The notes below the pieces were generated by a model. It had not been told where the DNA came from and searched no databases. It saw nothing but the letters and a program-made list of their open reading frames with translations. A stretch of 64,000 bases of DNA from Candidatus Omnitrophota bacterium (GTDB lineage Bacteria; Omnitrophota; Gorgyraeia; 2-01-FULL-45-10), in the NCBI GenBank assembly GCA_020057115.1, contig JAGVGJ010000039.1, positions 52,806 through 116,805 on the forward strand, given 5' to 3'. A program made the translations under genes and the position numbers. Position 1 is the first letter of the stretch; every line of letters begins with the position of its first letter. Of the stretch, positions 1-64,000 are shown one piece after another.

Positions 1-33
1 GTTCTTAGTGCATAGTTCATAGAAACAAAAAAA

Positions 34-70
34 GAACCCGTAAAAAAATTGCGCGGTTCTTTTTTATTTA
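34..70 (+). terminator. Putative intrinsic terminator for a gene upstream of the window
   Basis: Imperfect GC hairpin gaacccg...cgcggttc followed by a T-run (ttttttattta). Confidence 0.35.
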
Positions 71-99
71 TATTTTGGGTATTTTAGTGTAATTAATAA

Positions 100-376
100 T
101 TAAGGTAATAATTAAGGGACGTTTCTAGGTAATTAAGGTAGGTAATTAAGGGACGTTTCTAAATCTGATCTTGGGACGTTTGTAAATTCCATCCCACACC
201 TGTCCCCTAACTTTTTTGTGGACAAATATGATTCTTTATTTTTGGGACATGCTTAAGATGGATTATATAAAGATTCCTATATCCACCTATGTCCATGCCT
301 GTCTCCCCGTTATCCTGAGGGACAGGTGTGGGATGGAATTTGGGGACACATGCAAGATCAGATTTAGAAACGTCCC
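100..376. repeat. Compound repeat element: direct repeats plus a ~57-bp inverted repeat flanking a ~110-bp core
   Basis: Two ~29-bp direct repeats taaggta(a/g)taattaagggacgtttcta at ~100-128 and ~133-162, and a third gggacgtttgt at 173-183. Left arm 150-207 (gggacgtttctaaatctgatcttg...aaattccatcccacacctgtcccc) is the reverse complement of right arm 319-376, except for a ~10-nt divergent middle. Confidence 0.6.
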
Positions 377-452
377 TTATTTTGAGAAGCTGAGGGGTTT
401 GTGGGCGAAAAATACCCCCACCGATACTGCTTATTTGATATAATATTATGTT

Positions 453-1547
453 ATGAAGATGGTTATTTTGCCCTTTAATGTTAAGGTGCCGGTGCTTGCT
501 TGCGGGGCGGATCTGAAGGGGGCTTTTGCGCTTGCCAAGGGCAATAATGCTTATTTGGTCGATGGTTTCGGCGATCTAAGTGACCCAGACAACCTGGAGA
601 AGTATGAGAAGGCAGTAAAGCTCACCTGCCGGAAGCTAAAGATAATACCGAAGACGATCGTTTGTGATATGCATCCCGGTTATTTCTCAACTCGTTTTGC
701 CGAAAACTGGACCCTGGCCCCTGGCCCCTGGACCCTTAGCAAGGTCCAACACCATCACGCCCACGTGGCCGCCGCTATCATCGACAATTCAATAAAAGGC
801 GACGTGATAGGGGTTGCGTTCGATGGCACTGGCTATGGCCTTGACGGAAATATCTGGGGTGGGGAGTTCTTCATCGGGAGCCTGAAAGGCTTTAAGCGAG
901 CCGGGCATCTGGAATATGTCGCAATGCCGGGAGGGGAAGCAGCGATAAGAGAGCCATGGCGCATGGCGGCGAGTTTTTTACATTCCGCCGGAGTCGATGA
1001 CATCGCAAGATCGTTATACGGTAATAAGACGAAACCCATAAAACTATTGATAGACAAGGCCTTCAATTCACCTCTCACATCGAGCGCCGGAAGATTGTTC
1101 GACGCTGCGGCGAGCATCATCCTTAGAAAAGAGAAGGCGATATTCGAGGCTGAACTTCCGATAGCCATCGAAAAGATAGCCGAAGAGTCATGTGGTGATC
1201 ATTATAAGTGCGCTACTACACCTCAACTCGTGAGAGCTGTGGCGCGCGACTCATTAAAAGGCGTCGAGCGTTCTATAATATCGGCAAAATTCCATAATTC
1301 TGTCGCAAGGCTCATATTGAATACGGCGCGGAAGATAAGAAGAAGCACGAAGATAAAAAAAGTCATTCTCGCGGGTGGGGTATTCCAGAACAGATTTTTA
1401 ACAGAGCGCGCTACGGGGCTTTTAGAGAAAGCGGGCTTCGAGGTATTTATTCACACTGACATTTCAACCAATGATTCCGGCATCCCGATAGGGCAGATAG
1501 CGCTCTGCGGGACCCTGGACCCTGGATCCTGGCCCCTGCACGCATAG
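453..1547 (+). CDS. hypF: HypF-like carbamoyltransferase, Kae1/TsaD-like C-terminal domain only; acylphosphatase, Zn-finger and YrdC domains absent
   Basis: 364 aa with the HHHAHVAAA motif and FDGTGYGLDG, aligning only with the C-terminal half of canonical ~750-aa HypF. Sits in a hyp cluster with hypCDE. Confidence 0.75.
   Translation: MKMVILPFNVKVPVLACGADLKGAFALAKGNNAYLVDGFGDLSDPDNLEKYEKAVKLTCRKLKIIPKTIVCDMHPGYFSTRFAENWTLAPGPWTLSKVQHHHAHVAAAIIDNSIKGDVIGVAFDGTGYGLDGNIWGGEFFIGSLKGFKRAGHLEYVAMPGGEAAIREPWRMAASFLHSAGVDDIARSLYGNKTKPIKLLIDKAFNSPLTSSAGRLFDAAASIILRKEKAIFEAELPIAIEKIAEESCGDHYKCATTPQLVRAVARDSLKGVERSIISAKFHNSVARLILNTARKIRRSTKIKKVILAGGVFQNRFLTERATGLLEKAGFEVFIHTDISTNDSGIPIGQIALCGTLDPGSWPLHA
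712..735 (+). repeat. C-rich orientation copy of the (GGGNCCA)n tandem repeat, in frame inside hypF (encodes WTLAPGPWTL)
   Basis: Sequence ccctggcccctggcccctggaccc. Confidence 0.6.
1509..1538 (+). repeat. C-rich orientation (CCCTGGN)n repeat at the hypF 3' end, just upstream of hypC
   Basis: Sequence ggaccctggaccctggatcctggcccctg, encoding the hypF tail ...DPGSWPLHA. Confidence 0.6.
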
Positions 1548-1563
1548 TTTGCGAGGATTTCTT

Positions 1564-1776
1564 ATGTGTTTAGCGATACCAATGAAGATAATCAAGATCG
1601 ACGGCGATACGGCAACAGTAAAGGCTGGCGGCTTGGAACGTAAGGCTAATATAGCACTACTTAAGAATGTCAGGTTGGGTGAGTACATCCTTGTGCATGC
1701 GGGCTTTGCCATAGAGAGGGTCAAGGAGTCCGAAGCGAAGAAGACATTGAAAATAATGCATGAGCTTGAGATGTGA
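1564..1776 (+). CDS. hypC: Hydrogenase maturation factor HypC
   Basis: Starts at the MCLAIP motif (the N-terminal Cys is essential). About 70 aa, HupF/HypC family. The listed ORF starts 5 codons earlier, but MCLAIP is the canonical N-terminus. Confidence 0.85.
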   Translation: MCLAIPMKIIKIDGDTATVKAGGLERKANIALLKNVRLGEYILVHAGFAIERVKESEAKKTLKIMHELEM

Positions 1777-2236
1777 GTTTCACGCGATGCTCGGGCGAAC
1801 CCAGCGGTTCGCCCAACGAGTAAGCCGACATCTCCATGCGGCTCGCTTATGGGTAAGGCTGGATTGGATCACGCTCTATATGGGAAACTGGTGGGTGATC
1901 CAATAAAGTATTAAGGTGTCGCTTCGCGACCTAGATAGGGAAGAAACAAGAACAAACCCTGAGCCCAATTTAGCACATTGAAAATGTTAGGCCTTTTAGA
2001 AGTAGAAAAATGGTTATATATAACAATTTTTTGATATTAAAAGGACCGAGGATGTTTGAGGCCTCCTCCGGAGGCCGAGTTCCGCAAGCCGCTGCTGTAT
2101 TCACCAGGCGGCAGCCCCCGAAGGGGGCTGGTCCCCATTTTTCTACTGAACAAAAGGCCGGCCCTTTAGTTTAACTAGAGGGGCAACATTTTCAGTGATA
2201 AATTGGGTTCAGGGTTTGGAAGCTACATGAGAGAGA
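1777..2236 (+). other. Highly structured 460-nt non-coding spacer inside the hyp operon, a candidate ncRNA or MITE-like insertion
   Basis: No ORF. Many GC-rich hairpins (gggcgaacc/ggttcgccc; attggatcac/gtgatccaat; ggcctcc/ggaggcc; gccccc/gggggc; ggccggcc). An 18-bp inverted repeat with one mismatch, aaccctgagcccaattta (1955-1972) and taaattgggttcagggtt (2199-2216), encloses 226 bp. Confidence 0.3.
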
Positions 2237-3355
2237 ATGATGAAGTATATCGATGAGTTCAGGGACAAGCATCTGATCGTGAAGATCGCTAAGCGCATAC
2301 GCGAAGCGGTCGATCCGAGCCGCACTTATAATTTCATGGAAGTATGCGGCACGCACACTATGAGCATATTCCGCTTCGGCCTGCGGGACCTGTTGCTTAA
2401 GAATATAAGGCTTATTTCAGGCCCGGGATGCCCGGTCTGCGTCACGCCGAACGAATATATCGATAAAGCGATCGCAGCCGCAGAGCTTCCAAATGTCATC
2501 ATAGCCACATTCGGGGATCTCTTCAGGGTCCCGGGATCATATTCAAGTCTTGAAAAAGAAAAAGCCGCAGGCAGAGACATCAGGATGGTCTATTCAAGCA
2601 CCGATGCGATCGAACTCGCCAAGAAGCATCCCGATAAGGAGGTTGTTTTCCTGGGCATAGGGTTCGAGACCACGATACCTACGGTAGCCATGTCGATATT
2701 GATGGCGAAGAAGGAGAAGTTGAATAACTACTCGGTCCTCTCCGGCCATAAGACGATGCCGGAAGTATTAAGAGCGCTCGTCACAGACAGGTCCGTAAAG
2801 GTGGATGGTTTTATCCTTCCGGGGCATGTGAGCGCTATAATAGGCGTAAAGCCTTATCAGTTCCTGGCCAAGACCTACAAAAAGAGGTGCGTCATAACCG
2901 GTTTTGAACCGCTGGATATCTTGCAGGGGATATTGATGCTCGTTTCGCAGAAGAAGCCTAAGGTGGATGTTCAATATACGAGGATAATAGAGGCTTCCGG
3001 CAACAGGCGCGCCGAAGCGAGTATTGAGAAGGTCTTCCAGAAGACGATATCTAATTGGCGCGGGATCGGAGAAGTAAGAAATAGCGGTCTAAAGATACGG
3101 AAAGCTTTTTCCGCCTTCGATGCGGAAGATAAATTCAACATAAGGCCAAGGCCTTCAAGAGAACATGCCGGATGTGTATGTGGGGAAGTGCTTAAGGGCG
3201 TAAAAACGCCGCTTGAGTGCAGATTATTCTCCAAGGTCTGCAACCCTGAGCATCCTGTCGGTGCATGTATGGTAGCTACCGAAGGGACGTGCGCGGCATA
3301 TTATAAATACAGGGGCCAGGGGCCAGGGGCCAGGGGCCAGGAAAAAACATGGTGA
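2237..3355 (+). CDS. hypD: Hydrogenase maturation factor HypD
   Basis: 372 aa with the conserved CGTH, GPGCPVC and CAAYY motifs. The C-terminal ~14 aa (RGQGPGARGQEKTW) are encoded by the G-repeat. Confidence 0.9.
   Translation: MMKYIDEFRDKHLIVKIAKRIREAVDPSRTYNFMEVCGTHTMSIFRFGLRDLLLKNIRLISGPGCPVCVTPNEYIDKAIAAAELPNVIIATFGDLFRVPGSYSSLEKEKAAGRDIRMVYSSTDAIELAKKHPDKEVVFLGIGFETTIPTVAMSILMAKKEKLNNYSVLSGHKTMPEVLRALVTDRSVKVDGFILPGHVSAIIGVKPYQFLAKTYKKRCVITGFEPLDILQGILMLVSQKKPKVDVQYTRIIEASGNRRAEASIEKVFQKTISNWRGIGEVRNSGLKIRKAFSAFDAEDKFNIRPRPSREHAGCVCGEVLKGVKTPLECRLFSKVCNPEHPVGACMVATEGTCAAYYKYRGQGPGARGQEKTW
3312..3341 (+). repeat. Perfect G-quadruplex motif (GGGGCCA)x4 overlapping the hypD 3' end and the hypE Shine-Dalgarno
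   Basis: Sequence ggggccaggggccaggggccaggggccagg, with AGGA at 3339-3342 and 6 nt to the hypE ATG at 3349. Confidence 0.75.
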
Positions 3356-4353
3356 GAAAAATACTTTTAAGTCATGGTTCCGGTGGGAGGATGATGCATG
3401 AACTTCTCGATAAGTTCATATTGAAAGAGCTTGATAACGAGATATTGAGGGAGAAGAAGGATTCGGCCATCCTGGCCCTCGGGAATAAGAAATTCGCATT
3501 TACCACAGACTCTTATGTGGTCGACCCGATAATATTCCCCGGAGGAGATATCGGAAGCCTTGCTGTGTGCGGCACAGTGAATGATCTTGCCGTTTGCGGC
3601 GCCCGTCCGTTATACCTGTCAGTCAGCGCTATTATCGAAGAAGGGCTCGAGATGGCGATATTGGAACGGGTCATAAGATCTGTAAGGGATGCGGCTAAGG
3701 CTGCCGGAGTAAAGGTCGTTACAGGCGACACTAAAGTCGTCAACAAAGGCTCTTGCGACAAGATATTCTTAAATGCGAGCGGTATCGGCGAGATATATTA
3801 CGGCGGGCTTTCAGCGGACAGGATAAAACGCGGAGATGTCATCATAGTTAACGGCCCAATAGGCGAACATGCCATAAGCGTCTTGTCAAAGCGCGAAGGC
3901 ATAGGCTTCAACACAACTGTCAAGAGCGATTCAGCGCCGTTAAACAAGCTTATCACCGGGATATTAGGCGCCTCTAAAAAAGTCAGGTTCATGCGCGACC
4001 CGACGCGCGGGGGCGTCGCAACCACATTGAATGAGATAGTAAAAGAGATGCCTTTCGGGATAATGCTCAATGAAAGCGATATACCCCTCAGCAATGGCGC
4101 AAGAGGGGCGTGCGAATTGCTTGGGCTCGATCCTCTATACCTTGCGTCTGAAGGCAGGGTGCTTGTTGTCGTCGCCAAAGAGGATGCCGGGAAAGTCTTG
4201 CGCGCGATGAAGCGTGATAAACTGGGCAGGAAGGCCAAGGTAATAGGTTGCGCGGTCAAGGAACACGCGGGAAAGGTATTTCTCAATACAGTATCCGGCG
4301 GCAAGAGGATAGTTGACATGCTTTCAGGCGAGCAGCTTCCGAGGATATGCTAG
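3349..4353 (+). CDS. hypE: Hydrogenase maturation factor HypE (carbamoyl dehydratase)
   Basis: 334 aa, PurM-like, with the canonical C-terminal ...PRIC motif. Confidence 0.9.
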   Translation: MVRKILLSHGSGGRMMHELLDKFILKELDNEILREKKDSAILALGNKKFAFTTDSYVVDPIIFPGGDIGSLAVCGTVNDLAVCGARPLYLSVSAIIEEGLEMAILERVIRSVRDAAKAAGVKVVTGDTKVVNKGSCDKIFLNASGIGEIYYGGLSADRIKRGDVIIVNGPIGEHAISVLSKREGIGFNTTVKSDSAPLNKLITGILGASKKVRFMRDPTRGGVATTLNEIVKEMPFGIMLNESDIPLSNGARGACELLGLDPLYLASEGRVLVVVAKEDAGKVLRAMKRDKLGRKAKVIGCAVKEHAGKVFLNTVSGGKRIVDMLSGEQLPRIC

Positions 4354-4357
4354 AACG

Positions 4358-5077
4358 ATGTATAAAGAACGCGCTTACAGGAGATGGGTAAAGTCAGACG
4401 GACTTGTATCATTTGAGGCCGTGGTGAAGGAGACGGATCTATTCGTATCGGCCGATAGCGATCTAAAGAAAGAAGCCGTCGCATCCATAATGCGTTATCG
4501 CGGGGAACTTGAAGATTATATTATGAAGCATGAGGATTTTTTGACATCTCTTGAGCCGGTAGAAGTTAAAGCCGATGCACCCGAGATAGCGAAAGTGATG
4601 GCTGCAGCCGCCAAGAAAGCCGGCGTAGGCCCGATGGCTGCCGTGGCAGGCGCTATGGCGGAATTTGTGGGAAGAGGCCTTCTCAAGTTATCCGGCGAGA
4701 TAGTGGTTGAAAATGGCGGGGATATATTCTTAAAAATAAATAAGAAGCGCTCCATGGGTATATTCGCGGGTGAGCGCTCGCCATTTACGGGAAAGCTTGC
4801 CATTGAGATCGAGCCTGATAAGGATGGAGTTGGGGTCTGCACTTCAAGCGGCACGGTGAGCCATTCTTTAAGTTTCGGGAATGCAGATGCGGCGCTTATC
4901 ATATCGGATAATGCCGCGCTTGCCGATGCGATGGCGACAGCTACAGGCAATCTCGTTAAGAGCGCATCCGACATAGAGAAAGGTGTCGCTTTCGCGAAGT
5001 CTGTAGAAGGCGTCAGGGGAGTGCTTATCATAGTAGGGGATAAATTAGGCAGTTGGGGTGATATAAAGTTAATATGA
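4358..5077 (+). CDS. UPF0280 / COG2122 (ApbE-like) family protein
   Basis: About 240 aa, Ala/Gly-rich (GPMAAVAGAMAE..., GVCTSSGTVSHSLSFGNADAA), resembling the archaeal UPF0280 family. The alternative upstream start at 4313 overlaps hypE. Confidence 0.45.
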   Translation: MYKERAYRRWVKSDGLVSFEAVVKETDLFVSADSDLKKEAVASIMRYRGELEDYIMKHEDFLTSLEPVEVKADAPEIAKVMAAAAKKAGVGPMAAVAGAMAEFVGRGLLKLSGEIVVENGGDIFLKINKKRSMGIFAGERSPFTGKLAIEIEPDKDGVGVCTSSGTVSHSLSFGNADAALIISDNAALADAMATATGNLVKSASDIEKGVAFAKSVEGVRGVLIIVGDKLGSWGDIKLI

Positions 5078-5089
5078 CAAGGAGGGGCC

Positions 5090-5497
5090 ATGGTATCAAA
5101 AAGGATAGTGTTAACATTTCCGCACAAGCTGCTCGACCAGCCGATAGCATATAAGCTGGTGAAGGACCACAACCTGATGTTCAACATCCTTCAGGCGAAG
5201 ATAACCCCAAAGGAAGAGGGCATCATGGTCCTTGAGCTTTCCGGAAAGAAGGAAGATTATGCGCAGGGAATAAAGTACCTTACGGAACTCGGCATAAAGA
5301 TAAAGCCTTTAAGCAAGGATGTCTCAAGAAATGACGTAAAGTGCACGCATTGCGGGGCATGCATCACTATATGCCCGACAGGCGCTTTATACATGGACAG
5401 GGACACGATGAAGGTCATATTTGACGATGAAAAATGCATAGCCTGCGAGCTTTGCGTAAAGGCCTGTCCCCCGAGGGCAATGGTGGTAAAGTTCTAA
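5090..5497 (+). CDS. NIL-domain protein fused to a 2x[4Fe-4S] ferredoxin
   Basis: An N-terminal ~75-aa NIL-like domain followed by CTHCGACITICP and CIACELCVKACP cluster motifs. A good SD (aggagg) lies 8 nt upstream. Confidence 0.75.
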   Translation: MVSKRIVLTFPHKLLDQPIAYKLVKDHNLMFNILQAKITPKEEGIMVLELSGKKEDYAQGIKYLTELGIKIKPLSKDVSRNDVKCTHCGACITICPTGALYMDRDTMKVIFDDEKCIACELCVKACPPRAMVVKF

Positions 5498-5498
5498 C

Positions 5499-5527
5499 TT
5501 GACTTGGCGTATTTCAGGGCATAAAAT
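5499..5527 (+). promoter_or_regulatory. Sigma70-like promoter for the asrA-like / hydrogenase-1 operon
   Basis: ttgact (5499-5504), a 17-nt spacer, then taaaat (5522-5527). Confidence 0.4.
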
Positions 5528-5553
5528 ATATCTCTTTCACCGGCCAGGAGAGC

Positions 5554-6603
5554 ATGGAAAAAACATTTTACACGATAACAAAAAAAGACCTTTTTGACCT
5601 CTTCTCTAGGTTGTCAAAAGAGTACAGGATATTCGTCCCTTACAAGAAGGGCGAAGGCCTGTACTTCGGCGAATTCAACGCCGAGAAGGAAGACGAGATA
5701 GAGCTGGGCGCGATAAGACAGGCTCAGCCGTTCAAGTCTTTTATATCCGTTTCCCGCGAGAATGTCCTGGAGCCCGCAGAGAAGCGTTCCGGCCCTGTCA
5801 TAGTGGCCGGGGTGAAAAGCTGCGACCTCCAGAGCATGGTCCTGCAGGACCATGTATTCCTCGAAGGGGATTTTAAGGATCCTTTCTACGCAAAAAAGAG
5901 AGAAGATACGATCATAATATCCCATGACTGCACCACTGCCAAAGAGACGTGTTTCTGCATGGCGATGGCGGGCATGCCATTCCCCCAAAAAGATTTTGAC
6001 ATGAACCTCTCCCCGGTCGACGGGCACATACTGGTTGAGATCGGAAGCGAAAAGGGCAGGGCGATGGTGGGCGGTTATAAGACCTTCTTTAAGAGCGCCG
6101 ACTCCCGCGATATGAAAGCCAGGGATGAGCTGCGCGCTAAAGTCTCCGAAGAGGTCTCAGGTTTTATAAGTAAGCGTGGCACCCCGAAGACGACCGAACT
6201 GTGGGGGGTGGTAAAAAAGAATTACGACAACATCCCGTTCTGGCAGGATTTTTCTTCGACGTGCGTCGAATGCGGCGCATGCAATCTCGGATGCCCGACC
6301 TGCCACTGCTTTCTTCTTTATGACTCAAAAGGAAAGGACATCCCCAGGAGGATGAAGGCCTGGGATTCGTGTCTTTATAACACTTTTGCAAGGGTGGCCG
6401 GTGACCATAACCCGAGAAAACACCTTTATGAAAGGCTGCGCAACAGAATAGACAAAAAGCTCGACTACTTTCCGCATGTCATGAATTATTTCGCCTGCAC
6501 GGGGTGCGGGCGCTGTATAGAGGCGTGTCCCGGCGATATCGATATCAGAGAGATAATGAAAGGGCTTATGAAGGGCGCCTGGAACAAGCCGCCGAATGAT
6601 TAA
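5554..6603 (+). CDS. AsrA / sulfhydrogenase-beta (HydB)-like Fe-S subunit
   Basis: 349 aa with Cys motifs CFCMAMAG, CVECGACNLGCPTCHC and CTGCGRCIEACP, matching the anaerobic sulfite reductase subunit A / sulfhydrogenase beta architecture. Confidence 0.7.
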   Translation: MEKTFYTITKKDLFDLFSRLSKEYRIFVPYKKGEGLYFGEFNAEKEDEIELGAIRQAQPFKSFISVSRENVLEPAEKRSGPVIVAGVKSCDLQSMVLQDHVFLEGDFKDPFYAKKREDTIIISHDCTTAKETCFCMAMAGMPFPQKDFDMNLSPVDGHILVEIGSEKGRAMVGGYKTFFKSADSRDMKARDELRAKVSEEVSGFISKRGTPKTTELWGVVKKNYDNIPFWQDFSSTCVECGACNLGCPTCHCFLLYDSKGKDIPRRMKAWDSCLYNTFARVAGDHNPRKHLYERLRNRIDKKLDYFPHVMNYFACTGCGRCIEACPGDIDIREIMKGLMKGAWNKPPND

Positions 6604-7423
6604 TATGAAAAATCCGTATAGCTATATTGAGGCCGAGATACTGGACGTCATCGAAGAGTCCCCGACCATCAAGACCTTCAGGCTTAAGCCTAAGGCAGAC
6701 ATAGGTTTCAGGGCGGGCCAGTTCATGGATGTCACCATCCCCGGGGTTGGAGAGGCGCCGTTCACGCCTTCCTCGAACCATGACGTCAAGGAGTATCTGG
6801 ATTTCACCATCATGAAGGCAGGCCGCGTCACGAATCTTCTTCACGGGATGAAAAAGGGAGAGGTCGTGGGCCTGAGGGGGCCTTACGGCAAGGGATATCC
6901 TCTGGACATATTTAAAGGCAAGGATATATTTATCGTAGGAGGCGGCGTAGGGCTTGCGCCATTGAGGGCTCTGTTATACGCACTTTTCAACGAGGTCGAT
7001 GATTACAACAAGATAATACTTAAATACGGTTCAAGGTCCCCGAAGGACATAATATATAAAAGCGAGATAGATACCTGGAGAGACAGGGGCAAGAATGTGA
7101 GCCTTGAGGTCTCGTGTGATACCGGAGACGATACATGGAAAGGCAACGTCGGTCTTGTGACCACGATATTGAAAGACCTTGATATAAATATGGCTAATGC
7201 CGTATCGATAGTATGCGGCCCGCCGATAATGATGAAGTTCGTCACGTTCAAGATCCTGGACCTCGGGTTCAAAGACACGCAAGTCTATCTCTCGATGGAG
7301 AAGAACATGTCGTGCGGCATCGGCAAGTGCGGCCACTGCAGGATAGGGCCGTATTACGCATGTAAGGACGGGCCGGTATTCACTTACGACAAGATCAAGG
7401 ATCTGCCGAATATATGGGATTAA
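6596..7423 (+). CDS. AsrB / sulfhydrogenase-gamma (HydG)-like FAD/NAD(P)H-binding [2Fe-2S] oxidoreductase (PyrK family)
   Basis: 275 aa with a ferredoxin-NADP reductase-like fold (RAGQFMDV, GGGVGLAPL) and C-terminal CGIGKCGHCRIG...C [2Fe-2S] motif. Confidence 0.8.
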   Translation: MINMKNPYSYIEAEILDVIEESPTIKTFRLKPKADIGFRAGQFMDVTIPGVGEAPFTPSSNHDVKEYLDFTIMKAGRVTNLLHGMKKGEVVGLRGPYGKGYPLDIFKGKDIFIVGGGVGLAPLRALLYALFNEVDDYNKIILKYGSRSPKDIIYKSEIDTWRDRGKNVSLEVSCDTGDDTWKGNVGLVTTILKDLDINMANAVSIVCGPPIMMKFVTFKILDLGFKDTQVYLSMEKNMSCGIGKCGHCRIGPYYACKDGPVFTYDKIKDLPNIWD

Positions 7424-7427
7424 TAGA

Positions 7428-7458
7428 GGGACAAGGGGCCAGGGTCAAGGGTCCCAGG
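7428..7458 (+). repeat. G-tract repeat (4 G3-4 tracts) filling the asrB-like / hycB-like intergenic spacer and carrying the SD AGGTGA
   Basis: Sequence gggacaaggggccagggtcaagggtcccaggtg. Confidence 0.7.
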
Positions 7459-7464
7459 TGAAAT

Positions 7465-7968
7465 ATGAAAAGGCTATTCATAGATCTGGACATATGCGAT
7501 CAATGCGACGAATGTGTCTCGTCATGCTCTTATGTCCAGCATCCGAAGAATGAAGGCATCACATCCTTAAGGGAGCTGGCGCATTTCGTCGTAGTCTGCC
7601 GCAGGTGCGATGATGCCCCGTGTGTGGCCTCATGCCCGTGGGAAGCGCTCGAGATGCAGGACTATAATGCGCTCAAGAGATACATGATGAGGTGCACCTC
7701 ATGCAAGTCATGTTCGAGGGCATGCCCGTTCGGGGTCATATATCCGGAGACGATACCTTTCATCATAGCAAGGTGCGATTTCTGTCTCGGAAGGCTCAAA
7801 GAGGGCGAGACGCCGGCCTGTCTCCAGGCATGCACGCATAATGGCGTCAAGTACGGCGAGTTCGAAGAAAATAAGGACGAACATATCTACCAGGTATCGG
7901 AATATCTGGTTGTGAAGACAAATTACAAATGGGAGAGGATCCTCCAGGCTCCTCCGAAGAAGAAATGA
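7465..7968 (+). CDS. HycB/NrfC-like multi-[4Fe-4S] electron-transfer subunit
   Basis: 167 aa with four Cys clusters: CDQCDECVSSC, CRRCDDAPCVASCP, CTSCKSCSRACP and CDFC...C. Confidence 0.7.
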   Translation: MKRLFIDLDICDQCDECVSSCSYVQHPKNEGITSLRELAHFVVVCRRCDDAPCVASCPWEALEMQDYNALKRYMMRCTSCKSCSRACPFGVIYPETIPFIIARCDFCLGRLKEGETPACLQACTHNGVKYGEFEENKDEHIYQVSEYLVVKTNYKWERILQAPPKKK

Positions 7969-8903
7969 ACATTTTTGGATACTTAGGGCTACTCTTGATA
8001 TTCCCGGGCTTTTTGTTCACGGCCTTCATGGGGCTCATGGTGGGCTGGGTGGACAGGAAGGTCACGGCCAGGATACAGTACAGGGTCGGCCCTCCGTGGT
8101 ACCAGAATTTCTTCGATATTGCGAAGCTATTCTTCATAAAGGAGACGCTGATACCGGCGGGCGTGTCTAGGGCGCTGTTCCTCGGGATGCCGGCCTTGGG
8201 CCTTGCAGGGGCTACTCTGGTCTCCACGATGGTGCTCGTTATAAACGCATCCCCGAAGACGGGTTTTATAGGGGACCTTATCGTAATAGCGTACCTTTTG
8301 CTCATACCGCCTATCGCGGTGATGCTCGGCGGGTTCGTCTCCGAGAACAGCCTCGCGTCGCTCGGCGCGTCGAGGGAGATGAAGCTCATGATGTCATATG
8401 AGCTTCCGTTCATCCTTGCCATGACCGTGCCGATAATAAAGTGCGGCTACTCGATAAAGCTGGGGGAGATGATATCGGCGCAATATGTCAATGGCCCGGT
8501 ATTTGCGAGCGCATCCGGGGTGATCGCTTTCTTCGTCATGATGCTGTGCATCCAGGCGAAGCTCGGATTTGTACCGTTCGATATGCCCGAGGCCGAGACC
8601 GAGATAATGGCAGGCCCGTATATCGAATATTCAGGCAAGGCCCTCGGGATATTCAAGCTGCAGAAGGCGATGCTCGGGTTCATCATCCCCGTATTCATGA
8701 TAACTTTGTTCTTCGGCGGGATAAAGGATGACTTCTCCGGTTTTATGAAGAACATAGCCGAGTTCGCAGGGATACTGGTAATAATGATAGTCATAAAGAA
8801 CACCAACCCCCGCGTCAGGATAGACCAGGCGATGGGATTCTTCTGGAAACCTGTCACCGCCGCGGCGGTAATAGCGGTGGCGTTGGCGTATTTCGGGAAA
8901 TAG
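7965..8903 (+). CDS. NuoH/HycD/MbhM-like membrane subunit of group-4 hydrogenase complex 1
   Basis: The ORF from 7929 overlaps the upstream gene, so the likely start is MNIFGYLGL at 7965. Polytopic, with NuoH-like conserved residues (RKVTARIQYRVGP). Confidence 0.85.
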   Translation: MNIFGYLGLLLIFPGFLFTAFMGLMVGWVDRKVTARIQYRVGPPWYQNFFDIAKLFFIKETLIPAGVSRALFLGMPALGLAGATLVSTMVLVINASPKTGFIGDLIVIAYLLLIPPIAVMLGGFVSENSLASLGASREMKLMMSYELPFILAMTVPIIKCGYSIKLGEMISAQYVNGPVFASASGVIAFFVMMLCIQAKLGFVPFDMPEAETEIMAGPYIEYSGKALGIFKLQKAMLGFIIPVFMITLFFGGIKDDFSGFMKNIAEFAGILVIMIVIKNTNPRVRIDQAMGFFWKPVTAAAVIAVALAYFGK

Positions 8904-8905
8904 AT

Positions 8906-9340
8906 ATGGGATTAAAAGAAAAGATACTCGCGCGCTCGATATATGTCTTCCATGTCTCAAGCGGCAGCTGCAATAATTGCGATATCGAGATACTGGATTG
9001 CCTGACGCCGAGGTTCGACCTGGAGAGATTCGGCGTGGTACTGGTGGGAAGCGTCAAGCATGCCGATGCCATGTTATGCACCGGATCGGTCAACCGTCTC
9101 ACCGTGCCGCGTATAAAAAAATTATACGAGCAGATGCCCAAGCCAGGTTTTGTGATAGCATGGGGCGCGTGCGGCTCATCGCGCGGGCTCTTCAAGGACA
9201 GCTACAATACCGGTGCGCCGCTCGACGAGATAATCCCGGTCGATGCCTATATCCCGGGATGCCCGCCTAAGCCGGAGGCCGTAATAGGCGCGCTCGTCAA
9301 GCTTAAAGAGAAGATATTGAACAAGAAAGCCGTAAAATGA
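8906..9340 (+). CDS. Group-4 [NiFe]-hydrogenase small subunit (NuoB/MbhJ/EchC-like)
   Basis: 144 aa with the proximal [4Fe-4S] ligand motifs CNNCDIE, GSVKHAD...C and GCPP. Confidence 0.9.
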   Translation: MGLKEKILARSIYVFHVSSGSCNNCDIEILDCLTPRFDLERFGVVLVGSVKHADAMLCTGSVNRLTVPRIKKLYEQMPKPGFVIAWGACGSSRGLFKDSYNTGAPLDEIIPVDAYIPGCPPKPEAVIGALVKLKEKILNKKAVK

Positions 9341-9825
9341 CGCTGGACGATATACTCGCAAGCCTTGATAAAAGGTTTAAAGATAGCATCCAGAAGATAG
9401 AGAAGACATCGCCGAAGAAGGCATTCGTGGATATGGACGCGGCGAAGATAACGCAATTCGTTATCCATATCTTCAAGGACCTGGGATTGAGGCCGAATAC
9501 CATAAGCGCTGTCGATACTTTTGGCGGCTTTGAGCTGCTTTACCATTTTTCATATGACCGTTCTGGCGTTACGCTGTCATTAAGAGCTTTATTAAAAGAC
9601 AGGACGGAGCCGACGATAGATACGATCACCGGCATTACCAGATCAGCCTGGTGGATAGAAAGAGAGATACATGAGCTCTTCGGTATAAATTTCAGGGATA
9701 ACAAGGACTTGAGGACTCTGCTATTGCCTGACGACTGGCCGAAGGGCGTATATCCTTTAAGAAAAGATTTTATACCTCCGAAGAGAGATTCGCGGGGCCA
9801 TACCCATAAACCGGGAGCAGCATGA
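9337..9825 (+). CDS. NuoC/MbhK/EchD-like subunit
   Basis: 162 aa, NuoC-like, with a conserved C-terminal segment (ERE.HELFGI, PDDWPKG.YPLRKD). Confidence 0.85.
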   Translation: MTLDDILASLDKRFKDSIQKIEKTSPKKAFVDMDAAKITQFVIHIFKDLGLRPNTISAVDTFGGFELLYHFSYDRSGVTLSLRALLKDRTEPTIDTITGITRSAWWIEREIHELFGINFRDNKDLRTLLLPDDWPKGVYPLRKDFIPPKRDSRGHTHKPGAA

Positions 9826-11009
9826 GCCATAAAGCTACTATACCAATAGGTCCATATCATCCTCTGCAGGAAGAGCCTGAGTTTTATAAGCTGGTGGTAG
9901 AAGGCGAGCGGGTGGTGGATGTTGACGTCAGAATAGGATATAACCACCGCGGCATCGAGAAGATATCCGAGGGAAAGAGCTTCGACCAGGCGATATTTGC
10001 CGTAGAGCGCATATGCGGCATATGTTCTGGCAGCCACCCGATAGCGTGCGTGCAGGCCATAGAAGAGATCGCAAAGGTCGAGATCCCCGAGAGGGCTTTA
10101 TTTATCCGCTCCATCATACAGGAACTCGAGAGGCTCCATTCACACATGTTATGGCTGGGCCTTGCCGGGCACTTCCTGGGATATAACACCATATTTATGT
10201 GGGGATGGAAATACAGGGAGCCGATATGCGATATCATGGAGACTGTCACAGGCAACAGGCAGAACTATGGCATCATGAAGGTGGGCGGCGTAAGGCGCGA
10301 CATAGAGAAGGAACATGTCCCGTATATATTATCAAGGCTCGACGAATTCACTAAACAGCTCGATATGCTGAAAGGCGCCATACTCGACGATCCGGTGCTT
10401 CACGCGCGGCTTAAAGGCGTCGGGATCCTGACAAAAGAGAAGGCCATCGATTATGCAGCCCTTGGCCCGACCGCCAGGGCCTCCGGCGTAGATATAGACG
10501 CAAGGCGCGACTATCCTTATGCGGCATACCCAAGGGTCAAGTGGAATGTCATTACCCAGAAAGAGGGCGACGTATTCGCAAAGACGGTGGTGAGGATACT
10601 TGAGATGTATGAATCGGTCAATATCATAAGGCAGTGCCTGGATAAAATGCCGCAAGGGCCGATCGACGCGAAGGTAAAGGATGTTCCGCCGGGTGAAGGA
10701 ATAGGCCAGATAGAGGCTCCGCGCGGCGAATGTTTCCATTATATAAAATCGGACGGCACGAATTCTCCCATGAGGCACAAAATAAGGGCCCCGACCTTCA
10801 TGAATTTTGCCACGTTCCGCGAAACTGTCATAGGCGAGACGGTCTCCGACGCTACGATAATACTGGCCGCGATCGATCCGTGCTATTGCTGCACCGAGAG
10901 GATGGTAGTAGTCAACTCCAAAGATAGAGAGCTGTATAAAGGACCGGACCTGATAAAGCTGTCGCAGGAAAAGACAAGGCTCATAAAAGAGAAGATGCAG
11001 AGGCTATAA
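9822..11009 (+). CDS. Group-4 [NiFe]-hydrogenase large subunit-like (NuoD/MbhL/EchE-like), possibly Mbx/MBS-type
   Basis: 395 aa with N-terminal L1 motif RICGICSGSH and C-terminal L2 motif DPCYCCTER (an extra Cys where Ech/HycE have Ser). A 32-aa C-terminal extension follows the Arg, the expected substrate of the HycI-like protease. Confidence 0.85.
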   Translation: MSHKATIPIGPYHPLQEEPEFYKLVVEGERVVDVDVRIGYNHRGIEKISEGKSFDQAIFAVERICGICSGSHPIACVQAIEEIAKVEIPERALFIRSIIQELERLHSHMLWLGLAGHFLGYNTIFMWGWKYREPICDIMETVTGNRQNYGIMKVGGVRRDIEKEHVPYILSRLDEFTKQLDMLKGAILDDPVLHARLKGVGILTKEKAIDYAALGPTARASGVDIDARRDYPYAAYPRVKWNVITQKEGDVFAKTVVRILEMYESVNIIRQCLDKMPQGPIDAKVKDVPPGEGIGQIEAPRGECFHYIKSDGTNSPMRHKIRAPTFMNFATFRETVIGETVSDATIILAAIDPCYCCTERMVVVNSKDRELYKGPDLIKLSQEKTRLIKEKMQRL

Positions 11010-11011
11010 GG

Positions 11012-12823
11012 ATGTACGCGAATATATTAGCGAATATGGTTCTTTTGCCGATATCGGCCGGGCTTGCCATGTTCATCATCCCGGAGCGGTACGGCAGGCT
11101 GGCTAAATTTTTAAGCTTTATCATAGCGCTCGGCCTTTTCGCCGCATCGATATATGTCTTTAATGTTAAGCCGGCATTCTGGCCGGGAGTGGATAAGCCG
11201 ATATTTATGGCAGATACTCTCTCGTCATTTATAGGGCTCGGGATAGCCTTCTTCGCGCTTGTCACTTTGACATATTCATTCGCTTTCATAGATAAAGATA
11301 TCGTGAAGTATAACAGTTATGTCCTCATCACCCTCGGCAGTTCTTTAGGAGCTTGCTACAGCGCGAACTTCCTGGGGCTTCTGATATTCTGGGGGGTCCT
11401 CGCGCTTGCCCTGTATCTACTGGTAAATATGTCCGGGACATCCGGAGCGGCAAAGGCGTCCGAGAAGGCGCTTGTGATAATAGGCGGCACCGACGCCCTC
11501 ATGTTGTTCGGCGTAGGCATACTCTGGGCCGCGACAGGCTCGTTCTCAATGGATAAGACGCACCTGCCGCTGGACAGCGCGCTATCCATAATAGCGTATC
11601 TTTCCATAGCGAGCGCTTCCCTGGCAAAGGCCGGTGCGATGCCGTTCCACTCGTGGCTGCCCGACGTGGCTGAAGAGGCCAAAGTGCCGGTCACAGCGTA
11701 TCTTCCGGCATCGCTCGACAAACTTCTGGGGATATATCTCCTCGCCAGGATATCGCTCGATATCTTCGCGATGAACAGCATATCTAACACCATACTCCTT
11801 GTCATCGGATCGGTAACCCTCATATTCGCCGTGACGCTCGCGCTCGTCCAGCATGACATGAAGAGGCTCCTCGGATATCATGCCGTATCTCAGGTTGGTT
11901 ATATGATCATCGGCATCGGCACGGCAAGCCCCATAGGGATAGCCGGAGCGCTGTTCCACATGCTCAATAACGCGATCTATAAATCATGCCTCTTCCTTAC
12001 GAGCGGCGCGGTAGAGCAGAAGACCGGCTCGACCGACATGTCGAAACTCGGCGGGCTTTCGAAATATATGCCCGTGACCTTCGCCGCGTGCCTTGTGTCA
12101 TCGCTTGCCATATCGGGCATTCCGCCGTTCAACGGGTTCGTCTCAAAATGGATGATATATCAGGGCATCATAGAATCGGCCAAGAGTTCCGGCCCGCTCT
12201 GGGTAATATGGCTGGTCGCGGCGATGTACGGGAGCGCGCTGACGATAGCAAGCTTCATGAAACTCCTGCATTCGGTATTTCTGGGTCGCCCTGCGAGGAA
12301 TTTCGGGGACGTGAAAGATGTCGGGCTTCTTATGGCAGTCCCCATGGCGATACTTGCGCTTCTTTCGATAATATTCGGGATATTTGCGTTCACCATACCG
12401 CTGAAGCTTTTCATAATACCGGCTGCCGGCAGCGCGGTATTTTATATAGGGACATGGAGCCCGGGCGCGGCTACCATGATGCTTGTAGCCGGCCTTATCA
12501 TAGGCCTCGGGATATACGCGTTCATGAAGTCCAAGTCATTCCGCACGACTACCACTTTCATAGGGGGCGAGGAGCCGTCGTCGATGGACAGGGTCTCCGG
12601 CACGGAATTCTATGACACGTTGAAGGATATGAAATGGCTCGGCAGGATATATAAGAAGGAAGATTCCGGCTCTTTTGATATATATGTCCAGACGAAGAAC
12701 CTTATATCGGTATTCACCGGTGTCCTCCAGCGCCTTCACAACGGAGTGCTGCCGACTTATATAGTATGGTGCCTTCTCGGGATGATCGGTTTGTTCATCG
12801 TCCTGTTCATGGGTAAGATATGA
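11012..12823 (+). CDS. MrpA/MrpD/NuoL-like antiporter subunit (MbhH-like)
   Basis: 603 aa, polytopic, with conserved WLPDV..A and HAVSQ.GYM motifs. Confidence 0.85.
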   Translation: MYANILANMVLLPISAGLAMFIIPERYGRLAKFLSFIIALGLFAASIYVFNVKPAFWPGVDKPIFMADTLSSFIGLGIAFFALVTLTYSFAFIDKDIVKYNSYVLITLGSSLGACYSANFLGLLIFWGVLALALYLLVNMSGTSGAAKASEKALVIIGGTDALMLFGVGILWAATGSFSMDKTHLPLDSALSIIAYLSIASASLAKAGAMPFHSWLPDVAEEAKVPVTAYLPASLDKLLGIYLLARISLDIFAMNSISNTILLVIGSVTLIFAVTLALVQHDMKRLLGYHAVSQVGYMIIGIGTASPIGIAGALFHMLNNAIYKSCLFLTSGAVEQKTGSTDMSKLGGLSKYMPVTFAACLVSSLAISGIPPFNGFVSKWMIYQGIIESAKSSGPLWVIWLVAAMYGSALTIASFMKLLHSVFLGRPARNFGDVKDVGLLMAVPMAILALLSIIFGIFAFTIPLKLFIIPAAGSAVFYIGTWSPGAATMMLVAGLIIGLGIYAFMKSKSFRTTTTFIGGEEPSSMDRVSGTEFYDTLKDMKWLGRIYKKEDSGSFDIYVQTKNLISVFTGVLQRLHNGVLPTYIVWCLLGMIGLFIVLFMGKI

Positions 12824-13341
12824 TAGAGATACATCTTCTTCTGCTTTTTATGATCGCCGCGGCCGTGATAGCCGTAGAGGCGAAAGACCTTTTGTCGAGC
12901 GTCATAGCGGTCGGCGCTGTCGGGATAGGCCTCTCGCTGTCATTTCTGGTACTGAAAGCGCCTGACCTCGCAATAATGCAGCTTGTGGTCGAGATATTGA
13001 GCCTCATCATACTCATCAGGGGCACGATACGGAGGGACCTTCCGTTCTCTGCTTCAGGAAGATGGTATTTTAATACGATAACCACGGTATGTTTTGTGAT
13101 AGTCTTCATAGGCCTTGCGCTCCTGACATTTAGGAGCCTGCCGGATCTGGGCAATGCCACGATGAGGGTATCGAAAGCCTATATCGCGGAAGGGATGCTT
13201 AGGACAGGCGCCAAGAACATAGTCGCAGCCATAACCCTTAATTACAGGGCATACGACACCCTGGGCGAGGCGACTATGATATTCGCCGCCGTAATAGGCG
13301 TCCTTGTGATAGCAAGGAAGACAGGCAAAAAGGAAAAATAA
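12820..13341 (+). CDS. MnhB/MrpB-domain membrane subunit (MbhD/E-like)
   Basis: 173 aa hydrophobic protein within the Mrp module. Confidence 0.55.
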   Translation: MIEIHLLLLFMIAAAVIAVEAKDLLSSVIAVGAVGIGLSLSFLVLKAPDLAIMQLVVEILSLIILIRGTIRRDLPFSASGRWYFNTITTVCFVIVFIGLALLTFRSLPDLGNATMRVSKAYIAEGMLRTGAKNIVAAITLNYRAYDTLGEATMIFAAVIGVLVIARKTGKKEK

Positions 13342-13342
13342 T

Positions 13343-13804
13343 ATGGCCGATATAGCCAGAGAGCATGGGATGACGGTGATAGTGAAGACGGTGACGCGTC
13401 TTACGCTGGCATTCATCCTTCTCTACGGCATATACATAGCCCTGAACGGCCACATATCTCCGGGGGGCGGGTTCGTGGGCGGTGTCATAGTCGCGCTTTC
13501 ATTCGTCCATGTGATGCTCGCCTTCGGCAAAGAGGCCGCGCTGAAGAGGCTCCATTCCAAGGGCTTGAGGCTCGCCGTGAATATCGGCGCGCTCATGTTC
13601 CTCTACATAGTCATGATGCGTTTCGCCTGGAAATTCCCGGCCGGAAGGTTCATCATAGAGAAGATGAGGCCTCACGAGATATTCGCGAATGAGATAATAT
13701 TACCTCTTTGCGAATTAGCGATAGTCGGGGCGGGATTATTCACCGTATTTATCGCGCTGGTGCTGCTCTGTAAGTATGAAGAAAAAATAGAGAAGGAGAA
13801 GTAG
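13343..13804 (+). CDS. MnhB/MrpB-family subunit (MbhF-like)
   Basis: The HISPGGGFVGG signature of the MnhB family. Confidence 0.7.
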   Translation: MADIAREHGMTVIVKTVTRLTLAFILLYGIYIALNGHISPGGGFVGGVIVALSFVHVMLAFGKEAALKRLHSKGLRLAVNIGALMFLYIVMMRFAWKFPAGRFIIEKMRPHEIFANEIILPLCELAIVGAGLFTVFIALVLLCKYEEKIEKEK

Positions 13805-13808
13805 GCCT

Positions 13809-14147
13809 GTGACAGCGTATATATTATGCCTTGTATTATTCTCGATAGGCCTTTACTGCGCCCTAAGGAAGAGGAACGTGGTCAAGATAATAATCGGGAT
13901 CGGCATCATGGAATATGCGGCGAATTTCCTATTCGTCTTGATAGGATACCGCTCCGGCGGCCGCTCGCCGATATATGCCAATGACCAGGTTATAAAGAGC
14001 ATGGTAGATCCGCTTCCGCAGGCCGTGGTGGCAGTAGCGATCGTGCTCAACCTGTCCGTGACGCTACTACTGGTCGCGATAGCGATAAAGCTTTATGAAA
14101 AGTACGGGACATTTGACATAACCAAGATAAATGACTTGAAGGGGTAA
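13809..14147 (+). CDS. MrpC/NuoK-like subunit (MbhG-like)
   Basis: 112 aa with three TM helices, NuoK-like. Confidence 0.7.
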   Translation: MTAYILCLVLFSIGLYCALRKRNVVKIIIGIGIMEYAANFLFVLIGYRSGGRSPIYANDQVIKSMVDPLPQAVVAVAIVLNLSVTLLLVAIAIKLYEKYGTFDITKINDLKG

Positions 14148-14156
14148 TAAAACAAC

Positions 14157-15653
14157 ATGGCTTTCATCCCATTCTTCATAGCGATACCTTTAGGAGCGGC
14201 ATTCTTGATCTCGCTTGCGGGAAAGAGGTTCAGGGCGTCTTCCGGCCCAATCGCGTGCGCGGCATCGCTCTTCCTCCTTGCGGCATCCCTCGCAATTGTG
14301 AAGCCGGTCCTGGCCCACAAGACGCTTGTATACAGGGTGGGGAACTGGCTTCCGCCGTTCGGCATACCCATGATAGTAGACAGCCTGACGGCGCTCATGC
14401 TCGTACTTGCCGGTATCGTCGTATTTTTTGTCACCATTTATTCTATAGGATATATGAAGCCATATACGGACAAGTGGAAGTATTATACCCTCCTCATGCT
14501 TCTGGTGGGAGGGTCTAACGGCGTTCTTCTGGCCGGCGACATATTTAATATGTTCGTCTTTCTCGAGATAGCGTCCATATCCGTATACGCGCTTGTCGCC
14601 TATGGTACCGAAAAACATTCTCTGGAAGGGGCATTCAAATATGCAGTAATGAGCTCCATAGGCTCGGTCTTCATATTTCTGGGTATAGCCATCCTCTATA
14701 GCTACACATCCACGCTTAACATGGCAGACATGGCCGCTGTCCTTATGCAGAAGGGGCCGGGAATGATAGTGCCTTTTGTCACGACCCTCTTCCTGGTCGG
14801 CTTCGGCCTCAAGGCGGGCCTCATGCCTTTCCACGCGTGGCTTCCGGACGCGTATTCCGCGGCTCCGGCGACGGTTCCGGCATTATCATCCGGAGTCCTG
14901 ATCAAGGTATTGGGGTTATACGCGATATCAAGGATCGTCTTCAACGTGTTCGGCATAAATGCCGAGGTCTCCAATATCCTCGTGATATTAGGTTCTCTGT
15001 CCATGGTAGGCGGAAGCATCCTCGCTTTCGGGCAGACGAAGATGAAGCGGCTCCTTGGGTATTCGAGCATCAGCCAGGTCGGATATATAGCTATCGGCCT
15101 GGGCGTCGGGACGCCGCTCGCGCTCTTCGGGAGCATATTCTATCTTTTGAACCACAGCCTTTCAAAGGCCCTCTTATTCTTAAGCGCCGGAGCGATCGAA
15201 CATTCGACGGGCACCGATGAGCTTGGATCTATAAGGGGAACCTGCAGGAGATCTCCGCTGGCCGGATGGGCCAGCCTTGTGGGCGCGCTATCCATAAGCG
15301 GCATACCGCCTCTCGGAGGATTCTGGGCGAAGCTCATTATAATATTCGCGTGCATACAGGCCGGAAGGCCGATGCTCGCATTCCTCATGGTGCTGGCAAG
15401 CATATTTACGCTCATCTATTATTTTAAAGCGTTTACCGGCGTCCTGTTCGGCTCTGAGTCAGAAAAGTCCAGGCCGTTCGAAAAGGCACTGTCGCCCCAT
15501 ATGGCCCTTGCGCTATTCTGCCTTACCGCTCTTGTGGTTGCCGCGGGGCTTGTGCTCCTTCCGGGGAAATGGCAGGCGCTTATTAACGGCGCGGTGGGCG
15601 TTCTTTCAGGCGGAAGGGATTACGCGATCATACTATTTGGAGCCATGAGATGA
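14157..15653 (+). CDS. Second MrpD/NuoN-like antiporter subunit of complex 1 (H'-like paralogue)
   Basis: 498 aa with FHAWLPDAYSAAPA and the SISQVGYI motif. Confidence 0.85.
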   Translation: MAFIPFFIAIPLGAAFLISLAGKRFRASSGPIACAASLFLLAASLAIVKPVLAHKTLVYRVGNWLPPFGIPMIVDSLTALMLVLAGIVVFFVTIYSIGYMKPYTDKWKYYTLLMLLVGGSNGVLLAGDIFNMFVFLEIASISVYALVAYGTEKHSLEGAFKYAVMSSIGSVFIFLGIAILYSYTSTLNMADMAAVLMQKGPGMIVPFVTTLFLVGFGLKAGLMPFHAWLPDAYSAAPATVPALSSGVLIKVLGLYAISRIVFNVFGINAEVSNILVILGSLSMVGGSILAFGQTKMKRLLGYSSISQVGYIAIGLGVGTPLALFGSIFYLLNHSLSKALLFLSAGAIEHSTGTDELGSIRGTCRRSPLAGWASLVGALSISGIPPLGGFWAKLIIIFACIQAGRPMLAFLMVLASIFTLIYYFKAFTGVLFGSESEKSRPFEKALSPHMALALFCLTALVVAAGLVLLPGKWQALINGAVGVLSGGRDYAIILFGAMR

Positions 15654-16150
15654 TGAAGAAGGCATTCCTGTTCATGCTTTGGTATCTGGTCTGGTGCCTT
15701 CTCGCATGGCCGCCAAGCATGCAGCACATGATAATAGGTATATTCGTAGCCTCGTTCGTGTCATTGATGACGAACGACATGTTCTCCGGAAAGCCGCTGG
15801 ATACCAGGTTGAATCCCGCCAGATATATGTGGTTCCTTTATTATGTAGCAGTGTTCGCATGGGAATGTTTCAAAGCGAATATAGACGTGGCGTACAGAGT
15901 GTTGCACCCGGACCTTCCGATAAAGCCCGGGACGATAAGGGTGAAGACAAGCCTTAAATCCGACGCCGGCCTCACTTTCCTGGCAAATTCGGTTACGCTT
16001 ACCCCGGGGACCACGAGCGTCGATATCGACAGGGATAAAGGTCTTATATATATTCACATGCTTTATATCAGCGACAGTTATGACAAGGATTCCATGAAGC
16101 TCAAAGTCGTAGACAAGTTCGAGAAGATATTGAGGAGGATATTCGAATGA
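15650..16150 (+). CDS. MrpE-like subunit (MbhA-like)
   Basis: 166 aa. The size, position in the Mrp module and hydrophobic N-terminus fit MnhE. Confidence 0.55.
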   Translation: MMKKAFLFMLWYLVWCLLAWPPSMQHMIIGIFVASFVSLMTNDMFSGKPLDTRLNPARYMWFLYYVAVFAWECFKANIDVAYRVLHPDLPIKPGTIRVKTSLKSDAGLTFLANSVTLTPGTTSVDIDRDKGLIYIHMLYISDSYDKDSMKLKVVDKFEKILRRIFE

Positions 16151-16512
16151 TCCCCGGAAGGGTCCGCTGGTTCATAGGCCTCGTGGCGTCATTTGCGGTC
16201 CTGGCGCTGATATTATTCCTGCCGCTTCCGTCGATGTTAAAGTGGCAGTCGGGCTTCCTGGGCCGCGCGTTCCTGTGGCTTCTGGTATGCGCCATACTTT
16301 GTCTGGCAAGGGTGGTGAGGGGGCCGACCGCGCCGGACAGGTCGGTCGCCATAGACATGCTCGGGATATTGATAGTCGGTTTCTGCGCCATCTTAAGCCT
16401 TTCTACGGGAAGAGATTGGTACATAGATATAGGGATAGCGTGGGCGCTGCAGAGCTTTATCGGCGTTATGGCTCTTGCCAAATACCTGGAAGGAAGGGAC
16501 TTCGATGAATGA
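16147..16512 (+). CDS. MrpF-like subunit (MbhB-like)
   Basis: 121 aa with three TM helices, positioned between the MrpE-like and MrpG-like genes. Confidence 0.55.
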   Translation: MIPGRVRWFIGLVASFAVLALILFLPLPSMLKWQSGFLGRAFLWLLVCAILCLARVVRGPTAPDRSVAIDMLGILIVGFCAILSLSTGRDWYIDIGIAWALQSFIGVMALAKYLEGRDFDE

Positions 16513-16840
16513 GAAGATAGGGATGGTGGTCATAGTGCTAGGGCTTGCATTCGACTTCTTCGGGTGCGTAGGCCTCATAAGGTTCCCGGATGTATATAAC
16601 AGGCTGCAAGCTTCGGCTAAGTGCGTGACCCTCGGGACATGCGGCATTCTCCTGGGGCTGTTCCTGTTCAAAGGTTTCAGCGGTGCCGGTATAAAGGCGT
16701 TATTGTGCATGGTATTCATATTGTTGACCGCTCCCGTCTCAGCCCACGCCCTCGCGCGGGCGGCATACCGCTCAGGGGTGAAGCCCTGGGGCGGTACGGT
16801 TGTGGATCATTACGGCGAAGACCTTGAAAATATAAAGTAG
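16505..16840 (+). CDS. MrpG-like subunit (MbhC-like)
   Basis: The MnhG signature RFPDVYNRLQASAK. The likely start is MNEKIG at 16505 (the ORF is listed from 16475). Confidence 0.75.
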   Translation: MNEKIGMVVIVLGLAFDFFGCVGLIRFPDVYNRLQASAKCVTLGTCGILLGLFLFKGFSGAGIKALLCMVFILLTAPVSAHALARAAYRSGVKPWGGTVVDHYGEDLENIK

Positions 16841-16848
16841 AGGAGCCT

Positions 16849-17457
16849 ATGAATATAAATGATATCAGGACGAAGACCATGATAATGGCCGATAAGGCCT
16901 ATGAGATGCTCGGCCTTGTCGAAAAAGGTTTTATGGAGAACAAGTCTGAGCCGCTGTCCCAGGCCATGAGGGTCGAAGACGATATAAATGACCTGGAAAA
17001 GTCCCTCACGAGGAACATCCTTGACATATCGATGGCGTCTACCAGCGAGAAGGACAGAAGAGAGCTTGCCACGCTCCAGCAGACGGTGGAGATGCTGGAA
17101 AGGATGGGCGATGAAGCGGCAAGCCTCATCGAGCGCATAGAGATAAAGGTGGCGGAGAAACTGCTCTTCAGCGACTCCGGGGTCGTCCAGTATAACGAGA
17201 CTTACCACGCGATGAAGCGTTCGGTAGAGATGATGCGCGAATTCCTCGCGAAGAATGATAAAGTCTTAAGGGAGAAGGTGATCGAGAACGGCTTCCACGT
17301 AAAGGAACTGGTGGAGCGATACCGCAAAGAACATACAGACAGGCTCCTGAAAGGGCTCTGTACGCCCATGGGCGCGAACATGTATTTCGACATGCTAGAT
17401 TTTACCGGCAACCTGGCGAGGCATTCCTCGACGATCACCAAATTTTTCGATTGCTAA
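16849..17457 (+). CDS. PhoU-like / DUF47 family protein
   Basis: 202 aa helical protein with PhoU-like repeats (D.INDLE....M.ER.GDEA), embedded in the hydrogenase operon. Confidence 0.55.
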   Translation: MNINDIRTKTMIMADKAYEMLGLVEKGFMENKSEPLSQAMRVEDDINDLEKSLTRNILDISMASTSEKDRRELATLQQTVEMLERMGDEAASLIERIEIKVAEKLLFSDSGVVQYNETYHAMKRSVEMMREFLAKNDKVLREKVIENGFHVKELVERYRKEHTDRLLKGLCTPMGANMYFDMLDFTGNLARHSSTITKFFDC

Positions 17458-17458
17458 A

Positions 17459-18079
17459 ATGAGATATCCTAAATTAAGAGAACTGATCGAAGCCGTAAAG
17501 GCCGTCATGAAGGGGCCGTATACGACGAGCTATCCGCGCAAGCCGCACAAGCCGGCGAAGCGTTTTCGCGGGAAGCCCGAATATTCGAATATCGGCTGCA
17601 TTGCGTGCGGTGCCTGCGCGCTCGTCTGCCCTGCCAGGGCGATAGAGTCCCGCGACAACATAACGAAAGACAATGCTACCAGGAAGATGGTCCTCCACCT
17701 TGACGAGTGCCATTATTGCGGCCAGTGCAGCGCTCTGTGCACCACCAAAGACGATGATCCGCCGGGCGTGCAGCACACCACAGAGTTCGATCTTGCGGGA
17801 TTTGACAGGGAGGCCATGGTCTCTACCACAGACGAAAAAGAGCTGGCCCTTTGCGAGGTATGCGGGGATGTCATAACTGCCAAAGCGCATCTTGCCTGGA
17901 TAGTGAAGAGGCTGGGGCCGCTCGCATATTCCAATCCGACGCTCTTCTTGTCTTCCTTGAAAGAGATGGGCCTTGCCGATGACATATTCTCCGCCGCCAA
18001 AGATTATGTGCTCAGGTCCGACAGGATCAAGATCCTCTGTTCCGACTGCAGGAGGAAGGCTACGATCGAAAGGTACTAA
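17459..18079 (+). CDS. NuoI/MbhN-like 2x[4Fe-4S] ferredoxin subunit with a C-terminal Cys-containing extension
   Basis: CIACGACALVCP and CHYCGQCSALC motifs, plus CEVCG...CSDC in the extension. Confidence 0.75.
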   Translation: MRYPKLRELIEAVKAVMKGPYTTSYPRKPHKPAKRFRGKPEYSNIGCIACGACALVCPARAIESRDNITKDNATRKMVLHLDECHYCGQCSALCTTKDDDPPGVQHTTEFDLAGFDREAMVSTTDEKELALCEVCGDVITAKAHLAWIVKRLGPLAYSNPTLFLSSLKEMGLADDIFSAAKDYVLRSDRIKILCSDCRRKATIERY

Positions 18080-18080
18080 G

Positions 18081-18563
18081 ATGCCCCAAAATACGCCCCT
18101 TACAAGAGATATAAAAGACAAGATAAGAGGCAATGTCACCATCGTCGGCATAGGCAACATCATGCGGGGCGACGACGGCCTCGGGCCTAAATTGATAGAG
18201 CTGTTAAGGACCGAGAAGGTGAACGCGAAACTCTTCGATTGCGGCACGGCGCCTGAAAATTACGCCATCCCGATACTGGCCACTTCGGCGGATACCATAA
18301 TATTCATAGACGCGGCAGAGATGGGCCGCTCTCCCGGAGAGATAGCGGTGCTCGGGTTAGAGGACATATCCAATGTTAGTTTCTCGACCCACAGCCCTTC
18401 GCCGAGGCTTTTCGTTGACCTGCTGAAGACCGGCAAGGAAGATATCAACGTCTTCTTCATATCCATCCAGCCGAAATCGACATCGCTAGGCGCTCACTTA
18501 AGCGGCGAGGTGATGGCGAGCCTTGACATGGTAAAGAGCGCCCTCGTAGAGACCCTGGTCTAG
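18081..18563 (+). CDS. hycI: Hydrogenase maturation endopeptidase (HycI/HybD family)
   Basis: Starts MPQNTPL. Motif IVGIGN.MRGDDG.G with conserved His later in the sequence (STHS). The larger ORF from 17973 overlaps the ferredoxin gene. Confidence 0.8.
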   Translation: MPQNTPLTRDIKDKIRGNVTIVGIGNIMRGDDGLGPKLIELLRTEKVNAKLFDCGTAPENYAIPILATSADTIIFIDAAEMGRSPGEIAVLGLEDISNVSFSTHSPSPRLFVDLLKTGKEDINVFFISIQPKSTSLGAHLSGEVMASLDMVKSALVETLV

Positions 18564-18572
18564 AAGAGCTAT

Positions 18573-20015
18573 ATGGCAAGATCTAAAATAATCCCCGTGA
18601 TCGAAGAGCTGAGATCCCCGCTTCCGCCCGAAGAGATGTTCGCCGCGCTCTCGGATCTTCCTTACAGTTTCTTCCTCGACAGTTCGCTTGTGTCCGAAAA
18701 GCTCGGACGATATTCTTTCTTCGGGTGCGAGCCTTTCCTCGTATTCAAGTCCAAGGCGGACCGCATAACCCTCGAGCGGCAGGACGGCAGCTTCGAGTCT
18801 TTAAAAGGGGACCCGTTCACGGTTCTTAAGTCTATCTTCGGAAGATATGAAGTTTCCGGAGATAAAAATATCCCGCTTGTCTCAGGAGGAGTGGGGTACT
18901 TTTCCTATGACCTAAAAAGATTCGTAGAAGAGCTACCGAATATTTCTATGGATGACATGGAGATACCGGATTCTATCATCTGCTTCTACGATGTTATCGC
19001 CTGTTATGACAACCTGACCAAGCGCGCTTACATATCAAGCTCCGGGCTTCCCGAAGAGGACCCGGGCAGGATCGCTTTGCGCGCCGGACAGAGGCTGAAA
19101 GAGTTTAAGCGAAAATTATCTTCTCCGCCGGCCAAGAAGAGAGGATCATATTTCCTGGAAGATGTCAGCATGCGGTCCAACTTCTCGAAAGATGCTTACA
19201 TAAAAGCCGTGCTCAAGGCCAAGGAGCATATAAAATGCGGAAACATATATCAGGTCAACCTCTCCCAGCGCTTTGAGGCCCAGATCGACGTGGATCCGTT
19301 CGATCTCTATTCTCATTTAAGGAAGGCGAGCCCCGCGCCATTCTCGGCATACCTTGGATTTGGGGATGTCGCGATATTAAGCTCCTCTCCCGAAAGGTTC
19401 CTGCTTAAAAATGGCGACTACATAGAGACAAGGCCCATAAAAGGCACAAGACCCAGGGGAGCAGATCCGAAATCTGACGCGCTTCTTGCAAAAGAGCTTC
19501 TCGCGAGCCCGAAGGACAGGGCGGAGCATATCATGATAGTAGATCTGGAGCGCAATGACCTCGGGCGGATATGCGAATACGGCTCTGTCAAACCGGAGGA
19601 GTTTGTCATACTTGAAAGATACGCAAATGTCTTTCACCTGGTCTCGACAGTTACGGGAAAGCTTAAAGATGACGTCGGTGCCGTCGATTGTCTTAAAGCT
19701 GCTTTCCCGGGCGGGTCGATAACAGGGGCCCCAAAGATACGCGCCATGGAGATAATAGAAGAGCTGGAGCCCGTAAAGCGCTCCGTTTACACCGGCGCCA
19801 TAGGATACATGTCATTCGACGGCAAGATGGATACGTCCATAGCCATAAGGACCTTTATCGTAAAGAGAAATGTGGCGTATTTTCAGGTCGGGGGAGGCAT
19901 AGTGGCCGACTCAGATCCGGCGCTTGAGTATGAAGAGACGCTTCATAAGGCAAAGGGATTGATAGAGGCCCTTAAGATGGCCCAAGAGGCGAGGGGAGGC
20001 TTCGTGCGCGCATGA
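18573..20015 (+). CDS. pabB: Aminodeoxychorismate synthase component I (chorismate-binding enzyme, PabB/TrpE family)
   Basis: 480 aa with chorismate-binding motifs (PFSAYL, ERNDLGR, GGSITGAPK, YTGAIGY). An adjacent class-IV aminotransferase favours PabB over TrpE. Confidence 0.75.
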   Translation: MARSKIIPVIEELRSPLPPEEMFAALSDLPYSFFLDSSLVSEKLGRYSFFGCEPFLVFKSKADRITLERQDGSFESLKGDPFTVLKSIFGRYEVSGDKNIPLVSGGVGYFSYDLKRFVEELPNISMDDMEIPDSIICFYDVIACYDNLTKRAYISSSGLPEEDPGRIALRAGQRLKEFKRKLSSPPAKKRGSYFLEDVSMRSNFSKDAYIKAVLKAKEHIKCGNIYQVNLSQRFEAQIDVDPFDLYSHLRKASPAPFSAYLGFGDVAILSSSPERFLLKNGDYIETRPIKGTRPRGADPKSDALLAKELLASPKDRAEHIMIVDLERNDLGRICEYGSVKPEEFVILERYANVFHLVSTVTGKLKDDVGAVDCLKAAFPGGSITGAPKIRAMEIIEELEPVKRSVYTGAIGYMSFDGKMDTSIAIRTFIVKRNVAYFQVGGGIVADSDPALEYEETLHKAKGLIEALKMAQEARGGFVRA

Positions 20016-20890
20016 AGAGGATGAAGGTCTATATTAACGGCAGATTTACGGACATCTCTTCGGCAAAGGTCTCAGTCTCCGACCGCGGCTTTCTTTATGG
20101 AGACGGCGCGTTCGAGACTATGAGGGCTTACGCAGGCATCGCATTCAAACTCGACGCGCATATCGACAGATTATTCCATTCGCTTAAAGTCATAGATATA
20201 AGACCGCCCTTAGCAAAGAAAGATCTCCGCGATGCGGTAAGACGGGCTATAAAGATCAACAAATTGAAGAGCGCTTACGTCCGCCTTGCCGTTACGCGCG
20301 GGGAGGGAAGGTTCGGGATCGACGCGTTTGTCGGAGCTAAACCGAATACCGTGATCATCGCTAAAGAGCTGGACGGATATCCGGAGGCTTTCTACCGAAG
20401 GGGGATAAAGGTATCGATCGCAAGGAATACCAGGCAGAATGGACATTCGCCGGTATCCGGCGTAAAGAGCCTCAACTTCCTTAACTATATCATCGCCCGA
20501 ATGGAGGCTAAAAAAAGAGGTTTTGACGAAGCCATCCTTCTTAATACGGAAGGATATGTCGCCGAAGGCGCTTCATCTAATATCTTCATCGTAAAACGCG
20601 GCCGTATTATGACCCCTTCTCCGGATAGCGGCATATTACAGGGCATTACAAGAGACATCGTGATCAAGCTCGCGCGAAGGCTTAAGGTGGCCCTCGAAGA
20701 GCGGCGCGTCCGCGAGAACGAGCTTCTCGGCGCGGACGAGGCATTCGTTACAAATTCCATGCAGGAGGTAGTTCCGGTGACTGGCGTCGATAATCGGAAG
20801 GTGGGCGGTGGAAAGCCCGGGGATGTCACAAGGCTTATCCGCATAGCCTATCAGAAAGAAGTGATCTATGATACAATACACCGGATATGA
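20012..20890 (+). CDS. pabC: Class-IV aminotransferase, probable aminodeoxychorismate lyase
   Basis: 292 aa, class IV fold (FLYGDGAFET...), translationally coupled to the pabB-like gene. Confidence 0.65.
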   Translation: MKRMKVYINGRFTDISSAKVSVSDRGFLYGDGAFETMRAYAGIAFKLDAHIDRLFHSLKVIDIRPPLAKKDLRDAVRRAIKINKLKSAYVRLAVTRGEGRFGIDAFVGAKPNTVIIAKELDGYPEAFYRRGIKVSIARNTRQNGHSPVSGVKSLNFLNYIIARMEAKKRGFDEAILLNTEGYVAEGASSNIFIVKRGRIMTPSPDSGILQGITRDIVIKLARRLKVALEERRVRENELLGADEAFVTNSMQEVVPVTGVDNRKVGGGKPGDVTRLIRIAYQKEVIYDTIHRI

Positions 20891-22554
20891 ACATGAATAT
20901 TAGCATCAAAAGGACTTCGGTGGTGATGATAGCGCTCGTGATCCTCTCGGGCTACCTGTTCTTTTTTCATCTCGGCAATATGGCGCTCACCGACCCCGAC
21001 GAGACATTCTACGGCCAGACGGCCAAAGAGATGTTGAACAGGAACGAGTGGAGCACTCCGTACCTCTACGGCAAGCCGCAGTTCGAGAAGCCGATATTCT
21101 TCTATTGGATGGTGGAGGCGTCTTATAGGATATTTGGCGTAAATGAGTTCGCTGCGCGGCTCCCCTCGGCCGTATTCGGCATGGCCGGGATCATCGCGGT
21201 ATTTTTTCTCGGGTCGCTTCTTTATGATAAGCGCATAGGGATATTGGCTGCGGTGATACTTGCCACGAACGTGGAATATATCATCCTCTCAAGGGCCTGC
21301 ATAACGGATATGGCCCTCGGGACATTCATCCTATTCGGTATGCTCTTCTTCCTCCATGGCTACATTAAAGATAAGCCGGCATTCTATTCTCTTTCGGCGG
21401 CGGCATTTGCTTTTGCGGTCCTGACAAAAGGGCCTGTCGGCCTGGCGCTTCCGGGCCTGTCCATACTGCTATATTTGGTGATCACCGGAGGGCTGGTGAA
21501 ATTTATAAAGCGCTCTAAGCTGTACTGGCCTCTCCTCATATTTATCGCGATAGCAGCGCCTTGGTATATCCTTATGTACAAGGTCCACGGCCAGCCTTTT
21601 ATCGACGAGTTTTTCGGGTTCCGCAACATGAACAGGTTCCTCGTGCCCGAGCATAAGATAGGCTCCCAGTTCTATTATTATGTGCCGGTCGTATTCGGCG
21701 CGCTCTTTCCCTGGAGCGTTTTCCTGCCGCTCGCCCTATGGCGTTCGCTCGAGAGCGCTTTTGACAAAAGCTCGCCCGGCCGCAGCAATTCGATATTCCT
21801 TATTTTATGGTTTTTAGTGATATTCATATTCTTTTCGATATCCGGGACTAAGCTGGCTACCTATATATTCCCGACATTCGCCGCGCTGGCGGTGATGATA
21901 GCCGTCCTGTGGGAGGAGCTGTTTAAAGAAAGGCCATCTCCCGGAACGGAGAAGTGGATGAAGGTGTCATTCGTCTTGTTATTCTTCGTGATAGCCATAG
22001 GAGCGGTGGTATTCTTCTTCTTTATGAAGAAGCGCTATCCCATAGCGATGGCTGGCGCGGCCATGACAGGCGCGCTTCTCACGCTCGGCTTCGGATTATC
22101 GATGCTGTCGTTCTTTAAGAAAAGATACGCGGCTTCATTATTCTTCATCGTCTACGCCATAGTCATATTCCTTTATCCGCTCTCCGTCCTTGTCCTTCCT
22201 TCGGTGGAGCGCTACGAGACGAGCAAGGAGATATCTCTCCACCTGAACAAGATGATGGAAGAGACCGAGGCCGTGGCCTCCGAGAGCCATTATCGCGCCG
22301 GCGTGGCATTTTATACCGGACATTTTCCGATCGACATAGATGTACATGAAGATCTCGTGAGGTTTCTTGATACGGATAAGCGGGTCTGGATAGTAATGAA
22401 AGATAAGAATCACCAGCAACTCTACGAGCTCGATACAAAACCATTCCACACCAAGCCGTCATACATGGTCTATAAACTGCGGAAGAAGGCTATAGTGACC
22501 AACCTTCCGCCGGAGGACGGCAAATATATCCTGAAAAGGGAGAGAATTAAGTGA
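20887..22554 (+). CDS. GT39/GT83 (ArnT/PMT-like) membrane glycosyltransferase
   Basis: 555 aa, polytopic, with an N-terminal DPDE.FYG motif typical of ArnT-like glycosyltransferases. Confidence 0.8.
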   Translation: MNMNISIKRTSVVMIALVILSGYLFFFHLGNMALTDPDETFYGQTAKEMLNRNEWSTPYLYGKPQFEKPIFFYWMVEASYRIFGVNEFAARLPSAVFGMAGIIAVFFLGSLLYDKRIGILAAVILATNVEYIILSRACITDMALGTFILFGMLFFLHGYIKDKPAFYSLSAAAFAFAVLTKGPVGLALPGLSILLYLVITGGLVKFIKRSKLYWPLLIFIAIAAPWYILMYKVHGQPFIDEFFGFRNMNRFLVPEHKIGSQFYYYVPVVFGALFPWSVFLPLALWRSLESAFDKSSPGRSNSIFLILWFLVIFIFFSISGTKLATYIFPTFAALAVMIAVLWEELFKERPSPGTEKWMKVSFVLLFFVIAIGAVVFFFFMKKRYPIAMAGAAMTGALLTLGFGLSMLSFFKKRYAASLFFIVYAIVIFLYPLSVLVLPSVERYETSKEISLHLNKMMEETEAVASESHYRAGVAFYTGHFPIDIDVHEDLVRFLDTDKRVWIVMKDKNHQQLYELDTKPFHTKPSYMVYKLRKKAIVTNLPPEDGKYILKRERIK

Positions 22555-23243
22555 AGAAGCACAGCATATCTTTCGTGTTCCCGATGTATAACGAGGCCGA
22601 TAATATCGCAGCCACTTTGGCCAAGGCGACGCGCCTTGCGCGGGAACTGTCCGATGATCATGAGCTTATCGTAGTCGATGATGCCTCGACGGACGCCTCT
22701 CCTTACATCGTCAAGGAGCTTGCCGCGAAAGACGATAGGATAAAGCTCATAAGGCTCCAGAAGAATACCAAGTTCGGTGGGGCGCTCGCCAAAGGGCTTT
22801 TAAGCGCAGCCAAGGAGACGGTGGTCTATACAGATTCCGACTTTCCCGCGAAGGAGAAGGACATATGGAATGTCTTAGGCATGCTTGAGCGCGCAGATAT
22901 AGTGAGTGCGTATAGCCTCGTAATAAAGGACTGGAGCCTGAAGCGCATCATCATGTCTAAGGGGTATAATTTCCTGGTGAGGCTACTGTTCGGCCTTAAG
23001 ATGCGAGATATAAACGCAGGGCTTAAGGCCTACAGGCGAGATGTCTTTAAAGATATGAAGCTTATCTCTAACAGTCCGTTCGTGGACGCCGAGATATTCG
23101 TCGAGGCGCTGCGGAAGGGCTTTAAGATCGAACAATACGGCCTGATATTCGATTTGCGGACGAAGGGGAGATCCATGATCTCCAGACCCAGCATAGTCGC
23201 TCGCACTTTCTGGGACATGCTGGTCTACAGGTTCTCCAGATGA
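22551..23243 (+). CDS. Family-2 glycosyltransferase (polyprenyl-phosphate sugar transferase, ArnC/DPM1-like)
   Basis: GT-A fold with FPMYNE and VVDDASTD motifs. Confidence 0.85.
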   Translation: MKKHSISFVFPMYNEADNIAATLAKATRLARELSDDHELIVVDDASTDASPYIVKELAAKDDRIKLIRLQKNTKFGGALAKGLLSAAKETVVYTDSDFPAKEKDIWNVLGMLERADIVSAYSLVIKDWSLKRIIMSKGYNFLVRLLFGLKMRDINAGLKAYRRDVFKDMKLISNSPFVDAEIFVEALRKGFKIEQYGLIFDLRTKGRSMISRPSIVARTFWDMLVYRFSR

Positions 23244-24076
23244 AGCAGCTTATAATAACAGCTGATGATTTCGGGATAACGAAGAGCGTCAATGAGGGCA
23301 TAGCCAGGGCCTACAGGGAAGGCGCCATTACATGCGTATCTTTTTTGCCTTCGGGAGACGCTTATCAGGATGCCGTCGCCCGGGCCGGGGCGCTGGGCAT
23401 AAAAGAGATGGCCGCGCATCTTGCGCTCACGGAAGTTTCGCCGGTCTCAGATCCCGCCAAAGTCTCGAGCCTCGTAACAAAGTCCGGACGGTTCAATAAA
23501 AGTCGCATATCGTTCTTCTTGAAGTTTTTCCTCGGCAGCATAAAGACCGAAGAGATATATTCAGAGTTAAAAGCCCAGCTCGATCTATTAAAGAAGGCCG
23601 GTATCCCGATAGCGTGTTTAAGCGGCCATGAACATATCCACATGATGCCGGGGATCCTCGAGATATTCATTAAGCTTGCCAAAGAATACGATATCCCGTC
23701 CATAAGATACATGAATGACAATTCAAAGATCGCCGGATTCGATCTTGCGAAAATTTTCAGGGCCATGGTCCAATATCTTTACAGGGACAATATGAAGAAG
23801 TCTTTCGGCGCTTCCTCTATAAAATACGCAGACAGGCTGCTTGGTTTTATCGATTCGGGCAGGATGGGGGAGAAGAAACTCATGATGATGCTCGGGGGAC
23901 TCCCCGACGGCGTTACGGAGCTCGTCACCCATCCCGGTCTCATGGGCCCGGAAATCGCAAGCCGCTACAAATTCCACTCTAACTGCGAGCGCGAACTGAA
24001 AGCGCTCACCAGCCCCAGCGTCAGATCTCTCATCTCCAAGAACAACATCACCCTCACCACTTTCGGTTCACTGTAG
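23240..24076 (+). CDS. YdjC/ChbG-family carbohydrate deacetylase
   Basis: N-terminal ITADDFG motif and the conserved HEHIH. Confidence 0.7.
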   Translation: MKQLIITADDFGITKSVNEGIARAYREGAITCVSFLPSGDAYQDAVARAGALGIKEMAAHLALTEVSPVSDPAKVSSLVTKSGRFNKSRISFFLKFFLGSIKTEEIYSELKAQLDLLKKAGIPIACLSGHEHIHMMPGILEIFIKLAKEYDIPSIRYMNDNSKIAGFDLAKIFRAMVQYLYRDNMKKSFGASSIKYADRLLGFIDSGRMGEKKLMMMLGGLPDGVTELVTHPGLMGPEIASRYKFHSNCERELKALTSPSVRSLISKNNITLTTFGSL

Positions 24077-24077
24077 C

Positions 24078-24212
24078 CCTCTCGGGGTGGGGTATCCTTA
24101 CGCGAACGCTCCATTCCCAGAGGGAATGTCGCTCGGAAGGTTGCTAAATTCGTTGAAATTTAGCAACCTTCGACGTCGCTTCAGGACACCCCACCCCTCG
24201 AGAGCACACATG
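24078..24212. repeat. Large compound palindrome downstream of the ydjC-like gene
   Basis: Outer inverted repeat ctctcggggtggggtatcc ... ggacaccccacccctcgagag, enclosing a perfect 14-bp hairpin (aggttgctaaattt cgttg aaatttagcaacct). Confidence 0.5.
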
Positions 24213-24276
24213 CAGCGAAATTATAGACGGTTTTAAAAGGAAATTCAAAATTTCAACTTTAGGGGGAAAAGGTCTT

Positions 24277-24318
24277 AAAGGGAAAGGAGGACATACTCCT
24301 CCTTTCCCTTTTATATAG
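24277..24318 (+). terminator. Intrinsic terminator, possibly bidirectional
   Basis: A 14-15-bp perfect stem (aaagggaaaggagga / cctcctttcccttt) followed by ttttatatagatttt. Confidence 0.5.
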
Positions 24319-24431
24319 ATTTTCGCGAATTTTTCGCGTGCGTACATTTAAGGAAAGGGGGTTCAGTGAGCGAGTCGTTGTTTTTACTTGAGACGAGCGA
24401 ACGCCGAAGGGGGAAAACAACGTTTTCCCCC

Positions 24432-24486
24432 TTGGAAAAACGGAAAACCCCTGCTCGCGAAACTACGCGGGAGGGGTTTCCGTTTT
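24432..24486 (-). terminator. Intrinsic terminator of ssrA
   Basis: Long imperfect GC hairpin (ggaaaacccctgctcgcg / cgcgggaggggtttcc) immediately 3' of the tmRNA CCA, followed on the minus strand by a U-run (ccgtttttcc). Confidence 0.6.
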
Positions 24487-24900
24487 TGGTGGAGGTGGGG
24501 GGAATCGAACCCCCGTCCCCGGGTATCAGAATAAAGGTCTCTACATGTTTATCCTAATCTTTGATTTCCCTCCCGCGGGCTTCAATAGGAGGAATCCCGC
24601 AGGAAGTATCCTTTATAGATTTCATCCCGCCGGCAAAAGGCTATGTCGCCGGGACTATCCCGCTAGTGTCGTCTTACCCGTTCCCGCAGGCTGGAACAGA
24701 AGACGGGTTAGCTTATAAAGCTAACGCTGCCGGAAGAACCGGTCCCGGCACTACTTGCATAGTGCGTAGGAGCTGGTCTACCGTTGCTGGAACCTTTAGG
24801 TTTTCAGCATTTGATTTGTGCCAGGTTTTTTAAGAGGCCTCCTAGCAACCTCTACATGCCGCCCTTACCTTGCTTACCTGGGTCGAATCCAGTCACCCCC
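24487..24900 (-). ncRNA. ssrA: tmRNA (SsrA)
   Basis: The minus strand ends ...GGGGGTTCGATTCCCCCCACCTCCACCA (T-arm plus CCA). The 5' end GGGGGTGACTGGATTCGACCCAGG pairs with the 3' end to form a 7-bp acceptor stem with the G3:U70 alanine identity pair. An internal tag-like frame ends ...PAALAL followed by UAA within a hairpin. smpB lies immediately upstream on the same strand. Confidence 0.85.
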
Positions 24901-25060
24901 TCAAATGAGACCACAACTTATGGAGCGATAGCGACATAAGTTGTTCGCGTCGCTTGCCGGCTGGGTCGAATTTGATCCCGCAAGATACCTTTAAATATTC
25001 GTAGTCTACGATAAATCTATCTTGCGGGAAAAATAATTCAGGTTAGCGTTTCAAAGAACA

Positions 25061-25516
25061 TTACTTATTGCGGTCTCTCAAGGCGCGCTTAAGCTCGCGG
25101 TCGGATTCACGCTTCTTGATCGCGTCGCGCTTGTCATAAAGCTTCTTGCCTTTGGCAAGCCCGAGCTCGACCTTGACGATACCATTCTTAAAATATAGCT
25201 TAAGAGGGATCAATGTGAGGCTCTTCTGCGAGAGCTCTACCGAAAACCTCTTGATCTGGTTTTTATGAAGTAATAGCTTCCTCGGCCTTATCGATTCGAC
25301 ATTGGCTATATTGCCGAACTCGTAAGGGGGTATATGCATATTATACAGGAAAATCTCCGCACCTTCAAGCCTTGCGTAACTATCGACCAGGCTCGCTTTG
25401 CCTGCCCTTAAGGACTTTACTTCAGTCCCTTTAAGCTGGATGCCGGCCTCAAGGCTCTCAAAGATAGCATAGTTATGGCGGGCCTTCCTATTAGTTGCAA
25501 TAACTTTATCGTCCAT
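25061..25516 (-). CDS. smpB: SsrA-binding protein SmpB
   Basis: 151 aa, clear SmpB family (ATNRKARHNY...KGTEVKSLR...). Confidence 0.95.
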   Translation of the reverse strand: MDDKVIATNRKARHNYAIFESLEAGIQLKGTEVKSLRAGKASLVDSYARLEGAEIFLYNMHIPPYEFGNIANVESIRPRKLLLHKNQIKRFSVELSQKSLTLIPLKLYFKNGIVKVELGLAKGKKLYDKRDAIKKRESDRELKRALRDRNK

Positions 25517-25560
25517 ATTGGCTTAAACATATCATAATATACATGTAAAATCAAGACGGA

Positions 25561-25589
25561 TTGACAGGAAGGGCGTTTTGGGATATACT
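25561..25589 (+). promoter_or_regulatory. Sigma70-like promoter for the 1094-aa membrane/spermidine-synthase-like gene
   Basis: ttgaca (25561-25566), a 17-nt spacer, then tatact (25584-25589). An 85-nt leader hairpin (25603-25687) follows. Confidence 0.45.
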
Positions 25590-25717
25590 ATTTCAACAAT
25601 TTGTGCGGACGTGGCGGAACTGGCATACGCGTACGGCTCAGAACCGTATGGGGCAACCCTTAAGAGTTCAACTCTCTTCGTCCGCACCACTATCTTTACT
25701 CTTCTGACAAAGGAAAA

Positions 25718-28700
25718 TTGATGAAAAAGATGTTCTCCATCAAGGCGATAGTATTTATAGCCGCATTCCTGCTATTCCAGATCGAACTCATAATATCCAA
25801 GCTTTTATTGCCTAAGTTCGGCGGGAGTTATACTGTATGGGGCGCGGCCATCGTATTTTTCCAGGCGACCCTGTTATTGGGCTACCTCTATTCCCATTTT
25901 GTCATTCAGAAGTTCGGCATAGAGCGATACCGCCGCTTCCATATCGGGCTCATCCTTCTTACGCTATTATTCTTTCCGGGAAGGCCGCTGCCGGCCATCG
26001 CTCCGGTGGAGCACCTGCCTATGGTGCTCAATATATTCTGGCAATTATCCCGCACCATAGGGGTCTCATTCTTCCTCTTGTCAACGACGAGCATAATATT
26101 CCAGAGCTGGCTGGCCTCATCCGAATTACCCGAAAAGAAAGACCCTTATTCACTGTACGGCGTATCCAATCTAGGGTCATTCGCGGCGCTTTTGACCTAC
26201 CCGTTCCTGTTCGAGATGTCATTCGATCTAGGCGTGCAGCTGGGGATATGGAGGTTCTTTTATATTATTCTGGTCTTGCTGCACATCGTAGCGCTTCGTT
26301 CGGTAAAGGTGGTTTCTCCTGTAGCGGAAGAGGCCCGGCCCGTCGAAAGCGCGCCCATAAAAACAAAACTCCGCTGGTTTGCGCTCGGCGGGGCAGGCGT
26401 TATCATGTTCCTCTCCATAACCAATATCATCACCTATGAGATAGCCCCCATACCGTTATTATGGATAGTCCCGCTCTCGATCTATCTTTTGTCATTCGTA
26501 TTGAACTTTAAAAGAAAATCATGGTGCCCGGCGTGGATAAGGGATAAATTCCATCTTGTCATCGCCTTCGGCGTGATGCTCTATTTCATGACCGAGATAG
26601 CGGCCCTTGAGTTTATGATCAAGGTCATGTGCTATATATTCGTACTATTTGCGACATGCATGTTCTGCCAAAACGAGCTTTATGCGCGCAAGCCGCAGGA
26701 TAGCCGCAACTTGACGGAGTTCTATCTGGTGATCGCGCTGGGAGGTTTTTGCGGCGGGGTGCTGGTAAGCTGGATCATGCCGCTTGTCACGGCGTCAATG
26801 GCGGAATATCTGATAGGGTTATTACTTATCACCGGGGCCATGGCGCTCGGCGAGGAGAAATGGCGCATTGATAACTACAGCATTAAGCTGATAGCCTACC
26901 TGCTCATACTGGTGATAGTTTGGCCTTTCATATTCAGCGGCTACAACATCTTCGGCATCCTTATACTTTGGGCGGTATTCGCTTTCGTATATTCCAAGCT
27001 TAAAGCCAGGCCGGTGGCCATGGCTGTCAGCGTGCTGGTGCTCCTCGGCCTTTCGCTTACGTCATTCTTACCTTCCATCTGGGGCAATTACACATATCTG
27101 TACCGCCACCGCAACTATTACGGATTTTACAAGGTATACGAGGCCAAGGAGAAAAGGAGTCTTACGAACGGCAGCATATTGCACGGCGCGCAGTACCTTT
27201 CCAAGGACAGGCAGTCAGAGCCGCTCACATACTACAGCTATTCCACTCCGGTCGGCGCTGTGCTGAAGTCACCGTTCTTCGATTTCAAGCGCATAGGTAT
27301 TGTGGGGCTCGGGACCGGAACGCTTGCCGCTTACGGCGCGCCTGATCGAACGATAGATTTTTTTGAGCTGGACCCCGAAGTCTACGGGATAGCCAAAAAG
27401 TATTTTACATATCTAGACGACAGTAAGAGCAAGATCACTTATGTGATCGGCGACGCGCGGCTCTCGCTTGCGGCGGTCCCGGCCGAATACTACGACATCC
27501 TTATCGTCGACGCTTTCAGCGGGGATTCTATACCGATACACCTTCTTACGGTAGAAGCGATCACGGAATACCAGAAACGCATCACCAGGAAGGGCATCGT
27601 GTTGTTCCATGTATCTAACAGATATCTGGACCTCGCTCCCGTATTGTTCGCCAACGCGAACACAGTGCTTGCCTACGCATGCATGGACCGGAACAGGTCA
27701 TTGTTCGATGACACAGCCGCATCGGAATGGGTGGCCATGACATGGAGCCCTGCGACCTATGACATCATGATGTCTCAGATGAAATGGAAGAAGTCTCCCG
27801 GAGGAGCGAATAAGGTCTCAAGGCCGTGGACGGATACATACTCCAACATCTTAAGCGTGTTCCAGTCCGAGAACCTGCTCGCCCAGGTACGCAACTTCAG
27901 GCCATTCTACTGGGATGCTAATCCCGTTGCCGATAAAGCAAGAGATGCATATTACTATTTTGTTGAAGGAAGCTTTTACATGAGTAAGAACGAGATAGAC
28001 AAAGCTATCCGTTCCTACCAGAAATCTTTGAAGTCCAATCCTGCGAGCGCTTCGGTATTGAACGGGATGGGCTTCGCTTATTACCGGAAGGGGGATTATC
28101 CGCTCGCTTTGGAGTATTTTAAGAAAGCTGTCACTGCGAAGCCGAACGACGAAAACATACTATACAATATGGGCAACGTCTATTTCAAGATCAATGATTA
28201 TGAGCAGGCAATAGAATGCTACAAGAAGTCTCTGGAGATAAAACCCAATGATCCGGATTCCCTGCGCAATCTTGCGCGGGCTTACAGTAAGACGGGCCAG
28301 CCCCGGGAGGCGAAGGCATATTTTAAGAAGGCCATAGACGTCAATCCCAACGCATTTGACGTGCGGCTTGCATATCAATTCGAGCAGGAGGTGAGCCGGC
28401 TGGAAGAGGCTATCAGGAAAGACCCTAAAGACGCCGCGTCACTGAACTCTCTCGGCGGTGTATACTTTCGCCAGGCCGAATATGGGAAGGCCATAGAGTG
28501 TTATAAGCGCGCCATGGATGTAAAGCCGGATGACGTAGAGAGCGTTAATAGTCTCGGTTATGCCTATTATACGCAGGGTAATTATCCGAAAGCTCTCGAG
28601 CTTTATCAGAAGGGACTTTCGATGCGTCCGAAAGACGCTGATGTGCTCCACAACCTGGGCAATACTTATTACAAGACCGGCGCTTTCCAGAAGGCAGTAG

Positions 28701-29002
28701 AACATTATCAAAGTTCTATCGATCTCAATCCGAAGAACTTCAATGCCCTGCATAATCTGGGTAAAACATATATAAAGCTCAAGAAGTATCAGGAAGCGCT
28801 CGCATGCTACCAGAAGATCGTCGATGCCAATGCGGCCGACGGCGTAGTCTATGTAGATATGGCGCTGGCCTACGGCCTTCTGGGCGACCGGGATAAGGCG
28901 GTCGAGATCCTGAAGCAGGCGAAGAAGGTATACGAAGACCGGGGAGACGAAAATAGCGTCAGGCAGATAGACGAGTGTCTTGTCAAATTAAAGACGCCCT
29001 GA
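25718..29002 (+). CDS. Fusion protein: N-terminal polytopic membrane domain, spermidine-synthase-like (PABS) methyltransferase-fold domain, and C-terminal TPR repeats
   Basis: 1094 aa with about 12 TM helices. The central region carries GLGTGTLAAY, ELDPEVY, DAR and DILIVDAFSGDSIPIHLLT (spermidine synthase-like). The C-terminal ~350 aa hold at least 8 TPR-like repeats (...YY..G.Y..A...Y.KAL...P...). Confidence 0.7.
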   Translation: MMKKMFSIKAIVFIAAFLLFQIELIISKLLLPKFGGSYTVWGAAIVFFQATLLLGYLYSHFVIQKFGIERYRRFHIGLILLTLLFFPGRPLPAIAPVEHLPMVLNIFWQLSRTIGVSFFLLSTTSIIFQSWLASSELPEKKDPYSLYGVSNLGSFAALLTYPFLFEMSFDLGVQLGIWRFFYIILVLLHIVALRSVKVVSPVAEEARPVESAPIKTKLRWFALGGAGVIMFLSITNIITYEIAPIPLLWIVPLSIYLLSFVLNFKRKSWCPAWIRDKFHLVIAFGVMLYFMTEIAALEFMIKVMCYIFVLFATCMFCQNELYARKPQDSRNLTEFYLVIALGGFCGGVLVSWIMPLVTASMAEYLIGLLLITGAMALGEEKWRIDNYSIKLIAYLLILVIVWPFIFSGYNIFGILILWAVFAFVYSKLKARPVAMAVSVLVLLGLSLTSFLPSIWGNYTYLYRHRNYYGFYKVYEAKEKRSLTNGSILHGAQYLSKDRQSEPLTYYSYSTPVGAVLKSPFFDFKRIGIVGLGTGTLAAYGAPDRTIDFFELDPEVYGIAKKYFTYLDDSKSKITYVIGDARLSLAAVPAEYYDILIVDAFSGDSIPIHLLTVEAITEYQKRITRKGIVLFHVSNRYLDLAPVLFANANTVLAYACMDRNRSLFDDTAASEWVAMTWSPATYDIMMSQMKWKKSPGGANKVSRPWTDTYSNILSVFQSENLLAQVRNFRPFYWDANPVADKARDAYYYFVEGSFYMSKNEIDKAIRSYQKSLKSNPASASVLNGMGFAYYRKGDYPLALEYFKKAVTAKPNDENILYNMGNVYFKINDYEQAIECYKKSLEIKPNDPDSLRNLARAYSKTGQPREAKAYFKKAIDVNPNAFDVRLAYQFEQEVSRLEEAIRKDPKDAASLNSLGGVYFRQAEYGKAIECYKRAMDVKPDDVESVNSLGYAYYTQGNYPKALELYQKGLSMRPKDADVLHNLGNTYYKTGAFQKAVEHYQSSIDLNPKNFNALHNLGKTYIKLKKYQEALACYQKIVDANAADGVVYVDMALAYGLLGDRDKAVEILKQAKKVYEDRGDENSVRQIDECLVKLKTP

Positions 29003-29020
29003 CGCTGATTCGCGGTATTT

Positions 29021-30136
29021 ATGAAAAGATGTTTTAGATATATGGTGCTGGGACTGGCGATATTTCTCGGAGGCTGTGCCTCCGGAACGCCGTATCTCAA
29101 GCTTGACCAAGCCCTGCAGAAAGATGTGAAGGTGTTTAACGGCGGGCAATATATCCCGCTCGTTAAACTTTGCGACGTATACGGCCTTGACTGGAAGTGG
29201 GATCCGTACACGAAGAGCGCCGTTATAGAGAGAAAGGGCAAGATAGCGCTTGTCGCCGGAAGCGACAGCATACTGATAAATGGCGCTTTAGTAAAACTCG
29301 ACAGGCCCGTAATACAGACGGACGGCGCTATGTATGTTCCGATATCTTTCATGAAGCAGGCCTTAAGCCGCATAGTCGAATATCCTCTTTCCAAGAGGCC
29401 GGCCGAAATGCCCATATCCGGAGGGTCTGGTAGATTTACGATAAGAAGCGTAGTCATAGATCCGGGCCATGGAGGAAAAGATCCGGGCGCCATAGGCGGG
29501 AGACTGCACATAAAAGAGAGGGATCTCACTCTTGCCGTATCAAAGAGGCTCAAGAATAAGCTTGAGGAGAACGGCATGAAGGTGATCATAACAAGAGACA
29601 CAGATACGTTCATACCGCTTCCTAAGAGGGCTGATATAGCCAACAGGAGCGGTGCTGACCTCTTCATCAGCGTTCATATAAATGCTTCCCGTTCCAGGGC
29701 GATGAACGGCTTTGAATGTTATTACCTATCGGAAGCCACCGATGATAACGCAAGGGCCCTCGAAGCGCTCGAGAATGCGTCCATAAAGCTGGGCGAGGGC
29801 GCGGCGCTTGAGCACTCAAGCGGCGTGGACAAGGCGCTCTGGGACATGACGCTCACCGAGAACAGGCGCGAATCTGCGGCGCTCGCAAGCTACGTATGCA
29901 GCGCCGTAGAGAGTAGTTCCGCCGCCAGGAACAGGGGCATAAGGACCGCCAGGTTCTCCGTCCTTAAAGGCACGCGCATGCCGGCGGTGCTCCTTGAGAT
30001 GGGATATATTAGCAACAGGGATGAAGAGCGGCGTATGACCGATGACCGTTATTGGGACAGGATGATCGATGCAGTGGCTCAGGGCATCCTGGCATACAGG
30101 AGTGAATACGAAAGAACGGAAGGATTCACAAATTAA
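29021..30136 (+). CDS. N-acetylmuramoyl-L-alanine amidase (AmiC-like) lipoprotein
   Basis: Lipobox LGGC, the Amidase_3 motif VIDPGHGGKDPGAIG, and a DLFISVHINA segment. Confidence 0.85.
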   Translation: MKRCFRYMVLGLAIFLGGCASGTPYLKLDQALQKDVKVFNGGQYIPLVKLCDVYGLDWKWDPYTKSAVIERKGKIALVAGSDSILINGALVKLDRPVIQTDGAMYVPISFMKQALSRIVEYPLSKRPAEMPISGGSGRFTIRSVVIDPGHGGKDPGAIGGRLHIKERDLTLAVSKRLKNKLEENGMKVIITRDTDTFIPLPKRADIANRSGADLFISVHINASRSRAMNGFECYYLSEATDDNARALEALENASIKLGEGAALEHSSGVDKALWDMTLTENRRESAALASYVCSAVESSSAARNRGIRTARFSVLKGTRMPAVLLEMGYISNRDEERRMTDDRYWDRMIDAVAQGILAYRSEYERTEGFTN

Positions 30137-30137
30137 T

Positions 30138-30932
30138 ATGAGCGACAATAGACCTATAGGCGTCTTCGATTCAGGCCTGGGCGGGCTTACCGTAGTCGGC
30201 CAGATGCAGTCGATACTGCCGAAAGAGACCATCGTATATTTCGGGGACACGGCAAGGGTGCCGTACGGGACGAAATCAAAAGAGACGGTCACCAAATTTT
30301 CAGTAGAGAATGTCGAATTCCTGATGAAGCATGACGTGAAAATGATAGTCGTCGCCTGTAATACCGTATCAAGCTTGAGCCTCGACTTTCTTAAGAGGTG
30401 TTTCAGGGTCCCGATAATAGGGGTTATAGAGCCGGGCGCCAAGGGCGCCTTGAGCGCGACAAGGAACAACAAGGTCGGCGTGATAGGCACTGCCGCAACA
30501 ATATCATCCGGAGCTTATGAGCGGACGATAAGGAAACTAAATACGAGGATATCTTGCTTTAGCCAGAGCTGCGCGCTGTTCGTTCCGCTCGTAGAGGAAG
30601 GGTGGCTCGATAAGGGCGTGACGGCTGATGTCGCACAGACGTATCTCGTTCCGCTCAAGAAGAAGGGCGTCGATACGCTGATACTCGGGTGCACGCATTA
30701 TCCCATCTTAAAAAGGGTCATCGGCAAGGTCATGGGGCCCAAGGTGGTCCTGATAGATTCCGCGAAAGAAGTGGCAAAATGCGCCAGGGAAGTGCTCGAT
30801 GCGAACGGGCTGCTTAATGATTCAAATGCCAAACCGAGGCACAAGTTCTTCGTCTCGGATGAACCTGAGAAGTTTGCCCGGTCAGGAGAGAAGTTCCTGA
30901 AGAAAAATATGGGCATGGTGAAGAGGGCGTAA
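30138..30932 (+). CDS. murI: Glutamate racemase
   Basis: Starts MSDNRPIGVFDSGLGGLTV. Conserved VVACNT and GCTHYP active-site motifs. The listed ORF from 30069 overlaps the amidase gene. Confidence 0.9.
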   Translation: MSDNRPIGVFDSGLGGLTVVGQMQSILPKETIVYFGDTARVPYGTKSKETVTKFSVENVEFLMKHDVKMIVVACNTVSSLSLDFLKRCFRVPIIGVIEPGAKGALSATRNNKVGVIGTAATISSGAYERTIRKLNTRISCFSQSCALFVPLVEEGWLDKGVTADVAQTYLVPLKKKGVDTLILGCTHYPILKRVIGKVMGPKVVLIDSAKEVAKCAREVLDANGLLNDSNAKPRHKFFVSDEPEKFARSGEKFLKKNMGMVKRA

Positions 30933-30951
30933 GGCAAGGAGTTTTGCTCGA

Positions 30952-31323
30952 ATGTATGAAATAAAAGTGAAGAGCAGTTTCAGCGCGGCACATAACCTTA
31001 AGAACTATAAGGGCAAGTGCGAGCACCTGCATGGCCACAACTGGGCCGTCGAGGCGGTATTCCGTTACGAAGCCCTCGACAAGGACGGGATGGCTATAGA
31101 TTTCAGGCTTGCCAAGAAGGTGCTCAAAACCGTTACCGAAAAATTGGACCATTCGTATATGAACGAACTGAAGATCATAAAGCACATCAATCCCACGTCG
31201 GAGAACATGGCAAGATTCATCTACGATTCCGTAAAGAAGAAGAATAAGAATATATATCATATTTCCGTATGGGAAAACGAGAACTCCTGCGCCACATACA
31301 GTGAGGAGCGAGTTTTACGTTGA
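30952..31323 (+). CDS. queD: 6-carboxy-5,6,7,8-tetrahydropterin synthase
   Basis: 123 aa with the CEHLHGHNW motif, in a queDCEF operon. Confidence 0.85.
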   Translation: MYEIKVKSSFSAAHNLKNYKGKCEHLHGHNWAVEAVFRYEALDKDGMAIDFRLAKKVLKTVTEKLDHSYMNELKIIKHINPTSENMARFIYDSVKKKNKNIYHISVWENENSCATYSEERVLR

Positions 31324-31991
31324 AACCTAAGGCGGTCATTCTTCTTTCGGGCGGGCTTGATTCAGCCGTCATGTTATATTACGCCTCAGATAAAGGCTAT
31401 GATTGCCATTGCCTCGCTTTCGATTATGGCCAGAGGCACAAGAAAGAGACGGATTTCTCAAGGCTGATAGCCCGCAAGGCCGGGGCAAAGTTCACTGTCT
31501 TCAAGCTCGACCTTCCATGGAAAGGGTCAAGCCTCCTGGACAGGAAGATGGCGCTGCCCTCCGGCAGGAGCCCGTTAAAGATAAAAGGGGGCGGTATCCC
31601 GACGACATATGTGCCGGCCAGAAATACGCTATTTTTAAGCGCGGCGGCATCTTTTGCGGAGGCGATAGGCGCAAGGGCGATATTCATAGGAGCGCATTAT
31701 GAGGATTCGAGCGGCTATCCGGATTGCCGCAAGGAATACCTCGAAGCTTTTGATAAGGTGATACGGCTCGGCACGAAAGCCGGGACCGAAGGCAGGCTGG
31801 CGTTAAAGTATCCGCTTATAAGCCTTAAGAAGAGCGGCATAATAAAATTGGGACAGAAGTTTAAGGCCCCTTTTCGCCTCACATGGTCCTGTTATAATGG
31901 CGGCCCCAAGCCGTGCGGAAAGTGCGACTCCTGCGTCTTGAGGGCAAAAGGCTTTAAGGACGCCGGGATAAAAGATCCGGCGACGAGTTAA
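31320..31991 (+). CDS. queC: 7-cyano-7-deazaguanine synthase
   Basis: LLSGGLDS PP-loop motif and a C-terminal CGKCDSC zinc motif. Confidence 0.9.
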   Translation: MKPKAVILLSGGLDSAVMLYYASDKGYDCHCLAFDYGQRHKKETDFSRLIARKAGAKFTVFKLDLPWKGSSLLDRKMALPSGRSPLKIKGGGIPTTYVPARNTLFLSAAASFAEAIGARAIFIGAHYEDSSGYPDCRKEYLEAFDKVIRLGTKAGTEGRLALKYPLISLKKSGIIKLGQKFKAPFRLTWSCYNGGPKPCGKCDSCVLRAKGFKDAGIKDPATS

Positions 31992-32702
31992 ATGAAAAAT
32001 AAAGACTTGAAAGCTGACATAGCGGAGATATTCTCGTCCGTTCAGGGTGAGGGCATATTTGTAGGCGCGAAGCAAATTTTCGTCCGGTTCAGCAAGTGTA
32101 ACATGAACTGCGCTTACTGCGACGAGCCGAGGAGCCGAAAGGCGAAGAGTTATTCGGCCTCCGGCCTCATGACCGAGATAAGAAGGCTGAATAAGAAGTC
32201 CGGCCCCCACCACTCCGTATCATTTACCGGAGGCGAGCCGCTCCTTTACGCGGATTTCCTGCGAGATCCGCTCGAGCTGTTAAAAGAAGAGGGTTTGCGT
32301 TCATACCTTGAGACGAATGGCACGCTCCCGGAAGAATTGGCTAAGATAATAGGGCTCCTTGACATAATAGCAATGGACATCAAACTCCCTTCGTCTACAG
32401 GGGAGAGGGAGTTCTGGGTGGAGCATTACGAGTTCCTTAAGATAGCTTCGGCGAAGAAGGTGTTTGCGAAACTCGTCGTGACGGCGAATACGGTAGCGGA
32501 AGACATACAGAGATCAGTAGAGCTTATTAAGAGCGTAGATGAATCTATCCCGCTCATACTGCAGCCTGCGACAGCGATCAATCCTCTTGAGAACAGGATA
32601 GACAGTCAGACCATAATGTCATTCCTTGATATCTGCTCAAAGAACAGGCTGGATGACGTCAGGGTGATACCGCAGGTACATAAAATACTGGGGATAAAAT
32701 AG
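31992..32702 (+). CDS. queE: 7-carboxy-7-deazaguanine synthase (radical SAM)
   Basis: CNMNCAYCDE radical-SAM-like motif, QueE family. Confidence 0.85.
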   Translation: MKNKDLKADIAEIFSSVQGEGIFVGAKQIFVRFSKCNMNCAYCDEPRSRKAKSYSASGLMTEIRRLNKKSGPHHSVSFTGGEPLLYADFLRDPLELLKEEGLRSYLETNGTLPEELAKIIGLLDIIAMDIKLPSSTGEREFWVEHYEFLKIASAKKVFAKLVVTANTVAEDIQRSVELIKSVDESIPLILQPATAINPLENRIDSQTIMSFLDICSKNRLDDVRVIPQVHKILGIK

Positions 32703-32705
32703 AGT

Positions 32706-32732
32706 AGGGGCAAGGGTCCTGGGCCCAGGGTC
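32706..32732 (+). repeat. G-tract repeat in the queE-queF spacer
   Basis: Sequence ggggcaagggtcctgggcccagggtcc. Confidence 0.7.
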
Positions 32733-32751
32733 CAAAAGAAACGGTGATACG

Positions 32752-33204
32752 ATGAAGAGTCCGACATACGAAGGGTTGCAGTGCAAAATAAAGAAGTTAA
32801 ACACGCCGGAGATAGAGGTCTGGGAAAATAATTATCCGGAGCGGGATTATGTGATAGAGATAGATATCCCGGAATTTACCTGCATATGCCCCAAGACGGG
32901 ATTGCCGGATTTCGCGGATATAAAAATAAGATATATAGCCGATAAGCAGTGTATCGAGCTAAAGTCGCTCAAATACTACACTCTGTTTTACAGGGATGTG
33001 GGGATATTCAATGAAAACGTCGTAAATAAGTTCATGGATGACTTTGTGAAGGCTGTGAAGCCGCGCTGGGCCCAGATAACGGGCGTGTTCAACGCAAGAG
33101 GCGGGATAAAGACGACGGTTGTGGCTGAATATAAAAGGGGCAAGGGGCCAGGGTCTCCCGCCCATATGGTATCGAGGGGCGGGACAGGCGGGGTCCAGAG
33201 ATAA
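32752..33204 (+). CDS. queF: NADPH-dependent 7-cyano-7-deazaguanine reductase with an unusual Gly/Pro-rich C-terminal tail
   Basis: FTCICPKTGLPDFA and E.KSLKYY motifs. The last ~25 aa (GKGPGSPAHMVSRGGTGGVQR) are encoded by the G-repeat at 33137-33198. Confidence 0.85.
   Translation: MKSPTYEGLQCKIKKLNTPEIEVWENNYPERDYVIEIDIPEFTCICPKTGLPDFADIKIRYIADKQCIELKSLKYYTLFYRDVGIFNENVVNKFMDDFVKAVKPRWAQITGVFNARGGIKTTVVAEYKRGKGPGSPAHMVSRGGTGGVQR
33137..33198 (+). repeat. Extended G-tract repeat at the queF 3' end, just upstream of the fumarase alpha start
   Basis: Sequence ggggcaaggggccagggtctcccgcccatatggtatcgaggggcgggacaggcggggtcc, with six or more G3-4 tracts. Confidence 0.7.
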
Positions 33205-33208
33205 AAAG

Positions 33209-34051
33209 ATGCGAAAGATCCATGTTTCAAAAATAAAAGAAACCGTAAAAAAACTTTGCCTCAAGGCGAATTTTGAGCTGAGGAAAGATATCCTTTGCGC
33301 TCTCAGAGCAGCCGAGAAAAAAGAGAAAAGCCCGAGAGCCCGCACCATCCTTAAAGAGATAATAGAGAATGCGGAGCTCGCGAAGAAGAAGAGAGTCGCC
33401 ATATGCCAGGATACAGGTGTAGTATCGGTCTTCTTGGAGATAGGGCGCGATGCGGCGCTTACCGGAGGCAATCTTGAGAAAGCTATAAATTCCGGAGTGG
33501 CCGAGGCTTACAAGGAAGGATATCTCCGCAAATCTGTGGTCGGAGATCCTTTCTTAAGAAAAAATACAGGGACGAACACCCCGTCGGTCATCAATATAGA
33601 TGTCGTCGAAGGCAGCAGGGTCAGGATAGCAGTTTCGCCGAAAGGTTTCGGGAGCGAGAATAAATCCAGGATAAAGATGTTCAACCCGACCGCTCCTATA
33701 AAAGAGATAAAGAAGTTCATAATCGATACTGCCGTTGAAGCAGGCCCGTCCGCATGTCCTCCGCTTGTTTTGGGGGTGGGGATCGGCGGGACTTTCGACA
33801 AGGCGGCTCACTTGGCGAAGAAGGCCTTGCTCAGGCCGATAAACAAGCCGAACCCTAATAAGCGCATCAAAATATTGGAAAAGGATATCTTGAAAGAGAT
33901 AAATGCCTCAGGCATGGGGCCGATGGGCCTGGGTGGAAAGACGACGATACTCGGAGTGAACATGCTCGAGTACCCGACCCACATCGCCGGTCTTCCCGTA
34001 GCTGTCAATATCAGCTGCCATGCGACAAGGTCGGCCGAGGCTGTCTTATGA
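33209..34051 (+). CDS. Class-I (Fe-S) fumarate hydratase / tartrate dehydratase alpha subunit
   Basis: Starts MRKIHVS. Has the Fe-S hydro-lyase alpha catalytic-domain motifs (CQDTGV, SPKGFGSEN). The listed ORF from 33119 overlaps queF. Confidence 0.8.
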   Translation: MRKIHVSKIKETVKKLCLKANFELRKDILCALRAAEKKEKSPRARTILKEIIENAELAKKKRVAICQDTGVVSVFLEIGRDAALTGGNLEKAINSGVAEAYKEGYLRKSVVGDPFLRKNTGTNTPSVINIDVVEGSRVRIAVSPKGFGSENKSRIKMFNPTAPIKEIKKFIIDTAVEAGPSACPPLVLGVGIGGTFDKAAHLAKKALLRPINKPNPNKRIKILEKDILKEINASGMGPMGLGGKTTILGVNMLEYPTHIAGLPVAVNISCHATRSAEAVL

Positions 34052-34590
34052 TAAAGTTAAAGTTGCCTCTTAGTAAAGACGCGATAAAGAGCCTTAAAGC
34101 AGGTGATGAGGTTTCATTGAGCGGCACGATATTTACCGCGAGGGATGCCGCTCACCAGCGGCTCTCAGAGCTTATTAAAAAAGGAAAGCGTTTACCGATA
34201 GATCTTGCGGCCTCATGCATATATTACGCAGGCCCGACGCCTGCGCGCCCGGGCATGGCGATAGGTTCATGCGGCCCTACTACAAGCTCCAGGATGGATG
34301 CATTCACCCCCGCGCTTATCGATCGCGGACTTATGGGCATGATCGGTAAGGGCGGAAGGTCGTCGGATGTCAGGAATGCTATAAAAAAACACGGAGCCGT
34401 ATATTTTCTTGCGACAGGCGGAGTGGGGGCGCTATTGGCCGCAAAAGTGAAGTCCTCCAAAGTCATCGCTTACGCCGATCTCGGGACTGAAGCGATCCAC
34501 AGATTAGTGGTAGAGGATTTTCCGGTTATAGTCGGCATAGATCCGAAAGGAAGAGATATATATGACAAGGCAAAACGGAAGAAAGCCTAA
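34048..34590 (+). CDS. Class-I fumarate hydratase / tartrate dehydratase beta subunit
   Basis: 180 aa with [11 protein letters not shown] and [10 protein letters not shown] motifs. Confidence 0.8.
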
Positions 34591-35287
34591 CGAGTTACGC
34601 AAGATAAAGATAGTCAAGGATTTTATAGAATACGCGGAAGGCTCATGCCTCATCGAATTCGGCAATACGAAGGTCATAACTACTGCGTCGGTAGAGAATA
34701 CAGTCCCACCGTTCTTAAAAGGTAAGGGAGTGGGCTGGGTGACGGCCGAGTATGCCATGATACCCCGCTCTTGCAAGACGAGAGTCCCGCGCGAATCCTC
34801 GAAAGGCAAGGCAAGCGGCAGGACGCATGAGATCCAGCGGCTTGTCGGCAGGGCGATGAGATCGGTCGTAGACACTTCAAAGCTGGGCGAGAGGACTATA
34901 TGGCTCGACTGCGACGTCATCCAGGCCGATGGCGGCACGCGCTGCGCCAGCATCACGGGCAGCTTCATATCTCTTATCCTCGCCCTTGAGAAGATAAGAG
35001 GAAGCGGGCTCATCAAAGATATCCCCGTAGGCGACTATGTGGCGGCCGTATCTGTCGGGATGTCTAGCGGCAAGCCGATACTCGACCTTGATTATGAGGA
35101 AGATTCATCGGCGGAAGTGGACATGAACATCGTTATGACAGGGTCCGGAAAGTTCATAGAGGTGCAGGGTACCGCCGAAAGGGAGCCTTTTGAAAAGAAG
35201 GACCTTGATTCGCTCATAACGCTGGCGAAGAAGGGCGTGGATGAGCTTGTGGCCATACAGAAAAAGGCGTTAAAAGGGATATTTTAA
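34562..35287 (+). CDS. rph: Ribonuclease PH
   Basis: 241 aa, RNase PH family ([21 protein letters not shown]). Confidence 0.9.
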
Positions 35288-35884
35288 TTGGCACGAAAGC
35301 TTGTGGTAGCCACAAAGAATCCTAAGAAACTCCGTGAGCTGCAGAGGTACCTTAGGACGGTAAAGGCGAACGTCGTCTCCCTTAATAGTTTTGACAGGCC
35401 GCCTGACGTGAGGGAGGACGGCGATACGTTCAAAAAGAATGCCGTCAAGAAAGCCGTCAGGATATCAAAATTCGCCAAAGGTCTGGCGCTTGCGGATGAT
35501 TCAGGGCTTGTCGTGGACGCCCTTAAAGGCGCCCCAGGAGTAAGAAGCGCGCGTTTCGCCGGCCCGGGCAAGAACGATAAAGATAATTGCCGAAAAGTCC
35601 TCGCGCTCCTTGAAGAAGCATCTTCAAGAAAGAGGACGGCGCGTTTCGTCTGCGCGGTCGCGATCGCCGATCATGGCAAAGTCGTAAAAGTAATAGAAGA
35701 GGATTGCAGGGGCTTGATAGCGTTCGAGGCGAAGGGAAGGCACGGCTTTGGCTATGACCCGTTATTCCTGATACCTAAATACAACAAGACATTCGGCCAG
35801 CTAGGTTTAAAGGTAAAGGATAAGATGAGCCACCGTTCCAAGGCCCTTAAAAAAGCAAGAGTGTTTTTGAAGAAATATCTTTAG
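35288..35884 (+). CDS. rdgB: Non-canonical purine NTP pyrophosphatase (RdgB/HAM1)
   Basis: KLVVATKNPKK.RE aligns with the RdgB N-terminus. Conserved GFGYDP and SHR motifs. Apparent TTG start. Confidence 0.8.
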   Translation: MARKLVVATKNPKKLRELQRYLRTVKANVVSLNSFDRPPDVREDGDTFKKNAVKKAVRISKFAKGLALADDSGLVVDALKGAPGVRSARFAGPGKNDKDNCRKVLALLEEASSRKRTARFVCAVAIADHGKVVKVIEEDCRGLIAFEAKGRHGFGYDPLFLIPKYNKTFGQLGLKVKDKMSHRSKALKKARVFLKKYL

Positions 35885-35918
35885 CGCATAGCATGGATTT
35901 TTGATATAATTTTTGCCC

Positions 35919-35995
<77 letters not shown>

Positions 35996-36000
35996 TTTTC

Positions 36001-36077
36001 GTCCCTGTAGCTCAGTTGGATAGAGCATCTGCCTTCTAAGCAGGTGGCCGCCTGTTCGAATCAGGCCAGGGACGCCA
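36001..36077 (+). tRNA. tRNA-Arg (anticodon UCU)
   Basis: Acceptor GTCCCTG/CAGGGAC, anticodon loop cTTCTAa, T-arm GCCTGTTCGAATCAGGC, and encoded CCA. Confidence 0.9.
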
Positions 36078-36087
36078 TATTTAGGAT

Positions 36088-36615
36088 ATGCAAGATATGA
36101 AAATCGGAAGACCGCCAATGTTCTTTGTGCTTATAGGCATATCTTGCGCAGTTTTATCGTGTGCCGTATCGGCCAGGGCTACAGCCGCGGGCGCTGGCGG
36201 CGAAGAGCCGCGCAGGTCCCTAGTCAAAGCCACAGGGACGGGATATATCTCACGGGACGCCCGAGACCCGAGACAGGCCAAGTTACTCGCCAGGCGGGCC
36301 GCGATCATTGACGGATACAGGAAGCTCTCGATCTCCCTCGGGGAGATAACAACATATATGAACGACAATGATGCAGTGGTGGAGAAGAGCGGATTTATAA
36401 GAGGAGCAAAAGTGCTGGGCGTCCGCTACCTGGATGGCGGGAAGGTTGAGGCGGATGTGGGCGTGGGCATAGGCATTACGAGCGAAGCTCGGGAGAAGAT
36501 CTCCGGAGAGGGCCATGCGGTTGTCTATAGCGGGAAGACGCTCGGCTCCAAAGGAAGAGTGATAACTAAAGAGGAATGGGTTGAATTGACAAACAAGAAA
36601 GGGGTGTCCGAATGA
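36088..36615 (+). CDS. LPP20-like secreted protein (one LPP20 domain)
   Basis: Signal peptide, then KATGTGY...ARRAAIIDGYRKL...GAKVLGVRYLDGGKVEADV (LPP20 pattern). Confidence 0.6.
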   Translation: MQDMKIGRPPMFFVLIGISCAVLSCAVSARATAAGAGGEEPRRSLVKATGTGYISRDARDPRQAKLLARRAAIIDGYRKLSISLGEITTYMNDNDAVVEKSGFIRGAKVLGVRYLDGGKVEADVGVGIGITSEAREKISGEGHAVVYSGKTLGSKGRVITKEEWVELTNKKGVSE

Positions 36616-37427
36616 AGATCTTAAAAACGGCCGCATTGTTCTCGATATGCATCGTTCTTATGATGGGCTCAGGCTATGCCGAATCCACGGGACAAGAGAA
36701 GCTTATGGCGAAGAGGGCGGCTACGGTCGACGCCTACAGGAACTTGGCCGAGAAGGTGAATGGCCTGCAGATAAATGCGCAGACTTACGTCAGGGATTTC
36801 GTTGCGGCAAGTGACCAGGTGAATACGGCTCTGGACGCATTCTTAAAAGGAGCTCGAGTAACCAACACCAGATATCTTCCGGACGGGACATGCGAGGTGG
36901 ATGTCGAGATGGGCGTAAAAGAGCTTGTGCGGGAGCTTGAGACGATAAAGAAGCAGACCGGGTTTCTTATTTTCTGGCAGACCGTATATTTCGATAAGAT
37001 AACGGAATACTATAAGGAGAGCATTGTGAAGGCCACAGGAGCCGGAGTTCCGCCAGAAAAGTATTCTGCCGGCACCGCTCAGGCTGCAGCCGCAGCCCCA
37101 GATTGGTCTTCGCGCAAAGAGGTCGCTACCGGTACCGGCGTGCCGCCTAAGGATGCTACGGGCGCAGAGGCGAGGATCATGGCGGAGCGCGCAGCAAAAC
37201 TCGACGGATTGAGGAACCTGGCCGAAAGGGTATACGGCGTCAAGATAGACTCTTCTACTACGGTAAAAGATTTTGTAACGAAGAATGACCAGATCAAGGC
37301 TGAGGTCGACGCGTTCTTAAGAGGCGCAGAGGTCTCAGATACGCGCTATAAGGATGACGGCTCTGTAGAAGTGGATGTTTCGGTGGACCTGAACGGCGTA
37401 TGGGGCATACTTAAAAATGCCCAATAA
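36612..37427 (+). CDS. Tandem-LPP20-domain lipoprotein
   Basis: Signal peptide and two repeats of ATG.GVP..AKRAA.VDAYRNLAE.V.G..I...T.V.DFV...D.....VDAFL.GA.V...RY..DG..EVDV. Confidence 0.65.
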   Translation: MKILKTAALFSICIVLMMGSGYAESTGQEKLMAKRAATVDAYRNLAEKVNGLQINAQTYVRDFVAASDQVNTALDAFLKGARVTNTRYLPDGTCEVDVEMGVKELVRELETIKKQTGFLIFWQTVYFDKITEYYKESIVKATGAGVPPEKYSAGTAQAAAAAPDWSSRKEVATGTGVPPKDATGAEARIMAERAAKLDGLRNLAERVYGVKIDSSTTVKDFVTKNDQIKAEVDAFLRGAEVSDTRYKDDGSVEVDVSVDLNGVWGILKNAQ

Positions 37428-37442
37428 GCAGGGAGATAGAAC

Positions 37443-38564
37443 ATGATGCGTAAGCTTACAGCGTTTTTACTTGTTTTACTTTTTGCCTCTTCCGTATCTT
37501 TTGCCGAATTAGCCGAGAAAGAGATCGTGGCGGAGGGAACAGCCCGCGCAGGCTCGGCTCAGTCGAAAGAGGCCGCGCTGAACCGAGCGCTCCGTAACGC
37601 CGTCGAACAGGCGGTCGGCACCATAATAGACTCCGAGACTATGGTGGAGAATTTTCAGCTATTGGATGACAAGATATATTCCGAGACGAAAGGATATGTC
37701 AAGAGTTATGAGATACTGTCGGACAATGGCGGGGAGGGGAGCGTCTACACCGTAAAGGTGAAGGCTGTCGTCGCGCTGGGGGCGCTCGGACAGAGCATCA
37801 AGGGCCTCGGCATAATACGCGAGAAGATGAATTATCCCAGGGTGATGGTGCTGGTGGGAGATTATGTCGACGGAGTCGAGCAGGCCAGCCATGTGATCGG
37901 CACCGAGATCGAAAAGGTCTTTATGGAGAGCAAATTCCCCATCGTCTCCAAGAACCAGATGGAGATGATAAAGGAGCGGGATGCGACGCTGTCTTACGCT
38001 GATCCGGCGAAAGCGGCTGCTCTGGGAAGGCGTTACGGCGCCGAGGTCGTCATAGTCGGGCAGGGTTCGTCAAGCCTTATGGATACCAGCACGCCTTACG
38101 GCGTGAGCGTATTCGCATATCAGGCGCATGTGGAAGTTAAGGCCGTAAAGACCGACAACGCGCAGATCCTGGCCGTAGATAGCCTGAACCAGACCGCCCG
38201 TGCCAACGGTAGGGTGCCGGCAGCGAATAAAGCGCTTGCCGATGCGGCGCAGTCTGTCTCGAAGAACATAATGGCGAAGATAGTGGAGGCATGGAGAAGC
38301 GAGGTATATAATGAGACATCGGTCGAGATCATATGCGACAATGCCGATGTTGCAAAGTCCTCGGCCATGAAGAAGGCGCTCGGCGCCATAAACGAAGTCA
38401 AAGGAGTGAGCGAGCGGTCACTCGTCGGCAGCACGCTCGAACTGGACGTGAGGTTCTTCGGAACGCCAGACCAGCTTGCGACCATACTTTCGGAACTTAA
38501 AGAGCCGGCCGTAAAGATAATATCCAAAACGCCGAGCAGGATAGATATCAGGTTTATAGATTAA
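37443..38564 (+). CDS. Secreted protein with an N-terminal LPP20-like domain and a ~250-aa C-terminal domain of unknown function
   Basis: Signal peptide, then EGTARAGSAQSKEAALNRALRNAVEQAVGTIIDSETMVENFQ...GSVYTVKVKAVV. Confidence 0.5.
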   Translation: MMRKLTAFLLVLLFASSVSFAELAEKEIVAEGTARAGSAQSKEAALNRALRNAVEQAVGTIIDSETMVENFQLLDDKIYSETKGYVKSYEILSDNGGEGSVYTVKVKAVVALGALGQSIKGLGIIREKMNYPRVMVLVGDYVDGVEQASHVIGTEIEKVFMESKFPIVSKNQMEMIKERDATLSYADPAKAAALGRRYGAEVVIVGQGSSSLMDTSTPYGVSVFAYQAHVEVKAVKTDNAQILAVDSLNQTARANGRVPAANKALADAAQSVSKNIMAKIVEAWRSEVYNETSVEIICDNADVAKSSAMKKALGAINEVKGVSERSLVGSTLELDVRFFGTPDQLATILSELKEPAVKIISKTPSRIDIRFID

Positions 38565-38580
38565 AACGGAGGAGGAGTGT

Positions 38581-39528
38581 ATGAATAAGAAGTTTTTTAT
38601 CATGACATGCGCGCTATGCTGCGTGTTATGCCTGCTGCCTTTAGATTCTTACGCAAGATCGAAAAATGAGCAGGTTGAGGAGATGTCGGCTTTAAAAGGG
38701 CCGAAAAAGACGATAGCCGTCATGGAATTCGAGAACAAGGCCGGAGCGGATTCGCAATGGCAGCTGGGCACGGGCATGGCCGAGATGCTTACAACAGCGC
38801 TTGTCAATACGGGCAGGTTCATAGTCGTTGAGCGCCAGGCAGTCACGGATGTCCTGAAAGAACAGGATTTCGGAGCGAGCGGCAGGACGACGGAAGTTGG
38901 CGCGGCAAAGATAGGCAAGATATTGAATTCGCAGATACTTGTAAGAGGGGCCATAACGGAATTCAGCAATCAAACATCCGGCGGGGATTCCGGCATAGGA
39001 TATATGGGCGTATCGCTCGGCATGTCCAGCTCGAAAGCCCACGTAGCCGTCAATATACGCATATTCGACTCGGTTACCGGAGAAGTGCTCGACTCGATGC
39101 GCTGCGCAGGCACTGCTAAGTCGAGCGGGGCATCCGTCGGTTATTCGGGTATTGTGAATGTCGGCGGCAGCGGGTTCGCCAAGACCCCGCTCGGAAAGGC
39201 CACCCAGCAAGCCATAGATGAAGCCGTCGCTTTCATTACGGCTAAGATGAACAATGTCCCCTGGTCAGGGAAGGTAGTTTCCGTAAAAGGGGATATCGTA
39301 TTCATCAATGCCGGACAGAACTCGAATGTAAATCCCGGGGACGAATTCACCGTTTATAAGAAGGGCGAGGATATGCTGGATCCTGATACCGGCGCCAGCC
39401 TGGGGTGTGAGATCAAGAAGGCCGGTCGCATACAGATAACGAGCGTGGAAGAGAAATTCTCAAAGGCTAAAGCCGCAGCAGGATCTGCCGCCTCTTTTGC
39501 TACAGGAGATATCATAAAGCTGGATTAA
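38581..39528 (+). CDS. CsgG-family (curli production assembly/transport component-like) lipoprotein
   Basis: Lipoprotein signal (LCCVLCL), TIAVMEFENKAG and SQILVRGAITEF motifs typical of CsgG-like proteins. Confidence 0.7.
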   Translation: MNKKFFIMTCALCCVLCLLPLDSYARSKNEQVEEMSALKGPKKTIAVMEFENKAGADSQWQLGTGMAEMLTTALVNTGRFIVVERQAVTDVLKEQDFGASGRTTEVGAAKIGKILNSQILVRGAITEFSNQTSGGDSGIGYMGVSLGMSSSKAHVAVNIRIFDSVTGEVLDSMRCAGTAKSSGASVGYSGIVNVGGSGFAKTPLGKATQQAIDEAVAFITAKMNNVPWSGKVVSVKGDIVFINAGQNSNVNPGDEFTVYKKGEDMLDPDTGASLGCEIKKAGRIQITSVEEKFSKAKAAAGSAASFATGDIIKLD

Positions 39529-39534
39529 CCGGAT

Positions 39535-40572
39535 CTAGCGCAGGAATTCATCAAAGTCGGCCGGTGTCAGTATCTCCGCTCCCGGGATGCAGTCAGACCC
39601 GAAGATATTCCCGGCGAGCGGGGTAAGGTCCTCTTTTACGCGCGCTCCCGCAGTCTCCATAGTTACGCGCACCGAACCGTCGGAAAAATATTGCGAACTG
39701 GTTTCTCTGGCCCCGCGCACGATCCCCTGGACGGTCGTGCGTATAGTGTCATCCTTCACCGCGAAGTTCTCGACCGTCGTACTGGAGTCTATCACGACCC
39801 CGTATATCTTTTCTGCAAGTTTTCTGTAACAATCGGTCACAGCCGCGCGTTTTGTCGTTACGCGCGCAAGGGCGCCGAACTTTTTGCCGTATTCGTCATC
39901 CGTCATCTCGACCGGAGGCCCTGAAGACGCCGCGCTCACGACCTCTTTTTCCAATATGGCTTTTGAGAGGATCCCGGAGCCCCTTGCGGTTATTATAGCC
40001 TTATCCCACGGCGAGATCTCGCGCTCCTCGCACTCTTTTATCAGGACATACTTATTTGCCTCATCCTTGCTCCGCAGGTCTACGGAGCTCTCCAGGACAC
40101 GGACCGCCGTAACAGGCCTGTCTTTTAAGACGAGCACCTCGTATTTCGTTCCGCGGGCGCCGGTCGTGCCTTGAGGCGTTTTGACGGTGAAGTCGGACTT
40201 TCCGGCTAATGACTTCAATTTTATCAGCAGGTCTCCATGGGACATCGACAGCTCGATCAGCTTGACCATGGACGCGAACGTCACCTCGGAGTTCTCGTTT
40301 ATCTTTACGCTCGATGCGCCGAAACTTATTTCGCACGAGCCGCCGCCCTGGGTCCTTACTATATCATTGGCCCGGATCGTACAAGGGATCGTCATATCCT
40401 GCCAGGAGTTCTTCTCGGCGCTGAATATAGCAACAGGCCCTTGGGCCTTCACCGCTGTGAGGACATAAGTTTCCTGGTCCGTATCCGAGGCAGATACGCG
40501 CAAAACAGCCGCCGCCAGGAATAGGGACGCCAGAAGCAGTATCTTACTAATACGCATATACATATGCATCAT
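39535..40572 (-). CDS. Secreted protein with an N-terminal FecR-like beta-sandwich region and a C-terminal LPP20-like domain
   Basis: Signal peptide, then VRTQGGGSCEISFGASSVKINENSEVTF (FecR-like). The C-terminus carries KRAAVTDCYRKLAEKIYGVVIDSSTTVENF...GSVRVTMET. Confidence 0.55.
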   Translation of the reverse strand: MMHMYMRISKILLLASLFLAAAVLRVSASDTDQETYVLTAVKAQGPVAIFSAEKNSWQDMTIPCTIRANDIVRTQGGGSCEISFGASSVKINENSEVTFASMVKLIELSMSHGDLLIKLKSLAGKSDFTVKTPQGTTGARGTKYEVLVLKDRPVTAVRVLESSVDLRSKDEANKYVLIKECEEREISPWDKAIITARGSGILSKAILEKEVVSAASSGPPVEMTDDEYGKKFGALARVTTKRAAVTDCYRKLAEKIYGVVIDSSTTVENFAVKDDTIRTTVQGIVRGARETSSQYFSDGSVRVTMETAGARVKEDLTPLAGNIFGSDCIPGAEILTPADFDEFLR

Positions 40573-41530
40573 CCTGGTATCTGTAGTTCCCCAGACATTG
40601 ATTAGCCCACCCGGATACCTGTACTGGCGTCAGCGGCCGCCAGAACCCGAATCCCAGGCCGAAGCCGGTGCCGTAGAAGCGCGAATAGCCAGGGTAGTCG
40701 TAGTAATTCCTGAAGGCTGTGTAATACTGCTGGTCCTTTTTATCCTTCTTCTCGATCGCGGCGAGGTATTCGCGTTTACTCTTTATGTCGCTATCGGCCG
40801 ACGCGAGCATGGCCTTCTGGGTTTCCACGCTTACCTTATCGGGGCCGGCAATGCTTTCGCCGTATGGCGTCCAGCCGGGAGGCGGGGGAGCGGTTGGCTT
40901 TCCTGAGCCGCCGAACTTCTTGGCCATATCCACGCACTCTTTATTTATGTCCGGGAACCCAAGTTCTTTAGCGGTCTCACCCAGGGTCAACGCGGCCATT
41001 TCACTGCTCGTGCCCTTAACTAGCTCCTTCGCCGATGTTAGCGCTTTTTTAGCAGCCTGCTTCTCGCCAATATTTGAGTATATCTTGGCTATCTCTATAA
41101 GACCGCGCCAATCCTTAGCGGCTAATGTCAGGGGCAGTGCTTTTGCAAGAGAAGAAGACGCATTCTTCTTAGGACCCAGCTTCTCAGGAAGGACCATGTA
41201 ACCATATGCTACCGAGACAAGTCCCCTCCAGTCCTTCTGCGAACTTGCCAGGGCGCGAGCCTCGTTAAAAGGACCTGCGGCATCCTCAGGTCTTCCCAGG
41301 GCTGAAAATGCATTCCCGGCGTCCACGAATCCTTTCCAGCTTGAGCATTTTTTGGCATATTCGAGGCTCTTCGTAAAGTTGCCCAGAGCCCCGTCAATAT
41401 CGTTTTTGCTGGCGGCGAGATATCCGCGGCCCAGCTCATTTTCCATCTTGTCGGAATCGGTATCTTTGGCGATAGCAGGTTGAACAAATAGGAATATTAC
41501 GGCAAGGATAATGATGAAATTTTTTGGCAT
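40547..41530 (-). CDS. Secreted TPR/SEL1-like repeat protein with a Gly/Tyr-rich C-terminus
   Basis: The likely start is MPKNFIIILAV. Repeated W(K/R)GL...A..Y...G helical repeats. C-terminal YGTGFGLGFGFW. Confidence 0.5.
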   Translation of the reverse strand: MPKNFIIILAVIFLFVQPAIAKDTDSDKMENELGRGYLAASKNDIDGALGNFTKSLEYAKKCSSWKGFVDAGNAFSALGRPEDAAGPFNEARALASSQKDWRGLVSVAYGYMVLPEKLGPKKNASSSLAKALPLTLAAKDWRGLIEIAKIYSNIGEKQAAKKALTSAKELVKGTSSEMAALTLGETAKELGFPDINKECVDMAKKFGGSGKPTAPPPPGWTPYGESIAGPDKVSVETQKAMLASADSDIKSKREYLAAIEKKDKKDQQYYTAFRNYYDYPGYSRFYGTGFGLGFGFWRPLTPVQVSGWANQCLGNYRYQDDAYVYAY

Positions 41531-41663
41531 AGTGCCCTCCCTTTTTAATATAAATGACATAGATAAAGGCGTTTGTCAACGATTTATTGTAGCAGCATAA
41601 ACCTGATATTTGAATAATTTACATTATTAAAGGTTAAGGAAAAAAAAGGAAGATAAATTTTTA

Positions 41664-41691
41664 TTGACTTAACTATCACTTGTGATATAAT
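41664..41691 (+). promoter_or_regulatory. Strong sigma70-like promoter with an extended -10, driving the giant gene
   Basis: ttgact (41664-41669), a 16-nt spacer, then TGaTATAAT (41683-41691). The promoter lies in an AT-rich divergent region. Confidence 0.5.
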
Positions 41692-41734
41692 TGATTATCA
41701 AATTACAAAAATATAGAAGAGGCTATCCTTAAGA

Positions 41735-44700
41735 ATGCGAAACACTATTTGGTTCAAAACAATCTGCATGCTTTTGGCGGCGGCGTTTTTGTCTTTAGAT
41801 GTCGCCTGGGCATACCCGCCTGACCGGATGGAGCCTTCCAGGCATAACCTTGCGCCAGAGTCGATATTCGGCGAGAGAGTGATGACTGATGGCACCAGGG
41901 CGCGCAAGGCCGATCTGCTCAAAGAGGAGGAATTAGCCGGATGCGTGATGAGCGTAGCCGTCCTCTTGTTCCGCGACCGCACGCCCGTAACTCGCCTGGA
42001 AACTACGCTTAGCCCCGAGTTTAAGAAGTCCATTGACGGCATAGACCTTTCGAAAGTCACTGCAGCTACCATAAAAGACAATAAGCTTGATCTCATCCCT
42101 CTGGAAGATGACAGGCTGATACCCAAAGACCAGATAGCGGGCATCCCCTACAAGAAAGACGGTAAATATTATTATATTCAAATAACGCCAAAAGGCAGCC
42201 CTGTCGCAGGGCGGCTTATCGGAAAGGCGTGGCCTATATCAGATATGTATGAGATAAGCGTATATGCCCCTGACGCATTGGTCACTATGCCTGTCAGGAG
42301 CACTGACGCCGGTATTGTGGAAACCGCAGAAGAGGTCGCGAGATCTCCGGAAGCTGTTATTCCGCCATCCATGGCTCCTCCGAGCGCGCCTACCGTTAAG
42401 ATGCCGGAAGCCTCCAGAAATCCGCCAGGCACTACATCATACTCGTTCACTTTCCCGGCCGCGCTGGCATTCTTGGTCCCGATCTTTGAAACAGCCAAAA
42501 ATTTTATAGCGGAGCATCCTTTCATTTCGGCTGGGGCCGGAATTGCCGCAGGAGCTGTTGTAGGGATGCTCGCATATCGTAAATTTTTGCGCATGAAAAG
42601 ATTCGCCGCCGGATCCTTCAGTAATGAAAAAGAGGCCGCTCTTACGCAGATATTTGATGACCTCGCGGATGTGGAAGATAAGACAAACAATGTAACAGGA
42701 GACAAAAAGAGAGTAGAGGCAAAAGAAAAAACAGCCGTTGTCATCGGAGCCGGGAGGATAGGACGCGGCCTGATAGGCAAGCTCCTCAATGATTCCGGTT
42801 ACAAAATAACATTTGTCAACAGGAGCTCCGGAATAGTCGATGCTTTAAATAGAGACGGCGGTTATAACCTTCAGATAGTGGGAAATGACGGGAGCGTGAT
42901 ATCCAGGCGCATAGGCAACGTGATCGCCATAGCAAAGTCAGATACAAACGGCGTAACCAATGCTATCTATGATACAGATACGGTGTTCCTCGCCGTATTC
43001 GACCAGGATTTTGATGACGTCTCTTCCGTGATAGCTAAAGGAATAGAGAATAGGCTGGCGGGAGGCGTGAGGCGGCCTATCAACGTCATAGTCGTCTCGA
43101 ACAGGTTCTCCGCGAAACACGTTGTAAGGGATGCCATATTGCGTCATGTCTCGCCCATGATGAGGACCGATGCGGACGCGCTCCTGGGGGTCGTTGATAC
43201 GGCGACATTCGATATAATACCCGGGATCCCGGACTTATTGGCCGAAAAAGACCCGAGCCTGATACAAGTATACAGCGACATGCATCTGTTTGCGGATAAT
43301 AGCGGATTCAGGGGAGAGCTTTTAAGGTTAAAAGGCATCGATATGACCGATAATATCAAGGATATAAAACTCAGGAAGCTATTCGTATATAACGGCGCGC
43401 ACGCGATATGCGCGTACCTCGGGTATCTTAAGAGGTACGAATATATACAGGAGGCGATAAATGATCCGGCCATAAGAGGCGTTGTGGGAGCCGCTTTCGA
43501 AGAGATGAGGGGCCTTTTGGGAGAGTGGCCTGATTATGATGAGTTTACCAGGTTTGTTATCGCAAGACTTGCCGATAAAAGGTTCAATGACAAACTCGAG
43601 AGAGTCGCAAAGGACCCTATAAGAAAACTGTCAAGTTACGACCGTCTCGTAAGCCCGGCTCTATTGGCCATTAAAAATAACAAAACCCCGCACGCTTATG
43701 CCATGGGCATAGCCGCGGCGCTTCTCTATGATGACCCGGCAGACGAAGAGGCCGTAAAGATGCAGGCAAGACTCGCTGAAGAAGGCGGCATTGGCAAGGT
43801 CATAAGCGAGATATGCGGTCTCCGGTCGCAATATAAAGATGAGTTTGTTCTCATCGATCTCATCAGAACGAAGATCGCCATAGCCCGCAGAGAGAAGGCA
43901 AAGGCAGAGCTTGCAAAATCTATGAAGGCCGGAATATTTGATGAAGATAATTATGACAAGGTGGTGCACGTCTTGGGCAAGGTGCCTAAAAATGTCAAGC
44001 TTGTAGTATGGGACTTTGACAATGTCATAGGCAATACGCAGAAGCTCTATGCCGAGGCGACAGCCATAGTCTATTGGAAGATAAGAAAAGGCATCAAAGA
44101 AGCGGACGCTATTCCCGAAGATAATGATCCTGTATATCGGAAAGGAAAAGACCTCTATAACCAATTTTTGGCCGAAGGCCCGGCTACTTTCCGCACCATA
44201 CAGAAAGCTATCGAAGAGGTGAAGTCGGAAAAGGAGCTTGCGTCCGGCCTGCTTCCCGAAGCTGAATATTACAAACAGTTCGAGGCGATAAGAGAGGCCA
44301 TGTTCAGCGTGCTCGACCCATCAGACTTTTTTAATCCCAGGATGAGAGAGCTATTGTGTATCGTAAGGGCGCTCAATCCAGACGTAGAATTTTGCGTGAA
44401 TACGGCTCTTGAAAAGAGTTTCTTTGAGCGGCAGTTCATGAGGCCCGGATTCAGGGGTTACTTCACTTCCGCCAAAGCGCTCAGCGTAGAGCAGAGGAAT
44501 GCCGGGAATATAGAGGAGGCGAAAGCGCGTAATCTGATGGTGCTGCTCCAGGAGAAAGGCGTCAAGCCCGAAGAGACCGTAGTCATAGATGATTCGAGCA
44601 GGTTCATGAATACGGTGAGGATGAGAGCTCCTGATATATTCAGGATAGGGGTCGCCACAGATATCAGGTTCGGCAAGAACCTTATCGATAAGGAAGTCAA

Positions 44701-47700
44701 CGTAGTATTCATGAACATGAAGCCTACGCCGGAAAAATTGATGATGCTTGGCCTTAACAAGAAGCTCCTCGAGAGCAATCAGGACGGCTCAAGCGTAATA
44801 AAGAGCGTAGCCCCCGATGTCTATATGATCAGGTCTGAACCCAAGGTCCAGCACGATCCCGGCGCCATAGATTGGGATATAGAGACCGCGTTCAGCAAGA
44901 AGCACGGGATGCAGCCTGTGAGGAGCGAAACGGCGAGAAAGGTCATGGAGCAGTCGTTCGAAGCGCTCGTCAGAAAAGGCAGCATAAAACCAAATGTCAT
45001 AGTGAACATAAAAGATTTCAGCCCTAATGCGGTCGCTGTCTACATGAGTAAATTGAAGGAGGTCTCGGAATATTATAACGGGAATGTCACTTTCGTGCTG
45101 GTAGTGGAAAACAACATAGAGCGCTTCCGGAACGACATGCCGAGCATGTTCAGCGCGGTGGCTAAAGCGCAGGCTGCTATAAGAGAGGCCGCAAAAGCGA
45201 AGAATGCGGATAGCGAGCATTTCGGGACCGAATACACGATGATGATAGCGGACGGCGGCCGGAAGATGAGGAACATGCCTCTCACGCTGGCGTATCTGTA
45301 CGAAGGCCTTATGCCGTACGAGAAGGACAGGATAAGGCTCCAGGAGGTATTCGTAAGGACCGGGGCGCTTCTCATGCAGATGCCGAAGTGCGGCGTGGAC
45401 GACATGGCGGTCGTCGGCTCCGACAGCGTATTCAACTCGGAGAAGATGGTGACAGCGGAGGGAGGGCCGCTGGCTTCTCTTAGGCAAAGAGCCCTGGTGG
45501 TCCCGGTGGTCCAGTATGATGCCAAAGAAGATATGTCGACAAAGATAGTCCGCGCTGCAGACGCCCAAGACAAGACGCAATATGTCCTTGTCAAGCCAGG
45601 AAAAGAGCTCTTGGATAAATACAGGCTCAAATATAAAGATAGCAGCTATTCGGGCCTCCACTTCCTTGCCATATGGAAGAAGTCCTTCCTCTCAGATTTT
45701 CTTCAGGTCATGCAGGGCGAGAAGATGGATAACGGAGATACGTTCTTAGAGCTCCCGTGCGACATGTTCATGCTCTTCTTCCAGAGCGTATTGATGCCGG
45801 AGGATGAGTGGGCAGCTTTAAGGCCAAGCGGGATATCGGAAAGGGACTGGAAGAAGGCAAGAGAACTTTCGACAAGATGCTTCGGCCAGGACCTGGCCCA
45901 GGTCAGGTTCGTGAAGATGGAGGCGGAAGAAGCCTTTACCGACGAGGGCATCCTTGAGACTTCACTGCCCAGATTCAGCCACCTTATAACGGATGACAGG
46001 AATGTCGTGAAGAAGAGCCCTGATGTGGATTTTGCCAATGCCACGGCCGCCAGCCTTGATCACGTGATCGTAAAAGGCAGCGGCAAAATAGTATTCGGCA
46101 AGAACGTGAAATTGTCGAAGGTCATCATAGAACTTAACGGCGAGGAGCTCAACATACCGGACAACTGGACGATCGTTAACTCATATTTGAGCGGCGATTG
46201 CAAATTTAAAGAGTGCAACTCCTGTGTAGAAAGAGATGCTGCCAAGGCGCCGCGTCCGGGATACATCTTGAACGGGGTCTTTGTCAAAGATGGCAAGCTT
46301 AAGCCTTTGGCCGGCATGACATTCGAAGATGATACGGCATCAACGGTCCTTTACACTATACACGGCGAGCAGATAGTCGTGACCGTATCGATAGATGCAT
46401 CCAAAGCTGAACTCGACAAGATGAGGTTCACCAAGCGCAATCGCAGTCTTATGGGCCTTCAGGTAGATGCAGATATACAGGCCAATATAAGGGCTAAAGA
46501 TGCGATAGAAAAAGCCGTAAGAGAAGAGATACTGTCGATGCCAAAGATATTTCCTCTGTCGAAGGATGCCGTTAGGAAAAGGGTCTCCATAGGAACGAAG
46601 AAGTTCGATAAGCCGGTCGAGTATGCGGAAATAATAAAGACCCTGGAGGATCGCATCAAAAGAGACAGCAAGGGTGAAGATCAATACTGGGTCACTATCG
46701 AAGGCATACAGGGCGCAGGCAAGACATATATGATCAATGAGCTTAAGAGAGTGCTGGAGGCGCGCGGTAAGAACGTGGTAGTGATAGAAGAGGACTGGTA
46801 TCACAGATCGCGTATGGAGCGAGACCACGAGATGGATTCTCTTGATAAGCCCGAGAAAAAAACAAGGATATATCACGCTGAGAACTGGCACAAGTGGGGC
46901 AGATTAAGAGACGACATTAAAGATGTAAAGGATGCAGCTATGTCCGGCAATGAAGTCACATTGACCCTGAAAGATCTGTATAATAGGGATGATGAAGGCC
47001 AGCTGACCAGGGTTGAGAAATTGGCCATAAAACCCGGTACCATATTCATATACTCCGGATTCTACGTATCCGACAAGGGGAAGGTTGATATAGATTCCGA
47101 TCTTTCGATCTATATAGGCATAAATCAGGAAGATTCGCTTATAGTTAAACGCGAAAGAGACAAATGGAGGCCCCGCGGTGAAGTGTGGCAGCTTGACGAT
47201 GTGATATATAGACCGGCTTTCGAGCAATATATAAGCACATATGATCCGGCAGCCTCCTCCGACATAGTGATCAGATTCGATAATATAGATAACCGCAAGA
47301 AGGCGAGCTTTGTAATGCCTCTTACGAAAGCCGAATATAAAGATTATTATGATAATGAAAAGAAAGAGGCGGCCAAGAGAGAGCGCGAGATACAGAAGCA
47401 GGCGAGATCTCAAATAACCGAAAAACTTAAAGATATGATGAGATCCTCCAATAATACCAAGGCCATGTTTGAGGAAGCGGCCAACAGGGTGGTGAGTCTA
47501 TTGCGCAGCGAAAGCATGCTAAAGGGCCCCTCATCCGACCATGAGATCAAAAGACAGATGACTGCGGCCGAGATCAGGGAGAGGGCGGAGAAGATCATAG
47601 TAGCGGCCAAGGCGGCAGATAGATCCAGGCTGCCGCCTGATTTCGGTGAATATGTCGCTCTTCTGAAAGATAATCTGGAGCGCCTTGAGCCAGATGCCAT

Positions 47701-48328
47701 AACGGCAAGCCTCATAGTGAAGGCCAGGAGGGCGTCAAGGGAAGGCAAGAAGCTTATAATCGGCATCGAGACGGACTGGATACCGGGGATCAATGATAAA
47801 TCAAGCCTCCAGCATAATACCGTAAGCCCGCTCATAAAGGCCGTAGAGGCGGTGGCAGCGACATTACGCTCTCTTAATCTTGAGGATGTCGTAGAGGTTG
47901 TGCATTCAGACGCAAAGAACCTGGCGGGAGAGATCATGAAGAGGGCTGGCAATGATACGTCAAACCTTTCGAACGTGGTGATCCTCGCCTCAAGCAATAC
48001 GGTGGATTCCCCGGGATTTGAGATATTAAAGAGCACCCCGCTGGAGGAGAGGGCTTTCATAGCCGCGGTAGATACGACCGAGCTCGAAAAATGGTATAAA
48101 GAGAATGAATATTCGACCAAACAGCCGGATGTCAAGATAGTTGAGATGCTATCGATAGCCCTGGAGTTATCTGTCGGGAATATTGAATTCTCAAAATTAC
48201 CGATAGTCCTCGGTTATGATGCCGGTAAGAGGTTAGTTATATTCCTGCCCAGGGCCGTTTCCAAGGACATAGAAGAGCTTAAGAAGATCTATGATCTGCA
48301 GATAGGCGCTTTGAGAAGGATGGCATAA
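41735..48328 (+). CDS. Giant multidomain protein (2197 aa): signal/TM region, mannitol-1-phosphate dehydrogenase-like domain, HAD phosphatase-like domain, a region resembling hexapeptide/LbH repeats, P-loop nucleoside-kinase-like domain, and a C-terminal domain of unknown function
   Basis: N-terminal signal-like hydrophobic segment and a second TM segment. VIGAGRIGRGLIGKLL...NGAHAICAYLGY (MtlD family). VVWDFDNVIG...VVIDDSS (HAD motifs I and IV). VTIEGIQGAGKTY (Walker A, dNK/Tmk-like). DHVIVKGSGKIVFGKNVKLSKVIIELNG (LbH-like). Confidence 0.7.
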   Translation: MRNTIWFKTICMLLAAAFLSLDVAWAYPPDRMEPSRHNLAPESIFGERVMTDGTRARKADLLKEEELAGCVMSVAVLLFRDRTPVTRLETTLSPEFKKSIDGIDLSKVTAATIKDNKLDLIPLEDDRLIPKDQIAGIPYKKDGKYYYIQITPKGSPVAGRLIGKAWPISDMYEISVYAPDALVTMPVRSTDAGIVETAEEVARSPEAVIPPSMAPPSAPTVKMPEASRNPPGTTSYSFTFPAALAFLVPIFETAKNFIAEHPFISAGAGIAAGAVVGMLAYRKFLRMKRFAAGSFSNEKEAALTQIFDDLADVEDKTNNVTGDKKRVEAKEKTAVVIGAGRIGRGLIGKLLNDSGYKITFVNRSSGIVDALNRDGGYNLQIVGNDGSVISRRIGNVIAIAKSDTNGVTNAIYDTDTVFLAVFDQDFDDVSSVIAKGIENRLAGGVRRPINVIVVSNRFSAKHVVRDAILRHVSPMMRTDADALLGVVDTATFDIIPGIPDLLAEKDPSLIQVYSDMHLFADNSGFRGELLRLKGIDMTDNIKDIKLRKLFVYNGAHAICAYLGYLKRYEYIQEAINDPAIRGVVGAAFEEMRGLLGEWPDYDEFTRFVIARLADKRFNDKLERVAKDPIRKLSSYDRLVSPALLAIKNNKTPHAYAMGIAAALLYDDPADEEAVKMQARLAEEGGIGKVISEICGLRSQYKDEFVLIDLIRTKIAIARREKAKAELAKSMKAGIFDEDNYDKVVHVLGKVPKNVKLVVWDFDNVIGNTQKLYAEATAIVYWKIRKGIKEADAIPEDNDPVYRKGKDLYNQFLAEGPATFRTIQKAIEEVKSEKELASGLLPEAEYYKQFEAIREAMFSVLDPSDFFNPRMRELLCIVRALNPDVEFCVNTALEKSFFERQFMRPGFRGYFTSAKALSVEQRNAGNIEEAKARNLMVLLQEKGVKPEETVVIDDSSRFMNTVRMRAPDIFRIGVATDIRFGKNLIDKEVNVVFMNMKPTPEKLMMLGLNKKLLESNQDGSSVIKSVAPDVYMIRSEPKVQHDPGAIDWDIETAFSKKHGMQPVRSETARKVMEQSFEALVRKGSIKPNVIVNIKDFSPNAVAVYMSKLKEVSEYYNGNVTFVLVVENNIERFRNDMPSMFSAVAKAQAAIREAAKAKNADSEHFGTEYTMMIADGGRKMRNMPLTLAYLYEGLMPYEKDRIRLQEVFVRTGALLMQMPKCGVDDMAVVGSDSVFNSEKMVTAEGGPLASLRQRALVVPVVQYDAKEDMSTKIVRAADAQDKTQYVLVKPGKELLDKYRLKYKDSSYSGLHFLAIWKKSFLSDFLQVMQGEKMDNGDTFLELPCDMFMLFFQSVLMPEDEWAALRPSGISERDWKKARELSTRCFGQDLAQVRFVKMEAEEAFTDEGILETSLPRFSHLITDDRNVVKKSPDVDFANATAASLDHVIVKGSGKIVFGKNVKLSKVIIELNGEELNIPDNWTIVNSYLSGDCKFKECNSCVERDAAKAPRPGYILNGVFVKDGKLKPLAGMTFEDDTASTVLYTIHGEQIVVTVSIDASKAELDKMRFTKRNRSLMGLQVDADIQANIRAKDAIEKAVREEILSMPKIFPLSKDAVRKRVSIGTKKFDKPVEYAEIIKTLEDRIKRDSKGEDQYWVTIEGIQGAGKTYMINELKRVLEARGKNVVVIEEDWYHRSRMERDHEMDSLDKPEKKTRIYHAENWHKWGRLRDDIKDVKDAAMSGNEVTLTLKDLYNRDDEGQLTRVEKLAIKPGTIFIYSGFYVSDKGKVDIDSDLSIYIGINQEDSLIVKRERDKWRPRGEVWQLDDVIYRPAFEQYISTYDPAASSDIVIRFDNIDNRKKASFVMPLTKAEYKDYYDNEKKEAAKREREIQKQARSQITEKLKDMMRSSNNTKAMFEEAANRVVSLLRSESMLKGPSSDHEIKRQMTAAEIRERAEKIIVAAKAADRSRLPPDFGEYVALLKDNLERLEPDAITASLIVKARRASREGKKLIIGIETDWIPGINDKSSLQHNTVSPLIKAVEAVAATLRSLNLEDVVEVVHSDAKNLAGEIMKRAGNDTSNLSNVVILASSNTVDSPGFEILKSTPLEERAFIAAVDTTELEKWYKENEYSTKQPDVKIVEMLSIALELSVGNIEFSKLPIVLGYDAGKRLVIFLPRAVSKDIEELKKIYDLQIGALRRMA
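42254..42312 (-). pseudogene. Antisense relic fragment of an mrpD/nuoL-family gene embedded in the 5' region of the giant gene
   Basis: The minus strand reads ccggcgtcagtgctcctgacaggcatagtgaccaatgcgtcaggggcatatacgcttat, about 85% identical to 54871-54929 of the MrpD-like gene (ccggcgtcagtgctcctggcaggcatagttaccaaggtatcaggcatatatacccttat). It translates to PASVLLTGIVTNASGAYTLI versus PASVLLAGIVTKVSGIYTLI. Confidence 0.6.
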
Positions 48329-48355
48329 GTCCGTTAATTACCCCGCCAAAAAATA

Positions 48356-48383
48356 GTTGACAAAAATATATCAGGTTGTATAA
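48356..48383 (+). promoter_or_regulatory. Near-consensus sigma70 promoter upstream of hppA
   Basis: ttgaca (48356-48361), a 16-nt spacer, then tataat (48378-48383). Confidence 0.55.
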
Positions 48384-48406
48384 TACGACCTAACGCATAA
48401 GACTGT

Positions 48407-48499
48407 GATGTCTTCTAGTATAGTTATGCTAGAAGACATTTTATTTTTACTATACGGGCCTCTTTGATTAGAAGGCATATTATAGAGGCCCTGTTTTTT
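48407..48499 (+). terminator. Two tandem terminator-like hairpins in the hppA leader; a possible ~100-nt sRNA or attenuator
   Basis: Hairpin 1 is atgtcttctag/ctagaagacat (48407-48438) followed by tttatttttact. Hairpin 2 is gggcctct/agaggccc (48455-48490) followed by tgttttttt. Confidence 0.5.
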
Positions 48500-48522
48500 T
48501 AACAGATAAGGAGCGAAAGGCC

Positions 48523-50847
48523 ATGGTTTACGGACTCACATTGTTCGAGCAGGTCGCCATATGGAGCGTCTTGGGAATAGCGCTGCTAGGTCTTCTTTAC
48601 GCCCTATTCCTGCGCAAGCAGATACTTGCGGAAGATAAGGGGACTGCCAAGATGCAGGAGGTTTGGAATGCCATCCGCGAAGGCGCAGACGCCTACCTTA
48701 AGAAACAGCTAGTCTCCATCCTTCCCTTGATAGGCATACTCACATTTGCTCTATTCTTCTCAGTTTATATAGTTCCGCCTTCCCAGGAGGCCATGCAGAG
48801 GTTCGCCGGCCACTCCACAGACCAGGTGCGCCTTATTATAGGTATAGGAAGAGCCATTGCATTCATCATGGGCGCCATATTCTCACTGCTGGTCGGCCAG
48901 CTTGGCATGAGGATGGCTGTCCAGGCCAATGTCCGCGTTGCTTCAGCATCAAAAAGGTCTTTTGGGGATGCGCTGCGCATAGCCTACCGCGCGGGTACGA
49001 TCACAGGCATGTTGACTGACGGCCTGGGACTCTTCGGCGGCACCATCATATTCATAATATTCGGCATAGCTGCTCCTGATGCCCTTCTCGGTTTCGGTTT
49101 CGGCGGAACACTCTTAGCGCTCTTCATGAGGGTGGGCGGCGGTATCTTCACAAAGGCAGCTGACGTAGGCGCTGACCTCGTGGGTAAGGTCGAGGCAGGC
49201 ATACCCGAAGATGATCCGCGTAACCCGGCGGTTATAGCGGACCTTGTCGGTGACAATGTCGGCGACTGCGCAGGTATGGCAGCTGACATATTCGAATCAT
49301 ACGAAGTCACGATCGTTTCCGCCTTGATACTGGGGCTTGCGCTATACCACATCACCCATAGGCTGGAGTGGATAGTCTATCCGCTACTTGTCCGCGGCAT
49401 AGGCGTCATCTGCTCTATTATAGGTACTTATGCGGTCAGGAGCAGCCCTTCCAAGAGCGGCAATGCCATGGTCGCCATCTTTAAAGGCTTCCTGACATCG
49501 GCGGTTATTTCGATAGCTATGTTCGGCGTGCTTGCATTCTTCTATATGAAGAACACGCCGGGCGGATGGTGGAGACCGTTCCTTGCCACTACTGTCGGCG
49601 TATTATTGGCCATCATGATAGACCGCCTTACCGAATATTTCACCGGCACGCACGGAAGGCCTGTCCGTGAGATAAGAAAGTCCACCAATACAGGCGCTGC
49701 TACGACGATACTTTCAGGTCTTGCGGTGGGCCTCGAGTCTTCCGTATGGTCCATACTTGTTATTGCCGGCACGATATTCTCTTCGATATTGATATTTGGG
49801 ACTATGTCAGGGGTGAGCGGCGTAGACAGGGTTGCATACATCCTTTACGGCGTTGCGATGACCGGTATCGGCATGTTGACGCTGACAGGCAACAACGTCG
49901 CGATGGACTCATTCGGTCCCATAGCCGATAATGCTAACGGCATAGGCGAGATGGCATGGCACGGCCAGACTGACAAAGATACTAAGGATGCCCGCCAGAT
50001 CATGGCTGACCTGGACGGCGTAGGCAATACCACGAAGGCCATTACAAAGGGGGTCGCCATAGGCTCGGCCGTTATAGCTGCAGTTTCGCTATTTGGCGCA
50101 TATATGGTCGATGTCTCAAAAGTCCAGGCGGCTATGGGCGTTGCGGCGGCCGACCAGCTTAGTGCTGTCGGTATCCGCGTATCAGTTCCTCAAGTTTTCG
50201 TCGGCATGCTTATCGGCGGGGCGCTTCCGTGGTTATTCTCCTCTTTCTGCATACAGGCTGTCAGCCGCGCTGCTTCATTAATAGTGGAAGAGGTCCGCCG
50301 CCAGTTCAAGATGGGCGTCCTGGAGGGCAAAGTGAAGCCTGATTATAAACAGGCCGTTGCTATTTCCACTACCGCCGCCCAGAAAGAGCTTATAAGCCTT
50401 GCGGCGATGAGCGTCATTGCTCCGATACTCGTAGGGCTCGTTCTTCAGGTAGAGGCGCTAGGCGGATTCCTTGCAGGCATAATCCTTTCAGGCCAGCTCT
50501 TAGCGGTATTCATGTCAAATGCGGGCGGCGCGTGGGATAATGCGAAAAAGACGATCGAGGATGAACCTCGCGATACAGCCAAAAATACAGGCAAGGGTTC
50601 GGAGCGCCATAAGGCAAGCGTTGTCGGTGATACCGTTGGAGATCCGCTAAAGGATACAGCGGGCCCGGCATTGAATCCAATGATCAAGGTTGTAAACCTT
50701 GTATCGGTCATCATAGCTCCGATAGTCGTTCAGTATAACAAACTAGGTCTAGGCGGATGGCTCGTAGTCGCAGGGCTTTCGGCTGCGATGGTGTGGGCTA
50801 TAATGCATTCCAAGAAGCCGACGCCTGAATTAGCGCCGGTAAAGTAG
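48523..50847 (+). CDS. hppA: Membrane-bound H+/Na+-translocating pyrophosphatase (V-PPase)
   Basis: 774 aa, polytopic. Signature motifs GGIFTKAADVGADLVGKVE, DNVGDCAGMAAD and GDTVGDPLKDTAGPALN. SD aaggag lies 10 nt upstream. Confidence 0.95.
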   Translation: MVYGLTLFEQVAIWSVLGIALLGLLYALFLRKQILAEDKGTAKMQEVWNAIREGADAYLKKQLVSILPLIGILTFALFFSVYIVPPSQEAMQRFAGHSTDQVRLIIGIGRAIAFIMGAIFSLLVGQLGMRMAVQANVRVASASKRSFGDALRIAYRAGTITGMLTDGLGLFGGTIIFIIFGIAAPDALLGFGFGGTLLALFMRVGGGIFTKAADVGADLVGKVEAGIPEDDPRNPAVIADLVGDNVGDCAGMAADIFESYEVTIVSALILGLALYHITHRLEWIVYPLLVRGIGVICSIIGTYAVRSSPSKSGNAMVAIFKGFLTSAVISIAMFGVLAFFYMKNTPGGWWRPFLATTVGVLLAIMIDRLTEYFTGTHGRPVREIRKSTNTGAATTILSGLAVGLESSVWSILVIAGTIFSSILIFGTMSGVSGVDRVAYILYGVAMTGIGMLTLTGNNVAMDSFGPIADNANGIGEMAWHGQTDKDTKDARQIMADLDGVGNTTKAITKGVAIGSAVIAAVSLFGAYMVDVSKVQAAMGVAAADQLSAVGIRVSVPQVFVGMLIGGALPWLFSSFCIQAVSRAASLIVEEVRRQFKMGVLEGKVKPDYKQAVAISTTAAQKELISLAAMSVIAPILVGLVLQVEALGGFLAGIILSGQLLAVFMSNAGGAWDNAKKTIEDEPRDTAKNTGKGSERHKASVVGDTVGDPLKDTAGPALNPMIKVVNLVSVIIAPIVVQYNKLGLGGWLVVAGLSAAMVWAIMHSKKPTPELAPVK

Positions 50848-50863
50848 AGAGATATTTACCACG

Positions 50864-50911
50864 CTGTCATTGCGAGGAGCGAACGAAGTGAGCGACGAAG
50901 CAATCTATCAA
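50864..50911 (+). repeat. Bipartite repeat copy A, upstream boundary of the hydrogenase-2 operon
   Basis: Conserved flanks ctgtcattgcgagg ... gaagcaatctatcaa around a variable core (gagcgaacgaagtgagcgac). Copy B is at 60739-60778. Confidence 0.6.
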
Positions 50912-50916
50912 CTATC

Positions 50917-52353
50917 ATGAAGAATATGATCCTTTTGTCAGCCATATTCGTTCCGGTAATAGGTTCATTTATATTGCCTGTTATCGGAAAGATCTCTGAG
51001 CGCGCGAGAAATGGTCTCGCGCTCTGTTTTGTCCTCGTATCTTTAGTCGGATCATCACTCCTGATACCGTCTGTCCTGGCAGGCAATGCCGTTACATTCT
51101 CAAGAGCCCTGCCGGTAGGGTTCAATATGGTATTTACCGCAGACTCGCTTGCGGTATTCATGGCTATCTGTTCTTCTTTAGTGGGCGCCGTCATAGTACT
51201 GTTCTCGTTCGGTTATATAAGCCATTATGAGAACAGGAACGAATATTACCTTATGGTCGTGCTGTTCCTGGGCGCCATGATGGGGATCATATTTTCGGCC
51301 AACCTTATATGCATGTTCCTCTTCTGGGAGATAACGGCGATAGCGAGCTGGAGGCTGATAGGTTTCTTCAGGGGCAAGAACGACGTCTTGAAGGCGGACA
51401 AAGCGTTCCTTGTGACAGTATTCGGAGCGCTCGTCATGCTGCTGGGTTTTGTGCTCATCGCTCAACAGGCGGGATCGTTCGACCTCTCGGTTATAAAAGA
51501 GACATTTAAGGCAAGCCCCGTACCCGATATAGCGGTCCTGCTGATACTTATCGGCATACTCACGAAATCAGCCACATTGCCTTTCCACACATGGCTTCCG
51601 GACGCCGGCGTGGCGCCATCGCCTGTCACCGCACTCCTGCACGCCGCAGTCTTAGTCAAGATAGGCGTCTATGTATTCGCAAGGTTATTCATAGTGACAT
51701 TCACCTTTAGCCAGATGTGGCATGTGATAGTGCCGTGGATCGCCGCCTCCAGCGCTCTCGTATCGGCAGGCGCAGCGCTCATCGACACCGACTTAAAGAG
51801 GATCATAGCTTATTCTACGGTGAGCCAGATAGCTTTTATATTCCTTGGCCTTGCGATAGGCGGGCCGCTCGGGGTCGCGGGAGCGATGCTCTACATATTG
51901 ATGCATGGTATCGCCAAGGGCGGGCTATTCCTTTGCGCCGGCATAATCGAGCAGAACACGCACACGAAAGATATCACGAAGATGGGGGGGCTTGTCGCGA
52001 CGATGCCTGTCACGGCAGTGGCTTTCTTGTTCTGCGCCTTCTCAGTCATGGGCATCCCGCCGTTCGGAGGATTCTTCTCAAAGTATATGGTCATGTCGAG
52101 CGTTTTCACAAGCGGGCAAATGGCCCTGGCGTTGACATTTTTAGTCGGAGCGTTCCTGACGATACTCTACATGTTCAGGTTGTTTAATATGATATTTATG
52201 GGCGACGCTCAAGGCGCTCCTGCAAAAGAGGGGAGCCGGGTCATGGTCGTGTCTGTCGCGATACTCGGCGCCTTATCATTGCTTGGCGGATTATATATAA
52301 TCTATCCTTCAAATTATGTGCAGATAGCCGTAAAACAGATGCTCGGGATGTAA
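50917..52353 (+). CDS. MrpD/NuoN-like antiporter subunit (complex 2)
   Basis: 478 aa with FHTWLPDAGVAPSP and TVSQIAFI motifs. Confidence 0.85.
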   Translation: MKNMILLSAIFVPVIGSFILPVIGKISERARNGLALCFVLVSLVGSSLLIPSVLAGNAVTFSRALPVGFNMVFTADSLAVFMAICSSLVGAVIVLFSFGYISHYENRNEYYLMVVLFLGAMMGIIFSANLICMFLFWEITAIASWRLIGFFRGKNDVLKADKAFLVTVFGALVMLLGFVLIAQQAGSFDLSVIKETFKASPVPDIAVLLILIGILTKSATLPFHTWLPDAGVAPSPVTALLHAAVLVKIGVYVFARLFIVTFTFSQMWHVIVPWIAASSALVSAGAALIDTDLKRIIAYSTVSQIAFIFLGLAIGGPLGVAGAMLYILMHGIAKGGLFLCAGIIEQNTHTKDITKMGGLVATMPVTAVAFLFCAFSVMGIPPFGGFFSKYMVMSSVFTSGQMALALTFLVGAFLTILYMFRLFNMIFMGDAQGAPAKEGSRVMVVSVAILGALSLLGGLYIIYPSNYVQIAVKQMLGM

Positions 52354-52354
52354 G

Positions 52355-54175
52355 ATGAGACCAGAGATATTATTATTACCTATATTGATACCGTTCGCCT
52401 CAGGGGTGCTGGCGTTATTCACCTCCCGTAAGTACCGCGGCATGGTTGCCCTTATAGCCGCAGCCATGAATCTGGCGCTAGCCTGTTTCCTGTTCAAGGC
52501 CAACGTCATATTTACAGCTCCCTGGGCGGGTTTTGGTTTCGAGTTCATCTTAAGGGCATACCAGTTCTCAGGTTTTATAATCGGCGCCGCGGCATGTTTC
52601 GCGATACTCATTACCTTATACTGCACCGTATTCCTGAAGGAGAAGGCGTTCTCCAACCAGTTTTACGCGTACCTTTTGATATCCATAGCCATGCTGAACG
52701 GGGCTGTCCTGGCGGACAACCTGGTGGCCATGCTCTTCTTCTGGGAAGGCATGCTCCTGACGCTCTTCGGCCTCATCGCCATAGGAAGGCCCGGCGCATT
52801 CAAGACCGCTACGAAAGCCTTCGTGATCGTCGGCATATGCGACCTCTGCATGATGGCAGGGATAGCCCTCTCAGGCCATCTCGCCGGCACGCTCACGATC
52901 TCCAAAATAAGCCTTGATATAACCGGGCTCGGAGGGCTGGCGTTCATCCTCCTCATGATAGGCGCGATATCCAAGGCAGGCTCGATGCCATTCCACAGCT
53001 GGATACCGGATGCCGCGCTCGACGCGCCGCTTCCGTTCATGGCCATATTCCCGGGAGCTTTGGAAAAACTTATAGGGATATATTTCCTGACGAGGATATC
53101 GCTCGACATGTTTAAACTCGACCCTCATTCGTGGGTAAGCATGGTGATGATGATAGTCGGCTCCCTCACAATAGTGCTTGCCGTATCGATGGCGCTCATC
53201 CAGAAAGATTACAAGAGACTCCTCTCTTATCACGCCATAAGCCAGGTAGGATATATGATACTGGGCATAGGCACTCTCGTGCCGGCCGGCATAATCGGCG
53301 GGCTATTCCACATGCTCAATAATGCCATATACAAATCCTGCCTGTTCCTGACCGGCGGAGCGGTGGAGAAAGAGACGGGCACTACAGACCTTAAGAAGTT
53401 GGGGGGCTTGTGGAAGAAGATGCCGGTCACGTTCGCGTGTTTTGCTGTCGCGGCAGTTTCAATATCCGGCGTTCCGCCTTTCAACGGTTTCTTCTCGAAA
53501 GAGCTCGTCTACGACGGCGCTTTAGAGAGGGGAATGATATTCTATATTGCGGCGCTTTTAGGATCATTCCTTACGGCGGCGTCATTCTTAAAGCTCGGGC
53601 ATGCGGCATACCTGGGAAAGATATCTAAAGAGAATGAACGAGCGAAAGAGGCGCCCATTCAGATGCTTCTTCCCATGATAGTGATCGCGTCTTTTTGCAT
53701 CATCTTCGGCCTCTGGAATACGCTGCCCATACAGAAGCTGATACAGCCGATACTCGGCGAGAGGCTGGAGGGGCATAATTACGGAGGCTTCCCGACCAAT
53801 ATGATGCTTGTGATAGCGACGGTGGCAGTGCTATTGGCGGCGCTCATAAACCATATCTTCGGCGTGAAAAAGTCGGGCTCAGGCCTGGGCGCAGTTGACC
53901 ACATACATCATGCGCCCGTACTTTCCGGCATATACGATAAAGCAGAGAAGAGGCTCTTCGATCCTTATGCAATAGGCCTCAAGATAGTTGACGTAGTGTC
54001 GAAGATAGCCTGGTCGGTCGACAGGGGGATAGACTGGGTCTATAACGTATTTTTTGTGGATGCGGCGTTTGCCGTATCAAATGGCATAAGGAGCCTGCAC
54101 AACGGAAGCTACGCCGCGTATCTTGCGTGGTCGCTTGCGGGCGCGGGTCTAGTGATAATATTTTTGATGAGATAG
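52355..54175 (+). CDS. MrpA/NuoL-like antiporter subunit (MbhH-like, complex 2)
   Basis: 606 aa with FHSWIPDAALDAP and AISQVGYMILG motifs, and an extended C-terminus. Confidence 0.85.
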   Translation: MRPEILLLPILIPFASGVLALFTSRKYRGMVALIAAAMNLALACFLFKANVIFTAPWAGFGFEFILRAYQFSGFIIGAAACFAILITLYCTVFLKEKAFSNQFYAYLLISIAMLNGAVLADNLVAMLFFWEGMLLTLFGLIAIGRPGAFKTATKAFVIVGICDLCMMAGIALSGHLAGTLTISKISLDITGLGGLAFILLMIGAISKAGSMPFHSWIPDAALDAPLPFMAIFPGALEKLIGIYFLTRISLDMFKLDPHSWVSMVMMIVGSLTIVLAVSMALIQKDYKRLLSYHAISQVGYMILGIGTLVPAGIIGGLFHMLNNAIYKSCLFLTGGAVEKETGTTDLKKLGGLWKKMPVTFACFAVAAVSISGVPPFNGFFSKELVYDGALERGMIFYIAALLGSFLTAASFLKLGHAAYLGKISKENERAKEAPIQMLLPMIVIASFCIIFGLWNTLPIQKLIQPILGERLEGHNYGGFPTNMMLVIATVAVLLAALINHIFGVKKSGSGLGAVDHIHHAPVLSGIYDKAEKRLFDPYAIGLKIVDVVSKIAWSVDRGIDWVYNVFFVDAAFAVSNGIRSLHNGSYAAYLAWSLAGAGLVIIFLMR

Positions 54176-54185
54176 GAGACAATAA

Positions 54186-55616
54186 GTGCCGGCATTGTTT
54201 TTCTTAATACCGCTTATCGGAGTGATAACGCTGAACCTGCCGTTCAGAAAGCTGATGAAGAAGACGGCGTTCTGGTTTGCCGCGGTTCTTTTTATCTTTC
54301 AAATAGTCCTCGTCTCATCTCATCGCACAAGTTTCTGGGGGACGGGGCTAGTCCAGGGTTCCTTCTTTAACGTCAATTTTTACGTCGATCATCTAACCCT
54401 CATAATGCTTTTCTCTATCAGCATAGTTTCTCTTGCCAGCCTCCTTGTGGCCCGCGCCATGATATCCGACGAGAATAAGAGGTTTAATTTTATAAACTTG
54501 CTGATAACCGCCGCCATCGGCATGAACGGCATCGTGATGGTGAAGGACATATTCTCATTGTACGTTTTCCTCGAAGTCGCGGCCGTATCGGCGTTCATCA
54601 TGATAACCATAAATAAAGACAAGCCGGCCCTTGAAGGGGCGTTCAAATATATATTGCTCTCGGCGATAGCGACGATAATGATGCTCTCGTCGATAGGCTT
54701 ATTGCTATTGATCGCAGGCGACACTTCTTTTGGCGCGATAAGCGCGGCCATATCCTCTTCTCCACAGAGCATGCTGGTCAAGCTTGCCATGGCGATATTC
54801 CTGTGCGGGCTGTTCATAAAGGGCGGCCTCATCCCGTTCCACGGCTGGCTTCCGGACGCATACTCCGCGGCCGCAGCGCCGGCGTCAGTGCTCCTGGCAG
54901 GCATAGTTACCAAGGTATCAGGCATATATACCCTTATAAGGATAGTGACGTCACTATTCGGCTTTACCCCGGCCGTTTCAAAAGTACTCCTTCTTATCGG
55001 AGCCGCCTCAATAGTCATCGGCGCTTTTGCGGCGTTAGGGCAAAAAGATCTTAAAAGGATGCTGGCCTATTCAAGCATAAGCCAGGTGGGATACATAATA
55101 ATAGGTTTTGGCACGGGCTCAGTGCTTGGCGTAACCGGAGCGGTCTTCCATCTGTTTAACCATGCCATATTTAAATCTCTTCTCTTCGTAAATGCAGCCG
55201 CGGTTGAGAAAGAGGCTGGAACGGTAGATATGGATAGATTGGGAGGATTATCCCAGACGATGCCTATAACGGGGACGACATCCGCGATAGCGTTTCTGTC
55301 GACATCAGGCATACCGCCTCTTGCCGGGTTCTGGTCAAAGGTCATAATAATAATCGCGCTCTGGCAGGCGGGATATATAGCTTATGCGGCAGTTGCGGTC
55401 CTGACGAGCGTCCTGACCGCGGCATATCTTATTACGATGCAGAGGAAGGCATTCTTTGGCAATATCGCCCCAGGCTTGGAAAGGACTAAAGAGGCTCCTC
55501 TGGCCATATGCGTCGCTTCGATAATACTTGCGGCAGTTACGGTAGGCGTCGGCGTATTCTTCCCGTTCGTCTTTAATAATTTTATTATGCCTGTAAAAGA
55601 AATATTGATAAAATGA
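54186..55616 (+). CDS. MrpD/NuoN-like antiporter subunit (complex 2), source-like copy of the antisense relic at 42254-42312
   Basis: 476 aa with a GTG start. FHGWLPDAYSAAAAPASVLLAGIVTKVSGIYTLIRI. Confidence 0.85.
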   Translation: MPALFFLIPLIGVITLNLPFRKLMKKTAFWFAAVLFIFQIVLVSSHRTSFWGTGLVQGSFFNVNFYVDHLTLIMLFSISIVSLASLLVARAMISDENKRFNFINLLITAAIGMNGIVMVKDIFSLYVFLEVAAVSAFIMITINKDKPALEGAFKYILLSAIATIMMLSSIGLLLLIAGDTSFGAISAAISSSPQSMLVKLAMAIFLCGLFIKGGLIPFHGWLPDAYSAAAAPASVLLAGIVTKVSGIYTLIRIVTSLFGFTPAVSKVLLLIGAASIVIGAFAALGQKDLKRMLAYSSISQVGYIIIGFGTGSVLGVTGAVFHLFNHAIFKSLLFVNAAAVEKEAGTVDMDRLGGLSQTMPITGTTSAIAFLSTSGIPPLAGFWSKVIIIIALWQAGYIAYAAVAVLTSVLTAAYLITMQRKAFFGNIAPGLERTKEAPLAICVASIILAAVTVGVGVFFPFVFNNFIMPVKEILIK

Positions 55617-56107
55617 CCATCGATCTTATATTGCTCGTAATGATGACGATCGCGGCCCTCTGGGCCGTAATGGCGCGCAGCCTGTTAAAAGCGGCCATCG
55701 CGCTTGCTGTCACAAGCGCCGTAGTCACGATAATCATGTTCCGCCTCGCCTCGCCGCTTGCGGCAGTATTCGAGCTCTCCGTCTGCACGGGCCTCATAAC
55801 GGCGATATTTGTCAGCGCCATAAGCCTGACCAGGCCGCTTACCCACGCGCAGACGATAGCGATGTCAAAGAATAAGTTCAGGAGGTATTGGTATCTCCCG
55901 GTCATCATGGTCATCGCGGCCGCGGCGCTATTTCTCCTTAAGATCAAGGTCGATGTGCCGCTTCCTCAAGTTCTGGCTATCGACGATGTCCGCAATATCA
56001 TGTGGAACTTAAGGCAGCTCGACATGTACGGCCAGATAGTGCTCATCCTTGCGGGTTCGTTCGGCATAGTGATACTTTTTAGAGAGAGCGACAAAGATGG
56101 AAGCTAA
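55613..56107 (+). CDS. MnhB-domain membrane subunit (MbhD/E-like)
   Basis: 164 aa hydrophobic protein, in the same position as the MnhB-domain subunit in complex 1. Confidence 0.55.
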   Translation: MTIDLILLVMMTIAALWAVMARSLLKAAIALAVTSAVVTIIMFRLASPLAAVFELSVCTGLITAIFVSAISLTRPLTHAQTIAMSKNKFRRYWYLPVIMVIAAAALFLLKIKVDVPLPQVLAIDDVRNIMWNLRQLDMYGQIVLILAGSFGIVILFRESDKDGS

Positions 56108-56417
56108 TAACATACAATTATTCTCGATATTCGGCATATTTATCGTGATGCTCTTCATCGCGGGCCTTTACTGCATATTGATGACGCGTAACATGATGAG
56201 GGCGCTTATAGGCCTTGAGATATTGACCAAGGCTGTCACCGTCCTTCTTATATTGGCAGGATATGTGACCGGCAACATGGCCTTCGCCCAATCGATAGTA
56301 ATAACGCTCATCATCATAGAAGTCGTGGTCATCGCCATAACGGCAGGCGTGATATTAAGCATATACAGGCATACCAATTCATTGGACAGAAGCACTATCA
56401 GGGACTTAAAAGGTTAA
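56097..56417 (+). CDS. MrpC/NuoK-like subunit
   Basis: 106 aa with three TM helices. Confidence 0.65.
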   Translation: MEANNIQLFSIFGIFIVMLFIAGLYCILMTRNMMRALIGLEILTKAVTVLLILAGYVTGNMAFAQSIVITLIIIEVVVIAITAGVILSIYRHTNSLDRSTIRDLKG

Positions 56418-56420
56418 TAT

Positions 56421-56756
56421 ATGAATAATATGCTGCTTTCACCACCTATAGCTTTTTCGATACTTCTTGTTGTCATGCTCGTGATCTCAGGGCTATTGTC
56501 AAAGCTTTCTTATAAGAGGAAGGACTCCCCGGGCGCGGTAGGGGAGTCATATGCCTGCGGCGAAGATAATTACAGCACATTCGTCCAGCCGGACTATACG
56601 CAGTTCTTCCCATTCGCATTTTTCTTTACCATACTTCACGTTGTGGCGCTTATCATAGCGACCGTGCCGAAACAGACGATCCAGGCTTTTGCCATAGCCG
56701 TGGTCTATATAATCGGCGCCGTTATAGGGTTATTTATACTTTTCAGGAAGGATTAA
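56421..56756 (+). CDS. NuoA/MbhI-like small membrane subunit
   Basis: SYACGE (NuoA/ND3 E-C-G motif) between TM helices. Confidence 0.6.
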   Translation: MNNMLLSPPIAFSILLVVMLVISGLLSKLSYKRKDSPGAVGESYACGEDNYSTFVQPDYTQFFPFAFFFTILHVVALIIATVPKQTIQAFAIAVVYIIGAVIGLFILFRKD

Positions 56757-56758
56757 AG

Positions 56759-57232
56759 ATGGGCCTGGTTCGAAAGATAGTGACATGGGCAAGGATAAAG
56801 TCGCCGTGGATCATCCACTTTAATACAGGCGCGTGCAATGCCTGCGACATAGAGATAGTTGCCGCGCTTACTCCGCGTTATGATCTGGAGAGGTTCGGCA
56901 TCCAGCTTAAAGGCACGCCACGCCACGCAGATGTGCTCGTATGCTCCGGCCCTGTCACGAAGCAGATCACGCCCAGGTTGAAACGCATATATGAGCAGAT
57001 GCCCGAGCCGAAGTTCGTAGTGGCGGTAGGCACCTGCTCCTGCTCAGGCGGAGTATTCCAGGGATGTTATAATGTCGAGTCTGGGATCGACGAGGTCCTT
57101 CCGGTATCAGCCTATATACCCGGATGCCCTGCGAGCCCGAAGGCGATAATAGACGGCGTGACGAAACTTTTAATGAGTCTCGAGGATAAAGAAGGGTCCA
57201 GGATCCAGGGTCCAGGGTCCGGAAAAAAATAG
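56759..57232 (+). CDS. Group-4 [NiFe]-hydrogenase small subunit (NuoB/MbhJ-like, complex 2)
   Basis: CNACDIE, GTPRHADV, GTCSCSGG and GCPASP motifs. The C-terminal tail KEGSRIQGPGSGKK is encoded by the G-repeat. Confidence 0.9.
   Translation: MGLVRKIVTWARIKSPWIIHFNTGACNACDIEIVAALTPRYDLERFGIQLKGTPRHADVLVCSGPVTKQITPRLKRIYEQMPEPKFVVAVGTCSCSGGVFQGCYNVESGIDEVLPVSAYIPGCPASPKAIIDGVTKLLMSLEDKEGSRIQGPGSGKK
57194..57222 (+). repeat. G-tract repeat at the small-subunit / NuoC-like junction
   Basis: Sequence gggtccaggatccagggtccagggtccgg. Confidence 0.7.
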
Positions 57233-57237
57233 ATCAA

Positions 57238-57711
57238 ATGACAAGTGAAGAGAATATACAGGAAGGGCTACTGAAGAAGTTCGCTTTCCTCGATGGCAAT
57301 ATAAAAGTCCAGAGGGCGAGGAGGATCTTCGGCATTGTCGATCACGGTAAATTTAGAGAAGTTTTCGAATCCCTCATAAAGGACTTCGGATTTACGCTTC
57401 TTTGCACGATCACCGGCTTTGACGAGGGGGAAGTGTTCAGCCTGATGTACCACATGGCGAGGCCCGACGGAATAGTCTTGAGCATAAAGACGAGCGCTCC
57501 AAAAGATAAGCCGATATTCAAGACCGTTACCGCCTATTTCCCGGATGCGGAGATATATGAAAGGGAAGTCGTGGGCCTGTTCGGGGTGACTGTCGAGGGC
57601 CTTGGGCCCGGAAACAGCTATCCGCTCCCGGATGATTGGCCGAAAGGACAATATCCATTACGCAAAGATTGGAAACCGGCACCAAAGAAGGGTGAGGTGA
57701 AAGATGCATAA
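57238..57711 (+). CDS. NuoC/MbhK-like subunit (complex 2)
   Basis: 157 aa with EREV.GLFG and PDDWPKGQYPLRKDW. Confidence 0.85.
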   Translation: MTSEENIQEGLLKKFAFLDGNIKVQRARRIFGIVDHGKFREVFESLIKDFGFTLLCTITGFDEGEVFSLMYHMARPDGIVLSIKTSAPKDKPIFKTVTAYFPDAEIYEREVVGLFGVTVEGLGPGNSYPLPDDWPKGQYPLRKDWKPAPKKGEVKDA

Positions 57712-58927
57712 AGTCATTATACCCATAGGTCCTCAACACCCGGCACTCAAAGAACCTGAGAGCTTCAGGATCCAGCTAAGCGGCGAGAGGATAACAGGTT
57801 TCAGCGTAAAGCTCGGCTATAACCATCGCGGCATAGAGAAGGCCTGCGAGGAGAGGACGTATCTGCAGGATGTTTATTTGACAGAGCGTATCTGCGGCAT
57901 CTGCTCGCATGCCCATTCGACGGCTTTTACGCAGGCGGTTGAAGAGATAGCGGCTCTGGCCGTGCCGAAAAGGGCCCTTTACATAAGGACGCTTATAGGC
58001 GAGCTTGAAAGGATACACAGCCATCTATTATGGCTCGGCGTCGCGGGGCATGAGATAGGTTTTGATACGCTCCTCATGTACACCTGGCGCGACCGCGAGG
58101 TCGTGATGGATATCCTTGCTACGACAACAGGCAACCGCGTAAATTACGGCATCAATACCATCGGCGGGGTAAGGCGCGACATCTCCCTGGCTCAGGTGAA
58201 AGATATCCTTAAGGCTGTCGATATCCTCGAGGAGAGGACCAAATACTATATAGACATCTCCACAAAAGAGACGACCATGATAAAGCGCCTTTCAGGCGTA
58301 GGCGTGCTCTCCCATAAAGATGCCGTGAGGCTGGGGGCAGTAGGCCCGACAGGCCGAGCGTCAGGCGTAGACAGGGATGTCCGGCGCGACGATCCTTACG
58401 CGGCTTACGGCGAGCTCGATTTCAATGTAATAACAGACGATCATTGCGATGTTTACGGCCGGGCTGTCGTGCGCTTAAAAGAGCTCATGGAGTCCTATAG
58501 ATTGATAAGGCAGATATTAAAGAACATGCCCGAAGGGCCTATTGCAGTAAAGGCTCCGCGCAAGATACCTGCGGGCGAGGCAGTGAGCCGTTATGAAGCC
58601 CCCAGAGGCGAAGATGTTCATTATGTGAAGTCAAACGGCACTGACAAGCCCGAGAGAGTAAAGGTAAGGGCCCCGACGTTGGCTAATGTCCAGACGGTCG
58701 CCAAGATGCTTGAGGACGGACAACTCGCGGACCTTCCGATAGTGATAGCGGCCATAGATCCCTGCTTCTCCTGCACCGACAGGCTTATATCGATAAAAGA
58801 TACGAAATCAAAGAAGACGAATATCCTCATGTGGGATGACCTGCATAGTTACAGCGTCAAGTGGTATCGCGACAAGGGGATAGATTTTACGAAGCTGAAC
58901 AGAAAACTTCAAGGAAAGATGAGCTGA
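57704..58927 (+). CDS. Group-4 [NiFe]-hydrogenase large subunit (MbhL/EchE-type, canonical)
   Basis: RICGICSHAH (L1) and DPCFSCTDR (L2), with a 46-aa C-terminal extension after the Arg. Confidence 0.9.
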   Translation: MHKVIIPIGPQHPALKEPESFRIQLSGERITGFSVKLGYNHRGIEKACEERTYLQDVYLTERICGICSHAHSTAFTQAVEEIAALAVPKRALYIRTLIGELERIHSHLLWLGVAGHEIGFDTLLMYTWRDREVVMDILATTTGNRVNYGINTIGGVRRDISLAQVKDILKAVDILEERTKYYIDISTKETTMIKRLSGVGVLSHKDAVRLGAVGPTGRASGVDRDVRRDDPYAAYGELDFNVITDDHCDVYGRAVVRLKELMESYRLIRQILKNMPEGPIAVKAPRKIPAGEAVSRYEAPRGEDVHYVKSNGTDKPERVKVRAPTLANVQTVAKMLEDGQLADLPIVIAAIDPCFSCTDRLISIKDTKSKKTNILMWDDLHSYSVKWYRDKGIDFTKLNRKLQGKMS

Positions 58928-59868
58928 TGATAGCAGCATTCTTTAATCTTTTGATATTTCCAGGGTTCCTCTTTCTGGCGATATTCGGCCTGGCGGCTGA
59001 ATATATCGATAGGATAATATACGCAAGGCTCCAGAACAGGATGGGGCCGCCATGGTTCCAGCCGCTCGCCGACCTTATAAAGCTCATCGCCAAAGAAGAC
59101 GTGATACCTTGCGAGGCAAATCCCAGGATGTTCAAGATGATGCCTATACTTGCCCTGACAGCGGCCGTTACGGCATCTTTCTATATTCCGCTATGGGGTG
59201 AAAGGGCGCTCTTCAGTTTTAATGGCGACTTGGTCGTGGTCTTATACCTCTTAACTATACCGACGCTCACGTTCTTCCTGGGGGGATGGTATTCGACATC
59301 GCTTTTTTCAAAGATCGGGGCGATGCGCGCCATCACGCAGCTATTCGCGTACGAGGTCCCGTTATTTATATGCATACTGGCCCCGGCACTCCTTGCGAAT
59401 ACATGGTCCTTGAGCGAGATGGCGGCCTTTTACGCGGCGCACCCGTTTTACTGGACATTCAATCTTATAGGCTTCGGGGTCGCTTTAATAGCCATGCTCG
59501 GAAAACTGGAGAAGGTGCCCTTTGACATACCTGAAGCCGAGACGGAGATCGTGGCCGGGACATTCACCGAATACAGCGGCAAGCTTCTCGGATTCTTCAA
59601 GCTCGCCATAGACGTAGAGGCCGTGGTAGGCGCATCGCTTTTAGCGGCGGTATTTTTACCGTTCGGCTATGGCATAGGTTCTTATTTGGGATTTGTCATA
59701 TATGTCGCGAAGGTATTATTTATAATATGCCTATTAGCGCTTTCCAGGACGATATTCGCGCGCTTGAGGATCGACCAGATGATGGAGTTCTGCTGGAAAT
59801 ACGTGGCGCCGCTCGCCTTCGTGCAGCTCGTGATAGATCTGGCGCTTAAGGGAGTTCTCATAAGATGA
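58927..59868 (+). CDS. NuoH/MbhM-like membrane subunit (complex 2)
   Basis: The likely start is MIAAFFNLLIF (the ORF is listed from 58861). Motif RLQNRMGPPW. Confidence 0.85.
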   Translation: MIAAFFNLLIFPGFLFLAIFGLAAEYIDRIIYARLQNRMGPPWFQPLADLIKLIAKEDVIPCEANPRMFKMMPILALTAAVTASFYIPLWGERALFSFNGDLVVVLYLLTIPTLTFFLGGWYSTSLFSKIGAMRAITQLFAYEVPLFICILAPALLANTWSLSEMAAFYAAHPFYWTFNLIGFGVALIAMLGKLEKVPFDIPEAETEIVAGTFTEYSGKLLGFFKLAIDVEAVVGASLLAAVFLPFGYGIGSYLGFVIYVAKVLFIICLLALSRTIFARLRIDQMMEFCWKYVAPLAFVQLVIDLALKGVLIR

Positions 59869-60266
59869 TAAGACCGGGCAAGATGCTAAAAGAGGTCCTC
59901 GAGACGATATTCAAGAAGCCGGCGACCGTCAATTATCCCCATGACAAGTCCGGCATGCCGGACCATTTCAGGGGCGCGATAAAGTTCATCCCCCAGAATT
60001 GCATCGGCTGCAAGCTCTGCGTTAAGGACTGCCCCGCAAATGCCATTACCATCAACAAGGTGGGCGATAAGCAGTTCGAGTGCATCATAGACATGGGCAA
60101 ATGCATCTACTGCGGCCAGTGCGTAGACTCCTGCATGAAGAAGGCCCTGGAGATCACAAAAGAGTTCGAGCTCGCCCAGCTCGACAGAGAGAAGCTCAAG
60201 GTGACATTCCATGCCGTCCCGGCCCCAGCAACACCCCCTAAAGACGACCTTAAGCCAAAGGCTTAA
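59865..60266 (+). CDS. NuoI/MbhN-like 2x[4Fe-4S] ferredoxin subunit
   Basis: CIGCKLCVKDCP and CIYCGQCVDSC. Confidence 0.85.
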   Translation: MIRPGKMLKEVLETIFKKPATVNYPHDKSGMPDHFRGAIKFIPQNCIGCKLCVKDCPANAITINKVGDKQFECIIDMGKCIYCGQCVDSCMKKALEITKEFELAQLDREKLKVTFHAVPAPATPPKDDLKPKA

Positions 60267-60732
60267 AGGCGCCAAGCGCATAGCGATCCTCGGAATAGGC
60301 TCTGACCTGAGACAGGATGATGTTGCAGGTATGCTCGTCGCCCAAAGCCTTGAGAAGTTCTACAGGAAAAGAAGATCCTCACCAAAACTTAAGTCATTCC
60401 TCGGGGCGACTGCTCCTGAAAACCTCACAGGCGAGATAAGGGATTTCAAACCTGACCATATTATCCTCGTTGACACCATAGATATAAAAGAAAAACCCGG
60501 AACGATACTTCTTCTCATGGCCGATGAATTGGGCGGGGGAGTGTCATTCTCGACGCACAAGCTTCCGGCGGAGGTCCTCGTAGACTATTTCGTAAAGTCG
60601 ATCGGAAGCAAAGTAATGATCATAGGTATCCAGCCCAAAAGCCTCGATTTCGGTAAATCCCCGTCAAAGGTCGTTATCAGCGCCGCAAAAGAAGTTTCCC
60701 AATCCATCAAAGACGCGTTAAGAACTATTTAA
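60211..60732 (+). CDS. hycI: Hydrogenase maturation endopeptidase (HycI family), second copy
   Basis: ILGIGSDLRQDD.AG motif. The true start is probably downstream of 60266 and is unresolved. Confidence 0.75.
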   Translation: MPSRPQQHPLKTTLSQRLKGAKRIAILGIGSDLRQDDVAGMLVAQSLEKFYRKRRSSPKLKSFLGATAPENLTGEIRDFKPDHIILVDTIDIKEKPGTILLLMADELGGGVSFSTHKLPAEVLVDYFVKSIGSKVMIIGIQPKSLDFGKSPSKVVISAAKEVSQSIKDALRTI

Positions 60733-60738
60733 TCCTTA

Positions 60739-60778
60739 CTGTCATTGCGAGGCCCGAAGGGCCGAAGCAATCTATCAA
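60739..60778 (+). repeat. Bipartite repeat copy B, downstream boundary of the hydrogenase-2 operon
   Basis: Sequence ctgtcattgcgagg cccgaagggccg gaagcaatctatcaa. Confidence 0.6.
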
Positions 60779-61014
60779 AGAGATGGCGGAAGGCCGCTCC
60801 AGACCCACCCCAGCGGGTCGCCACTCAATTTCTGCTCCACTTTTTTGCTTTTTCCAATCACGCACCAATTTTACTCAAGATAGTGAACCAGTTTCCACTC
60901 CCCATATTTTTTGGCCCACTCGAAGGGGCCCCCGAGAGGTAGAGGAGAGGAGGGACTAACAATAGGCTTGATATATTACTGCGTCGGGTATAAAATATTG
61001 AAACGAATTTCGTG

Positions 61015-61091
61015 GTGGGCGTAGTTCAGCCTGGCAGAACACTTGACTGTGGCTCAAGACGTCGCGGGTTCAAATCCCGTCGCCCACCCCA
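61015..61091 (+). tRNA. tRNA-His (anticodon GUG) with G-1
   Basis: Acceptor GTGGGCG/CGCCCAC, G at -1 opposite C73, anticodon loop cTGTGGc, T-arm GCGGGTTCAAATCCCGT, and encoded CCA. A ttgata-17-taaaat promoter lies ~20 nt upstream. Confidence 0.9.
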
Positions 61092-62654
61092 TTTTTTGTT
61101 TTGAGCATATAAAGCCTCCCAATCTGTCGTAGAATCAACGAGTTGCGCTGGTTCTAACCGGTTGTGGAGGCTTTGTACGTCCGGGGCGACCTCTTGGAAG
61201 AGGGCAAGGCTTTTGTCGACCTGAAATCGCAGTTGTTTGCCCGTCAGGACGAGGTTCGAACCTAAACACGAGAGAACATACCGCTTGTCCTCCAAAGTGC
61301 CCGTTTCGAAGCGGTTTTGAGCGGTTTGAGCGAAAGTGAAGGCTTTGTCAGCCCGTTCTAACCAAGTCTCGATCCTCGCTTGAGTATCGCCGATCAACTC
61401 CTCATATTTCTGTTTTTCCCGCAATAGATCGTCTTTTTTCTTAGCATATTCCTCTGGGCCAATCTCTTCGTTTAAACGCATATTAAAAAGCGCGTCCAAT
61501 TTCTTCGCGCAGGCATCCAGATTATGCCGATGCGCCTTCGTGATCTCATCGCGGTCGACTATTTCTTTTGATTGATCAACTTTCAGTTGTTTTATCGCCC
61601 AATCCCGGAATTGCGGCGGTATGGTTATTTTTCCTAAAATGTCACGGATCTGATTCTCGAGATCCTCTAAGCGGATAGGCGGCTCGGAGCAATCCCGCTT
61701 GATCCTTTTTGTGCAACGATAATAAGTGTGATGATTTGTGCCACCGTTCTTTAAGTGCTTAAATTTTTCCTCAGCGGTAATATAAGCCCCGCATTCTCCG
61801 CAACGCATCAGGCCGGTGAAGGCAAAAGTGTGCGTTTGCTCCCGAGGGAAACTCCGGCTATTGATAATTTTTTGTGCTAAATCAAACTCGGTCTTGGTGA
61901 TCATCGGTTCATGCTTTCCCGGATATACCTCGTCATTCCAGAGGAATGAGCCGTAATAGAAGGGATTGCGGAAGAGCAGGTAGAAGTTGTGGCTCGACAT
62001 TTTAGTGCCCTTAGCCATTTTTAGGCCCATCCCGTGAGCGATATCAAAAAGTTTGTCAATGGAACAGCGTTTCTCCAAAAGAATCGCCCAAAGTTTCTTC
62101 ATGATCGGGAAAGAAACAGTGTCTGGGTATATCGGCGGTTTATCCGGCTGATTGTAAAGATTATTGAGATACCCAACCGGCGGCTTATGCGGAAGCCAGC
62201 CCTGCTGAATTTTATTCCGCTGGCCGCGCTTGGTATTGACGCTTAAATCGAGAATGAATTGATTGGCCATCCCGAACTCAAGATTCATCATCAGGACGTT
62301 GTCTGTCGGGTGATAGGCGCGCTGGAATGTCTGAATATGCCGGATAATCGACTGCTGAAGCATCCAGCTAATCGTGCCGCCGTCTATTGGGTTGCGCGCC
62401 AGACGGTCTAATTTCCAGCAGAGAATACCCTCGGCGCGGCCTTTGTGAATGTCCGCGATCATCTGACTAAAGACCGGCCGTCCCGGGGCCTTGGCAGATT
62501 TCTCCTCGGTAAAGATTTCAACGATGTTTAGATTCATCTCTTGGGAAAGCTTCTTGAGCTCTTCGATCTGCGAGGGGACGGAAGCGACTTGCTTGTCTTC
62601 GTTCTCCGATGACTTGCGGGCGTAAAGAAAATATCTGACGGGCTTGGTGATCAT
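61026..62654 (-). CDS. Large serine recombinase (resolvase/invertase N-terminal catalytic domain, recombinase domain, Zn ribbon, C-terminal coiled coil)
   Basis: YARKSSE...QVASVPSQ catalytic-Ser region, and the recombinase domain with a CGECGA...C zinc ribbon. The last ~22 codons are the antisense of the tRNA-His 3' half, so the true stop is uncertain. Confidence 0.85.
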   Translation of the reverse strand: MITKPVRYFLYARKSSENEDKQVASVPSQIEELKKLSQEMNLNIVEIFTEEKSAKAPGRPVFSQMIADIHKGRAEGILCWKLDRLARNPIDGGTISWMLQQSIIRHIQTFQRAYHPTDNVLMMNLEFGMANQFILDLSVNTKRGQRNKIQQGWLPHKPPVGYLNNLYNQPDKPPIYPDTVSFPIMKKLWAILLEKRCSIDKLFDIAHGMGLKMAKGTKMSSHNFYLLFRNPFYYGSFLWNDEVYPGKHEPMITKTEFDLAQKIINSRSFPREQTHTFAFTGLMRCGECGAYITAEEKFKHLKNGGTNHHTYYRCTKRIKRDCSEPPIRLEDLENQIRDILGKITIPPQFRDWAIKQLKVDQSKEIVDRDEITKAHRHNLDACAKKLDALFNMRLNEEIGPEEYAKKKDDLLREKQKYEELIGDTQARIETWLERADKAFTFAQTAQNRFETGTLEDKRYVLSCLGSNLVLTGKQLRFQVDKSLALFQEVAPDVQSLHNRLEPAQLVDSTTDWEALYAQNKKWGGRRDLNPRRLEPQSSVLPG

Positions 62655-62830
62655 TTCTTCTCGATTTTGTTTAAAAGCTTAATCAAATCAGACTTCTTAT
62701 ACAGACGGTAATTGTTGAGCGGATGGCGATGAGGCGTTAGTTTTCCCTGCTTATCCCAATTGCGCAATGTTTGCTTGGTGATTTTAAGCAGGTCCGCCGC
62801 TTCATGGATTTTTAAATATTCAGGCATAGG
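62651..62830 (-). CDS. MerR/excisionase-family HTH DNA-binding protein
   Basis: MPEYLKIHEAADLLKITKQTLRNWDKQGKL, an HTH_17-like motif, translationally coupled to the recombinase. Confidence 0.7.
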   Translation of the reverse strand, partial: PMPEYLKIHEAADLLKITKQTLRNWDKQGKLTPHRHPLNNYRLYKKSDLIKLLNKIEKK

Positions 62831-63072
62831 TTTCTCTCCTTTAAGGTTATAAAGCATTATAACTTGTGTTTTCGATTGGTTCAAGTAGTTTGTCGCCTAT
62901 ATCAGGCGCCGAGCGTTTCATAAAAAAGAATTCTTTTTTGTTGAATTGACCATGACATGACATTTTAAAATTTTAAATCACTGACAGACCGCGCCTCGCC
63001 TGACCCGCACCCGACACCCCCTTCCAAGGACCCGTAAACTTACACAAGCATTTGTGCCAAAACAAAGCCATT

Positions 63073-63708
63073 CTACCGCATAGATTGAAGCCGTTTTAAG
63101 AGGGCAAGGTTCTGCAATATAGACCGCTGAACGGCCTTCTCATACTTAATGACCTTATCCCAATCATCCCCGGCAGGCAGACTGCCTATCCTGACAACTA
63201 CCTCTTCGGCGAGCTTATTCTTAAGCTTCTGCCGGGTAAGATCAGCGACCTGCTTCTGCGAGCTTGCGTCTTGCTTGTCTTCATATCCTGCGATCTCCTT
63301 ATCTAATTGCTCATTGTCCTTATGTTCCTTGTTGCCGAAGTAATCCGTCTTCTCGTAATAATCGCTGATTGCCATATCGAGGATTTTGCGGATACTGCCG
63401 GACTCGAAGCGCAATACTCGCCGTAATCGCCAGTAATCAGCGGCAATTTTCTCAACCAATAGGCACTCCATTTGTCCGGAAGGGTTAAGGCTTACGATAA
63501 GGCCGTCTAAAAGCTCGTTATACTCCTGTTCGTCTTCCTTGCCGTCGCCTGACATGATGATTAAATCCCGAGCAAAGATGCCATGCTTGACGGCGTTCTG
63601 CGAAACAAGGGCTTTACCTTCCGGGCTTACCGGCCCGGTTGAAACAAGTGCGTTCTGTTTGTTTGTCTCGATCTGTTTCTTCGTGGTCATGAACAAATCT
63701 CCTTTCAA
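63073..63708 (-). CDS. Hypothetical protein (element cargo)
   Basis: 211-aa ORF, charged and coiled-coil-rich, with no recognisable motif. Confidence 0.4.
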   Translation of the reverse strand: MKGDLFMTTKKQIETNKQNALVSTGPVSPEGKALVSQNAVKHGIFARDLIIMSGDGKEDEQEYNELLDGLIVSLNPSGQMECLLVEKIAADYWRLRRVLRFESGSIRKILDMAISDYYEKTDYFGNKEHKDNEQLDKEIAGYEDKQDASSQKQVADLTRQKLKNKLAEEVVVRIGSLPAGDDWDKVIKYEKAVQRSILQNLALLKRLQSMR

Positions 63709-63944
63709 AATGGTCTTGGCCCAAGCTCGTCTAAGTAGTCTGCTTCAGTCTCTGGGACGCTTGGGACACTATCTGTCGGTTCTTCTTGCGCTTTATACTC
63801 CTTTTTATTTAGATGACTTTCAAAACTCTTTCGGGCGTGAGTTGATGGAATGCGTCCCAAATGTCCCAGAATATCCTTTTGAATGACCGAAGCACCTGCT
63901 GGAGTAGAGAGGGGCTTTCTGACTTCAAAGCTTTTACTCGGCAT
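63705..63944 (-). CDS. Hypothetical protein (element cargo)
   Basis: 79-aa ORF translationally coupled to the upstream gene. Could be longer if the start lies beyond 63944. Confidence 0.3.
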   Translation of the reverse strand: MPSKSFEVRKPLSTPAGASVIQKDILGHLGRIPSTHARKSFESHLNKKEYKAQEEPTDSVPSVPETEADYLDELGPRPF

Positions 63945-64000
63945 TTCCTTGACTCCTGCCAGCTCAAATATGCGCTGGCGGTGCTGTTGGCCACTTTGCC

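Follow-up and report, generated by a model that had tools for sequence, protein, structure and literature searches.

The window, by which we mean the whole 64,000-nucleotide stretch of DNA that was analysed, comes from an Omnitrophota-type bacterium. On its plus strand, which carries all features discussed here, lies an open reading frame (41735..48328) that starts with ATG and encodes 2197 amino acids followed by a stop codon, matching the coordinates in a preliminary description of the region. The start at 41735 is backed by alignment: residues 1-28 are kept in the homologs P0002 and P0003 and in the wider family, and the starts called in the databases, giving 2179 and 2186 aa, fall within this conserved N-terminal helix. 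Upstream is a sigma-70-type promoter-like site (41664..41691) with TTGACT, a 16-nt spacer, TATAAT and a TG extension (11 of 12 consensus matches); both hexamers and the TG are kept in the homologous Logan contigs L002 and L003. The preliminary description spoke of a very strong extended -10 promoter. The extended -10 match and its conservation stand, but the call is a consensus match, which is no proof of strength. A putative ribosome-binding site, AGAAGAGG (41715..41722), can be read from the sequence 12 nt upstream of the ATG.

The 2197-aa open reading frame is a real gene. The 2197 open codons in DNA of ~50% GC exclude a chance origin, and conservation of the full-length architecture in at least four other assemblies shows that the frame is no frameshift chimera. 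The homologs P0002 (three independent assemblies, 53% identity), P0003 (45% identity) and P0005 share this architecture from end to end, uninterrupted, at 45-56% identity and with matching domain borders; the frameshifted concatenation of several genes that the preliminary description had raised is thus not what the relatives show. The chance that adjacent genes were joined by a frameshift, or that the contig is chimeric, is vanishingly small: nothing was found in its favor beyond a length unusual for a metabolic protein, conservation already refutes it, and the N-cap and C-cap modules described below mark true ends, as they do in 87 other proteins.

Four enzyme-like domains

The first enzyme-like domain resembles mannitol-1-phosphate 5-dehydrogenase (MtlD; residues 330-705, 42722..43849) and matches 3H2Z at E 1.5e-57. 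Pfam Mannitol_dh covers residues 333-529 (57.1 bits, cut-off 27) and Mannitol_dh_C residues 541-677 (91.5 bits, cut-off 30.7), and both GAGRIGRG (residues 338-345) and the catalytic K548-x4-N553-x2-H556 are invariant in the alignment. NCBIfam MtlD models align to residues 333-700 at E 5e-65, with a score under every equivalog cut-off (220 versus 368 bits), so the substrate may differ. A HAD-IA-like phosphatase domain with a large cap insert follows (residues 751-1010, 43985..44764). Its Pfam match is weak (22.7 bits, cut-off 26.4); its family profile matches 3KBB, a sugar-phosphate phosphatase of the HAD-IA type, with E 1.4e-5, and motifs I-IV (D760xD762, T890, K930 and D952-D953) are invariant in three full-length proteins.

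Residues 1026-1640 (44810..46654) have no Pfam match. An AF2 model (pLDDT 83.1, pTM 0.84) comprises an N-terminal subdomain, a catalytic core with an ADGGRKxRNxP loop (residues 1172-1182) and S-D1230-S, of which GG-x3-R and the Asp are conserved, and, around residues 1431-1486, a left-handed beta-helix that also has weak sequence matches to the UGPase and GlmU beta-helices. The best Foldseek matches are 9IIT and 9IIS (E 3e-10 and 3e-9, probability 1.0), from the Bacteroides fragilis enzyme FKP (L-fucokinase and GDP-fucose pyrophosphorylase), followed by ADP-glucose and GDP-mannose pyrophosphorylases. On this model we confidently assign the region to the NDP-sugar pyrophosphorylase fold, its nearest match being FKP's GDP-fucose pyrophosphorylase half, and predict a sugar- or polyol-phosphate nucleotidyltransferase. 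Last comes a P-loop kinase of the PRK/uridine-kinase family (residues 1641-1860, 46655..47314), with a Walker A motif, GIQGAGKT (residues 1657-1664), a Pfam PRK match to the isolated domain (27.8 bits, cut-off 22) and a profile that aligns full-length to phosphoribulokinases and 1RZ3.

The MtlD-like, HAD phosphatase-like and nucleoside- or uridine-kinase-like P-loop domains named in the preliminary description are borne out, the first by Pfam scores above cut-off and an intact K-x4-N-x2-H, the second by its four invariant motifs and the 3KBB profile match, and the third by Walker A and a PRK score above cut-off. The putative hexapeptide-repeat (LbH) region corresponds to the modelled beta-helix, the tail of the pyrophosphorylase fold. 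What had been counted as a single block of ~900 unassigned residues instead comprises the pyrophosphorylase (615 aa) and two end modules found throughout the family.

The same combination recurs. In 12 further near-complete proteins the pyrophosphorylase invariably sits next to the kinase. Ten of them contain an MtlD-like domain, in varying domain orders, and nine a phosphatase of HAD or His type; P0006 has phosphatase, pyrophosphorylase and kinase without MtlD, and P0011 is without a phosphatase. This repeated co-fusion suggests that the four activities belong together as a unit. The claim that the domain order has no well-known precedent was therefore too strong: a dozen relatives likewise combine these activities in one chain, and two preprints describe long multi-enzyme proteins bearing signal peptides or transmembrane (TM) segments as a trait of Omnitrophota (bioRxiv 10.1101/2023.11.21.568195; 10.64898/2026.06.07.730766).

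Family-wide end modules

The N-cap module spans residues 1-185 and consists of a hydrophobic helix (residues 1-28, 41735..41818), a signal peptide or signal anchor by hydropathy and family alignment that ends in a conserved LDxxWA|YP motif, and a ~150-aa domain (residues 29-185, 41819..42289). Local phmmer and HMM searches place it at the N-terminus of 87 of the 151 retrieved proteins. The C-cap (residues 1976-2197, 47660..48325) ends at most 11 aa from the terminus in 138 of the 151. Including the preceding helical part it runs from ~1870 to 2197, and measures ~220-320 aa across the family; the helical linker before it (residues 1861-1975, 47315..47659) is poorly conserved here. Nearly all of 615 library matches fall in the C-cap part, which is always extreme C-terminal, in ~600 protein clusters, just as the N-cap is always N-terminal. 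Its AF2 model (pLDDT 86.1) is alpha/beta, with no significant Foldseek match in the PDB and no PDB sequence or Pfam match; the N-cap likewise has no PDB sequence match at E<=10 and no Pfam match. These two modules, absent from the preliminary description, are the most unusual feature of the protein.

Between the caps, family members carry unrelated cargo, including HEAT repeats, radical SAM, B12, ROK and guanylate kinase domains, and C-caps up to 92% identical border cargo without detectable similarity. The caps bracket interchangeable enzyme cargo in many proteins besides the 2197-aa one, the longest seen having 5,572 aa. All 26 genomic loci found for the family are in Omnitrophota-type MAGs, and the family is apparently large and restricted to this phylum. 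The caps may have a common localization or assembly role in all members, rather than a catalytic one specific to the 2197-aa protein.

Hydropathy identifies hydrophobic segments at residues 5-28 and 262-281. The first agrees with the N-terminal secretion or anchor signal proposed earlier, though it is not merely generic, since FKxIxxxLxxxFxxLDxxWAYP is kept across the family. In our reading, A-W-A ahead of Y27 could fit the -3/-1 rule for signal peptidase I. The second lies in a Pro-rich linker and membrane segment (residues 186-329, 42290..42721), overlaps a weak Pfam match to the DUF883_C glycine zipper (residues 254-282) and is followed by RKFLRMKR. This region is poorly conserved, being 82% gapped in P0003, which is without the TM segment.

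Proposed function and topology

Hydropathy, flanking charges and the glycine-zipper match suggest a topology in which the N-helix carries the N-cap across the inner membrane and the TM helix, with its positively charged C-flank, brings the chain back, so that the four NAD(H)-, ATP- or NTP-dependent enzymes and the C-cap would be tethered at the cytoplasmic face. Among the 87 capped proteins, 23 have no strongly hydrophobic segment besides the N-helix, and the positive-inside rule would then place cofactor-dependent enzymes outside the cell; with P0003 lacking the TM segment too, the model may not extend to every family member.

We put at roughly 55% the probability that the protein is a membrane-tethered, cytoplasm-facing module making mannitol or mannitol-1-phosphate and a nucleotide-activated derivative, a chemistry suggested by domain families and co-fusion. 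The M1PDH-like reductase would convert fructose-6-phosphate to mannitol-1-phosphate, from which the HAD phosphatase could release free mannitol, as algal and Acinetobacter M1PDH/M1Pase pairs do. HAD and His-type phosphatases are both known as mannitol-1-phosphatases (bioRxiv 10.1101/2020.07.01.179531). Kinase and pyrophosphorylase would form an FKP-like phosphorylate-then-activate salvage unit, most simply taking mannitol to mannitol-1-phosphate and on to NDP-mannitol and PPi. Analogous to the formation of CDP-ribitol and CDP-glycerol, NDP-mannitol could feed polyol-phosphate or glycosyl transfer elsewhere. No mention of CDP-mannitol was found in the literature searched, and no transferase able to use an activated polyol among the neighboring genes. 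Because mannitol is symmetric, kinase and phosphatase acting on one compound would, if unregulated, run a futile cycle. The compatible-solute or sugar-nucleotide biosynthesis first suggested for this protein fits such a module, the beta-helix appearing to belong to a genuine NDP-sugar pyrophosphorylase fold.

The futile cycle is escaped if the product is a glycosyl-mannitol compatible solute, an alternative we regard as possible though unlikely. Kinase and pyrophosphorylase would turn a free sugar into an NDP-hexose, MtlD would make mannitol-1-phosphate as acceptor, a separate glycosyltransferase would join the two and the HAD domain would then dephosphorylate the product, on the model of sucrose-6-phosphate, trehalose-6-phosphate, glucosylglycerol-phosphate and mannosyl-3-phosphoglycerate synthesis. 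Dephosphorylation by a HAD enzyme after transfer to a phosphorylated acceptor is an established general scheme, which would explain a phosphatase beside the pyrophosphorylase-kinase cassette even without MtlD, as in P0006, and the nearest folds are hexose-1-phosphate enzymes (FKP, AGPase, GMPP). However, neither the protein nor its neighboring genes revealed a glycosyltransferase, and anomeric sugar-1-kinases are not known from the PRK/uridine-kinase family.

A catabolic or salvage role is improbable. Bacterial MtlD is classically catabolic, and the kinase could phosphorylate host or environmental mannitol or fructose, with MtlD oxidizing mannitol-1-phosphate to fructose-6-phosphate for glycolysis and the pyrophosphorylase channeling some of the flux into a nucleotide sugar. 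Such uptake would suit the proposal that Omnitrophota are host-dependent nanobacteria (PMC10066038), but an MtlD-fused phosphatase marks the synthetic direction in every characterized case (bioRxiv 10.1101/2020.07.01.179531) and no transporter adjoins the gene.

We give similarly little weight to export, in which the complete chain, or everything past the N-helix, would act on the cell's surface or within a host or prey cell, the caps being signals by which diverse enzyme effectors are secreted or translocated. A conserved N-end, variable passenger and conserved C-end is the layout of several sorting systems, among them autotransporters, T9SS proteins and sortase substrates; the N-terminus, with its AxA-type site, resembles a Sec signal, and in P0003 and about a quarter of the capped proteins no further segment is strongly hydrophobic. 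The two preprints also report topology predictions in which many domains of the long Omnitrophota proteins are extracellular (bioRxiv 10.1101/2023.11.21.568195; 10.64898/2026.06.07.730766). Against export, the cargo requires NAD(H), ATP and NTPs, radical SAM and B12 cargo elsewhere in the family requires cytoplasmic cofactors and reductants, the TM helix at residues 262-281 with its +5 C-flank predicts cytoplasmic cargo in the 2197-aa protein, and the C-cap folds as a soluble alpha/beta domain rather than a beta-barrel or beta-sandwich sorting domain.

Comparison with known systems

The Omnitrophota long proteins and Archaeovorins of the two preprints come from the same phylum, likewise combine an N-terminal signal-like helix and TM segments with many unrelated metabolic domains per chain, and have HEAT, radical SAM, HAD, ROK and kinase content in common with the cap family. 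The catalogued proteins are at least 10-30 kaa, compared with 2.2 kaa here, and the passages searched make no mention of a shared N-cap or C-cap (bioRxiv 10.1101/2023.11.21.568195; 10.64898/2026.06.07.730766). Autotransporters, T9SS C-terminal domain proteins and sortase or exosortase substrates also have a signal-like N-terminus, a variable middle, a conserved C-terminal module and many paralogues per lineage. In contrast to these, the C-cap has ~220 aa in an alpha/beta fold behind a long helix, with no beta-barrel, beta-sandwich or short motif, a conserved ~150-aa domain forms part of the N-end, and the passengers are cofactor-dependent enzymes of cytoplasmic type.

Fusions of M1PDH and M1Pase, as in Acinetobacter baylyi MtlD (PDB 7OCN) and Micromonas pusilla, likewise pair an M1PDH-family domain with a HAD domain; in the 2197-aa protein the catalytic motif of the one and all four motifs of the other are intact. 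The Micromonas mannitol-synthesis fusion has the order found here, M1PDH then HAD (bioRxiv 10.1101/2020.07.01.179531). The parallel that the preliminary description drew with Acinetobacter holds for function, but not for order, the HAD domain being N-terminal there, or for sequence: that enzyme matched the MtlD C-domain only, and the NCBIfam bifunctional-MtlD model NF046057 scores 84 bits where its cut-off is 800. Unlike these fusions, the 2197-aa protein adds two further enzymes and two end modules, and a His-phosphatase can replace HAD in its relatives.

FKP, whose N1/N2 subdomains and metal-binding Asp136 have been described (PMC11982464), has an N-terminal domain whose fold is common to residues 1026-1640 over ~600 columns, each with a nucleotidyltransferase core, a short left-handed beta-helix and a cap. 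Both proteins place a pyrophosphorylase before a kinase in one chain, as a phosphorylate-then-activate unit. Sequence identity over residues 1026-1640 is ~9%, however, the P-loop kinase of PRK/uridine-kinase type is non-homologous to the GHMP kinase of FKP, and the cassette here sits inside a membrane-anchored four-enzyme protein.

The gene and its four enzyme domains

An unbroken ORF (41735..48328, plus strand; ATG, 2197 codons and a stop) in DNA of about 50% GC encodes the protein studied here, which we call the megaprotein. Three relatives have the identical domain order at full length: P0002 (53% identity, 2173 aa, found in three independent assemblies), P0003 (45% identity, 2109 aa, from a Candidatus Omnitrophica MAG) and P0005 (2017 aa). 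Identity to P0002 peaks in the enzyme domains (60-64%) and is at its minimum in the linkers (11-28%), the pattern expected for a genuine multidomain protein. By these alignments the megaprotein is one gene. The preliminary description had considered a concatenation of several genes by frameshift, and we reject such a chimera given these uninterrupted orthologues of matching domain order.

Public gene models begin later than 41735, by 18 residues at NCBI (P0001, 2179 aa) and by 11 at JGI (P0004, 2186 aa, named just 'mannitol-1-phosphate 5-dehydrogenase'), and so within the conserved N-terminal helix (41735..41789). Conservation of residues 1-28, in P0002 and P0003 as well as in the wider family that shares the ends of this protein, makes the ATG at 41735 the better start. 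Upstream on the same strand is a sigma-70-like site that matches consensus (TTGACT-16-TATAAT preceded by TG, 41664..41691); both hexamers and the TG are kept in two Logan contigs with homologous loci (L002 and L003), where much other upstream DNA has diverged. Rfam detected no RNA element at the gene.

The first enzyme domain (residues 330-705) was delimited by Pfam, NCBIfam, alignment to the solved MtlD 3H2Z (E 1.5e-57) and invariant motifs. An N-terminal dinucleotide-binding glycine loop and a catalytic K-x4-N-x2-H in the C-domain define the long-chain mannitol dehydrogenase family, and here neither the loop GAGRIGRG (residues 338-345) nor K548-x4-N553-x2-H556 varies among three full-length proteins. 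PF01232 and PF08125 both score above their gathering thresholds (57.1 bits against 27, and 91.5 against 30.7), and the NCBIfam MtlD models align over the full length (E 5e-65), yet under their equivalog cut-offs: the best, NF002646, gives 220 bits against 368. The nearest non-MtlD alternatives score far less (fructuronate reductase, 37 bits). The earlier MtlD-like assignment thus stands, for a full-length but divergent family member with predicted NAD(H)-dependent fructose-6-P/mannitol-1-P activity.

The HAD domain (residues 751-1010) was recognized by its four motifs and a six-sequence family profile. The superfamily motifs I (DxDxT/V), II (T/S), III (K) and IV (DD) read D760-F-D762-N-V, T890, K930 and D952-D953 here and do not change across three full-length proteins, although motif I is FDGVV in one relative, P0013. 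The profile matches 3KBB, a sugar-phosphate phosphatase of the HAD-IA group, at E 1.4e-5, and also the beta-PGM/BT2127 group. These intact motifs bear out the phosphatase-like domain reported earlier, although the Pfam Hydrolase score itself (22.7 bits) is under the cut-off of 26.4.

The third domain is visible mainly through its structure. Pfam assigns no family to residues 1000-1642 even at E<=10, and the pyrophosphorylase belongs to no curated Pfam or NCBIfam family at the sequence level; sequence-level profile matches in the PDB (UGPase, GlmU) fall only on its beta-helix. An AlphaFold2 model of residues 1026-1640, built from 13 homologous segments (alignment A6) found by exhaustive search, is confident (pLDDT 83.1, pTM 0.84). 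In a Foldseek search of the PDB, Bacteroides FKP ranks first through its GDP-fucose pyrophosphorylase half (9IIT, E 3e-10; 9IIS, E 3e-9; probability 1.0 over about 600 columns), followed by ADP-glucose pyrophosphorylases and human GMPPA/B, and most of the 106 matches at E<=1e-3 are NDP-sugar pyrophosphorylases. The model consists of a nucleotidyltransferase fold and then a left-handed beta-helix, as in FKP-NTD, AGPase and GMPP; this layout agrees with the N1/N2 description of FKP-NTD (PMC11982464). The short beta-helix that closes the fold (model strands 412-467) accounts for the LbH-like segment noticed in the preliminary description. Of the roughly 900 residues left unassigned there, residues 1000-1642 do lack a Pfam match, but residues 1026-1640 now have a modelled pyrophosphorylase fold. 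D1173, G1175 and R1179 are invariant in a G-G-x3-R loop, ADGGRKxRNxP (residues 1172-1182), as is S1229-D1230. Judged by eye, these lie in the order expected for the N-terminal NTP loop (G-G-x-G-x-R type) and the metal-binding Asp, which in FKP is Asp136 (PMC11982464).

Immediately after comes a kinase domain (residues 1641-1860), identified by its Walker A (GIQGAGKT), Pfam PRK and profile alignment. PRK (PF00485) reaches 27.8 bits on the isolated domain, above the cut-off of 22, so that the P-loop kinase first suggested from the sequence can be kept; seven of 16 relatives match PRK as well. A 16-sequence profile aligns along its whole length, positions 10-211 with phosphoribulokinases (E 7e-6 to 2e-5) and 11-209 with the uridine-kinase-like 1RZ3 (E 1e-6). 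Equivalog levels are not reached (TIGR00235 udk, 29 bits against 220; PRK equivalog, E 0.04). On these scores the domain belongs to the PRK/uridine-kinase P-loop family, yet is an equivalog of neither uridine kinase nor phosphoribulokinase.

A proposed pathway centred on mannitol-1-phosphate

An exhaustive HMMER profile search with residues 1020-2197, combined with local domain mapping, recovered 12 further near-complete proteins (P0005-P0016). The pyrophosphorylase directly precedes the kinase in all of them, and we refer to this pair as the cassette. An MtlD-like domain is present in 10 of the 12, on either side of the cassette; in P0013 the order is cassette-MtlD-HAD. The phosphatase partner varies. 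P0005, P0006, P0007 and P0013 have the HAD type of the megaprotein, P0008, P0009 and P0012 have a different HAD type, and P0010, P0014 and P0016 have an RHG histidine phosphatase. Known mannitol-1-phosphatases are likewise HAD (Ectocarpus, Acinetobacter, Micromonas) or phosphohistidine enzymes (Eimeria; bioRxiv 10.1101/2020.07.01.179531), so the types found among cassette relatives are the same two unrelated kinds. Of all the evidence, this recurrent co-fusion, irrespective of order, argues most strongly that the four enzymes work in a single pathway with mannitol-1-P at its centre.

The chemistry we infer for the megaprotein would begin with reduction of fructose-6-P to mannitol-1-P by the MtlD-like domain. 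Mannitol could then be released by the HAD domain, and free polyol phosphorylated again by the kinase in a salvage step. Finally, the pyrophosphorylase would convert polyol phosphate and NTP to an NDP-polyol and PPi. The literature searched contained nothing on CDP-mannitol, and nothing relevant on Omnitrophota together with mannitol. The most serious rival draws on the same four domains: the cassette would make an NDP-hexose, mannitol-1-P would be the acceptor, and the HAD domain would finish a glycosyl-mannitol product. If either an NDP-polyol or a glycosyl-mannitol is indeed made, the route would be new and might be of use in chemoenzymatic synthesis.

A gene for a membrane H+/Na+-pyrophosphatase lies directly downstream (48523..50847, plus strand), and a membrane H+-pyrophosphatase would consume PPi. 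We count this adjacency as weak, and reject the gene as an operon partner, because it has a promoter-like site of its own and is absent beside the P0003 orthologue. That site, a perfect consensus (TTGACA-16-TATAAT, 12/12), lies in the pyrophosphatase leader (48357..48440, plus strand) together with a hairpin, which begins 22 nt further on, has a 15-bp stem and a T-rich tail, has no match in Rfam, and could be an attenuator or other regulatory element. Between the window and L002 (7133..9295), the pyrophosphatase keeps 94% amino-acid identity but the adjacent megaprotein only 53-56%, so that the megaprotein evolves much faster than its neighbour.

Several other features of the surroundings were recorded. 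Envelope-type genes occupy 36612..41560 upstream. They encode an LPP20 lipoprotein, a CsgG-like protein that contains FlgT-like parts and, divergently from the megaprotein gene, a FecR+LPP20 protein and a TPR protein. Downstream, 50917..59868 (plus strand) holds a cluster of Mrp-antiporter-like subunits, comprising three Proton_antipo_M proteins and one MbhD-like protein, as well as a NuoH-like subunit and a large subunit that is NiFe-hydrogenase/Complex1_49kDa-like; the whole resembles a membrane-bound complex of the Mbh/Mbx type. A large serine recombinase (Resolvase, Recombinase and zinc-ribbon; 61026..62654, minus strand) overlaps or abuts a tRNA gene (61015..61088), and 61015..62654 could mark the border of an integrated element. 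Further away are a tmRNA gene (24487..24900, minus strand, 172 bits) and the gene of a 1094-aa protein (25718..29002, plus strand), which follows a tRNA; TPR repeats are densely packed in the C-terminal part of this protein. The P0003 locus (L001 10001..16330, Omnitrophica) has neighbours unlike these: a PAP2 phosphatase precedes the orthologue and mreBCD-PBP2 follow it.

End modules shared with unrelated proteins

The exhaustive search reached far beyond cassette proteins, with 615 cluster representatives at E<=1e-3, 154 of them at E<=1e-30, and lengths from 187 to 5,572 aa. Among the matches listed, proteins lacking the cassette align only to profile positions ~850-1168 (residues ~1870-2197), always at the extreme end. 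This C-terminal module, the C-cap, is present in 138 of 151 retrieved proteins, where it stops 0-11 residues short of the C-terminus (median 1). An N-terminal module, the N-cap (residues 1-185), is also N-terminal in 87 of the 151, the rest being mostly short fragments. Word-indexed protein searches were insensitive, returning three matches for the whole megaprotein, none for its C-terminal 328 aa (its own sequence included) and five fragments for a 21-sequence C-cap profile; it was the exhaustive HMMER search that exposed the family.

Between the caps, the cargo is unrelated. Pfam annotation of 31 capped proteins gave HEAT repeats (17), DUF218, radical SAM, guanylate kinase, ROK, CofD, APH, B12-binding, ARMT1-like, FBPase_2, GH2 and others, and no family covering either cap. 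P0042 and P0045 have C-caps 92% identical, N-caps 35% identical and no detectable similarity in cargo; P0021 and P0035 (C-cap 87% identical) also have dissimilar cargo, and many pairs with 70-75% C-cap identity have nothing in common there. By these comparisons the caps behave as modules. The C-cap model is confident (pLDDT 86.1, pTM 0.83) and consists of a long helix, then an alpha/beta layer and a small beta-meander, an architecture on which we reject an autotransporter-like C-terminal barrel or a T9SS CTD. Among its conserved residues are E-T-D-W-I-P-G, S-N-V, L-A-S, Y199 and R204, numbered as in the model. Foldseek found no significant structural neighbour of it in the PDB (best E 0.025, TM 0.25, generic Rossmann-like folds), profiles of the two caps had no PDB sequence matches at E<=10, and PADLOC and PHROGs returned nothing relevant to defence or phage for caps or cassette. 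An 'AKDFxxAHP' hairpin motif was noticed by eye in several members.

One strict peptide pattern, drawn from a six-sequence alignment, located at least 26 C-cap loci in GTDB species representatives, a lower bound that depends on this pattern and is no census. By title, 19 are in Omnitrophota/Omnitrophica MAGs, six in 'uncultured Planctomycetia' bins and one in 'Ca. Makaraimicrobium', and several genomes carry two. Capped genes can stand in tandem: in L026 (2..1020, 'Ca. Makaraimicrobium thalassicum') one gene closes with a C-cap and, ~170 nt further on, the next opens with an N-cap. In the 64-kb window the megaprotein is the only member found.

The caps may lie on opposite sides of the membrane. 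A hydrophobic stretch (residues 5-28) has R2 and K8 ahead and a conserved LDVAWA|YP behind, in which A-W-A before YP fits a signal-peptidase site, in keeping with the N-terminal signal or anchor proposed earlier. The N-cap and a Pro-rich stretch follow, and a second hydrophobic helix (residues 262-281), with a weak glycine-zipper DUF883_C match, is succeeded by RKFLRMKR. Applied to these flanking charges, the positive-inside rule would put the N-cap outside the cytoplasm and keep the four enzymes and the C-cap inside, tethered to the membrane. A caveat is that the Pro-rich linker and TM segment are missing from P0003 (residues 186-329 are 82% gapped there) and that, on a crude hydrophobicity measure, 23 of the 87 proteins with both caps have no second strongly hydrophobic segment. 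Two preprints on Omnitrophota long proteins (bioRxiv 10.1101/2023.11.21.568195; 10.64898/2026.06.07.730766) both note this paradox of enzymes that depend on cofactors and yet are predicted to lie outside the cell.

A more novel reading, to which we give about one chance in four, is that the caps are an undescribed Omnitrophota-specific localization, assembly or export system on hundreds of exchangeable enzyme cargos, and that the megaprotein carries a new nucleotide-activated-mannitol pathway within it. If the caps are such a system, the signal helix with its ectodomain and the C-terminal alpha/beta domain could be common handles, maybe organizing giant proteins as well.

Comparison with known systems

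The uncultured Omnitrophota, nanobacteria that may be predators or parasites, make very long multi-enzyme membrane proteins, which are recognized as a puzzle. A conserved pair of ends, common to roughly 600 protein clusters with unrelated cargo, offers a concrete handle on it. At 2.2 kaa and with a coherent four-enzyme cargo, the megaprotein should also be much easier to express and assay than giant proteins. Multi-enzyme SP/TM long proteins (Archaeovorins; bioRxiv 10.1101/2023.11.21.568195) and 'multi-enzyme metabolic clusters' (bioRxiv 10.64898/2026.06.07.730766) have been described from Omnitrophota. The megaprotein resembles them in its Omnitrophota origin (from named homologues), its hydrophobic segments at residues 5-28 and 262-281 and its four enzyme domains, but at 2,197 aa it is unlike the giant class (>=10-30 kaa), which includes the 39,678-aa protein of Velamenicoccus archaeovorus. 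The searchable text of these preprints and of a further Omnitrophota paper (PMC10066038) makes no mention of the conserved end modules, which is no proof of their novelty.

The order of an M1PDH-like domain (mannitol-1-phosphate dehydrogenase) and then a HAD domain is that of the Micromonas fusion (bioRxiv 10.1101/2020.07.01.179531). In the Acinetobacter bifunctional MtlD, the HAD domain is instead N-terminal to MtlD; membership of that family (NF046057) is rejected on this reversed order and on a score of 84 bits against 800 from a match to the C-domain only. As in FKP, a pyrophosphorylase precedes a kinase in one chain, but the kinase of FKP is a C-terminal GHMP-family domain, which is absent here and replaced by a P-loop kinase, so that membership of FKP proper is rejected. 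By analogy, the cassette is predicted to work like FKP without belonging to its family. Fusions of M1PDH with the corresponding phosphatase, FKP, and Omnitrophota long proteins are thus already known. What is new is the four-enzyme combination, in which a mannitol-synthesis pair is joined to an FKP-like activation cassette with a non-homologous kinase, possibly for new chemistry, and the two uncharacterized end modules that the megaprotein shares with roughly 600 other clusters.
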